44,224 bases of DNA from Fidelibacterota bacterium (GCA_043822705.1 JBDRBK010000154.1:1-44224), one strand, 5' to 3'; positions 1 to 44,224 are shown, counted from the stretch's first letter. Numbers and translations: made by a program. The notes: generated by a model from the letters alone, not told the origin.

Positions 1-743
1 AAGAAACTTGCCTGATTTAGCGCCAATTGCTAGGCATCCCGATCGTTGTCGACGACAACCGCTATCGCGGAGGAGTTTATCTGAGTCAGAATTACGAACC
101 CGATAACATCCTTATGGACGATGCCTTCCAGCATCGCAACCTGGAACGGGACGTGGATGTGGTGTTGATGAATGCCCTGGACACGATTGCCGAGCACAAG
201 CTTTTCCCCTACGGACGTTTACGCGAACCGTGGTTTCACCTGCGACGCGCGGATATCATTTTCTGGACCAAGACCAATCTGGCGACGCCACCGGTCCTGT
301 TGAAAGGCCGGCTCAACCGCTTGGCCGTGCCGAATTTCACCAGCCGGATCATAATTAATCCCAAACTGACCGGCTTGAATTCCGATCTTTCCCTGGAGGA
401 TCTGAACCAAAAACCGGTTCTGGCCGTTTCCGCCGTCGGTGACCCGGCCGGTTTCGGCAAAACGCTGCGGCAGGCCGGTGTCAATGTGATCGAGCAAGTC
501 AGCTACACCGATCATTTCAATTACCGCGATGCTGATATAAATGATCTGCACCGGAAGCTGGAACAACTGCGGGCGGAGTATATAGTAACGACGGAGAAGG
601 ATTTACTGAAGTTTGCCGTTTTGAAGACGGCGCAGGATTTGCCGATTTATGCCATCGGCATTCAATTCAGTCCCAGCCCCGGTGGTGAACAGGCCCTGTT
701 GCGCCTGATCCTGAACGGGGCCACCTCCCGGAATGCAGTCTAA
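1..743 (+). CDS. lpxK: Tetraacyldisaccharide 4'-kinase (5'-truncated by window edge; in-frame TAG at 18-20)
   Basis: LpxK motifs ILMDDAFQHRNLERDVDVV, FPYGRLREP, DHFNY and IVTTEKD. The stop codon overlaps the convergent gene by 4 nt. Confidence 0.93.
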
Positions 744-3700
744 ATTTGAGCGACTCCCCAGGCGAACATCACGCCGACGAAAGTCACCAGCAGCGGCCAG
801 CCGGTGTTGACCAGTTGACGCTTGCTCGGATCAACGAACACATGAATCTGGAACTCGTGCGCCGTCGCCGCGCCGCGCTCATCCACGGCCATTATAATCA
901 CGTCGTTGGCGCCGCTCTGGTCGCTGCGGGGCTTCCAGACCAGTAAACCGGTTTTGGGATTGAAACGGGCATATTTCGGCAGTCGCAACGGCCGGAAGGA
1001 AATACGATCCTTGTTGAGGTCCTCGACGACCAGCTTGTAACGGTATTCGTACCCGACCAGGGCGACCGGTTTGGGCGTGGAAATAATACTCGGATTGATA
1101 TTGACGTCGACCGTATTGTCCTGCAGGTCTTCGCGGTAACCGTCTGACACCTTCACTGTAAATTTATTATTGTTGATCTGTGACGGTTTCGGTATCCAGA
1201 CCACGGCGCCGCGCCGGCTGATCTGCATGCCGGTTGGTCCTTTAACCAGGGAATAACGCAGATCGGCGTCGGCATTTTTGTCTTCGGCAATAATCTGGTA
1301 CTTGAACTGCTCGCCCACCAGCGCTGTCGTCAGCGGTTTGGACACGATTACCGGCGGGTGATTCACGTAAATCTGGAATTTCTGTTCATCGCGGCGATAC
1401 CCGTCGGAAACTAGCAGTTGGACTTCGTGCACGTCGATCTGCCCCTTGTCCGGCGTCCAAGTGATCGTTCCGGTCAACTCATCCACTTCCATGCCGTCCG
1501 GGAATTCCAGCAGCGAGTAGCGCACGGTAGGCAGCCGTTCCACCGCCACTTTCGGCGGCTTCCCCTCATTGCCCCGGAAGAATTCCCACAGGACATCCTT
1601 GATCGCCACGGTCTTCTGATTCACGTTCTGCAGGATCATAATCAACTGGTCGTCTTCATAAAAGATCGAGTGGACATATTTCTTTAGATTAAGGCGCGAA
1701 ACCGAGCCGTCGCTCCGCTGTTCGCCGTCGCTGGCATAAACCGCCTCGGCTTCGTTCCAGTCACCGATATACCGCTGAATATTAGTCAGATAATTCTCAT
1801 CGGCCAGTTTGATTCCGTAAATCCGCACATCCCGCAGATTCTCAATCACTGTTACGTGGTCGAACGGCAGCAGGCTGCCGTGGTTCAGGTCCGAGGTGTT
1901 AACCACATATTTATATTGCTTTCCTAATTCCGCCTGCATCGGCGGAAGAGATACGATGGCAATCGGGGCGTTGACAAAAAACTCGGCTTCCACCATCCGG
2001 GTCTGGCGCCCGTCGCTGACTGCTACCAGCAACTGGGAAAAATCGACGTTTTCCTCTTTCGGTTCCCACAGCAGCCGCCCGTTATAAGGATCCATACGCA
2101 TGCCTTTGGGCAGCACCAAGGCCGAATACTGGAGTCGGTCGCCGGCGTTGGGATCGGAAGCCTTGATCTGGAAGTCGTAGGTCTCACCCAGCCTGATCAT
2201 CTCGATCCTGGCGGGAGCCGCCTTGATAACCGGTGGGTGATTGACAAAAATCGCCACCCTTTGCGTATCGCTGGCGATACCGTGGCGGGCGATAATCGCA
2301 AAGCGCTGTGTGTCGATCTGAGTCGCCAGTGGCGTCCAGCGCAGGCGTCCCCCTTCGTCAATCGCCATCCCCGCCGGACCGTTCAACAGTTCGATGGTCA
2401 GCGGAACGGCGATGTCCGGTTTCCAAACTTCGATGTCGTAGCCGTACTGTTCGCCGACCTGGGCCAGGGTATCGGCGCGGGAAAGGATTGAAACGCCGGC
2501 TCGTGGATACAGGGTAAATTCCTGTACATCGCGGTCGAAGCCGTCGGACGCCACCAGGCGCACCCGGTATGCGGTCACGTGTGTCGAATCGGTCTGCCAA
2601 TCAATGAAACCATCCGGAGTGGTCGTCATACCCAGCGGTTTCTCTTCCAGTGAAAAATGTATCCGGGAATCGACATTCAGGTCGCGGGCGGCCGCCTGAT
2701 AGGTAAACCGGGCGTCGGCCAGGAATTCGGTTCCGGCCGGTTCCGAGACAATTACCGGCGGATCATTAACATACAGCCAGAGTCTTTCGTCATAACTTTC
2801 CAGTTCCGGCACGACCTGGTAAGTTGTCAGCGAGTCGGGTTGCCGTGCCGCCAGACTGACCTTCTCACCCACCTTCATTTCGACGCGGAAAGCCAGTTGA
2901 AAAGCACCTAATTGCGCGTCCGTCGGTACCCAGCGGATCGAGCGCCCTTCATAATGAAAGAACATTCCTCGGGGCGGTGTCTGCAGCCAGCGGAAACTGT
3001 AAAACCGGCGCATATCGTCTTCCGGAATTGTATAGGCAAAAGTCTGGTTAGCCGTCAGCACATGGCGCGGCAGAACGCCTTCCGGTAAAACACGTCCTTC
3101 GGGAGCGGGGGGCGGGGCCGGAACGGCGGCGACCCGGCTTTCCGGGACCGTTTTGATTTCCGGGAAAATATCGATCAGATCGACGGCCTCCGGATATTCA
3201 CCAAGCATGTCCACCGTATCCGCACCTGCGGCAACAGCTGGTGATCCGCGGCCCAGTTCGCTGATAAAAACCTCCGCTTCCCGGCCGTTCCAGGCCACGG
3301 CGACGAGCGAGCCTGAATACACGCCATCGCTGAGAATCGGCAGGACCTGAAAGACCTGGGCGCCATCCTCACCCTCCAGCGTGAAATACTCGATCTCATC
3401 GCGCAATCCCCCCGGCCGGCCGTACGCCAGCGAGAGCATATTCATTTCTCCCGAAACCAGCAGCAGATCGACCAGGTCATCCTGGTTGAAATCGGCTGTT
3501 TCCAAGTCGGTCAGTGGTCCCGCGTCCACGGCCAATTCTTTGACCGTCAGACCGCCGGCCGCCGGCGTCAGGGCGACAACATGGCCCGAACGGAACGGCA
3601 GCACGACATCGGTAATTCCATTGCCGTCCCAATCAATCCGGGCAATGGCCGTTTTCAACAATCCGTTCAGTCCCGGCAGAATGTGCCGGGATTCGGATCC

Positions 3701-4450
3701 CTGGGAGTAAACGCCGGCGCGATTGTAGAATGGCTGGATTTTGAGAATGTTGCCTTCCGGGCTAAAGGCAATCAAATCATCGCGGTCATCGCCGTCGAAG
3801 TCGCAGGCCACGGAATACAGAAATCCGGATCCGGAACTCAACGCGGCGGGCTTTAATTCATCGATGACGCTAATTATACCATCGCTGTCGGCATCGATCA
3901 CGGCCAGACTGCGGCGGGGACTGCTCAGGGTGACGACCAGCTCCTGGTCACCATCGCCATCGCGATCCAGAATCTGTAGATTATTGCCGCGCAGATAGCC
4001 ACGCGTATCAGATAGATCCAGAGTCTGGGCCGGGTAGGCGCTGAAACCGTCCACTTCCCATTCGAAAATATACAGAATCGGTCGCCGCAGACTACAGTTC
4101 CGATCAGTCGAAATATTCAGCAGCACGGCCAGCTCCGGTTCCCCGTCGCCCTCGATATCCAGCGGCGCCAGGCCGGCAAAACGGCTGTAGGAGTCGTCTT
4201 CCGATTCCAACTCCCACAACAGGTGCTGATAACCATCGGAGTCAAATTCGACATGGCGAATGAACACCGACTGGTTCGGCGCATCGACATTTTCCGAAAC
4301 CAGAAATACTTCCGTCAGGGCATTACCGTTGAAATCATAATTGCCGGACAGGTCGACGATCCGCAGACTGCCGGCCGGTTGGCCGGCGACCGATCGCAAC
4401 AGGCCGCAGACCAGCATCAGGCCGATCAGCCGGGTTGTAGCGCTGCTCAT
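740..4450 (-). CDS. Large surface protein: signal peptide, FG-GAP/VCBS beta-propeller, multiple putative-Ig (He_PIG/cadherin-like) repeats, C-terminal hydrophobic anchor
   Basis: Ca-binding loops (DIEGDGEPEL, DRDGDGDQEL, DFDGDDRDDL, DWDGNGITDV, DFNQDDLVDL). Repeated VNxPP...Y.Y...A.D...L...P.GM.....G.L.W.P units. C-terminus WPLLVTFVGVMFAWGVAQI. ATG at 4450 preferred over TTG at 4501 because it begins the signal peptide. Confidence 0.8.
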   Translation of the reverse strand: MSSATTRLIGLMLVCGLLRSVAGQPAGSLRIVDLSGNYDFNGNALTEVFLVSENVDAPNQSVFIRHVEFDSDGYQHLLWELESEDDSYSRFAGLAPLDIEGDGEPELAVLLNISTDRNCSLRRPILYIFEWEVDGFSAYPAQTLDLSDTRGYLRGNNLQILDRDGDGDQELVVTLSSPRRSLAVIDADSDGIISVIDELKPAALSSGSGFLYSVACDFDGDDRDDLIAFSPEGNILKIQPFYNRAGVYSQGSESRHILPGLNGLLKTAIARIDWDGNGITDVVLPFRSGHVVALTPAAGGLTVKELAVDAGPLTDLETADFNQDDLVDLLLVSGEMNMLSLAYGRPGGLRDEIEYFTLEGEDGAQVFQVLPILSDGVYSGSLVAVAWNGREAEVFISELGRGSPAVAAGADTVDMLGEYPEAVDLIDIFPEIKTVPESRVAAVPAPPPAPEGRVLPEGVLPRHVLTANQTFAYTIPEDDMRRFYSFRWLQTPPRGMFFHYEGRSIRWVPTDAQLGAFQLAFRVEMKVGEKVSLAARQPDSLTTYQVVPELESYDERLWLYVNDPPVIVSEPAGTEFLADARFTYQAAARDLNVDSRIHFSLEEKPLGMTTTPDGFIDWQTDSTHVTAYRVRLVASDGFDRDVQEFTLYPRAGVSILSRADTLAQVGEQYGYDIEVWKPDIAVPLTIELLNGPAGMAIDEGGRLRWTPLATQIDTQRFAIIARHGIASDTQRVAIFVNHPPVIKAAPARIEMIRLGETYDFQIKASDPNAGDRLQYSALVLPKGMRMDPYNGRLLWEPKEENVDFSQLLVAVSDGRQTRMVEAEFFVNAPIAIVSLPPMQAELGKQYKYVVNTSDLNHGSLLPFDHVTVIENLRDVRIYGIKLADENYLTNIQRYIGDWNEAEAVYASDGEQRSDGSVSRLNLKKYVHSIFYEDDQLIMILQNVNQKTVAIKDVLWEFFRGNEGKPPKVAVERLPTVRYSLLEFPDGMEVDELTGTITWTPDKGQIDVHEVQLLVSDGYRRDEQKFQIYVNHPPVIVSKPLTTALVGEQFKYQIIAEDKNADADLRYSLVKGPTGMQISRRGAVVWIPKPSQINNNKFTVKVSDGYREDLQDNTVDVNINPSIISTPKPVALVGYEYRYKLVVEDLNKDRISFRPLRLPKYARFNPKTGLLVWKPRSDQSGANDVIIMAVDERGAATAHEFQIHVFVDPSKRQLVNTGWPLLVTFVGVMFAWGVAQI

Positions 4451-4501
4451 ATTCAGTGGCGTTTTGATTTCAATCCCAAATTGGTTAAAACAGGATTTCA
4501 A

Positions 4502-7378
4502 TTATTCCTGATCAGATATTTCTTCCGCGAGCGGTTCAGCTTGTTCCGGAACATTCCGGCTCCAGCCGGCGCCGAATATTTCTCCCGTATTGCCGAAGCC
4601 GCTGGCGTCCGGGACTAAAAATCCGTTTCCGCTGTCAAAATGCCAGAGCCCCAGGGTGGTATCATCGGACCGATACCTGAATTCCGGCTCGAATTCTTCA
4701 GCATAGCGCCCCTGCGCGGACAGGCGCACTTCATCCACCAGCCCGGAGAACAATTCCCAGCCACCGATAAACAGCGGCGCCGTGCTGCGGTAAATCGCCC
4801 CGGGGATAGTATTGCTGGCGACCAGTCGTCCGTCCACATACAGGCGCATTCCGACCGAATCCTGGACACCGGCAATATGAACCCAGCGGTCGCGGGGCAA
4901 CGGCCCTGGTGCAATCAGGGTTACGCCGGAAATCGAATCACGGGCTGTCCGGAATTCCAGTTGACCGCTACTATTAAGCGCCAGCCGAAAAGTGTTATCC
5001 TTGGAAATGATCCCCTCCGGTTGAGCCCGACCGGTCAGGTAGACCAGGCCTTCGACCGTCAATTCGCCGGCGGAAAAATCGAAAACCGGATTATCATAAA
5101 TTTTTACATAACCTCCGGGAGTAAACTCCAGGGAATAGTTACTGTCCGCCTGGACTACAGTCACCGGCTGCCGTTTCGTGGTGCGCGGCAACGGCGGAAC
5201 AAACAGCAGATCACTGGCGCTGATGCTGGGCCGGAGCGATTCCCTGGCAATAGCCGGACGTTCCCGTAATTGCGTTGAAATCCGGACCGGGTTGAACTGA
5301 CCGGTGAAATCGAATTCGGTGACAATTTTCTTGCCGCCACTGGGTTGAACCCTGATATCGCCGCGGATCGCCTTCAGTTCGCCACGGTTGAAATATAACG
5401 TCAACAGATGGGCAGGCATGGTCGGACTGGTTATGCCGACAAACGAAAGCTGGGCGGTCTGAGAAAGCGTGTCCTCGCTGATGGTAAACTGTAATTTATC
5501 GCCGAGCAGGTCGATCCCGGTGGCCGCCGGAAAGCCGGAAAAGAAATATTCCGGAAACAAGTACAGTTCGTTGAACAGATCTTCAGGGTTCAGTGACTGT
5601 TGAATGGTCTCGATCGCCGGCGCGAACGAAAGTGCGATCAGGTTGGTTTCCAGGTCGTGAATAACACTGAACGTAGTCACTGGTCCGGCGGCGACGGCGG
5701 TGGACCGATAGGCAAAACCGAGCTGGCGATCGGAAGTCGAACGGCTCAAATCGGCGGTTATACTGTGGATCAAACTGCGGTTAAAGGAATCGTCGGCGAT
5801 CTCGGCCGTGGTCAAACCGAAGGGCGGCACACCTTCGAAAATAAACCGGCTGTCACCCTGTTTTTCCGGCAGCAGGGCCGCAACGCTGTATAATTCCAGC
5901 TCGCCGACCAGCCGCGCGCCCGGCTTGGTTTCCATGACCGGCAGGGCGGGCGCTTTCACCAGGACGGCATATTCGCGGATTTTTTCCGCCAGCACCGGTA
6001 CAATCTGGTGCCGGGCACCGCCGGCCTCTTCGACCATCAGTACTTTTTCACCGATCCGCTGTTCGATCTTGTAAGCCAGCAGATGCGGGCCGGCCTGGAA
6101 GGCCTGGGGTGTCCAGTTAAGGAGTCCGCTGACCGGATCGAAATCGATCCCGGCGGGAGGATTTTTCAGCCACTGAAAACTAAAAAATTCGGCTGCCGTA
6201 TCATCCAGCACGGATACCTGATAAATTTCTCCGACGTCGATCGTGTCGCTGGGAATCAGGTCAATTCCGGGGGCGATCTCCGCCGCCGCTTCTAATTCCT
6301 GTTTGGATACGGAGGCTATTTTTACCGGTTCTGTTTTAAGGGTGGTGTACAGCCCGGCTTCAACCCGGGCGATTACCATATCGTTGATTCGTCGCGAGTC
6401 GGCCGGATCGGGGATGTTGAATAAATCACCGCCATTCAGATCGGATAATTCCAGCACCAGTTTGTCTTCCCGCAGCGCCAGCAGAAAAACTTCGCCGCTC
6501 CGGAACGGCAACAGCAGTTCCTCGTTGCCATCGGCGTCGAAATCGGTGGTCATGATCTCGGCCGCCTGCAGAAAACGGGCGCCGTCGATCGCCAGAATAT
6601 CGGCCACCAGTTCCACCGGTTTGGGATCGAACCGATAGACGGCGGTCTTCAGTACGTTGCCCTCGGGACTGAAGACCGCCAGCAACTGCCGGCCGTGGTC
6701 GTTGAAGGCCATGGAATAAACGCGGCCGAAACCGTTACGAAATATCCCCGGCTGCAGGTCGTGTTTGACGCTGAATTCCAGGGTTTTGGTGTCAGCGGCG
6801 GGCGACAGAATCAGAATCTCACGCAATGGCGCGCCTAGTGAAACGGCCAGGTCGGCCCCGGTTTTGGCTTCCCGTTTGAGGAAACATAAATTACCCGGCC
6901 GTGGCAGTTGTCGGGCCAATTGTGTATCCGTTATTGTAAACTCCGCCGGAATGAAAGTCTGGCCGGTCCATTTAAAAATGTATAACCAGGACTGACCGGC
7001 GGCACTACTGCCGGATGCGGCCTGCAACACGCCGACCAGCTCCGGAAAACCGGTTCCGTCCAGGTCCGTCATTTTCACATCGGTAAACAACCCCCGGTTT
7101 TCCACCGGTGGGGAAAAACTCCATAACAACTGATGTTGCTGGGATTTGTCAATTTCAACGTATTCCAGCCTGGTACCACCGTCCGGCTGTTGGACAACCA
7201 GCAATAATTCGCTCAGGCCGTCCTGATCCAAATCATAGGTACCGTTAATATGCAAAACCGTCTTTGGACCGGCCCAAAGCATAGCGCTAAGGCCGATCGA
7301 CAGCACCGCCCGGCGCAGGATTTGGGACTGACGGGCTGGCTTTTCCCGTTGTGACTTAAAAATGTGGGTTTTACGCAT
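4502..7378 (-). CDS. Secreted FG-GAP + Ig-like + C-terminal LamG (concanavalin-like) domain protein; paralog of the downstream gene
   Basis: DLDQDGLSEL, DLDGTGFPEL and DFDADGNEEL loops. LamG motifs DRWVHIAGV, MRLYVDG, FSGLVDEVRLS and TLGLWHFD. Confidence 0.8.
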   Translation of the reverse strand: MRKTHIFKSQREKPARQSQILRRAVLSIGLSAMLWAGPKTVLHINGTYDLDQDGLSELLLVVQQPDGGTRLEYVEIDKSQQHQLLWSFSPPVENRGLFTDVKMTDLDGTGFPELVGVLQAASGSSAAGQSWLYIFKWTGQTFIPAEFTITDTQLARQLPRPGNLCFLKREAKTGADLAVSLGAPLREILILSPAADTKTLEFSVKHDLQPGIFRNGFGRVYSMAFNDHGRQLLAVFSPEGNVLKTAVYRFDPKPVELVADILAIDGARFLQAAEIMTTDFDADGNEELLLPFRSGEVFLLALREDKLVLELSDLNGGDLFNIPDPADSRRINDMVIARVEAGLYTTLKTEPVKIASVSKQELEAAAEIAPGIDLIPSDTIDVGEIYQVSVLDDTAAEFFSFQWLKNPPAGIDFDPVSGLLNWTPQAFQAGPHLLAYKIEQRIGEKVLMVEEAGGARHQIVPVLAEKIREYAVLVKAPALPVMETKPGARLVGELELYSVAALLPEKQGDSRFIFEGVPPFGLTTAEIADDSFNRSLIHSITADLSRSTSDRQLGFAYRSTAVAAGPVTTFSVIHDLETNLIALSFAPAIETIQQSLNPEDLFNELYLFPEYFFSGFPAATGIDLLGDKLQFTISEDTLSQTAQLSFVGITSPTMPAHLLTLYFNRGELKAIRGDIRVQPSGGKKIVTEFDFTGQFNPVRISTQLRERPAIARESLRPSISASDLLFVPPLPRTTKRQPVTVVQADSNYSLEFTPGGYVKIYDNPVFDFSAGELTVEGLVYLTGRAQPEGIISKDNTFRLALNSSGQLEFRTARDSISGVTLIAPGPLPRDRWVHIAGVQDSVGMRLYVDGRLVASNTIPGAIYRSTAPLFIGGWELFSGLVDEVRLSAQGRYAEEFEPEFRYRSDDTTLGLWHFDSGNGFLVPDASGFGNTGEIFGAGWSRNVPEQAEPLAEEISDQE

Positions 7379-7603
7379 AATAATGTCGATTGGTTACGAA
7401 AATGTTAGTTGTATCAATCTCCCTTACCTTCGAAGACAAACAAATATAGGGTGGCACCCCTGAATAAAACAAGGAAAAGACCCTGCTTTATAGAAATGCA
7501 ATCCGGCCTAATTTCCAGTCGAATAATTTTTCCCGTTTCAATTTCGGTCAAGTTACAATAAATTGGTCTGTTTGTTACGATCAATCATTAACGGGTGGGT
7601 TGC

Positions 7604-8338
7604 ATGAAAACTACCATTGCAGTCATATTAGTATCTGTCACGCTTTTGTTCGGGCAGGATAATGTCTATCCCCTGGAAGATTATTACGGCGGTGGGATCG
7701 GCTACAGTCCGATATTCCTGCTGCTCGATTATAATGCCATCGGGGCGTTGGCGGGGTTGTCCGGCCTGGGCCTGGATAAAGCCGATTTTTCCACGCCCTA
7801 TATTATTCACGGCGGCGAAGGATTCACACACATGTCCGGGCACTGGCGGCTGGGTGGCTATGCCGGTTCGGGCGTGTCGCGCATCAGCTCCATCGACACC
7901 ACCGGTGGCGTCAACAAATCAGTGGAAGCCGGCCTGGCTCTGATGCTGGGCGCTGCCACAGTGGAATACGCGATTCCCCTGTTCCGCGATCTGGAAATAG
8001 CGATCGGCGTGCTGGCCGGTGTCGGGCGCGCCAACCTGGTGATCAATCAGACCCCCGGTTCACCAGATTGGAACGAACAATTCAGTGTTGTCTATGGTAC
8101 TGCCATTACCGTAGCTCATGCCACCGATCTGTCCGGTACCTTCTTCAATCTGCAGCCTTACCTGACGCTGAAATGGCAGCTTTTGGATCGCGTCGGTTTG
8201 CGCCTCAGTGCCGGTTACAACCGTGGCGCGATCGGCGCCGGACGCTGGATTCTGAACGGCCGCGAACCGGTCAGCAATTCGCCCGAATCCATATTCTCCG
8301 GGATTGCCTTCCGCACGATGCTGTATTTCGGAATTTGA
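7604..8338 (+). CDS. Putative outer-membrane beta-barrel protein
   Basis: Signal peptide MKTTIAVILVSVTLLFG, Gly/aromatic alternating strands, C-terminal ...MLYFGI. Confidence 0.6.
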   Translation: MKTTIAVILVSVTLLFGQDNVYPLEDYYGGGIGYSPIFLLLDYNAIGALAGLSGLGLDKADFSTPYIIHGGEGFTHMSGHWRLGGYAGSGVSRISSIDTTGGVNKSVEAGLALMLGAATVEYAIPLFRDLEIAIGVLAGVGRANLVINQTPGSPDWNEQFSVVYGTAITVAHATDLSGTFFNLQPYLTLKWQLLDRVGLRLSAGYNRGAIGAGRWILNGREPVSNSPESIFSGIAFRTMLYFGI

Positions 8339-8385
8339 TGACAATTAATTGAACAACTTGCCCACAGCGGCTGTATAAGAATATT

Positions 8386-10008
8386 ATGAAAATGAAATCC
8401 ACGTTACTATCGCGAACGCTGATCCTGTTGCTGGTCCTGACTTTTTTCGTCGGACTGCTGCCGGTCGGCCATTTTGTTTATTCCAAGGACCAATCGGTAT
8501 ACCAGACCATGCGGACCAACATGGCGGTGCTCAATCAGATCATCCGCATCGTAAATGAACTGTATTTCGAGCCGGTGGATTGGGATGACCTGTGGGGCGG
8601 CATTTTCCAGGGCCTGATGGACAAGCTGGATCCTCACTCGGTCTACATCCCACCCAAAGAGCAGGAAGAGCTGTCCGAGTTGTTCCACGGTAAATTTCAG
8701 GGAATCGGTATCGAGTTCGATATTCTGCACGGTTATATCACCGTAATCGCACCGGTCGCCGGCAGTCCCTCGGAAAACGTCGGCCTGCAACCGGGCGACC
8801 AGATCGTGGCGATCGATGGCGCGGATGCCTTCCAGATTACCAGGGAAGAAGTATTCCGCAAATTGCGCGGTCCCAAAGGCAGCCGGGTCGATATTTCAGT
8901 CCGGCGGATAGGAATCGAAGAACCATTCGAGGTCACGATCATTCGCGACGATATTCCGATCTACAGTATCCTGGCCGCCTCCATGCTGGATAAAAAAACC
9001 GGTTATATTCTGCTGGCCCGTTTCTCGGCCACTACGATCGACGAACTGCGCCAGTCGATCGACAAGCTGGAGCGACAGGGTATGCAGCGGCTGATCCTGG
9101 ATTTGCGCAATAACGGCGGTGGCTATCTCGAGCAGGCGGCCGAGGTCGCCAACATGTTCATAACCAGTGCCGACACACTGGTGTATACCGCCGGGAAACG
9201 CCGGGATTTTTCACAGGTTTTCCTTAGTGATCCGGCCAAAGGCCGTGATGATTTCCCTTTGATCGTGCTGATCAACCGCGGCTCGGCCAGCGCCAGCGAA
9301 ATCGTCGCCGGCGCGGTTCAGGATCTTGACCGCGGCCTGGTGGTGGGCGAAACCAGTTTTGGCAAAGGGCTGGTGCAACGCGAACTTACCCTGGATAACG
9401 GGGCAGCCGTGCGGGTCACTATCGCCCGCTATTACACCCCCAGCGGCCGCCTGATTCAGCGCCCCTATGAAAATGGCAACGTCCACGATTATTACAGCGA
9501 TTTCTGGGAAGCCGACCGTGAAGCGAAAATCGATTCGCTTCAGGAATTGCGACCCAAATATCTGACCCGCGCCGATCGCACCGTTTACGGCGGCGGCGGA
9601 ATCACACCCGATGTCCATATACCCTGGGTCTTCGATCTGGCGGCGGAAAACAGGGCGATAATCACCAGTCCCAAACGACCTTTTTTCAACTGGGGGGCGA
9701 ATTATTACAACGAGCGTAAACCGGAGCTGGGCGATTACTGGTCGTTCCTGAATAACTGGACCATCAGTGACGCCGATTACGCCGATTTTCTCGGCTATCT
9801 CAAGCAGGAAGAAATCGCCTTTGATTCGGCGGCGGTCGAAAATGATAAGGTCTATTTCAAGAATCTGCTGAAGGCGGAAATCGCCGGTGCTCACTGGGGC
9901 CGGGATGAGGAATTCGGCGTCCGGCGCCTGCTTGACAACCAAGTAGTCGAAGCATTGAATCATTTCGATCAGGCGGGCTCGTTTCTGACCGCTTCCAAGC
10001 GAAATTAA
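8386..10008 (+). CDS. ctpA: Carboxyl-terminal processing protease (peptidase S41A, PDZ)
   Basis: LDPHSVY, GIGIE (PDZ), ILDLRNNGGG, SASASEIVAGA (catalytic Ser), SFGKGLVQ (catalytic Lys), ARYYTPSGR. Confidence 0.93.
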   Translation: MKMKSTLLSRTLILLLVLTFFVGLLPVGHFVYSKDQSVYQTMRTNMAVLNQIIRIVNELYFEPVDWDDLWGGIFQGLMDKLDPHSVYIPPKEQEELSELFHGKFQGIGIEFDILHGYITVIAPVAGSPSENVGLQPGDQIVAIDGADAFQITREEVFRKLRGPKGSRVDISVRRIGIEEPFEVTIIRDDIPIYSILAASMLDKKTGYILLARFSATTIDELRQSIDKLERQGMQRLILDLRNNGGGYLEQAAEVANMFITSADTLVYTAGKRRDFSQVFLSDPAKGRDDFPLIVLINRGSASASEIVAGAVQDLDRGLVVGETSFGKGLVQRELTLDNGAAVRVTIARYYTPSGRLIQRPYENGNVHDYYSDFWEADREAKIDSLQELRPKYLTRADRTVYGGGGITPDVHIPWVFDLAAENRAIITSPKRPFFNWGANYYNERKPELGDYWSFLNNWTISDADYADFLGYLKQEEIAFDSAAVENDKVYFKNLLKAEIAGAHWGRDEEFGVRRLLDNQVVEALNHFDQAGSFLTASKRN

Positions 10009-10033
10009 TCGCGCGCGCAGTCGACAAGGTTTG

Positions 10034-10063
10034 TTGACAAGTCTTTTCTTTTCGTCATAACTT
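10034..10063 (+). promoter_or_regulatory. Putative sigma70 promoter of the exbB operon
   Basis: TTGACA-N18-TAACTT, with a GGAGG RBS just upstream of the ATG at 10098. Confidence 0.5.
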
Positions 10064-10097
10064 CCATTCTTGGAATTGTAACCTTACGGAGGATTAA

Positions 10098-10718
10098 ATG
10101 GTAAACTACTTCTTGCAGGGTGGTGCGTTTATGTACCCTATTTTAGGGTTTTTCATCTTCGGGTTGGCTTTTTCGTTTGAAAGGCTCTACTCCCTGACGA
10201 TGTCATCCATCAATGCAAAGAAATTCCTGAAAGAAATCAATGAAGCCCTGGATGCCGGCGACGTGGACAGTGCGGTTGAGCTATGCAATAAAACCCGCGG
10301 CCCGGTGGCGGAAATTTTCCATGCCGGCCTGACCCGGATCAATCGCGGCATTGTCGAGGTGGAAAAGGCTATTCAGAACGCCGGTACGCTGGAAATGGCC
10401 TTCCTGGAAAAAAATATGATCTGGCTGAATGCTACGATCACTGTCGCTCCGATGCTTGGGTTTACCGGAACGGTTGTCGGTATGATCAAAGCCTTCGACG
10501 ATATTAAAAAGATGAATGATATTTCACCGGCGGTTGTAGCCGACGGTATTTCCATTGCCCTGTTGACGACCGCTTTCGGTCTGATCGTTGCCATTATTAT
10601 TCAGTTCTTCCAGAATTTCTTTGTATCGCGCATCGACAAACTGATCCTCGATATGGAAGAAAATTCGGTTCTGCTGATTGATCGCCTGGTCGAACTCGAG
10701 AGCAAAAAGAAACAGTAA
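10098..10718 (+). CDS. exbB: MotA/TolQ/ExbB proton channel protein
   Basis: APMLGFTGTVVGMIKAF and GISIALLTTAFGLIVAI; adjacent to exbD and tonB. Confidence 0.92.
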   Translation: MVNYFLQGGAFMYPILGFFIFGLAFSFERLYSLTMSSINAKKFLKEINEALDAGDVDSAVELCNKTRGPVAEIFHAGLTRINRGIVEVEKAIQNAGTLEMAFLEKNMIWLNATITVAPMLGFTGTVVGMIKAFDDIKKMNDISPAVVADGISIALLTTAFGLIVAIIIQFFQNFFVSRIDKLILDMEENSVLLIDRLVELESKKKQ

Positions 10719-10723
10719 TCGCC

Positions 10724-11116
10724 ATGCTGAAAAAACGCAGGTTCAAGGGGGGCGATATTCCGACGTCATCGATGTCGGATATTGCTTTCCTGTTACTGGT
10801 TTTCTTTCTGGTCACGACCACGATCGATATGGATAAGGGTCTTGGCATTGTGTTGCCGGCCGAGGGCGAGACCTTCGAAATGCATCAGAGCAATATTCTG
10901 AACTGCCTGATCAACTCGACCGGGGGTGTACTGCTAGGCGATGAACCGGTCAACGTGAAGGACGTCAGTCGCCTGGTCCGGGAAAAAATGGCCCTGAATG
11001 AAAATCTGATCGTGTCGGTAAAGTCCCATGAGCGGACCAGTTATGAGGATTATATCCGCGTCATCGACCAGTTAAAAATCGCTCAGGCCAAAATATCAAT
11101 TGCTGAGACCGGCTGA
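10724..11116 (+). CDS. exbD: Biopolymer transport protein ExbD/TolR
   Basis: SMSDIAFLLLVFFLVTT transmembrane helix with the conserved Asp. Confidence 0.92.
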   Translation: MLKKRRFKGGDIPTSSMSDIAFLLLVFFLVTTTIDMDKGLGIVLPAEGETFEMHQSNILNCLINSTGGVLLGDEPVNVKDVSRLVREKMALNENLIVSVKSHERTSYEDYIRVIDQLKIAQAKISIAETG

Positions 11117-11526
11117 TGAAACTGAAAAAGAAAACCAAGGTTTCCAGCGAGATACCAACCTCGTCGATGCCAGATATTATCTTCATGCTGCTGATTTTCT
11201 TCATGGTGACCACCGTGCTGCGGACCTATTCCGGTCTACCGATCGAGCTGCCGCGAGCCAAGAAAATCTCCGGACTCAAATCGAAGCGTCAGACCGCCCA
11301 CATCTGGGTTTCAAAAGACGGCCTGATTTCCATCGAAGATAAAATTCACAAGGTCGATGACGTCCGCTGGACGATCTACAATAAAAGAGCGGCCGAGTAC
11401 AACCTGACGGTTTCCCTGAAAGCCGATAAGGATTCGCGGATGGGCCTGATTGTGGCGGTCCAAAATGAATTGCGCAAAGCCGACGCTTTGAAATTAAATT
11501 ACTCAACCTTAACGGCAGTGGATTAG
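11116..11526 (+). CDS. exbD: Biopolymer transport protein ExbD/TolR (second copy)
   Basis: SMPDIIFMLLIFFMVTT and LKADKDSRMG; translational coupling (TGATG). Confidence 0.92.
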   Translation: MKLKKKTKVSSEIPTSSMPDIIFMLLIFFMVTTVLRTYSGLPIELPRAKKISGLKSKRQTAHIWVSKDGLISIEDKIHKVDDVRWTIYNKRAAEYNLTVSLKADKDSRMGLIVAVQNELRKADALKLNYSTLTAVD

Positions 11527-11529
11527 ACC

Positions 11530-12174
11530 GTGTTTTTACGTGAAGAAAACTCCGCTTCTCTGAAATACCGCTATCCGATAACAATCCGCGTCACTACCTT
11601 ATTAGGGGTGGCCGTAATTACATTCGGATTTTTGATTTTTCCGCGTTTCATTCATAAAGCGGTATTGAAAAATGTCGATATTCAAATAATCGAGTTTGAG
11701 AAAATCCCCGAAACACAGCAGATTGACCGACCACCGCCACCGGCCCGGCCCTCGATTCCGATCGCATCGGAGAGCGAGGATATCGCTGAAGATGTGGTGA
11801 TGGAAGAATTCTCGTTCGATGAATTCGAAGCCTGGGATGCTCCACCGCCACCGCCGGAAGGACCGCGGGTTAAATTTATACCCTACGACGATCCACCGGA
11901 ACCGATCGGTGGTTATGGCGCCATTCAGGCGAATGTCAAGTATCCGGAAATCGCCCAGGAAGCCGGGATCGAAGGAACTGTCATCGTGCAGGCTTTCATC
12001 GATAAAAGCGGCAAGGTTACCGATACGGTAATCCTCCGCGGGATTCCCAACACCGGTCTGGACGAAGCCGCCATGGACGCCATCCGCCAAACCCGCTTCA
12101 AACCCGCCAAACAGCGCGACCGGGCTGTCGGCGTCTGGATTTCCATACCAGTCAATTTTAAACTGCGAAATTAG
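11530..12174 (+). CDS. tonB: Energy transducer TonB
   Basis: N-terminal TM helix, Pro-rich linker, TonB_C domain (YPEIAQEAGIEGTV...FKPAKQ...IPVNFKL). Confidence 0.9.
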   Translation: MFLREENSASLKYRYPITIRVTTLLGVAVITFGFLIFPRFIHKAVLKNVDIQIIEFEKIPETQQIDRPPPPARPSIPIASESEDIAEDVVMEEFSFDEFEAWDAPPPPPEGPRVKFIPYDDPPEPIGGYGAIQANVKYPEIAQEAGIEGTVIVQAFIDKSGKVTDTVILRGIPNTGLDEAAMDAIRQTRFKPAKQRDRAVGVWISIPVNFKLRN

Positions 12175-12181
12175 TTGCGAT

Positions 12182-12226
12182 TGTGTTTACCCATGGTGTA
12201 TCATAGATATGCCATGGGTAAACACA
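12182..12226. promoter_or_regulatory. Long inverted repeat/hairpin between the tonB copies
   Basis: TGTGTTTACCCATGG (12182-12196) pairs perfectly with CCATGGGTAAACACA (12212-12226) and extends 6 bp further with two G-U pairs. Confidence 0.75.
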
Positions 12227-12860
12227 TAAATAACACAATCTCAGTCAAATCTCAGTATCTGCTCACTACCGCCTCTCGCTGCTGTTCAGCATTCTTATTC
12301 TCACTGTCGCTTTCGTCGCGGCACCACACTTCACAATTCAGTCCAATTTCTTTACTGCAAAACCGGTGATAAACGATCCAATCGTATTTGAATCCCCACC
12401 GCCTACGAAACAGCTGGAAAGAACCAGGCCGGAATTGCCACCGGTTTTCACAGTGTCTGAAAATCCTGATTTAATCGACGATCTTCCGACCAATATTTTT
12501 GATCCGGAAATCTACGTGTCGTCGACCACTATCGAAGCACCGGTAGGACCGGCCCCCGATTTTGTCGCCTACGATCAGGCGCCGCAACTAATCGGGGGAA
12601 ACGCCGCTCTGGCCAGCGTGATCAAATATCCGCCCATCGCCCGTGAGGCCGGAATCGAAGGTGTCGTTACCGTCAAGATCTTCATCGATAAAACCGGAAA
12701 GGTAACCAAGGCCTACATACTAAAAAGCACTGTTCCCGATACCGGTCTTGATGAAGCTGCGCTGGCAGCGGTATACGCCACGAACTGGAAACCAGCCCGG
12801 CAGCGCGAGGAACCAGTGGGCGTCTGGTTGGCGATCCCGATTAATTTTGTGCTGAATTAA
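12214..12860 (+). pseudogene. tonB: Second TonB paralog with an apparent 1-nt frameshift near 12270 (pseudogene or assembly error)
   Basis: One frame gives MGKHINNTISVKSQYLLTT. The other frame continues RLSLLFSILILTVAFVAAPHF (TM helix) into TonB_C (YPPIAREAGIEGVV...IPINFVLN). The joined sequence is colinear with the upstream TonB. Confidence 0.8.
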
Positions 12861-12933
12861 CTTTTCGGCAACCAATAATTAGCAATAGCGGGAGCAGCGA
12901 GTCACAGCCAGATTACACAATAGACCGGTCAAT

Positions 12934-12969
12934 AATACAAGCGGGTGGCACAGGCCACCCGTTTGTATT
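12934..12969. terminator. Probable bidirectional intrinsic terminator between convergent tonB and frdB
   Basis: AATACAAGCGGGTGGC-ACAG-GCCACCCGTTTGTATT stem-loop. Confidence 0.75.
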
Positions 12970-12993
12970 TAATATAGTCTACCGTCGTCCGCT

Positions 12994-13719
12994 TCAGATT
13001 TTAATGGCAATCCCGCTGATTGTACGCCGAATATAGGCGAAAACCTCCAGCAGCGGCAGGTCTTTCGGACAAACATCGTCGCAGGCCATCATACCGATAC
13101 AGCCGAAAATACCTTCATCGGTGGAAACCAGCTCGAACCATTCCTGGTCGCCGCGCTCGTCCCGGGGATCGAACAGGAACCGGCCGATGCGATTGAGTCC
13201 GGCGGCGCCGATGAAATTGGGATAAACCTGGGCCGTGGCGCAGCCGGCGATGCAGCAACCACATTCGATACAGCGTTCCGATTCATATACTTTAATGGCT
13301 GTTTCGTTGTCCATCCGTTCTTCGATTGCCGTTGGGTCGAACTCCTTCCGGGAGTGAATCCAGGATTCCAGCCGTTCGCCCATCTGCCGGAACCAGACGC
13401 CGGTATCGACGGACAGGTCTCCCAACAGTTTGAAAAACGGCAGCGGAAACAATTCGATCGTGTCCGGTAAATCCGCCGTCAGCGTGCGGCAGGCCAGGGT
13501 CGGCCGGCCGTTGATCATCATCGCACAGGAACCGCAGATGCCGGCGCGACAGACAAAATCGAACATCAGGTCCGGCGCTTGTTTTTCACGGATCCTGTTC
13601 AGCGCGGAAAACACATTCAATCGCGGTACTTCCTCTAATTGATAGGTTTCCACATGGGGCTGATCGTTTTCTTTGGTTGGATTGTAGCGGAAGATTTTGA
13701 AAGTCAATAACCGTCCCAT
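12994..13719 (-). CDS. frdB: Fumarate reductase/succinate dehydrogenase iron-sulfur subunit
   Basis: CRAGICGSC...LAC, CIECGCCIAGC and GCIGMMACDDVCP cluster motifs; Wolinella/Desulfovibrio type. Confidence 0.95.
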   Translation of the reverse strand: MGRLLTFKIFRYNPTKENDQPHVETYQLEEVPRLNVFSALNRIREKQAPDLMFDFVCRAGICGSCAMMINGRPTLACRTLTADLPDTIELFPLPFFKLLGDLSVDTGVWFRQMGERLESWIHSRKEFDPTAIEERMDNETAIKVYESERCIECGCCIAGCATAQVYPNFIGAAGLNRIGRFLFDPRDERGDQEWFELVSTDEGIFGCIGMMACDDVCPKDLPLLEVFAYIRRTISGIAIKI

Positions 13720-13723
13720 AGCC

Positions 13724-15667
13724 TTACTCCTTTCCCTTCAACTCAGCCCGCCAGGCTTCTTTCGGTAATTTCGTTCCCGTCGGTTCCAGCGGATCCAGCC
13801 GGCCTTTGGCCTTCTGCCCCGGATCGACACTCTGATTATATTCCTCGATCGAGATGCCCATATCGATCATCTGACCGCCGCCGTAACCGCGGTCACCGGG
13901 GGGCAGGTCCAGCAGACCCACCGGTTCATATTCGAAGGCCGGGTCCGGCTCGCCTTCCTGCCAGCGCACCAATGTGCGATTCAACCAGTTCTTGTCGTCA
14001 CGGGCAGGATAATCTTCGCGGTAATGAGCGCCACGGGATTCGGTCCGCTCCAGTGCGCCCTTTGCAATCACATAGGCCTGTTTGGCCATACCTTCGATCC
14101 GCAAGGCAATCGACAATTCCGGATTCATGCCCGGCGCCGTAGTACGCACTTTGACTTTCTGCGTGCGCTCCACGATGGCCTTCAATTCATCAACGGCAGT
14201 CTTAAGCCCTTCGCCGGTACGGAAGATATGGACATCTTTGGTCAGGATGCGCCCGATGTCATCCCGCAGTTCGTACACGTTTTCCTGGCCGTCACCATCT
14301 AACAGGGCAGCGATTTTAGCCTTTTCCTTTCCGGCGGCAGCCTGAACCAGGTGCAGGTCGGCAACCAGATCGGCCTTCCGGGCGTACTGGGCTACCCGTT
14401 CGCCGATCACCATGCCTGCCACCACTGTTTCCGCCAGCGAATTACCGCCCAGACGATTGAAGCCGTGCATGTCCCAGCAGGCCACTTCACCCAGAGCGAA
14501 CAGGCCTTCCATATTATAAGCATGACCGTCCTTGTTGACGCGGATGCCGCCCATGGAATAATGCTGAGTCGGTCGCACCGGCACCAGTTCGGTGATCGGG
14601 TTGACGCCGATGAAATACATACAGATATCGTACACTTCGCGCAGCTTGGTCGTGAGATGGTGCTCGCCCAGGTGGCGCAGGTCCAGCCAGAGATGTTCGC
14701 CAAAATCTGACTTCACACCCTTGCCTTTGAGGATGTGTTCCTTCATCCGGCGGGACACCACATCGCGGGAGGCCAGTTCCATTTTTTCCGGCTCGTAATC
14801 GGGCATGAAACGGTAGCCGTCCACATCCAGCAGCAGACCGCCGTCGCCGCGGCAACCCTCGGTCACCAGAATATCGGTGGGCACAATGCCGGTGGGATGA
14901 ACCTGCACCGCTTCCATGTTACCCAGGGGAACCACGCCGGTCTGCAGGGCCAGCCAGGAGCCGGTCCCCTCATTGATTACGGCATTGGTGGATTCGCCAT
15001 AAATACGACCGTAACCGCCGGTGGCGATTACCGTGGCCTTGGCCAGGTAAGCCAGGATTTCACCATCGCGCAACGAGCGGACGATCGCCCCCAGGCAACG
15101 CCCGTCGTGTTGAATCAACCGGATCGCTTCCATCCGGTCGTGAACCGGGATGCCGAGCTGCAATACCATATTGTCCATGGTGTACAGCACGGTGTGGCCG
15201 GTGCCGTCGGCGGTGTAACAGGTGCGCCATTTGGCGGTACCGCCGAAAGCCCGCGAGGTGATCAATCCTTCGTTGGCAAAATCTTCTTCAATCTCGGCTT
15301 TTTTCCCCTTTATAAAAACCTGCTGCTTGCCACCTTTGACGCGGTTCCAGGGTACGCCGAAATGAGCCATTTCGCGCATGGCGATGGGGGCATTATCGGC
15401 GAAAATGCGGGCCACCTCCTGATCGCAGCCCCAATCCGAGCCCTTGACCGTATCCAGCCAGTGGACGGTGGCGTTGTCGCCTTTGCTCATGACCGTATTG
15501 GCCAGGGCCGCCTGCATACCGCCCTGAGCGGCCGAGGAGTGGCTGCGGCGCGGCGGCACCAGCGACAAAATCGTCACATCCAGGCCATACTTGGCGCAGG
15601 CGATGGCGGTGCGTTCGCCAGCCAGACCGGCACCAACGACCAGAACGTCACTATTGATTACCCTCAT
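13724..15667 (-). CDS. frdA: Fumarate reductase flavoprotein subunit
   Basis: GAGLAG, RSHSSAAQGG (His-FAD), TEGCRGDGG, ELASRDVV, HYSMGG, RLGGNSL. True start is MRVINSDV at 15667, an ATGA overlap with the frdC stop. Confidence 0.95.
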   Translation of the reverse strand: MRVINSDVLVVGAGLAGERTAIACAKYGLDVTILSLVPPRRSHSSAAQGGMQAALANTVMSKGDNATVHWLDTVKGSDWGCDQEVARIFADNAPIAMREMAHFGVPWNRVKGGKQQVFIKGKKAEIEEDFANEGLITSRAFGGTAKWRTCYTADGTGHTVLYTMDNMVLQLGIPVHDRMEAIRLIQHDGRCLGAIVRSLRDGEILAYLAKATVIATGGYGRIYGESTNAVINEGTGSWLALQTGVVPLGNMEAVQVHPTGIVPTDILVTEGCRGDGGLLLDVDGYRFMPDYEPEKMELASRDVVSRRMKEHILKGKGVKSDFGEHLWLDLRHLGEHHLTTKLREVYDICMYFIGVNPITELVPVRPTQHYSMGGIRVNKDGHAYNMEGLFALGEVACWDMHGFNRLGGNSLAETVVAGMVIGERVAQYARKADLVADLHLVQAAAGKEKAKIAALLDGDGQENVYELRDDIGRILTKDVHIFRTGEGLKTAVDELKAIVERTQKVKVRTTAPGMNPELSIALRIEGMAKQAYVIAKGALERTESRGAHYREDYPARDDKNWLNRTLVRWQEGEPDPAFEYEPVGLLDLPPGDRGYGGGQMIDMGISIEEYNQSVDPGQKAKGRLDPLEPTGTKLPKEAWRAELKGKE

Positions 15668-16452
15668 GACAGCACTCCTTCCCAGGGACCGGCCAGACCA
15701 AGCGTGGTGGCGGCGCCAACGATGATAAAGAACCATAACAAAAAGTAGAATACGATCCGGGCGTATTTGCGCACGAACCAGGTATCGGCCAGCCATTTCA
15801 CCAACAGGCGATAAACGCCGATGGCCATGTGCACGACGACTGTTGTCATCAGAATCAGGTACAATATCCACAAGCCGCTTTCGACGCGGGATACAGCGAT
15901 TTCAGCCGAAATTCCCGGCTGCTGGCCGACGATACCCATTCCAGTAAAAACGTTCCAGGTCACCAGCACCAGATGAAAGGCGCCGGCCGCCAGCACTATC
16001 ATGCCGGTACGAACTTGCCAGATCCACAGGGAGGTTTCGAAATGTTTGCGCAAACGGATGTCCGATTTAGGATCCTGTTGCCAGTGCCCGGTAGCTTTTT
16101 TTATGCTCAAACCAAGTTCCAGCATTTTTTTCCGTTCCTGCAGCTTGCCGGGAATCTTGCGGCTGGCCCAGACGAAATGAAAGAAGAAGATCGTCCCGAC
16201 CACGATTACTGCCACATGGGCCAGGGGCAGTGGATGCTCCAACAGCAGCGCCAGCTTATCATAGGCCGCCCGGCCGAACAGAATCGAGCTTTCAAACAGC
16301 AAATGAAACCAGATAAAAGCCGCTAAGATCGCACCGGTCGCACCACTGATCCATTCGTCGCGGATGGCTTTGCGGGCTAGGCGGTAGGCTTCGCTGGTTT
16401 TCCCGTGGCGCGATACCGCGCCGGGATAGAGTTCGGTTTCCAACGGTGTCAT
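15664..16452 (-). CDS. frdC: Fumarate reductase di-heme cytochrome b subunit (5 TM, type B anchor)
   Basis: Four heme His ligands (WFHLL, FFHFV, AFHLV, VVHMAIGVYRL.VKW); SRKIP and HFETSLWIWQVRTG motifs; operon context. Confidence 0.9.
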   Translation of the reverse strand: MTPLETELYPGAVSRHGKTSEAYRLARKAIRDEWISGATGAILAAFIWFHLLFESSILFGRAAYDKLALLLEHPLPLAHVAVIVVGTIFFFHFVWASRKIPGKLQERKKMLELGLSIKKATGHWQQDPKSDIRLRKHFETSLWIWQVRTGMIVLAAGAFHLVLVTWNVFTGMGIVGQQPGISAEIAVSRVESGLWILYLILMTTVVVHMAIGVYRLLVKWLADTWFVRKYARIVFYFLLWFFIIVGAATTLGLAGPWEGVLS

Positions 16453-16582
16453 TCTAAACTCCTTTTAGCATGATAAAATCCAAAGAAAAATTAATGAGCG
16501 ACCGCTCTATTTACAGCGAAAAAGTCGACCGTCATAAAAATAATCAGCCGCGGATAAGCAGCTCCCGAACTCGCCGGTCAGA

Positions 16583-19207
16583 TCAACTGTCTCCGGCCTC
16601 CTCTGGTTTGACTATGCTAAACTCCAATTGACCGGCCGCGACTCCGATCGACACCATCATGCCGGGTTGCAACAGACCCGCCAGAACCAGTTCCGACAGC
16701 CGGTTGGCGATTGATTGCTGAATCAGGCGTTTGATCGGCCGGGCGCCAAAAGCCGGATCGTACCCTTTACGGGCCAGGTAATCAACGGCAGCGTCAGCTA
16801 CCACGAGCGTTATTTTCTGGTTCGCCAGCCGCCGATTCAACCGTTTCAACTGGATTCGCACGATATCACGGATCAGTTCGGCGGTCAACGGCCGAAAAAC
16901 CACTATATCGTCGACACGATTCAGAAATTCCGGCCGCAGGACCTGTTTCAGTGTCAACAACGTTTCCCTGCGGATTTCCTCATACAGTTGGCCATTGTCG
17001 GCACCGGCTTGTTCCATTTTTTCCATGATCCGGCCCGAACCCAGGTTAGAGGTCATGATTATCAGCGTATTCTTGAAATTGACAACCCGGCCCTGGCCGT
17101 CGGTCAGTCGGCCATCCTCGAGAATTTGCAACAAAATGTTAAATACGTCCGGATGGGCTTTTTCCACCTCGTCCAGCAGAATTACCGAATATGGTTTGCA
17201 CCGAACGGCTTCGGTCAATTGGCCGCCTTCGTCGTAGCCAACGTAGCCGGGCGGCGCACCGATCAGGCGGCTGACGGCATGGCGTTCCATATATTCACTC
17301 ATATCCAGCCGGATTATGTTTTGCTCGTCATCAAACAGGTTTTCGGCCAGGGCCCGCGCCAGCTCGGTTTTTCCAACACCGGTGGAACCGACAAATATGA
17401 ATGACCCTATCGGCCGTTCCTCATCCTGCAGACCGGCCTTGGAACGGCGCACGGCATTACTTACGACGGACAGGGCCTCTTCCTGACCGACCACCCGTCG
17501 CCGTAGTGCAGCTTCCAGCGCCAGCAATTTCTGGCGTTCCGTTTCCACCAGCCGGCTGACCGGAATACGGGTCCAGCGACTGACCACTTCGGCAATGTCT
17601 TCGGCGGTGATTTCCTCCCGCAGCAGACCGCCGCTTTGCTTGACGCGCGCCGATTCCGCTAAAAGTTCATGCAATTCTTTATCGACAGCGACACGCTCGC
17701 CGTGAATAATCCGCGCGGCCCGCTCATAATTTCCCTGGCGTTGCGCCTGTTCGGCCTCCACCTGCAACCCTTCCAGCCGGTCCTTCAGGGTTTGGATCTG
17801 CTTCAGGTTCGCCCGCTCTTCGTCCCAGCGTCCTCTGAGCGCAATGGTGTCCGCGCGCAGGTCGGCAATTTCTTTTTCCAGTTTTCGGAGCCGCTCGCGG
17901 GAGTCCGCATCCTGCTCGTTTTTCAATGATTCGCGTTCCACTTCCAGATGAATCAACTGCCGTTGCCGGATATCGAGTTCTTCGGGAACGGAATTGATCT
18001 CCACCCGCAAATGACTGCAAGCTTCATCCACCAGGTCGATCGCCTTATCCGGCAGAAACCGATCGGCGATGTAGCGGTGGGACAATTCCGCCGCCGCCAC
18101 CAAAGCACCATCACGAATTTTGACGCCGTGGAAAATTTCATATTTTTCCCGGATACCACGCAGAATCGCGATCGTATCCTCCACCGACGGCTCTTCCACT
18201 TGGATCGGCTGAAACCGCCGTTCCAGCGCCGCGTCCTTCTCGATGTACTTGCGATACTCGTCCAGCGTGGTAGCACCCACGACCTGCAATTCGCCACGGG
18301 CCAATGACGGTTTTAAAATATTGCCGGCATCCATGGCGCCTTCGGCGGCACCTGCTCCCACAACCGTATGTAATTCATCGATAAACAGGATAATTTTTCC
18401 AGCGGCTGATTCGACTTCCTTCAACACCGCTTTTAAGCGTTCCTCAAATTCACCACGGAACTTGGCGCCGGCGATCAGGGCTGCCAGATCGAGGTCGACC
18501 ATTCGTTTGTCCTGCATCCCGTCCGGCACATCGCCACTGACGATCCGCTGGGCGATTCCTTCGGCAATGGCGGTCTTGCCTACGCCCGGGTCACCGATCA
18601 GCACCGGGTTGTTTTTCTTGCGCCGATTCAATACCTGCAGCACGCGGCGGATTTCATCGTCCCGACCAATAACCGGATCGATTTTCCCCTGACGGGCCAA
18701 GTCTGTGAGGTCCCGGGAAAACCGCGTCAGTGCTTCATATTTACCTTCCGGTTCCTGATCGACCACCCGCTGATTGCCGCGAATGTCCCGCAGGATTTTC
18801 AGCAGTGCGCTATATTCGAGACCGTTGCTCCGTAGCCAATCGCCGATAAAATCCTTCTGCTGGGCCGCAGCCAGCCAGAAATGCTCGATCGAGACAAATT
18901 CATCTTTCAGGGCAGCGGCTTCCTTTTCGGCGGCGCGGACCAGTTTTTCCAATTCCTGGGCGGCATAGGTCTGACCGCCGGCCACCCGCGCCTGCTGGCC
19001 TAATTCATGCTCAATCATACCCTGCAGACTGACGGCCTCCGCCCCGGCCCGTTTAATAATCCGGTGAGTCAGTCCCTCACGATCCTGCAGAAATGCCAGT
19101 GCCAGGTGTGGCCACACCAACGCCTGGTGCTCCCGGTCGGCGGCAATCCGCAGCGCCGTTTCCAGGGCGGTTTGAACTTTGGTGGTGAATTTTTGAAAAT
19201 TGATCAT
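16583..19207 (-). CDS. clpB: ATP-dependent chaperone ClpB
   Basis: Two AAA modules ([16 protein letters not shown]), a coiled-coil M-domain and [12 protein letters not shown] at 19207 is preceded by GGAG. Confidence 0.97.
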
Positions 19208-19395
19208 AAATCTACTCCACAATCTACCCGCAGCATCTCAAATTGTCGACCAATCCACCGAATTCGCCAGGATGACAAACCGCTTACCCGATAAATACGC
19301 TGGTTTGACAGAGCGGGTGATAAATCTGAAAAAACAGGAGATTTCCGGATAAAAACCACAGCGGCTATTTATCCGAAATCAGATGCTGAAATATA

Positions 19396-20112
19396 TTACC
19401 GGAGGGCCGCTTCCTCCGTCAGCCAATCGAAAATCCGGTGACTGGTTGCATCCGCCGGCTGTAATTCCGGGTGCCACTGGATGGCGATGAATGCCCGGGG
19501 ATTATATTTATCCTCGACTGCTTCGATCAGGCCGTCCTCACTCCAGGCCGCCGCGCGTAAATTTTCGCCCAGTCGCCGAATACCTTGGTGGTGGGTACTT
19601 GTGACTTGCATCTGTTCATCGCCCACTATCGAAAATAGCAGACTGTTACGATCGAGACGGACTGGGTGAATCATACAACCTTCATTCGAACACCGATGTT
19701 CGACGTCGGTCCGGACCTGCGACGGAATATCCTCATACAGGGTACCGCCGTATATCAGGTTGATCAACTGCAGGCCGGCACAGACCGCCAGCATCGGTTT
19801 TCCCTGCCGGAATGCTTCCAGAAACAGTGACCGGTCAAAAGCCAGACGTTGCGGTGCAATGATCTCATTCAATAGTTCGGGGTGCTCGCCGGCATACATG
19901 CTGCTGGGGAAATCGGGACCGCCCACCATCAAAATGCCATCGATCCGTTCCACGATTTCCGTCAGCGGTTCACCGTCCGGCGTATGATGTAGCGTCAACG
20001 GCAACCCGCCACTGTGCGTTATCGCATTGACGTAATCCTGTTTGGTGGCCATCCACCAATCGTCCCGGTAATTGAAATAATAGGGATTTATTCCAATCAG
20101 TGGTTTTACCAT
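19396..20112 (-). CDS. Gamma-glutamyl-gamma-aminobutyrate hydrolase family (peptidase C26, class I GATase fold)
   Basis: DGILMVGGPD, PMLAVCAGLQLIN (nucleophilic Cys), STHHQGI, IQWHPE. Confidence 0.88.
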   Translation of the reverse strand: MVKPLIGINPYYFNYRDDWWMATKQDYVNAITHSGGLPLTLHHTPDGEPLTEIVERIDGILMVGGPDFPSSMYAGEHPELLNEIIAPQRLAFDRSLFLEAFRQGKPMLAVCAGLQLINLIYGGTLYEDIPSQVRTDVEHRCSNEGCMIHPVRLDRNSLLFSIVGDEQMQVTSTHHQGIRRLGENLRAAAWSEDGLIEAVEDKYNPRAFIAIQWHPELQPADATSHRIFDWLTEEAALR

Positions 20113-21407
20113 TTACCGCCTTCTCGATTAATAAATTCTGGCACCGATAGTCCCCGATCACTAAAATGCCGTTGCGTCGCCAGCGCCGGCGGCCCCACCT
20201 GGCTGAAGCGCTTAAGGTACTGCTCCAGATAATGTCGCTCGCACTGATGACAGCAGACCTCGGCCCGTTCCGCGAGTCCAGCCAGCGACAAGTCACAAAT
20301 CTGACCGATCAAATCATCAAACCGGCCACCATCAATCAATTTGGCGCCAATAGCGAGCTCAGCAGCCAATTGGCCGAGCTGCCGACGCTGATCGATCGAC
20401 CAGGCCGACACTATCGCCAATGCCCTGGCCCGTGCCCGCGGTGCGGCCAGCAGCCCCAGCCAGAACGCCGGCGGCGCCATTTCATAGCCGCGCGGCGGCC
20501 GATCGGCGCCCCGGACTTCCAGCACGTGCTTAAAACGGACATGGGTAAAAATCTGATGCAGGACCATCTGAACCTGTTCCGCGGTCACTTCACCGTCGGT
20601 CGCTATGCTGTTCAGCCATTTGCCAGCCGGCCCCTCGTAAGAAGCAATTGATCCATCCGGCATGCTGGCGAACATCAGTGGCACCGTCAGAACCCAGTCA
20701 ATATATTTTTCCAGCAGACCTTCCGGTCCGAGAATGCCGTGATCCAGTAGATTTCCACAGCGCGCCGGGTCGGTATCGTCCCAGATGTGATAGCGGTAAT
20801 TCCGCCGTCCGGAAAGCGCGCCCCGGCAGAACGGAGCGTTAGCAAATAACAGTGCGGCGACCGGTTCCAGACAATCGGCGATAAAGGCCATTTCCTCGGC
20901 CACTCGACGGGAACCGATGTCAATATTCACTTGTACGCTGGCGGTATTCCGCATCATCCAGTGTCCGTGGTCACCGGTGCGGGCAAACCGTTCGTGCATC
21001 AACTGATACTTGGTCTGGTTAATCAACTCCACCTGCTCCGGCCGATATAGCGGATCCAGAGCATAATCCAGCGGGCGCAATCCTTCCCGTCGGCAAATTC
21101 CCTGCAATTGCTGCAAGTGCCGGTTAAACTGGGCGTCAATTTCGTTGAGCGTGCAGTACGGACGCGAGGCGAATTCCACCTGGCCGCCCGGTTCCAGCGA
21201 ATAACTGATGTTTTGACCGTTGGCATTTTGCCAGACGTTCAATTCCGCCAGTATATCACTGGCGGAAAAATTATGCCCGGGATTGACTGGAATCCGCAGA
21301 CCTTCGCGGTTATAAATGATACACTCCACCTCGACGCCAATCAGGCAAGCCTGCGGTTTCTGCAGGTTGGACAAAATGACTGCTTCGATCTGTTCGTGCA
21401 GATTCAT
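20106..21407 (-). CDS. Glutamate--cysteine ligase family (GCS2; plant-GshA/EgtA-like)
   Basis: IGVEVE, SLEPGGQVEF, MMRNTASVQVN, LFANAPF, IWDDTDPAR, LEVRGAD. Confidence 0.88.
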   Translation of the reverse strand: MNLHEQIEAVILSNLQKPQACLIGVEVECIIYNREGLRIPVNPGHNFSASDILAELNVWQNANGQNISYSLEPGGQVEFASRPYCTLNEIDAQFNRHLQQLQGICRREGLRPLDYALDPLYRPEQVELINQTKYQLMHERFARTGDHGHWMMRNTASVQVNIDIGSRRVAEEMAFIADCLEPVAALLFANAPFCRGALSGRRNYRYHIWDDTDPARCGNLLDHGILGPEGLLEKYIDWVLTVPLMFASMPDGSIASYEGPAGKWLNSIATDGEVTAEQVQMVLHQIFTHVRFKHVLEVRGADRPPRGYEMAPPAFWLGLLAAPRARARALAIVSAWSIDQRRQLGQLAAELAIGAKLIDGGRFDDLIGQICDLSLAGLAERAEVCCHQCERHYLEQYLKRFSQVGPPALATQRHFSDRGLSVPEFINREGGKW

Positions 21408-21420
21408 GGCGCTGAATGTA

Positions 21421-21449
21421 ATATTATTGGCAGCTTGTTAAAACGTCAA
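21421..21449 (-). promoter_or_regulatory. Putative sigma70 promoter for the ligase/C26 pair
   Basis: Minus strand TTGACG-N17-TAATAT, ending 13 nt upstream of the ATG at 21407. Confidence 0.55.
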
Positions 21450-21502
21450 TATATCGAACGCCGGTCCGGTTCGCCAACCCGGTCCGGCGTCCCTGCCGGC
21501 GA

Positions 21503-22882
21503 TCAGAAAGTATAGGCCAGACCGACCAGTAGATTACTGACGGTAATATTTTCACTGGTACCGGCCGGCGTCAGCGAATCCCGGGAATCGCGACTCCAAT
21601 TCCCGCTCAGCCCGGTAACATCAATTCTCAGATTACGATCCAATTGCAGACTGACGCCAAGCGTGTATACTTCTTTATTCCGGGGATTGACGACCACCGT
21701 CGATTTCTCCGGATAGCGGGCATAGCCGCCGCGAAGCGCTGTATTGACAATCGGCAACCGCAGTTCACCGCCCAAATGGTATTCAGTCGTCGCCCGGTAA
21801 TTACCACGCAATTCATAATTTTCGGAGATATAATCGCGGTAATCTTCCTGCTGTAATTGGTCGTCCTGCACAACAAACTCGGTTTGCGACCAGTCCCGGT
21901 AACGGGCTGAAGCGGCCAGGGTCAGATATCTGCTGGTGAAAGCGACTCCGCCATCAAAATAAAACGGCGCGCGGATAGCGTATTCCCACTTGCCGGTGTT
22001 TTCGGTCGGATCTTCATAGCCATCATCAAAAATCAGCAAATCGTCTTCGAAATACACTTCCTTAACCGCGAAACGGACCGGCAAGCCCGCTGCTCCGCCG
22101 ATTCGTAGCAGACGCCCCAGTCGCAGGCTGCCGCCAAGTTTCAACTCCAGTCCCGAGACGGTTGTTTTCAGATAGCGATTTATTTCATAGGAATGAAAAT
22201 CCGCCGGATAGGCAGCATAGGTATTATCATTGTCCTCCTGATAATAGTGCTGGTTGTATTTTTCCCGGCCGCTGATGACGGAAATGGTGGCGCCACCCAT
22301 CAGGGCGGGAGAAAAGGCCATGGCGCCACCCAGGCTCCATTGCCCCAACCCGCCATCGCTGAAAACCCGTTCCTGCTGATAGATATTCTCGTCAAAAAGA
22401 TAATTGGCGGTCTGATCATCGGCCGTGGTTATGTCAAACCCGATACCATTGGATATTTCACTGAATCCGGAAAAAGCCAGATTGTCATCATAGTCGGCGA
22501 TCCGATTGTAGCCGATGGCCAGTACGGCGCTGCCACTATATGTCGGTAACGGCCAGGCGATCCCGAATGAGCGCAAGCGCGTGTAAGCCTGATTGTCGTC
22601 GGTCGTAATACCGGTGAACAGGGCCTGGTTCCGCTGGCTAAAATGGGACAGTTCAGCGGAAAATTCCGGGTTTTTTAAATACGCCAGCCCGGCCGGATTC
22701 CAGTAGATGGCGGTGTAATCATCGGCCAGACCGCTATACGCTCCGCCCATTGCCAGCGCCCGCGCACCAAAACTGATTTCCTTACCCAGAATATGGATGG
22801 CGTCGTTGGCGGTCTGTGCGGTAACTGTCGTGAAAAGCAATATCGCCGACAATATTATTTTATTTTTGGTGAATATCTTCAT
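21503..22882 (-). CDS. Outer-membrane transport protein, OmpP1/FadL family
   Basis: Signal peptide, GARALAMGGAYSGLADDYTAIYWNPAGLA hatch motif, C-terminal GLAYTF. Confidence 0.85.
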   Translation of the reverse strand: MKIFTKNKIILSAILLFTTVTAQTANDAIHILGKEISFGARALAMGGAYSGLADDYTAIYWNPAGLAYLKNPEFSAELSHFSQRNQALFTGITTDDNQAYTRLRSFGIAWPLPTYSGSAVLAIGYNRIADYDDNLAFSGFSEISNGIGFDITTADDQTANYLFDENIYQQERVFSDGGLGQWSLGGAMAFSPALMGGATISVISGREKYNQHYYQEDNDNTYAAYPADFHSYEINRYLKTTVSGLELKLGGSLRLGRLLRIGGAAGLPVRFAVKEVYFEDDLLIFDDGYEDPTENTGKWEYAIRAPFYFDGGVAFTSRYLTLAASARYRDWSQTEFVVQDDQLQQEDYRDYISENYELRGNYRATTEYHLGGELRLPIVNTALRGGYARYPEKSTVVVNPRNKEVYTLGVSLQLDRNLRIDVTGLSGNWSRDSRDSLTPAGTSENITVSNLLVGLAYTF

Positions 22883-22915
22883 CGCAAAATTACCTTTGTC
22901 ATATTTTGCTTAAAA

Positions 22916-23950
22916 TTAGCGGCGCGAACGTTCTTTTTTATCCGAATCAGTACTCTTTTCCCGCGATCGGCTGGATTTCGAGCCGGAGCTGCTTTTCGAC
23001 CGTTCACTCGCTGACGATTTAGCCGGGGCGACTGATTTTGACTTTTCCGCCGTCGAGCGCTCGCTGCTGTAATTGACTTTGGTTCCGGAACCGCGATCTT
23101 TATCCCGTGACCCGCTAACCGTCCGGACTGCCGAAACCAATGTTTGAGCTTCTACTTTTCTGGTTATGGATCTGACGATTTCCGACGTTGTCAGCGATCG
23201 ATAATTTGAGCGACTTGACTGGTTCTTATTATTATTTTTCTGCTCATCCCGTCGGATAGTAGTACCACCATTTTTACGATCCGTGCGCTCAACCTTGGCT
23301 GGCTCGGGGCGTTGTACCTGGCGGGTGCTGGTATTGCCGCCGTCCGACTTGGATTGGGCCGCGACCGGCTCGGACACTACCGCCGGTATTACGCTGACAT
23401 TCGCCGGTCCGCGGACAATCGGATCATTCCGCGTTTGTTCGCTCCGGCGGTCCCAGTCACGTTTCTTGGTTTCCAGACCATCATCGGCACGATTCCAATT
23501 CCAGTCATAGTGAGCATAGTGCGGCCGATTGTAATAATGATGATTATAACCATGGTGGGCATAGTGCGGATAATACCACCACTGATAATCATAATATGGC
23601 CAATTGTAATGGCTATACCATGAAGGATACGGATCGAACCAGGGGCTTTGGTAGGTTGCGCCGACGTAAATCCGAACTGAAGTAGCGGGATAGTCCAGAT
23701 AGTAGGGATCAAAATCAAACCACGGGCGGTAAGCCCAATAATAGTACTCTTTGATTATAATATCCGGTTCGGCTTCCAGCGAGTCAAGTTGCTCAGGCTG
23801 AACCGTAGTGACCTCATAATATTTTTTTACCTGCGCTGGTTTGTCACAGTAAATCGTTTTAGTCGTCGCCAACTGCGTGTAGCAACCCTGAAAAATCAAA
23901 GTGCTTAGCAGTATCAGAATTCCAATTATTTTATTGTTTTTTACGCTCAT
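22916..23950 (-). CDS. Lipoprotein with a Tyr/His/Trp-rich segment and a Ser/Arg/Lys-rich disordered tail
   Basis: Lipobox IFQG-C(23)YTQ and low-complexity regions; co-oriented directly upstream of the FadL-like gene. Confidence 0.75.
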   Translation of the reverse strand: MSVKNNKIIGILILLSTLIFQGCYTQLATTKTIYCDKPAQVKKYYEVTTVQPEQLDSLEAEPDIIIKEYYYWAYRPWFDFDPYYLDYPATSVRIYVGATYQSPWFDPYPSWYSHYNWPYYDYQWWYYPHYAHHGYNHHYYNRPHYAHYDWNWNRADDGLETKKRDWDRRSEQTRNDPIVRGPANVSVIPAVVSEPVAAQSKSDGGNTSTRQVQRPEPAKVERTDRKNGGTTIRRDEQKNNNKNQSSRSNYRSLTTSEIVRSITRKVEAQTLVSAVRTVSGSRDKDRGSGTKVNYSSERSTAEKSKSVAPAKSSASERSKSSSGSKSSRSREKSTDSDKKERSRR

Positions 23951-23985
23951 GATCGGCTCTGGCTTTTGTTTGTTAGTAACCAGTA

Positions 23986-24003
23986 TCGCAATTATTGCGC
24001 CAA
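23986..24003 (-). promoter_or_regulatory. Sigma54 (-24/-12) promoter
   Basis: Minus strand TTGGCGC-AATAA-TTGCGA (GG-N10-GC), about 36 nt upstream of the lipoprotein ATG and next to a sigma54 activator gene. Confidence 0.8.
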
Positions 24004-24138
24004 TGAGCTAAAAAAGGCCGATAGATTCTTTATCTATCACTAATATTAATATTTTATTCGTTCTATCCGTTGCCACTTAGACTCAACAACAACTCAGCAG
24101 TGTATACTATTATTACATAATATGTGTAAACATGGTGG

Positions 24139-25575
24139 TCATTTTTTAATTCCGAGACGCTCCAGCTTTTTATACAGACCGACCCGGCTAAGACCCAGTG
24201 CGCGGGCGGCACGGGAAATATTGCCACGGTACCGCTCGAGCGCGTTTTTGATCAGATCTTTTTCGAGGGCGCCTGTGGCAGACCTAAGATCGATATCCGC
24301 CTCAGTAAAAAATTTGCCATAATTCGCTTGCAGCGTTGCTTGATCCGTTGCAAGGTCCGGCAGGGCGGCAGCCAGAGACATCCCATCGTCGGTCATTACT
24401 ACTGAACGTTCGATCAGGTTTTCCAGTTCACGGATATTTCCGGGGTAATTGCGCTCGACCAGTTGCCGGAGCATTGCACCGCTCAGACCTTCGATCCGCC
24501 GGTTCATTTTTAAGGCATATTTGCGGATAAAATACCGGGCCAGCGGCGGTATATCTTCCCGGCGGTCACGCAGGGGCGGCAGATTTATCGGAAACACATT
24601 CAGCCGGTAATATAAATCCTCGCGGAATTTACCCTGTTTTACCGCCGCGGCCGGATCGCGGTTGGTAGCTGAAATTATACGCACATTCACCTTCAACGAC
24701 CGACCGCTGCCGACCGGTGTTATCTCCCCTTCCTGCAGAACCCGCAATAATCGTTGCTGAAAAGCCGGCGAAGTGTCGGCAATTTCATCCAGAAAGACCG
24801 TGCCGCCGTCAGCCAGTTCAAATAGACCTTTGCGGTCGCTGATGGCGTCGGTAAACGCGCCTTTGCAGTGACCGAACAGGATGCTTTCCAGCAGTGTATC
24901 CGGCAGGGCGGCACAATTCTGCGCCAGAAACGGCTGGGTGCTACGCGGACCATTATAATGGATTGCCTGGGCCACCAGTTCCTTGCCGGTTCCGGTCTCG
25001 CCGGTGAGTAATACTGTGGTGTCGGTCGGGAGAACCTTTTTCATCAGTTCGAATACTTTTTTAATGGCGGCACTCTCTCCGATAATATTATCAAAAGTGT
25101 AGTGCCGCTCCACCTCCTGGCGCAGCGACCGGTTTTCCTGCGCGAGACGCAGGTTGACCGTTTCCAACTCGCGGGACAGTCGCCGGTTATCCTGCAACAG
25201 CAAATACTTCTCCGCCGCCTGATTCAATATCAACAGCAACGCTGCCGGCTCCCAGGGTTTCTGGATATAATAATAAATCCGACCGTCATTGACCGCCTTG
25301 ACCAATGCTTCAATATCCGAATAACCAGTAATCATGATCCGCACGGCATCGGGCTGGATGGCGCGCGCCTTGTTGAAAAAATCCGCGCCATTCATTTCCG
25401 GCATGCGCTGGTCGGATAGGATAACCGCCATTTCCTGTTCCCGCAGAACCATCAGTGCGGCCGGTCCGCTCAGCGACAGGATTACTTCAAAATCGGATCG
25501 CAGCGCTCGTTGCAGGGAATTCAGCACCGGTTGCTCGTCATCGACAATTAATATTCGTGGTTTTTGCTCATTCAT
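24139..25575 (-). CDS. Sigma54-dependent response regulator (REC-AAA+-Fis HTH, NtrC/AtoC family)
   Basis: ILIVDDE, SDQRMP, GETGTGKE, GAFTDA loop, FLDEI, REDLYYRL, YPGNIREL, C-terminal HTH. Confidence 0.95.
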   Translation of the reverse strand: MNEQKPRILIVDDEQPVLNSLQRALRSDFEVILSLSGPAALMVLREQEMAVILSDQRMPEMNGADFFNKARAIQPDAVRIMITGYSDIEALVKAVNDGRIYYYIQKPWEPAALLLILNQAAEKYLLLQDNRRLSRELETVNLRLAQENRSLRQEVERHYTFDNIIGESAAIKKVFELMKKVLPTDTTVLLTGETGTGKELVAQAIHYNGPRSTQPFLAQNCAALPDTLLESILFGHCKGAFTDAISDRKGLFELADGGTVFLDEIADTSPAFQQRLLRVLQEGEITPVGSGRSLKVNVRIISATNRDPAAAVKQGKFREDLYYRLNVFPINLPPLRDRREDIPPLARYFIRKYALKMNRRIEGLSGAMLRQLVERNYPGNIRELENLIERSVVMTDDGMSLAAALPDLATDQATLQANYGKFFTEADIDLRSATGALEKDLIKNALERYRGNISRAARALGLSRVGLYKKLERLGIKK

Positions 25576-28500
25576 CGGTCTGGTTCCGCTGCTGTTTAAT
25601 CGGGATCGTAATTATAAAAACCGTACCCTTATCAGGGGTGCTGTCGACAGCGATGGAACCTCCATGGCGCTCGATGATCCCATAGCTGATACTCAGGCCT
25701 AGCCCGGTACCCTGGCCCACCGGCTTGGTGGTGAAAAAAGGATCGAATATTTTGCTGCGAACCTCCGTTGGAATGCCGCGGCCGTCGTCACGAATCGAAA
25801 TGACGAGGTCTGATTCCCGCCGACTGGTTTCAACCCAGATATTGCCCTGGCCAGCGATTGCCTGAATGGCATTCAACAGCAGATTCATAAATACCTGGTT
25901 CAAGTAACCGGGCAGACACTCAATTTCCGGCAGATCGCCATAATTTTTATGAACCGCTATCCGGCCTTTCAGTTCATTGCCCAGCAGCATCAGCGTAGCA
26001 TTCAAACCTTCATGGATATTGACAGCTTTGAACTCAGCCTCATCCAATCGGGAAAAATTGCGTAGATTCTCAACGATTTCCTTGACCCGCCGGCTGCCTT
26101 CGACGCTTTCATCGATCAACTGCCGGACATCGTTCTGATCGAACGCCAGCTGCCGCTCACCATTTGTCAAATCATTCAAATCGGCGATATATTTCCGCAG
26201 CTCGTGCATATTGGCATAAATGAAACCGATCGGATTATTCAGTTCGTGGGCCACGCCGGCCACCAGTTGGCCCAGGCTGGACATTTTCTCGCTCTGAATC
26301 AATTGCGCCTGGGTCTGTTGCAAATCCTGATATAATTCTTTCAGCACGCGGTTCTTTTCTTCCAGTTCGGCCACATATTTTTCACGGGTTCTGGCCTCGA
26401 TTATTTTCTCGGTCAGTTGGCGTGCTTCTTCGATATATCGATTATTCTCGATTGCCAGCGCCGCCTGGCCGGCCAGAATCGTTAAAACATCGCTGTCCTC
26501 GGATTGATAGTCCAGATCATTTATCCGCTTTCCCAGGATTAAAACAGCCAACAGAACACAGTTACGGCGAATCGGAATCAGCCGGGCGACGCGCCGTTCG
26601 GCCAGCCGCTCGAATCGTTGCGACAACCGCGGATCAATAACCGTCTCAGCCAATAATTGTCCGTGTTGCCGGTCGCTAAATTCAATTATTTCCAATCCGG
26701 CCGGAACCGTACCGGCCATGGCGCCGGGTCTGGTTTTACCTTCGTTCATGGCCAGCAAAATGCAGAATCTGGTAGCCAGGGTGGTCTGAATCGTATCCAC
26801 CAGCTCCCGATACAGATCAGCATTGTCGCGGATAAGAATCAATTGCTCGGAAAAGTGTCGTAAAACCTGGCGGTAGCCGTAGCGGCGAAGCGACAGTTGG
26901 CGGATTCGTTCCGAGAAGCCGGTAACAGCGCTGATTTCGATTAAAAGCAGCACCAGTTGCCCCCACAAAATCGGCCGCAGGCCATACTCCGGCAGCAATC
27001 CCAGCCAGAGCATCAGGAAAAACAGCGTGCCACCCACGAATCCCGCCGTTTGCCGGTTGCTCCAGCGATAACGCCGCACTGCCACGATTACAAATCCGCT
27101 CAGCACCAGGGCCAGCACCGTAACCAGCAGGAAATTATTCCAGAAATCAGGCTGCGCCACCAGCCGCCGCGCCGCCCGCAGACCGGTAAAGAACCAATGC
27201 GCCGGACCTGCGGATTCCGCAATGACAATCACCGTACCGGGATGAACATTATCCTTAATTATTTCCTTTCCGGACGGAAAAACAATCCGTACCCGGTATA
27301 TTCCATCATCGCTGATTCCCCCGAAATGGGCGACACCCTCGCCGATTGACAGATATCCCTGACCGCCACTGATTTCACGGTAGCCGCTGCTGTTCCAGGT
27401 TTCGCCGGGAAGTCTTTTTTCCAGCCAGATCTTTCCCCCGATCCCATCCCGGTTACTGTGGCTGCCCGATAAAGCGACACGGATCGAATGGCCCGCCGTA
27501 CCGGGATTGGAAAACAAGTTGGATAGCGTATCCTTGTTGGAAACGAACAGGTCCAAATCACCGTCATTGTCATAATCGGCTACAGCCGCACCCGTACTGT
27601 AATGTTCCAGATGCGAACCGGGCGGAATTTCCTGTTGGTAGACCGGTACAAATCCGGCGGCACCCTGATTGAGAAACAACAGGTTGGGACCAATATTGGC
27701 GAAAAACACATCCTGCCAGCCGTCATTATTCAGGTCGGCAATCAGGCCCGAGTAGCAGGGATAGCGGTTAATCAGGCCCGAGGCCGCAGTGATATCCGTA
27801 AACAACCATTTCCGGTTTTCCGCCATCAAATCATTGCGATACAGGCGCGTGGTCCGCTGGCGATCGGTAACCAGTAAGTCCAGATCGCCATCGTTGTCGA
27901 CATCAGCCATCCAGACACCGTTGCTGCGCAGCGGATCAGTCAGATGCGGCAGCGGCAGGTCGATCCGTTGAAATAATTTGCCACCCTGATTGCGATACAG
28001 AACATCCGGCGCGAACCAGTTGCAGACATACAGGTCGGGAAAACCGTCGCCGTCCAGATCGCCGAAAGAAGCGCCCTGACTGATTTGCTCATCAGCGATA
28101 CCATATTCCCGGGCTCGATTTTCAAACCGGCCCGGCCGGTTCTGGATAAATAAATGATTTTCGCCATGTTCATCGGTAACAAACAGATCCAGATCGCCAT
28201 CCCGATCGATATCGGACCAGATTGCGCAATTCCCGCTCAGCGGACGCTCGATTCCGGCTTCATCGGTTACTTCATCGTATGTCAGACGCCCCCCGCCCCG
28301 GAACAGCCGGGTGGTCCGATCCCATCCGGCAATCAGAACATCCTGTCGGCCATCGTTGTCAAAATCCACGACCGAAGCCCCCAACTCCAGGTTTTTACGT
28401 CCCCGGGAACTCAGGTTGCCGCCCAGACCGGAGCGGATCGTGCGGTCATAAAATGATTTGCCGGGACCACGATTAATAAAAAGGCGATTTAATTCGCGGA

Positions 28501-28744
28501 AACGGACGACATACAAATCCGGTAGCCCGTCGTTGGTCAGATCCTTGAAGGCAACGCCATAGGCGTCATCGATCTCCGGAATTATAGCAGATTCTTCGGT
28601 GGCCGCCGGGTTGAACATTGAGGCTGCCCAATCCACTGCGTCACCGGCCGACAGGGTTACTCCTGCCAAGAACAGGGTTAAAACCGCCAATCGATTAATA
28701 ATGATAGCTTTCCCGATGTTATCAGTAGCAGTCATCGCCGCCAT
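25568..28744 (-). CDS. Sensor histidine kinase with an extracytoplasmic FG-GAP/ASPIC-UnbV (CRTAC1-like) domain, 3 TM helices, GAF, HisKA and HATPase
   Basis: About seven D.DNDG..DL repeats, NRDGIG/GQGYLS ASPIC motifs, AGQAALAIEN (GAF end), GVAHELNNP, NLLLNA, DPFFTTK, GTGLGL. Confidence 0.9.
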   Translation of the reverse strand: MAAMTATDNIGKAIIINRLAVLTLFLAGVTLSAGDAVDWAASMFNPAATEESAIIPEIDDAYGVAFKDLTNDGLPDLYVVRFRELNRLFINRGPGKSFYDRTIRSGLGGNLSSRGRKNLELGASVVDFDNDGRQDVLIAGWDRTTRLFRGGGRLTYDEVTDEAGIERPLSGNCAIWSDIDRDGDLDLFVTDEHGENHLFIQNRPGRFENRAREYGIADEQISQGASFGDLDGDGFPDLYVCNWFAPDVLYRNQGGKLFQRIDLPLPHLTDPLRSNGVWMADVDNDGDLDLLVTDRQRTTRLYRNDLMAENRKWLFTDITAASGLINRYPCYSGLIADLNNDGWQDVFFANIGPNLLFLNQGAAGFVPVYQQEIPPGSHLEHYSTGAAVADYDNDGDLDLFVSNKDTLSNLFSNPGTAGHSIRVALSGSHSNRDGIGGKIWLEKRLPGETWNSSGYREISGGQGYLSIGEGVAHFGGISDDGIYRVRIVFPSGKEIIKDNVHPGTVIVIAESAGPAHWFFTGLRAARRLVAQPDFWNNFLLVTVLALVLSGFVIVAVRRYRWSNRQTAGFVGGTLFFLMLWLGLLPEYGLRPILWGQLVLLLIEISAVTGFSERIRQLSLRRYGYRQVLRHFSEQLILIRDNADLYRELVDTIQTTLATRFCILLAMNEGKTRPGAMAGTVPAGLEIIEFSDRQHGQLLAETVIDPRLSQRFERLAERRVARLIPIRRNCVLLAVLILGKRINDLDYQSEDSDVLTILAGQAALAIENNRYIEEARQLTEKIIEARTREKYVAELEEKNRVLKELYQDLQQTQAQLIQSEKMSSLGQLVAGVAHELNNPIGFIYANMHELRKYIADLNDLTNGERQLAFDQNDVRQLIDESVEGSRRVKEIVENLRNFSRLDEAEFKAVNIHEGLNATLMLLGNELKGRIAVHKNYGDLPEIECLPGYLNQVFMNLLLNAIQAIAGQGNIWVETSRRESDLVISIRDDGRGIPTEVRSKIFDPFFTTKPVGQGTGLGLSISYGIIERHGGSIAVDSTPDKGTVFIITIPIKQQRNQTDE

Positions 28745-28985
28745 ATTTTAGACGATAATTCATCGTCATAAATATACGCCCGAAAACCTATTTATCGTGG
28801 CGATGAACCGGAATTCCGGGCTTCTGTCAAATATTATAGGTGATGTTTAAATAGGGGGCCAAGTAATCCAATGAATTCAGATAGATCAGTTTTACCTGGG
28901 CGGACAATGGAATTGAAAGCTGGTATAGATCGCCGCCGATCTGAATCGAATAATACAGGTACGGCTTCTGGCGATAACGCTGCAA

Positions 28986-29333
28986 CTAGTCGCCATCACC
29001 GGCATATTTTTCCGCCATAATCCAGTCCACGCCTAAAGCTAAGGTTGTTTTATAAACGCCGCAACCGACCCGGAATATCTCGTCCAAGGCTATATTCAGA
29101 TGCCAGCCGATTTCATTCGTGGCGTGCCGGTGACCGTCCGAAAAAGTATATATCCCGGTTGCTACCGCCGGTTGGAGGCGGAAGCGATCGATCAGCGTCT
29201 TATCTTCGTCGGCCGATAATCCGTTAGCCTCAAAATCCATTACGGCGACAGGTTCCTGGGCGTAGATCAATCCACTGGCAATGGCTGATAAAAATAAAAT
29301 TTTTAACTGCCGCAAAAACCCTCCCATGCCCAA
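28986..29333 (-). pseudogene. Possible degraded CsgG/HfaB-like secreted protein
   Basis: Signal-peptide-like start, then PVAVMDFEANGLSADEDKTLIDRFR, resembling the N-terminus of CsgG/TolB_N-like domains. The similarity decays afterwards. Confidence 0.35.
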
Positions 29334-29538
29334 CGCCGGGGCAATTGTAACAATTTCTATATATAATTTTTATGTATGATCCACAGGATGGATTGTGATA
29401 ATACTCACCTGCGTATTCATAATCAGCATGCCTGAACTGCCGCATTACCCAATCCAGTTCTTGCTCGCTGCTTTGATAACGGAGTAAGTTTAGTGATTTA
29501 TTTTTCAGACAATATCGATCTCTAAAAGGAAACAGATT

Positions 29539-32241
29539 ATGAAATACGTTTATTTTTTTGGTGATGGTCAGGCCGACGGCCGGGCTGATATGAAAAACCT
29601 GCTGGGCGGCAAGGGTGCCAACCTAGCCGAAATGACTGCCCTAGGGATTCCGGTCCCACCCGGTTTCACGATTACAACCGAAGTGTGTAACGCCTATTAC
29701 GCCAACGACCGGCAATTACCGGCCGAGGTGGATGTGCAGGTTAAAGAAGTGTTGAAAAGAATTGAAGCCATCATGGGTAAAAAATTCGGCGACGTCGACG
29801 AACCGCTGTTGCTTTCGGTTCGTTCCGGTGCCCGGGTTTCGATGCCCGGCATGATGGAGACCGTCCTGAATGTCGGTCTCACTTCCAAAACCATCCCCGG
29901 CCTGATCAAGAAGACCGGCAATTCAAAATTTGTTTACGACGCCTATCGCCGCCTGATCATGATGTACACCGACGTTGTCATGGAAAAGGCCGCCGGCATC
30001 GAACCGGCCGATGGCGATGGCATCCGCCATCAGTTGGAAGAACTGCTGGATGAGTATAAACAAGCGCATAATTATAAATCCGATGTCGATCTTAGTGGTG
30101 ACGACTGGAAGACGCTGTCCGAACAGTTTAAACTTAAAATCAAGGAAGTGCTGGGAACCGAATTTCCCGATGATCCCTGGGATCAGTTATGGGGCGGCGT
30201 TAAGGCCGTTTTCCAGAGCTGGATGGGACGGCGCGCCATCAGCTACCGCCGGATCGAAGGTTTGCCCGGCGAATGGGGCACCGCCGTCAATGTCCAGACG
30301 ATGGTTTTCGGTAACCTCGGCGACGAAAGCGCCACCGGCGTGGCCTTTACCCGCAACCCCGCCACCGGTGAAAATCTATTTTATGGCGAATGGCTGCAGA
30401 ACGCCCAGGGTGAAGATGTAGTGGCGGGTACCCGCACCCCCAACCCACTGAATGAAGCCACCCGCACCGGCGAGAGTCAGAATCATATCTCCCTGGAAAA
30501 ATTCAAGCCCGAGCTGTACACCATGCTCGACGGTATCCGCACCAAACTGGAGCAGCACTACCGCGACATGCAGGATATTGAATTCACGATCCAGGAAGGC
30601 ACCCTGTGGATGCTTCAGACCCGTAACGGCAAGCGGAACGGTCTGGCGGCGCTGCGGATGGCGGTGGAGATGTTCCACGAAGGATTGATTTCCAAGAAAG
30701 AAGCAATTTTACGGGTCGGTCCCGGCCAATTAGACGAGCTGCTGCATCCCATGCTGGATCCGCAATCAGAACTTAAAGCGCATCCTCTGGCCAAGGGACT
30801 GCCGGCCGGACCCGGCGGCGCCTACGGTCAGGTGGTATTCACCGCCGATGACGCCGAAACCTGGGCCAAAAAAGGCAAAACAGTCATCCTGGTGCGCAAT
30901 GAAACTTCCCCGGAAGACGTCCACGGCATGCATGCCGCCGCCGCCATTCTGACCGCCAAAGGCGGTATGACTTCCCACGCCGCTCTGGTTGCCCGTGGCT
31001 GGGGTAAGTGCTGTATCGTTGGTTGCAGCGCTCTCAATATCAACAGCCGCAAAAAGACCATCACCGTCAATGGCAAAACATTGAAGGAGGGCGCCTGGAT
31101 TTCCATGAACGGCACCAAGGGCGTTGTGTACGAAGGTCAGATTTCCCAACTGCCGGCCGATCCCGACTCCAACCCCTTCTATGCTGAATTGATGCAGTGG
31201 GCCGATGAAACCCGGACCCTGGGCATCCGTACCAATGCTGATAGTCCTGCCGACTCGGCCCAGGCCCGTGCATTCGGCGCCGAGGGAATCGGTCTCTGCC
31301 GCACCGAGCACATGTTCTTCGATCCCAAGCGGATCATGGCCATGCGCAAGATGATCCTGGCGGAAACCGTGGTAGAACGCCGGGCCGCAGTCAACGAACT
31401 GCTGCCTTTCCAGCGCGATGATTTCAAGGGCATCCTGAAGGCGATGGCAGGACTGCCGGTCACGATCCGTCTGCTGGACCCGCCGCTGCACGAATTCATC
31501 ACCCTGGATGAGACCCAGATACAGGAATTGTCCGCCGCCGTCAACATTCCGGTGGAAAAAATAAAAAACCGCATTGTTTCCCTGCATGAGCTCAATCCCA
31601 TGCTCGGCCATCGTGGTTGTCGCCTGGGCGTGGCCTATCCGGAAATTACCGAGATGCAGGCCCGCGCTATTTTCGAAGCAACCGCCGAACTGACCAAATC
31701 CGGTGTGGACGTCCGGCCGGAAGTAATGATTCCCCTGGTCGGTACCTATACCGAGTATAATAACCAGGAAGTGATCGTACGCAGTGTCGCCGCTCAGGTG
31801 ATGGAAGAAACCGGCGTCGAATTCAAGTACCTGGTCGGTACGATGATCGAACTGCCGCGCGCCTGTTTGACTGCCGACGAGATCGCCGCCAAAGCCGAAT
31901 TCTTCAGCTTTGGTACCAATGATCTGACCCAGACCACCTACGGTTTCTCCCGGGATGACATCGGCGGCTTTCTGCCCATGTACCTGGAGAATAAAATCAT
32001 GGCTCACGATCCTTTCCAGAGTCTGGATGTAACCGGCGTCGGACAGTTGATCGACATCGCCGTGAAAAAAGGCCGCCAGGTCCGCAAAGATCTGAAGATC
32101 GGTATCTGCGGCGAACATGGCGGCGACCCGGCCAGTATCGATTTCTGCCACAAGGCCGGCCTGAATTACGTCAGTTGCTCACCCTTCCGGGTGCCGATTG
32201 CCCGACTGGCTGCCGCCCACGCAACGCTGAAAAATAAATAA
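29539..32241 (+). CDS. ppdK: Pyruvate, phosphate dikinase
   Basis: LLGGKGANLAEM, SVRSGARVSMPGMM, GGMTSHAA (phospho-His), GLCRTEHM, SFGTNDLTQ, CGEHGGDP. Confidence 0.97.
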   Translation: MKYVYFFGDGQADGRADMKNLLGGKGANLAEMTALGIPVPPGFTITTEVCNAYYANDRQLPAEVDVQVKEVLKRIEAIMGKKFGDVDEPLLLSVRSGARVSMPGMMETVLNVGLTSKTIPGLIKKTGNSKFVYDAYRRLIMMYTDVVMEKAAGIEPADGDGIRHQLEELLDEYKQAHNYKSDVDLSGDDWKTLSEQFKLKIKEVLGTEFPDDPWDQLWGGVKAVFQSWMGRRAISYRRIEGLPGEWGTAVNVQTMVFGNLGDESATGVAFTRNPATGENLFYGEWLQNAQGEDVVAGTRTPNPLNEATRTGESQNHISLEKFKPELYTMLDGIRTKLEQHYRDMQDIEFTIQEGTLWMLQTRNGKRNGLAALRMAVEMFHEGLISKKEAILRVGPGQLDELLHPMLDPQSELKAHPLAKGLPAGPGGAYGQVVFTADDAETWAKKGKTVILVRNETSPEDVHGMHAAAAILTAKGGMTSHAALVARGWGKCCIVGCSALNINSRKKTITVNGKTLKEGAWISMNGTKGVVYEGQISQLPADPDSNPFYAELMQWADETRTLGIRTNADSPADSAQARAFGAEGIGLCRTEHMFFDPKRIMAMRKMILAETVVERRAAVNELLPFQRDDFKGILKAMAGLPVTIRLLDPPLHEFITLDETQIQELSAAVNIPVEKIKNRIVSLHELNPMLGHRGCRLGVAYPEITEMQARAIFEATAELTKSGVDVRPEVMIPLVGTYTEYNNQEVIVRSVAAQVMEETGVEFKYLVGTMIELPRACLTADEIAAKAEFFSFGTNDLTQTTYGFSRDDIGGFLPMYLENKIMAHDPFQSLDVTGVGQLIDIAVKKGRQVRKDLKIGICGEHGGDPASIDFCHKAGLNYVSCSPFRVPIARLAAAHATLKNK

Positions 32242-32264
32242 TCGATACCTAATCGAGAATGCAT

Positions 32265-32295
32265 AAAGGGCACGCCTCTGGTGTGCCCTTTTTAT
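32265..32295 (+). terminator. Intrinsic terminator after ppdK
   Basis: AAAGGGCACGCC-TCT-GGTGTGCCCTTT followed by further Ts. Confidence 0.8.
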
Positions 32296-32349
32296 ACCTC
32301 ATGAGTATATTTTAATTTCTTATATTTAGATAGTTTAAAGGGGTAATGT

Positions 32350-33850
32350 ATGAAAGTAACCGGAATCGAATTAATTAATGTCCGCGGATTTAAACATCTG
32401 GAAAGAACTGAATTATCCACTACAATTAATGTGTTTGTGGGGCCAAATAACTCTGGTAAATCCACTATAATAAACTCCATATATATATTACAAAACCCTA
32501 ATGTGTTACAAAAAAGAGATATTACTATTGGTGAACAGAATGGTGAAATAAGATTGTATGTAAAAGGTAATTATCCACCAGTAATGAAACTTGATTCACA
32601 CTCTCAATATATATTAAAGATGTTGACCGGCGGCAATCTGCAAATTAATCGAGGTCAACTAGGTAATAGCAGTTTAGGCCAAATTCCACCAAAAGAACCT
32701 GAAAATCTAATATATCCATATCTCTCAAAAAGGAAAGTTGCAAGCTTTAATGATGCTATTAACGATAGTGTTGCAAATTCAATAACCGGGAATTTTTCAA
32801 ATTTATTTGCCAAAATTGATAGGCTTGTTACTCCAGAATTTCAACCAGCGAACAGTGAATATTTAAAAGCCTGTGATGACATTTTAAGTTTTAGAATTTC
32901 CTCAATTGCTAGTTCTAACGGCAAACAAGCTGTGTATTTTATAAGGAATAATGAAAATATTACTTTATCTGCGATGGGTGATGGAGTCGTAAATATTTTG
33001 GGCTTGATCACAGATTTATGCGTAGCTGAAAACAAAATATTTCTTATTGAAGAACCTGAAAATGATATTCATCCTAAGGCACTCAAATTGCTTTTAGATT
33101 TAATTATTGAAAAATCAGTTTTTTATTTCTACTCACTCCAATATTGTAATGAAGCATTTGGGCGCTTTTGAACAAACAAAAGTGTTTTCTGTTACCAACG
33201 AAAAATATGATGAAAAACGACCAGCATTGTTTCTATCGGAAATGAAAGAAATACAAAACAACCCGATCGAAAGAAGACAAATATTAGAAGATTTAGGATA
33301 CGATCTCTTTGATTTCGATTTATGGAAAGGTTGGTTGTTTTTAGAGGAATCATCTGCTGAAGTATTGATACGAGATTATTTTATTAAATGGTGCGTTCCA
33401 CAACTCAAGTACAAACTACGAACCTTTTCCGCTGGATCAAGCAGTAAGGTCAAATCAAAGTTCGAAGATTTTAATCGCTTATTTGTTTTTCTTCATCTTG
33501 AGCCAACATATAAAAACAAGGTTTGGGTCTATATTGATTCCGGTGAAATTGAAGATGATATTATTTTAAAAATGAAAGAAAAGTATTCCGCTTCAGGATG
33601 GTCGGTGGAACAATTTGGACAATTTTCTGAACATGATTTCGAAAAATATTACCCTGTAGTTTTTGAGCCCGAGGTAAAAAGAGTTTTATCTATTACGGAC
33701 AAGCAACAAAAGAAAAAAGAAAAGGCTATTCTCCTTGAAAGTGTAAAAGATTGGATAAACGAAAATCCCGCCGAAGCTGAAATTGAATTCAAAGAAAGTG
33801 CATCCGAAATAATTAAAATTCTAAAAATGATAAATAAAAAACTATCTTAG
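32350..33850 (+). pseudogene. AT-rich ABC/AAA-ATPase plus C-terminal TOPRIM-like protein (OLD-family ATP-dependent nuclease-like), split by a frameshift at about 33110-33125
   Basis: Walker A VGPNNSGKST, signature AMGDG and Walker B LIEEPENDIHP lie in ORF 32350-33171. The H-loop QFFISTHS and acidic LFLEESSAE/VYIDS lie in the overlapping frame 33107-33850. Confidence 0.75.
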
Positions 33851-33894
33851 ATTTTCAGTGTTCTCCGTGACATTTGTGCCTTAGTATTTAATAC

Positions 33895-35286
33895 TTACGC
33901 CGGTTCGAACTTGGCCGTAAAATGCCGCAGGAACGGCGGTTGCTCGGTGATCCGATAGCCGGGAATTTTTTCCTTTTTATCGAAGACTTCTTTCGCCACT
34001 TCCAGAACATAATCAATGTGGCTCTGGGTGTGGGTGCGGCGCGGCAGGGCCAGGCGTACCAGTTCCATGGCACCGGGCGTTTCTTTGCCGGTCTTGTGGT
34101 CCACCTTGCCGAACATGACCGAACCGATCTCGACCGTGCGGATGCCGCCGGTGCGGTACAGTTCCACCGACAGGGCCTGGCCGGGATACTGCAACGGCGG
34201 TATCCAGGGCAGCAGCGCCTTGGCATCGATATAGATGGCGTGACCGCCGGGTGGCTGCACGATCGGGTAACCCAGGCGGGTAAGTCCGTCGCCCAGGTAT
34301 TTGGCCTCGGAAATGCGGTACAGCAGGTAATCTTCGTCGAGCACTTCTTCCAGCCCCACCGCGATTGCTTCCAGGTCGCGGCCGGCCAGGCCGCCATAAG
34401 TCGGGAAGCCTTCGGTCAGGATCAGCAGATCTTTTTCCTGCCGGGCCAGGTCGCCTTCATTGGTGCAGAGAAAACCGCCGATATTGGCCATTCCGTCTTT
34501 CTTGGCGCTCATGGTGCAGCCGTCGCCGTAGCTGAACATTTCCTGCACGATTTCCCGCACTGATGTATTCTCGTAGCCCTTTTCCCGCTGTTTGATAAAA
34601 AAGGCGTTCTCGGCAAAGCGGCAGGCATCGAAATACAGCGGAATGCCGTACTTATTGAGCAGGGCACGTGTGGCTTTGATATTCGCCATCGATACCGGCT
34701 GGCCGCCGCCGGAATTATTGGTCACCGTCAACATGCAGAGCGGTATTTTTTCTACGCCGACTCGTTTAATCAGGGCCTCCAGTTTTTCCAGGTCCATATT
34801 GCCCTTGAATGGATGGAGGCAGGACGGGTCGCGGCCTTCGTCGATCACCAGATCCACGGCCTGGGCGCCGCGATATTCCACATTGGCGCGGGTGGTATCA
34901 AAATGCGTGTTGTTGGGCACGACGTCGCCTTCCCGGCACATCACCGAGAACAGGATTCGTTCCGCCGCCCGGCCCTGATGGGTCGGAATCACGTGGGTAA
35001 AACCGAAAATCTTTTTTACCGCCGCCTCGAAACGCTGATAACTGACACTGCCGGCATAGGATTCGTCACCGCGCATGATCGCGGCCCATTGTTCCGAGCT
35101 CATGGCGCCGGTACCGCTGTCGGTCAATAAATCGATCAGCACATTTTGAGCCTCGATCTTGAACAGGTTATAATGCGCCTCCCGCAGGTATTCTTCCCGC
35201 TCGATCGCCGTGGTCATGCGAATCGGCTGGACGGATTTAATGATGAATGGTTCGATTACTGTTCGAAACTGCGGTCTATCCGACAT
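33895..35286 (-). CDS. tnaA: Tryptophanase (beta-eliminating lyase family; tyrosine phenol-lyase not excluded)
   Basis: IDLLTDSGT, GDESYAG, HQGRAAE, DACRFAEN, MSAKKD (PLP-Lys), EGFPTYGG. Confidence 0.85.
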   Translation of the reverse strand: MSDRPQFRTVIEPFIIKSVQPIRMTTAIEREEYLREAHYNLFKIEAQNVLIDLLTDSGTGAMSSEQWAAIMRGDESYAGSVSYQRFEAAVKKIFGFTHVIPTHQGRAAERILFSVMCREGDVVPNNTHFDTTRANVEYRGAQAVDLVIDEGRDPSCLHPFKGNMDLEKLEALIKRVGVEKIPLCMLTVTNNSGGGQPVSMANIKATRALLNKYGIPLYFDACRFAENAFFIKQREKGYENTSVREIVQEMFSYGDGCTMSAKKDGMANIGGFLCTNEGDLARQEKDLLILTEGFPTYGGLAGRDLEAIAVGLEEVLDEDYLLYRISEAKYLGDGLTRLGYPIVQPPGGHAIYIDAKALLPWIPPLQYPGQALSVELYRTGGIRTVEIGSVMFGKVDHKTGKETPGAMELVRLALPRRTHTQSHIDYVLEVAKEVFDKKEKIPGYRITEQPPFLRHFTAKFEPA

Positions 35287-35382
35287 ATCTATACCTCTTT
35301 GAAGAAATTGATCGGATCAAAATTAAGCCTGGCACAATTCAGTTAGAAATCATTTGGCGGCACGGTCATGCCGCGGATAAAC

Positions 35383-35409
35383 AAAAAAGCCCCCGTAGGC
35401 CGGAGGCTT
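35383..35409 (-). terminator. Intrinsic terminator closing the motor-like operon
   Basis: Minus strand AAGCCTCCG-GCCTA-CGGGGGCTT followed by further Ts. Confidence 0.8.
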
Positions 35410-35433
35410 ATTGGCTAATTTTAATGCTCGGCG

Positions 35434-36363
35434 TTATTCAACCATCTCGCTGCCGCCGGCCAGATCTTCCAGTTTATACTCGCCGGCTTTTTCCATCTGG
35501 CGAGCCGCCTGGACGATCGTTTTGCGGGCCTTGTCGATCTCACGTTTGGCCACCGCGCCTTCGACCGGTTCGAACATGGCCTGTTTTTTCTGCGGCAGGC
35601 TTTCCAGAACATGATTGACGATATCCTCGTCCATTCCTTTCATGGCCATGGCGATCGTGTCCAGCTCGACCGAGTTCATCAGGTCGCGTAACAGTCCATC
35701 GGGGAAAATTTCAAAAATATCCTCAAAGGTCAGATAGTGTTTTTTCACCGCCCGCGCCAGATCGGGATCTTCGTTGGTGATCGCTTCCAGATATTTCCGT
35801 TCGTCTTCCGGATCCATCTCGCCTAAAATATCGGCAATATCTTTGCCGCCACCGCGGGAGAAATTCACCGTCCGCGGCAGGAAATGCGACTTATCCTCCA
35901 GGTCGCGGGCCACATCGACAACGCCTTCCAGAGGAATATCGACCAGGTTACCCATATCGATCAGGACCCGGCCTTTGGTCTCGGCGTCCAGGCGGCCCAG
36001 CACCAGCATGCGGCGGGACTGCGGCAATTGCGCGATGGCGATTGCGATCACGCGCGGCGATTCCGACACCAGCAGGGCGACCACCTGTTCGTCGGTAAGC
36101 GGGTCCATGAAACCGAAGGGGCGTTTGGGTTCGTCACCGGCTTCCTGGAATTTTTCGCTGATAAAACTGAAATAAAATTCTTCGATTACCCGTTTTTTAA
36201 CGGTAAAGGACACCGATCCAAGCTCGCGAATGGTGGCCCTTACCCGGCGCAGATCGGTCTGGGAAATCCCCTTGATCAGGGTCATCGCCAGACTTTCACC
36301 TAAAACTGAAAACAGGATGGCGACTTTCTGCAGTCCGGATAACCGGTTATAATCTGTGATCAT
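35434..36363 (-). CDS. fliG: FliG-like rotor protein (N, M and C domains; divergent)
   Basis: LSGLQKVAILFSVLGE (FliG_N), PFGF...ESPRVIAIAIAQL (FliG_M), GG hinge, LTFEDI, and C-terminal IDKARKTIVQAARQMEKAGE. Confidence 0.85.
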   Translation of the reverse strand: MITDYNRLSGLQKVAILFSVLGESLAMTLIKGISQTDLRRVRATIRELGSVSFTVKKRVIEEFYFSFISEKFQEAGDEPKRPFGFMDPLTDEQVVALLVSESPRVIAIAIAQLPQSRRMLVLGRLDAETKGRVLIDMGNLVDIPLEGVVDVARDLEDKSHFLPRTVNFSRGGGKDIADILGEMDPEDERKYLEAITNEDPDLARAVKKHYLTFEDIFEIFPDGLLRDLMNSVELDTIAMAMKGMDEDIVNHVLESLPQKKQAMFEPVEGAVAKREIDKARKTIVQAARQMEKAGEYKLEDLAGGSEMVE

Positions 36364-36375
36364 AGTCTGACCTTA

Positions 36376-37959
36376 TTATTTTTTCTTTTTCTTCCCTGTA
36401 TCCGGCGCTTCTACTTCCGCCGGTGGAGCTACCGGTTCCGGTGGCGGCGGCGGCGCTTCCTCGCCCATCCACTCGCGGACAATCCGCGTGGCCGTTTCCG
36501 GCTGGCCGACGCTCATCGAGACGACCGCCTTACGCATATCATTAATCTCGCTCTGCACGACACCCTGATCCGGTCCGCTGCTCACCTCAACCTCGACCGG
36601 CGGCAGTGTGACTGGTGTGATCGGTGTGATCGGTGCGGGTGGCGGTGGCGGAATTGTTACGGCCGGTTGCGGCATTGGTGCTTCAGCTAACTTGTCCTGA
36701 ATTCTTTTTTTTTTGCGCCGCGGCGGTGGCATCATCCAAGGGGGTGGCGGTGCATAACGCGGTTTGGAGCGATTGGTCATGACCAGTACGATCACCAGGG
36801 CCACCACCGCCAGCAGGGTGACAAACCCCATCAGGTAGAGCGGCAGATTATTCATGCCACCCTGGATTTTATCCAGTTCCGCCTGAACGCCTTCGAGTGT
36901 GGCAATTTTTTCGCTGATCTGGGCATCCAGTGCCGAACGCTCGGTCTCGACCTGCTGAACCCGGGACTGGGCGGCCTGAATTTCAGCGTCGGGGGTCGTA
37001 GGCGCTTCCATTTGACTGCGCAGGGTCTGAATTTCATTATTCAGTTGAATCAGCCGTAGTGAATCGCGCTGCAGAATATCACGGCGTTGCTGCTCGTAGG
37101 CACGGGCGCGGGCCGCCGTTTCCAGCTTGTCCAGTTCGGTCTGAAAATAACTGCGTTCCTGGTCCCGGCGCTGGACTTCGGCCTGTTTATACTGTTCCAG
37201 TTCCTGGCGCCAATCGGCTTCGGCGGCGGCACTCTCGACTACCCGCTGTTTTTCGATGGCGTCAACTTTGTCGGCAATGCTCTTTAAAAGAATCGCTTCG
37301 GCGGAACGCTGGTCGCGCCGCTCTTTGAAGGAGGCCGTCATAATGCTCAGGGCGTCACCGCGGGCCCGGTTGTAGCGCGCGGCTACCATTACAATCTGGC
37401 GAATGTTCTCGACCAGTTCCGGGGCAGCACCTTCCTGCAGAATCAGGCTGATATCCATTTTGCGGATCCGGGCGACCGAAAGCCGCTTGTCGGTCAAGAC
37501 CCGCGATACGATCTGGTCGCCACCCTGTGAAGAGGTGGTTTCCGCGACTATTTTTTCCGTCGCTACCACTTCCGGTTCGTCGTCGGACCCACTCATCTCG
37601 AATTCAAAACCGGGAATCGGCAAATAACTGTCGGTGTTGCGGCCGGTCTCCAGTTTCTTGCTGCCCGCCGCAACGGCACTGGTCAATTCGTCCAGCTCTC
37701 CGGCGCGACCGGCCTCGGTACTTGGAGCTACCGTGATTTGTTCCTGCACCTCGCTGGAAAGCTCCAGATCGACACTGACATCGATGACGTATTTCTGTTG
37801 ATCGATAATTTTGGATAATGCTTCCGTAATCTTCTTACGAATATCATTTTCCAGCATCAGTTTCTGGGTCAGATAACTTGTTTCCTGACCGCTCACCAGA
37901 TTAGATAACAGGGCAACGGTCGCTAATATTGTTATTTTCGCTGACAACCGTTTAATCAT
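36376..37959 (-). CDS. Truncated FliF-like M-ring protein (RBM3/S-ring domain, coiled coil, TM, Pro-rich linker, FliG-binding tail)
   Basis: LENDIRKKITEALSKII...VSVDL and IRKMDISLIL...IRQIV..A.RYNRARGDALSI...F match the split FliF C-terminal ring domain. The C-terminal PETATRIVREWM matches the FliF tail. Confidence 0.75.
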   Translation of the reverse strand: MIKRLSAKITILATVALLSNLVSGQETSYLTQKLMLENDIRKKITEALSKIIDQQKYVIDVSVDLELSSEVQEQITVAPSTEAGRAGELDELTSAVAAGSKKLETGRNTDSYLPIPGFEFEMSGSDDEPEVVATEKIVAETTSSQGGDQIVSRVLTDKRLSVARIRKMDISLILQEGAAPELVENIRQIVMVAARYNRARGDALSIMTASFKERRDQRSAEAILLKSIADKVDAIEKQRVVESAAAEADWRQELEQYKQAEVQRRDQERSYFQTELDKLETAARARAYEQQRRDILQRDSLRLIQLNNEIQTLRSQMEAPTTPDAEIQAAQSRVQQVETERSALDAQISEKIATLEGVQAELDKIQGGMNNLPLYLMGFVTLLAVVALVIVLVMTNRSKPRYAPPPPWMMPPPRRKKKRIQDKLAEAPMPQPAVTIPPPPPAPITPITPVTLPPVEVEVSSGPDQGVVQSEINDMRKAVVSMSVGQPETATRIVREWMGEEAPPPPPEPVAPPAEVEAPDTGKKKKK

Positions 37960-38017
37960 AATAACTCCTTGTCATGAATAGAAATTTCTACACCGAACAT
38001 TGCTCTCTTGCTCCTTG

Positions 38018-38752
38018 TCAGTTGCCGGCTTTGAAGGTGATTTCCACCCGGCGATTGCGCGCCTTTTCAACTTCGGTGCGATTATAGCGTGGAATCATAT
38101 TTCTTGTCAAAACCCGGTCGGTGGGGCGATCGCGCGGCAGGAATTCCGCCAGTCCGACCGACTCCAGGCGGGTTGGATCGACACCCAATTCGATCAGTTT
38201 TCGGACTACTTTTGCCGCCCGCGCGGCAGACAGTTCCCAATTGCTTTCGTATTTTTCCTGAAACCGGAGTGGCAAGGGATCGCTGTCGGTGTGTCCTTCA
38301 ACGGCGATCGGAAACTTGTTGTTGGGGTCGTTGATCGTCGGTACGAATTTTGCCAGAATTCCGATGATGCCGGGCTGGAGTTCCGCCGAGCCGGAACTGA
38401 AGCTGATATCCGATGAAATGCCGATCGTCACACCTTTGGGGCTGGTGCTGATTTCCACGTTTTCCTGTAAATCTTTATTTTCCTTCACCATTTTTTTTAC
38501 GGCCGCCTTGACGTCCGCCAGGTTCATGGCCTTACCTTCCTTTGTTTTCTTGCCGACTTTCTTACCCATCGAGTCGGCCATTTCCTGTAGCTTGACCGGA
38601 TCAATCGTGGAAATTGCCGCCAGTAAAACAAAGAACGCCAGCAGCAGGGTCATCATGTCCGCAAAGGTGGCGAACCACCCCGGCAGCCCCTCTTCAACTT
38701 CCCGAGCGCCGCGGGCTTTGTATTTTTTTATTTCACTTGCTGTAGCTGCCAT
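38018..38752 (-). CDS. motB: Stator subunit MotB/PomB (TM with Asp, OmpA-like PG-binding domain)
   Basis: WFATFADMMTLLLAFFVLL, VEGHTD, SNWELSAARA, RNRRVEI. Confidence 0.93.
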   Translation of the reverse strand: MAATASEIKKYKARGAREVEEGLPGWFATFADMMTLLLAFFVLLAAISTIDPVKLQEMADSMGKKVGKKTKEGKAMNLADVKAAVKKMVKENKDLQENVEISTSPKGVTIGISSDISFSSGSAELQPGIIGILAKFVPTINDPNNKFPIAVEGHTDSDPLPLRFQEKYESNWELSAARAAKVVRKLIELGVDPTRLESVGLAEFLPRDRPTDRVLTRNMIPRYNRTEVEKARNRRVEITFKAGN

Positions 38753-38764
38753 TGCCGCCGATCG

Positions 38765-39550
38765 CTACTCCCGCTTCCATTCTTTAGGCGGGATAAATGA
38801 ATTTAATTTTTCGCGCACGATCAGGGGGTGTTTGCGCTGGTGGATCAGCCGGGCTGCTTCGATCAGCATCGACTGCAGTGAGCTGGTATGGGTGATCCGC
38901 TGCTGAAATTTCGCCGCCATCGGCAGGAAAAACAGGTTGGCGAATACAGCGCCGTAAAAAGTTGTAATCAATGCGGCCGACATACCAACGCCCAGCGCCT
39001 CGGTTCCGCCACCGCCTTCGCCGCCGAAACCGGCTAGCATGATCACCAGACCGATCAGCGTTCCGATCATACCCCAGGCCGGCGCCATTACGCCCATTGT
39101 TTTCAGCAGGTCGGCCTGACTTTTTTCACGGATTTCCCGGTACTCGATGCGGGTCTGTAAAATTTCCGTCATTTCTTCCAGGGAATAGCCATCGATTACC
39201 ATCTGGGCGCCGTCCCGGAAAAACGGATTCCTGATCGTCTCGAGCCCGGTTTCCAATTCCCGTACGCCTTTGCGGGCGATTTCGGAAACACGGACGGCTT
39301 CATCGACAAAGGGGGCCAGGCGGATCACACCGCCACGAAAAACCACGCTGATCGCCGTGGTCAGCTTGGCCAGATCGGGCATCGGAAAGGCCACCGATAA
39401 AGAAGCGATCATGCCGCCGAATACGATTAATAAGCTCGACATCGACACGAAGCCCATGATGCCGGCGCCGGCAGCCGTGGCGGCCACATAAATTCCACCA
39501 CCGATGGAACCAAGTCCGACGATCACTCCGATAATAGTTGCAATATCCAT
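38765..39550 (-). CDS. motA: Stator subunit MotA/PomA
   Basis: MDIATIIG, SLLIVFGG, ARKGVRELE, APAWGMIGTLIGLVIML, AALITTFYG..FANL.FLP.A.K. Confidence 0.93.
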   Translation of the reverse strand: MDIATIIGVIVGLGSIGGGIYVAATAAGAGIMGFVSMSSLLIVFGGMIASLSVAFPMPDLAKLTTAISVVFRGGVIRLAPFVDEAVRVSEIARKGVRELETGLETIRNPFFRDGAQMVIDGYSLEEMTEILQTRIEYREIREKSQADLLKTMGVMAPAWGMIGTLIGLVIMLAGFGGEGGGGTEALGVGMSAALITTFYGAVFANLFFLPMAAKFQQRITHTSSLQSMLIEAARLIHQRKHPLIVREKLNSFIPPKEWKRE

Positions 39551-39558
39551 ACTAAATC

Positions 39559-40935
39559 CTATTCATCAATGATACTGGTGGATTTCAGTCTGTTCTCGTG
39601 CAGTGCTTTCAGGATGTTGCGCACATCCTCGTATTCCGGATCCATTCGCAGGGCCAGGTTCCAGTTGATCGTGGCGCGTTGCACGTCCCCTAATTTATAG
39701 TAGATCGATCCGCGGCGGGCATAGGCCAAGGCCAGGTTGGGATTCAGTTCCAGGGCGGTTTCGACTTCCTGCAGAGCCTCCCGGTAGTCGCCGGCGTAAA
39801 AATAGCGCAGCGATCGGGACAGGTGCCGTAACGCCTCGTTCATGTTTTTTTCGATCACATTGCTGGAAAGTTTCAATGATTTCAGCGAATCTTCCAGATG
39901 CAGGCCGCGCTGTTCCATGGCCGACAACCGGACCATCAGGTTGCGCATCTCATTTTGTACCAGAGCCATGGAATCGCGCAGTGTCAGCACCGCGGCATCC
40001 GCCAGGGCCAGGGTCGAATCAACCTGTCCCGAAAGCGATTCATAGGGATCGGTTCCGGGCAGTTTCAATTTTCCGTTGATAGTTACCGGAGCACCGGTCT
40101 CGGTCACCGTTGGCGGCGTTTTCTGCCGGGCCCGTGGGACCGACATTTCCAGTCCGACGGTCACCCCGGGATGGCCGGCCCAGTAGGGTGTATCCCAATC
40201 CGGTAATTTTTCTATGTGGGTGAATCCTAGGTTCAGGCGATAATCCGAGGTAAGGGGGATGCGGAGTCCCACATTGATACCCGTTCCGTCGAATTCACCC
40301 ACAAGGTCCAAGCCCCCCCCCCGGCCCAGATAGGGGGTGTTAAGAACAAAACCGGCGAAGACGCCGGTGCGCGTTCCGGTGGCGGTGTCGGTTTCCACCG
40401 TATCAATCGTGGCCAGGCTGCCCGTACCGAAGCCCATATAAGTACTCATCCGGTACGAGCCGATATTCTTCTCGCTGCTGATAATACCGAAAAAAGAGAG
40501 TTTGTCGGGATCAAGCTGCAGACCACTGTCGTTCCCGGAATTCTGAAAAATTATATCCTGTAAACCGGCCGAGATGGAAATATCTTCGTAGGAATACAGC
40601 TTGAACTGCATGTGAAATCCGAATTCCACCGGAGCGGTGAAGGGCACGGTGCCGATCCGGCTGAGGGCAGTCGTGTCGGCCCCCTGCACGGAGCTGAAAC
40701 CCAGCAGAAAACTACGGCCCAGCTCAGCGTCGAAATAAACGCCCTTGGCCATATTCAGGTTGGTGAAATTGTGGATTTCGGTTCCGAATCCCGCCGTGAA
40801 CAGATTTTCGCTGCGCATCACCGTGCTGTAAGGAATTTTCATCATCGGGCCGGGCCGGGTGTAGGCCACCCGCGTACCGGCGATGGCATAACCGGTCAGC
40901 AACAGAACAAGGATTATTGACTGAGCTTTTTTCAT
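39559..40935 (-). CDS. Putative OM beta-barrel + coiled coil + C-terminal TPR protein
   Basis: Signal peptide, about 250 aa of amphipathic strands (e.g. EFDGTGINVGLRIPL...LNLGF), Pro/Thr linker, heptad region, TPRs (ALELNPNLALAYARRGSIYYKLG). Confidence 0.7.
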   Translation of the reverse strand: MKKAQSIILVLLLTGYAIAGTRVAYTRPGPMMKIPYSTVMRSENLFTAGFGTEIHNFTNLNMAKGVYFDAELGRSFLLGFSSVQGADTTALSRIGTVPFTAPVEFGFHMQFKLYSYEDISISAGLQDIIFQNSGNDSGLQLDPDKLSFFGIISSEKNIGSYRMSTYMGFGTGSLATIDTVETDTATGTRTGVFAGFVLNTPYLGRGGGLDLVGEFDGTGINVGLRIPLTSDYRLNLGFTHIEKLPDWDTPYWAGHPGVTVGLEMSVPRARQKTPPTVTETGAPVTINGKLKLPGTDPYESLSGQVDSTLALADAAVLTLRDSMALVQNEMRNLMVRLSAMEQRGLHLEDSLKSLKLSSNVIEKNMNEALRHLSRSLRYFYAGDYREALQEVETALELNPNLALAYARRGSIYYKLGDVQRATINWNLALRMDPEYEDVRNILKALHENRLKSTSIIDE

Positions 40936-41861
40936 GGTACCATTTCCGCTTTTTTAAGCTCCATTCGGGCCAGCTTGGCATATTCGCTGGCCGGGTGGTC
41001 GGACACCAGCTTCTCAAACCAGACCAGGGCCTGGTCTTCCCGCCCCAACTTGCGATATAACAGACCTTTCTGAATCAGGGCGTCGTCACGGCGTTCACTG
41101 TCGCCCAGAGCGATGACCCGGTCCAGAAGCACCAGGGCTTCGGTGTAATTAGTCAGGCGCAATTGTGAATCGGCCATCCAGTAGATCACATTGGCCTGGG
41201 TCCGCGGACTCACATCATCCAGCACTAGTTGCTGAAAATGCTCCAGGGTTTTGTTGAAATCTTCCCGTTGATAGGCAAAGACACCGGCCATATATTCGGA
41301 CTGGTCGAACTTCGGCACTGGCGGAGTGACAACCGGAGCAACCGGGGCCGGTTTTTGGGTGACGGCTTCCTGGGGTTGTTGCGGTGGCAGGTTCCGGGCG
41401 ATCGGTTCGGCCGGCGGTGGTGTTTCCTTAACTACCGGTTTTTCTGCCAGGACCGGTAGTTGCGAAACCGGGGCTGTATTCATCTCCGCCAGAATTTCGC
41501 GTAATTCCTCGTTCTCGCGACGCAGGCGATTCATCTCGGAATGGAATGATTTTTCCAGCGATGCGATCCGCAGATTGATGCGATCGAGGGTGCCCAACAT
41601 TTCCTTGGAAGTGGCCATATACACCGCGCCGCTCTTGATTTTATTGATCCGGAATTTTATATCGTCCGATGGCGCGGCCACCAGCCGGGAATACTGTTCG
41701 TTGCCGGTGACCGGCTCGATCACGATTCCCAGATCCAGAAAAAATATATCTGCCATGGATGTCTGCTCGGCGCTCTGGCCCGGCAGGACGACCAGACTAC
41801 AGGCAATGAAAAACAGTCCTACCAGCAGCCGGTTGGTGGCGGCCGGTGGTGACGGTTGCAT
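40932..41861 (-). CDS. Periplasmic coiled-coil/Pro-rich/TPR protein (CpoB/YbgF-like architecture)
   Basis: Signal peptide, coiled coil, Pro-rich linker, ANVIYWMADS, DDALIQKGL, LVSDHPASEYAKLA. Confidence 0.7.
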   Translation of the reverse strand: MQPSPPAATNRLLVGLFFIACSLVVLPGQSAEQTSMADIFFLDLGIVIEPVTGNEQYSRLVAAPSDDIKFRINKIKSGAVYMATSKEMLGTLDRINLRIASLEKSFHSEMNRLRRENEELREILAEMNTAPVSQLPVLAEKPVVKETPPPAEPIARNLPPQQPQEAVTQKPAPVAPVVTPPVPKFDQSEYMAGVFAYQREDFNKTLEHFQQLVLDDVSPRTQANVIYWMADSQLRLTNYTEALVLLDRVIALGDSERRDDALIQKGLLYRKLGREDQALVWFEKLVSDHPASEYAKLARMELKKAEMVP

Positions 41862-42985
41862 TATTCGTATTCCTCCCAGTCGATAACGTAGGAATAGCCG
41901 ATGAATGAACCGAATGAATGCGGCACATACAACTCGAAGCTCCCCACTGCACCCGGCAGCAGGGTGGCATCGGTAGTGATCCCGGAATCAAAAGTATGGA
42001 AGGCGCCCCGGATAAAAGTAGTCAGGGTCTTGGTTTCGCCGCTCCAGTTCTTGCGAAATACAAAGTCGACTTTGACAAAATCGGCCCGGCGGCCGCCGAT
42101 ATTCTTGATTTCGCCGGCGAATACAATATTGCCCTGCTTATCCTTGGTTTCGTTAATATTGCCGACCAGCACACAGTTAGCGGAATATTTCTTGCCGGCA
42201 TCGCGGTCGGCGGTACCAGCGGCGGTGTACTTGGGTTCGGCCAGTTTGGGCATCGGCGGCGGTGAATAGGAATCACGAATCTGCTCAGGCACATATTCCT
42301 GGGTTTCTTCCGAAACTACATTGTCGATAATACGAACAATCGTGCTGCGATCGATAACCAGATAACCCAGCAGCGTCTCGACTTTCAGGGTTTTTTCATC
42401 CTGGTACACGACTTTACCAAATACGGTACTGCCGTTTTTCAGAATTATTTCCTTGGAATAGATCGCCAGCGGGTTGACCCACATCTTGCTTTGAGCTTTC
42501 AGATTTTCCACCTCGGAATTGAGATGTTTAATCTCGGCCGCCATTTTCTTCAATTCAAAGCTGAGCTCGTTGATAATGTAATTCTGATCGGTCCCGCCGA
42601 CTGGTGTCGCACCGGTTGCCGGCACTTCGGCAGCGGTTACTTTCTGTGCCGCAACTTTGACAGCCAGGGTGATTTCCAGGTCCTTGATATTATCATTACC
42701 AACCGTGATGCGCTGATTGGCACTGCCCCGGCCGCCGCCATCAATCTTGATGGTATAGGCACCGGGCAGAACATCGTCGAACTCAAATTCTCCCCCTTTC
42801 CGGCGGCCTTTGCCGGTTTCGGCACGGCCGACCGCGGTCTCCTCGGCATTAAGCAGCAGGATTGGTGTTTCCTCTACTTTCTCACCTTTGGGATCGACCA
42901 CAACGCCGGAAATTGACACACCCTTAGCCCACAACACTGTGCTGAAAAGGGCGCACATGGCTGAATACAATAGGATTTTCTTCAT
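41861..42985 (-). CDS. Secreted protein: carboxypeptidase-regulatory-like domain, coiled coil, small beta domain, FxLYD-like C-terminal domain
   Basis: MKKILLY signal peptide, ISGVVVDPKGE...GEFEFDDVLPGAYTIKI, GEIKNIGGRRADFVKV...LLPGAVGSF. ATG at 42985. Confidence 0.7.
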   Translation of the reverse strand: MKKILLYSAMCALFSTVLWAKGVSISGVVVDPKGEKVEETPILLLNAEETAVGRAETGKGRRKGGEFEFDDVLPGAYTIKIDGGGRGSANQRITVGNDNIKDLEITLAVKVAAQKVTAAEVPATGATPVGGTDQNYIINELSFELKKMAAEIKHLNSEVENLKAQSKMWVNPLAIYSKEIILKNGSTVFGKVVYQDEKTLKVETLLGYLVIDRSTIVRIIDNVVSEETQEYVPEQIRDSYSPPPMPKLAEPKYTAAGTADRDAGKKYSANCVLVGNINETKDKQGNIVFAGEIKNIGGRRADFVKVDFVFRKNWSGETKTLTTFIRGAFHTFDSGITTDATLLPGAVGSFELYVPHSFGSFIGYSYVIDWEEYE

Positions 42986-43055
42986 AGTTTCCCCAGAAAC
43001 ATGATCATTTACCTCGGATTCGCAAGTCGTCGATGTTAGCGTACACCGACGAGCT

Positions 43056-43085
43056 AATATAACTGCGTGTAAAAACAAATGTCAA
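43056..43085 (-). promoter_or_regulatory. Sigma70-type promoter of the motor-like operon
   Basis: Minus strand TTGACA-N18-TATATT. Confidence 0.6.
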
Positions 43086-43092
43086 GAATTAA

Positions 43093-43117
43093 TCCGGGGT
43101 CTTTGCAAGACCCCGGA
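43093..43117 (-). terminator. Hairpin/likely terminator after the M32 peptidase
   Basis: TCCGGGGTCTT-TGC-AAGACCCCGGA, a perfect 11-bp stem. Confidence 0.65.
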
Positions 43118-43150
43118 CGACTATTTATACCTATAATTAAGGTTAAGCTA

Positions 43151-44224
43151 CTATAATGAATAGACTGCTTTATACTTGGTTTCAAGATAATCCATGAACG
43201 GTTCGGCTGACAGTTTTTCGCCGGTTATATCGACGATCAACTCGCCGGCGGTACGACGGCGGCCGACCCGATGTACCTTTTTGCGCAACCATTCCCGTAG
43301 CGGCAGGAGGTTGCCGGCGTCGATTTTTCCGTCCAGGCCGGCAATTTCCTTGCGAGCCTGATTCATCATCGGTGCATTGTACAGATTTCCCAGGGCATAG
43401 GTCGGGAAGTAACCAAAACCGCCGAAGGACCAGTGCACATCCTGCAGAACGCCGTTGGCGTCGGAATCGGGACGGATACCGAGGTATTCCTCCATCTTGT
43501 TATCCCACAGCCGGGGCAGCTCCGCGATCGGAAGGCGATCGTTGATGACCATGCGCTCAATTTCGAATCGCAGCATGATGTGCAGGTTGTAGGTGGCCTC
43601 ATCGGCATCGACCCGGATCAGCGTCGGGGCCACGGTGTTGATCGCCCGGTAAAAGCGCTCCAGTGAAACAGACCCCAGGTTTTCCGGGAAAAGCTTTTGC
43701 AGTTTCGGGTAGTAGTGGGACCAGAACGGCTGACTCAGGCCGACCAGGTTCTCCCACAACCGCGACTGGCTTTCGTGGATTCCATACGATACGGCATCAC
43801 AAAATGGTGTGCCGTACCAGTCCGTATCGAGGCCCTGTTCGTAGAGGGCGTGCCCGCCCTCGTGGATCGTACTGGACAGCGCCGAGGCCAGGTTGTTTTT
43901 ATTGAACCGGGTGGTAATCCGCACGTCGGTGGGGTGAAAGCTGGTGGTAAACGGATGGGCTGATTTGTCCTGGCGGCCACGTTTGAAGTCGTAGCCCATA
44001 TCCTTCAGCACTTCCACGCCGAAAGTCCATTGCCGGTCCACGGCATAATCCTTTTCCAGTAGCTGGCGCTCGGTGTCGACCGGCGATTCGGCAATTTTCC
44101 GCACCAGCGGTACCAGCCGCACCTTGACCGCCTCGAACAGCCGGGTCACTTCCGCCGAGGTCATTCCCGGTTCGAAATAATCCAGCAATGTGTCGTAGGG
44201 TGTGGTCTTGACCCCCAGATAATC
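43151..44224 (-). CDS. Carboxypeptidase M32 (Taq-type), 5'-truncated by window edge
   Basis: HPF, DVRITTR, IHEGGHALYEQ, HESQS, IRVDADE, GVLQDVHW, GYFPTYALG. Confidence 0.95.
   Translation of the reverse strand, partial: DYLGVKTTPYDTLLDYFEPGMTSAEVTRLFEAVKVRLVPLVRKIAESPVDTERQLLEKDYAVDRQWTFGVEVLKDMGYDFKRGRQDKSAHPFTTSFHPTDVRITTRFNKNNLASALSSTIHEGGHALYEQGLDTDWYGTPFCDAVSYGIHESQSRLWENLVGLSQPFWSHYYPKLQKLFPENLGSVSLERFYRAINTVAPTLIRVDADEATYNLHIMLRFEIERMVINDRLPIAELPRLWDNKMEEYLGIRPDSDANGVLQDVHWSFGGFGYFPTYALGNLYNAPMMNQARKEIAGLDGKIDAGNLLPLREWLRKKVHRVGRRRTAGELIVDITGEKLSAEPFMDYLETKYKAVYSL

Follow-up and report, generated by a model that had tools for sequence, protein, structure and literature searches.

The torque-generating core of the flagellar motor consists of the FliF MS-ring, the FliG ring and the MotA5B2 or PomA5B2 stator. 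The RBM1 and RBM2 domains of FliF surround the export gate, stable assembly of the FliG ring normally requires FliM/N, and FliF, FliG and flagellar-type MotAB are usually treated as flagellum markers. In the Bacteroidota, GldLM/PorLM is an inner-membrane, ion-driven motor of the 5:2 type whose long component spans the periplasm and acts on a complex in the outer membrane. Tol-Pal with CpoB (YbgF) is likewise anchored to peptidoglycan, and its motor works through the periplasm in the direction of the outer membrane. SpoIIIAG of the sporulation channel, like other ring proteins with a single RBM, builds its ring from one RBM3-like domain with a collar-forming insert, and it has no motor. To our knowledge, the known non-flagellar ion-driven motors (Ton, Tol, GldLM, Agl and Zorya) use other stator families, and none has a FliG/FliF rotor. 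Here, we describe an operon that joins such a rotor and stator to envelope proteins in Fidelibacterota (SAR406/Marinimicrobia), an ocean and groundwater phylum whose members are among the most abundant bacteria of the dark ocean. Literature searches found no description of an operon combining MotAB, FliG and a reduced FliF with an outer-membrane barrel.

The window analyzed, a whole stretch of 44,224 nt from a Fidelibacterota bacterium contig, carries seven tightly packed minus-strand genes between positions 35,434 and 42,985. They encode a secreted protein (g1), a CpoB-like protein (g2), a predicted outer-membrane barrel protein (g3), MotA, MotB, a FliF that retains RBM3 only (mini-FliF, hereafter FliF') and a FliG paralogue (Table 1). 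The initial annotation had described seven co-oriented genes with overlaps and gaps of 58 nt or less, and the ORF coordinates bear this out: g1/g2 and g2/g3 overlap by 1 and 4 nt, and the gaps g3/motA, motA/motB, motB/fliF' and fliF'/fliG measure 8, 12, 58 and 12 nt. The flanking genes, a beta-eliminating lyase and an M32 carboxypeptidase, are both housekeeping genes, as had been stated. The operon had also been proposed to lie between a sigma70-like promoter and a terminator. Both motifs are present, the promoter-like site lying directly past a terminator-like hairpin of the upstream carboxypeptidase gene (43118..43092), but promoter-like sites across the region (8) show no excess over shuffled sequences (6.1 ± 2.4). 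Because site counts are not above those of shuffles, the g1 promoter and the fliG terminator are plausible rather than proven. The site in the 3' end of motB could serve as a putative internal promoter for fliF' and fliG.

Table 1. Features of the seven-gene operon, in window coordinates.
Feature	Coordinates	Strand	Basis
g1, secreted multi-domain protein	41861..42985 (ORF 41861-43078)	-	Pfam/NCBIfam, AF2, relatives' alignments
g2, periplasmic CpoB/YbgF-like protein	40932..41861	-	TIGR02795 match, TPR_6/TPR_2
g3, predicted outer-membrane beta-barrel, long helix and TPR	39559..40935	-	AF2, Foldseek, TPR families
motA, flagellar-type stator A subunit	38765..39550	-	PF01618 (MotA_ExbB), 93.6 bits
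motB, stator B subunit with plug and OmpA-like peptidoglycan-binding domain	38018..38752	-	PF13677, PF00691
mini-FliF (FliF')	36376..37959	-	PF08345 only, RBM3 profile match
fliG, FliG paralogue with N, M and C domains	35434..36363	-	Pfam, PDB match
Promoter-like site TTGACA-18-TATATT upstream of g1	43056..43085	-	11/12 consensus matches only
Promoter-like site TTGACA-18-TATAAT inside the motB 3' end, upstream of fliF'	38081..38110	-	12/12, perfect
Terminator-like hairpin and T run after fliG	35387..35409	-	9 pairs, 6 G-C, then TTTTTGTTT

Families were assigned by Pfam and NCBIfam scans (for g1, at E ≤ 0.01), and all four motor proteins are homologues of flagellar ones. The best PDB match of MotA was the Clostridium sporogenes protein (8ucs/6ysf, E = 1.6e-38), and MotB matched 6ysf with E = 4.6e-23 and gave 62.3 bits to MotB_plug and 49.1 bits to OmpA. 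MotA stayed below the NCBIfam equivalog cut-off (MotP, 173.5 versus 394 bits). Across the family, R93 of MotA is present in 89/89 sequences, E100 in 87/89 and the channel prolines P157 and P210 in 89/89; in MotB, the transmembrane Asp32, N171, R178 and the N-R-R at 233-235 are all conserved in 90/90. Judged from their sequences, MotA and MotB are a flagellar-type stator pair that keeps the plug, the transmembrane Asp, the peptidoglycan-binding domain, the R/E pair and the channel prolines, as in the flagellar motor. PMC12505986 describes pairs between the MotA R/E residues and FliG charges as known stator-rotor contacts. The corresponding charges of the FliG torque helix are kept in the operon family (K259 in 88/92, E265 in 87/92, E268 in 84/92, K273 in 86/92 and R274 in 89/92), their equivalence to R281/D288/D289/R297 of Escherichia coli being read from alignments to other species. 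These frequencies indicate that the ion-path and torque-interface residues are under purifying selection.

The FliG paralogue exceeded the cut-offs of FliG_N (PF14842, 44.1 bits), FliG_M (PF14841, 38.8 bits) and FliG_C (PF01706, 71.3 bits) and matched Thermotoga maritima FliG (1lkv) with E = 3.6e-22. It shares 21.7% identity with the canonical FliG of the same genome and reached 111.4 bits against the 226.7 bits of the TIGR00207 equivalog cut-off. The EHPQR motif, the FliM-binding site of FliG, reads EHPQ in the canonical protein of this genome and ESPR in the operon paralogue. In the paralogue family, the motif has E in first place in 90/92, P in third place in 63/92 and R in fourth place in 59/92; the second place has no conserved H, its four commonest residues being E, T, D and S. 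In comparison with flagellar FliG, the FliM-binding motif has thus decayed, and the paralogue probably has no C-ring partner; no FliM or FliN gene lies inside the operon.

In FliF', a signal peptide, in place of the first transmembrane helix of flagellar FliF, is followed by an RBM3-like domain, a helical stalk of about 160 residues, one transmembrane helix (about 376-398), a Pro/Lys-rich linker, a conserved C-terminal peptide and a poly-Lys tail. It scored 34.1 bits against YscJ_FliF_C (PF08345, cut-off 23.8) and 34 against the NCBIfam equivalog cut-off of 129.75, and its profile matched RBM3 of FliF (12dr) with E = 1.3e-4. In the Pfam scan, no match to YscJ_FliF (PF01514), which covers RBM1-RBM2, was found in FliF', whereas the canonical FliF of this genome gave 181 bits. 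The RBM3-like ring domain bears a short collar insert with an invariant LPIPGF; SpoIIIAG also has a single such domain with a collar-forming insert, although membrane topology and partners are different. The conserved C-terminal peptide may correspond to the cytoplasmic one that binds FliG_N in flagellar FliF: it aligns, as a weak second stretch of the profile match (6.7 bits), with residues 552-579 of Vibrio FliF (8z5s), the final 28 of that protein. The stalk is kept in length (148-205 residues, median 160.5, n = 80) and poorly conserved in sequence (alignment of 15 sequences).

The three remaining proteins are predicted to belong to the envelope. An OM-barrel-like domain had been noted in one of them, and structure prediction supports this for g3, which comprises a barrel (residues 44-267), a disordered linker, a 75-residue helix (307-381) and three TPRs (384-457). 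The AF2 model (mean pLDDT 77) places 13 strands across residues 44-267, and Foldseek returned OmpG, FapF, VhGalP, a KdgM-type porin and a designed 12-strand barrel (TMt 0.64) for the barrel, with E values of 1.5e-4 to 3.7e-4, in addition to consensus TPRs. The N-terminal part of g3 is accordingly modelled as a closed antiparallel barrel of about 12-14 strands. This is the best-conserved non-motor gene, with 35-48% identity in other classes of the phylum. In g1, a signal peptide precedes an Ig/transthyretin-like domain, a helix of about 40 residues, an SH3-like domain and a C-terminal beta-sandwich that ends in an invariant W-E-x-Y tail. The protein scored 36.5 bits to Pfam CarboxypepD_reg and 36.2 bits, below the cut-off of 43, to the NCBIfam Lepto_7_Nterm-like model; in the AF2 model (mean pLDDT 83), the N-terminal domain matches transthyretin-like folds (Z 11-12), and the C-terminal half shares 41-57% identity with its counterparts in other classes of the phylum. 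Since the relatives' match begins at residues 31-52 of the ORF and two loci have an upstream stop, the start was placed at MKKILLY, with 42985 as the probable real start. An interaction test on one pair, g1 with g3, gave weak support. NCBIfam includes an FxLYD family model. The FxLYD label first given to g1 is unsupported, this family being absent from the Pfam and NCBIfam matches at E ≤ 0.01; the C-terminus reads FELYV.

The third envelope protein, g2, raises the question of a Tol-Pal-like system. It has a signal peptide, a conserved mature N-terminal motif (IFFLDLGIVIEP), a coiled coil, a Pro-rich linker and a TPR part, and a lipobox-like Cys occurs in just 2/68 homologues. The likeness to CpoB/YbgF, as far as the sequence tells, is one of architecture: the tol_pal_ybgF model (TIGR02795) matched the TPR part only, with 41 bits against an equivalog cut-off of 90.1, next to TPR_6/TPR_2. 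On this likeness, MotAB might use ion flow to exert a pull on the outer membrane, or to remodel it, by way of the FliF' stalk, g2 and g3, with FliG and FliF' forming mainly an organising ring instead of a free rotor. Outer-membrane tethering, division constriction and vesicle control are examples of roles for such an energiser. The predicted stalk would be a long periplasmic helix, as is domain II of TolA, and the best TolB score in this genome, 73 bits, stays below the equivalog cut-off of 343 bits, which just 2/10 matching control genomes pass. However, the stator, with its plug and torque interface, is flagellar in type and not TolQR-like; the operon holds a FliG/FliF ring and no TolA, TolB or Pal; and g2 is dispensable in several lineages, not being found in 3/14, 8/61 full-length and 1/12 related loci. 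The conserved charges of the FliG torque helix, moreover, only make sense if MotA acts on FliG as it does in the motor. We therefore regard the energiser as rather unlikely.

Linkage of the envelope genes to the motor genes, on which the earlier proposal depended, was kept in every related locus examined. The order g1-g3-motA-motB-fliF'-fliG was found in 14/14 related loci. Among 80 genome loci, 53 had all seven genes, 8 had six (without g2) and 19 were truncated where the contig ends; none showed a change in order. At close range, this synteny is weaker evidence because the housekeeping flanks are also often syntenic within the order. At long range, the order was kept in 12/12 loci drawn from further families and classes of the phylum, and the seven genes stay together where the housekeeping flanks were not seen. 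The gene set is reduced, and MotB matches ZorB models through general MotB homology (65.9 bits, PADLOC), so that the genes might be taken for the leftovers of an ancestral flagellum in decay, now without function, or for a defence system like Zorya. Either reading deserves hardly any credence: the seven genes are intact, and both their order and their catalytic residues are conserved in different classes of the phylum; PADLOC gave no ZorA match for MotA, no ZorC/D and no match for the other five proteins; MotA has no long ZorA tail; and the genes occupy a conserved chromosomal site between housekeeping genes and not a defence island.

The relation of the operon to flagella was examined within the genome and across the phylum. 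Other flagellar genes had been reported absent, which is true within the window and untrue for the genome: a complete flagellar gene set, flhA included, lies on contigs C27, C28 and C208, with FliE-FliF-FliG-FliH-FliI-FliJ on C208 and FlgD-FlgE-MotA-MotB-FliL-FliM-FliN-FliO on C28. The implied premise of a non-flagellated organism was therefore wrong. The flagellar set has its own fliF, fliG and motAB on C208 and C28, so the operon copies are not the sole ones available to the flagellum. Among 41 relatives, FliF' was found in 35, and FlhA above cut-off in 8, the same 8 that have FliM/N (PF01052); by hand tallies from the profile-search tables, 6 have both systems, 29 the operon only, 2 flagellar genes only and 4 neither. 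Tallied in the same way, 301 genomes of the phylum gave 211 with FliF' profile matches and 67 with FlhA (47 both, 164 FliF' only, 20 FlhA only, 70 neither). The separate flagellar copies in this genome and the two tallies demonstrate that the operon is independent of flagella, as had been proposed. Within the same order, the operon is missing from families f12, f15 and f16 (six relatives) and is thus dispensable. According to PMC11652737, the sole cultured member of the phylum is non-motile.

Both systems coexist in this genome and in 46 further genomes of the phylum sample, and the four motor proteins are homologues of flagellar ones, so that in flagellated members the operon might still belong to the flagellum or be accessory to it, supplying an alternative or modified motor with a second set of rotor and stator. 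This is very improbable, given that 29/35 operon-bearing relatives are without FlhA and FliM/N and 164/211 operon-bearing genomes phylum-wide without FlhA, that FliF' lacks RBM1/2 and FliG the FliM-binding motif, and that the flagellar operons carry their own motAB, fliF and fliG. Compared with the flagellar motor, the operon has no type III export apparatus, rod, hook, filament or FliM/N, and its motor genes are co-transcribed with those of a barrel/TPR protein and two secreted proteins.

The phylum belongs to the FCB group, where type IX secretion occurs, and SprA (TIGR04189) exceeded its cut-off in 41/41 relatives. FliG, FliF' and MotAB could accordingly stand in for GldL/GldM (PorL/PorM) and drive SprA-dependent secretion or adhesin movement. 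This genome encodes a Por_Secre_tail cargo protein; GldM was found in 0/41 relatives and neither GldM_1st nor GldL in this genome, with models that matched nothing in the control genomes, so that a divergent GldLM may have been missed for lack of a positive control. The geometry of the proposed design is similar, an inner-membrane ion motor with a periplasm-spanning helical stalk, and both occur in the same superphylum. Unlike GldLM, to which no sequence relationship was found, the operon's motor would drive a ring of FliG and FliF and does not double as the periplasmic shaft. Furthermore, the operon is unlinked to any type IX secretion gene, and the six relatives without it keep SprA, for which it is therefore not obligatory. 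A role as substitute motor is unlikely, more so than the Tol-Pal-like one.

Since the operon occurs with or without true flagellar genes, it probably encodes an undescribed ion-driven envelope machine. We consider it probable, if by no means certain, that this is a self-contained machine, independent of the flagellum, with the torque-generating core of the flagellar motor as its basis. MotA and MotB would form an ion-conducting stator, anchored to peptidoglycan, that acts on a ring of the FliG paralogue, and this ring would be seated on the cytoplasmic C-terminal peptides of FliF', in which RBM3 is the only ring domain retained. The stalk between the transmembrane helix and RBM3, if extended, would hold the RBM3 ring far out in the periplasm. 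Such a machine would have no export gate, rod, hook or FliM/N C-ring. Counting against this reading are the usual dependence of FliG rings on FliM/N, the families of the order that lack the operon, the non-motile cultured member, and the scores of FliG, FliF' and MotA below the equivalog cut-offs. Gene neighbourhood suggests a link of FliF' to g1, g2 and g3, and the likely load or partners are the co-transcribed g3, the secreted g1 and the CpoB-like g2. Force would be passed from stator and rotor to an outer-membrane complex, and our best guess for the output is that something at the outer membrane or cell surface is moved or energised. More tentatively, the operon may encode a free-standing rotary nanomachine in which the FliF' coiled-coil stalks are a drive shaft turned by MotAB through FliG. 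The RBM3 ring would then spin under the outer membrane, engage the barrel/TPR protein g3 and g1, and move or secrete surface cargo, possibly in place of GldLM, which was not found in this phylum with its universal SprA, as the motor of type IX secretion and gliding.

If the rotary version is true, the flagellar rotor would serve, besides swimming, in a second and independent role. Genomes with both systems, such as this one, offer a natural control, as two FliG/MotA pairs would be barred from cross-talk. Flagellar gene counts would over-call motility in SAR406 metagenomes. Taken together, an abundant ocean and subsurface phylum probably carries an undescribed envelope machine, and its rotor-stator module may function and evolve independently of the export apparatus and the axial structure, which bears on the evolutionary assembly of the flagellum.

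The initial annotation described seven co-oriented, tightly packed genes in the window, and ORF coordinates together with family scans bear this out. Three envelope genes, encoding a secreted multi-domain protein (g1), a CpoB-like protein (g2) and an outer-membrane barrel/TPR protein (g3), are followed by motA, motB, a mini-fliF (product FliF′) and fliG; neighbouring genes overlap by 1 and 4 nt at the first two junctions and are spaced by 8, 12, 58 and 12 nt at the rest. The label 'FxLYD' given to g1 was backed by no family scan. The operon is flanked by a beta-eliminating lyase gene and an M32 carboxypeptidase gene. Because counts of promoter- and terminator-type sites in the operon region showed no excess over shuffles, we rate the promoter-like and terminator-like sites as plausible signals, short of proof.

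Table. Features of the window and of other contigs (C) of the same genome
Feature	Contig	Position	Strand	Remark
g1	window	41861-43078	-	real start probably 42985
g2	window	40932-41861	-	
g3	window	39559-40935	-	
motA	window	38765-39550	-	
motB	window	38018-38752	-	
mini-fliF (FliF′)	window	36376-37959	-	
fliG	window	35434-36363	-	
promoter-like TTGACA-18-TATATT	window	43085..43056	-	immediately past the upstream gene's terminator-like hairpin
hairpin + T run	window	35409..35387	-	3′ of fliG
promoter-like site, 12/12 match	window	38110..38081	-	within the motB end
secreted-type proteins, 1253 and 958 aa	window	740-7378	-	FG-GAP, He_PIG/Ig, laminin-G domains
ExbB-type protein, two TonB_C proteins	window	10098-12860	+	
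histidine kinase, response regulator	window	24139-28744		FG-GAP sensor; sigma-54
ATPase, overlapping 247-aa ORF	window	32350-33850	+	AAA_15/AAA_21
g1 C-terminal-half paralogue	C106	1027-1503		
FliN-type match	C27	10894-11106		
FliN-type match	C28	7150-7362		
MotA/MotB pair	C100	2722-4351		plug + OmpA domains
MotA/MotB pair	C153	9411-10927		plug + OmpA domains

In Pfam scans, MotA matched MotA_ExbB (93.6 bits), MotB matched MotB_plug (62.3 bits) and OmpA (49.1 bits), and FliG matched FliG_N, FliG_M and FliG_C (44.1, 38.8 and 71.3 bits), while FliF′ matched YscJ_FliF_C, the RBM3 region, only (34.1 bits), with YscJ_FliF (RBM1/2) absent. Among solved structures, MotA came closest to Clostridium sporogenes MotA (E = 1.6e-38), MotB to MotB of that species (E = 4.6e-23) and FliG to Thermotoga FliG (E = 3.6e-22). 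For a FliF′ profile of 15 sequences, the best solved relatives were RBM3 of FliF 12dr (E = 1.3e-4) and Vibrio FliF 8z5s, and the final 28 residues of 8z5s align with a conserved C-terminal peptide of FliF′. Every score of the motor proteins fell under the NCBIfam equivalog cut-off; the motor genes score as divergent paralogues, unlike ordinary flagellar genes.

In the 15-sequence alignment, FliF′ opens with a signal peptide and RBM3, the latter with a variable insert that surrounds an invariant LPIPGF; a helical region then leads to a single TM helix, after which come a linker rich in Pro and Lys, the conserved C-terminal peptide and a poly-Lys tail. The stalk, taken from the RBM3 end to the TM helix, is 148-205 residues long (median 160.5) in the 80 of 105 sequences matched by the motif pattern, its length being kept although its sequence is poorly conserved. 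A longer stalk (196-203 aa) occurs in 7 of 10 loci without g2, but because these loci are close kin, the correlation is weak. One in-frame TAA interrupts the FliF′ profile match in seven genomes of family f8 (G206, G282, G241, G205, G244, G278 and G245), and one TGA does so in G050, G064 and G072 from other families; in such lineages mini-fliF may be disrupted, recoded or divided into two genes.

Operon residues were mapped onto known stator-rotor contacts via alignments to other species. Asp32 of MotB and the peptidoglycan-binding residues are conserved in 90/90 family members; in the MotA family alignment, R93 is kept in 89/89, E100 in 87/89 and each of the two channel prolines in 89/89. The sequence of the FliG torque helix is LP[QK]KKQAM[YF]EPVEG..KR, and its charges are kept at K259 (88/92), E265 (87/92), E268 (84/92), K273 (86/92) and R274 (89/92). 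The EHPQ motif of FliG binds FliM. This motif is complete in the canonical FliG of the window's genome; at the same position the operon FliG family has E, then no conserved H, P in 63/92 and R in 59/92, a decay that fits a predicted rotor without a C-ring. Contacts described in the accessible part of PMC12505986 pair MotA R/E with FliG R/D/D. The alignments show the predicted ion path and torque interface to be intact, signs of a working motor. That the operon is instead a relic or a defence system is largely excluded, and the Zorya/defence reading was rejected on the PADLOC result.

A separate low-GC stretch of the window (36% vs ~54% elsewhere), located between pyruvate phosphate dikinase and lyase genes, encodes an ATPase matching the defence-type models AriA, AbiLi, OLD and GajA, followed by an overlapping ORF of no family; the pair may represent a single frameshifted gene, or else a defence module of two genes inserted at this place. 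Elsewhere the window encodes two very large secreted-type proteins, as well as a sigma-54 response regulator together with an FG-GAP sensor histidine kinase.

The window's genome is a MAG of 218 contigs (93% complete, 6% contamination) and carries flhA on C27 (885.9 bits), fliE-fliF-fliG-fliH-fliI-fliJ on C208 and flgD-flgE-motA-motB-fliL-fliM-fliN-fliO on C28. Its canonical FliF has both PF01514 and PF08345, and the operon proteins share 21.7% identity with its canonical FliG and ~34% with its flagellar MotA. As had been proposed from the sequence alone, the operon is not flagellar: a full flagellar set exists in this genome but with its own fliF, fliG and motAB, so the operon's copies are not the only ones. 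Both systems also occur in G002, a close relative whose contamination is 1%. The FliN-type matches on C27 and C28 have identical scores and both lie on short contigs; the two contigs probably overlap or are duplicates, and this may explain some of the estimated 6% contamination. Two further MotA/MotB pairs, one flanked by genes for an HD-GYP-type response regulator and for a PAS histidine kinase, the other near a Por_Secre_tail protein, bring the flagellar-type stator pairs of the genome to four.

Tallied by hand, 41 genomes from the window's family and order (its own genome included) divided into 6 with both systems, 29 with the operon (mini-FliF) only, 2 with the flagellar system only and 4 with neither; mini-FliF occurred in 35, FlhA over cut-off in 8 and FliM/N in the identical 8, and some operon-only genomes were 96-99% complete. 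A second hand tally, of 301 phylum genomes at least 80% complete, gave 47, 164, 20 and 70, respectively, with FliF′ profile matches in 211 and FlhA in 67. The operon was found in 25/29 genomes of family f8, 24/25 of f17 and 8/8 of f9, vs FlhA in 0/29, 0/25 and 0/8; families f16 (operon 0/6, FlhA 5/6) and f29 (1/6, 6/6) had the reverse pattern. The operon is likewise missing from families f12 and f15. Cross-matches of the FliF′ profile to canonical FliF are unlikely, since the profile gave a single match in the window's genome and missed the canonical FliF there; three weak matches examined all lay within complete operons. The comparative counts separate the operon from the flagellum, a double dissociation in phyletic pattern. 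A flagellar accessory, the reading that would keep the operon tied to the flagellum, is largely excluded, as the operon-only counts (29/41 relatives, 164/301 across the phylum) speak against it.

The proposed linkage of the envelope genes to the motor genes held in all three locus sets, so a loss of linkage was not found. The order g1-g3-motA-motB-fliF′-fliG was kept in 14/14 loci from 14 relatives, 11 of them with g2. Among 80 loci from named genome records, a set sharing some contigs with the first, 53 had all seven genes, 8 had six (no g2) and 19 ended at a contig edge upstream of the match; no rearrangement was seen. These records are named Marinimicrobia, Neomarinimicrobiota, Fidelibacterota or FCB-group, and others are titled generically ('bacterium', 'uncultured bacterium'). 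The order was also kept in 12/12 loci from other families and classes of the phylum, one of which had no g2 found. In these more distant loci, identity to the window is 35-48% in g3, 37-53% in MotA, 36-47% in FliG, 23-35% in FliF′, 21-32% in g2 and, over the C-terminal two-thirds, 41-57% in g1.

An AF2 model of g3 (71 sequences, pLDDT 77) predicts a signal peptide followed by a beta-barrel of 13 strands (aa 44-267), then a linker without order, a helix of 75 residues and three TPRs. The barrel is similar to OmpG, FapF, a designed 12-strand barrel and a KdgM-type porin, and the TPRs to consensus and Hsp90-peptide-binding TPRs. In the g1 model (66 sequences, pLDDT 83), a signal peptide and a transthyretin/Ig-like domain are followed by a helix of 40 residues and an SH3-like domain, and the C-terminal beta-sandwich closes with an invariant W-E-x-Y tail. 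Fold searches with this model were dominated by the N-terminal transthyretin-like domain (Z 11-12 to such folds), whose conservation stops at order level. C106 encodes a distant paralogue that matches the C-terminal half of g1 at 25.7% identity across ~200 aa. The signal peptide of g2 lacks a lipobox (2/68 homologues have a lipobox-like Cys); the mature N-terminus is conserved (IFFLDLGIVIEP), and a coiled coil and then a YbgF-like TPR follow it. Long helices are present in all four periplasmic proteins of the operon. Complex prediction for g3 (300-458) with g1 (125-374) gave a median ipSAE of 0.57 (runs 0.22, 0.63 and 0.57), graded as weak support and set aside as evidence. At ipSAE ≤0.60, just 18/157 solved complexes passed in the benchmark, and the two passing mismatches both fell there. 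The best of 3 controls reached 0.00; partner pLDDT was 65-67, and the interface was not returned.

Two rival readings keep the same machine and name its output. One is a Tol-Pal-like envelope energiser, for which a TolB equivalog search returned PD40-repeat matches only, below cut-off. The window also holds a separate Ton-type energiser, consisting of a MotA_ExbB protein of the ExbB type together with two TonB_C proteins. The other reading, a lead only, has the motor stand in for GldLM, which drives type IX secretion: the translocon SprA was over cut-off in 41/41 genomes (the window's and 40 relatives), a Por_Secre_tail protein is present in the window's genome, and, with models that lacked a positive control, GldM was found in 0/41 genomes and GldL and GldM_1st gave nothing in the window's genome. 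SprA is, however, also present in the six operon-less genomes of this sample.

The operon may range more widely than Fidelibacterota. One g3-like cluster in the ESM Atlas (score 0.98, 409 aa, 56 members) is mostly labelled Candidatus Margulisiibacteriota. A g3 profile had 208 matches at E ≤ 1e-30 among 1.84 billion representatives; among the 150 matches listed, ~70 were single-stretch, ~30 of those near full length, and the remainder were generic multi-TPR proteins. Names from cluster look-ups and a word-index search were Marinimicrobia or unclassified MAGs only. A groundwater metatranscriptome run (X1) contains 0.08 of the sampled words, and its assembly over the operon gave ten short contigs (eight shown, of 111-181 nt, four window-identical) falling on every operon gene but fliG, with DNA carry-over a possible source. 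A full-text search of the literature outside subscription journals found no description of the operon, and the accessible parts of PMC12505986 and PMC13277936 make no mention of Fidelibacterota; that of PMC11652737 reports the sole cultured member of the phylum as non-motile. The evidence is computational throughout.

We favour a flagellum-independent rotary motor, in which MotA5B2-type units on a peptidoglycan anchor would most likely rotate a FliG ring formed without FliM/N. This ring would be seated on a ring of FliF′ by way of the FliF′ C-terminal peptides. The FliF′ stalks, which at 0.15 nm per residue would span up to ~24 nm in full extension, would bring the RBM3 ring toward the outer membrane. 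There g3, along with g1 and g2, would serve as load or bearing. Of known systems, the flagellar motor core comes closest, and the four motor proteins belong to its families by domain content; unlike the flagellar motor, the operon is without an export gate, C-ring, axial parts, RBM1/2 and the EHPQR motif. As read from its genes, the operon is flagellum-like in its predicted working, yet no part of the flagellum.
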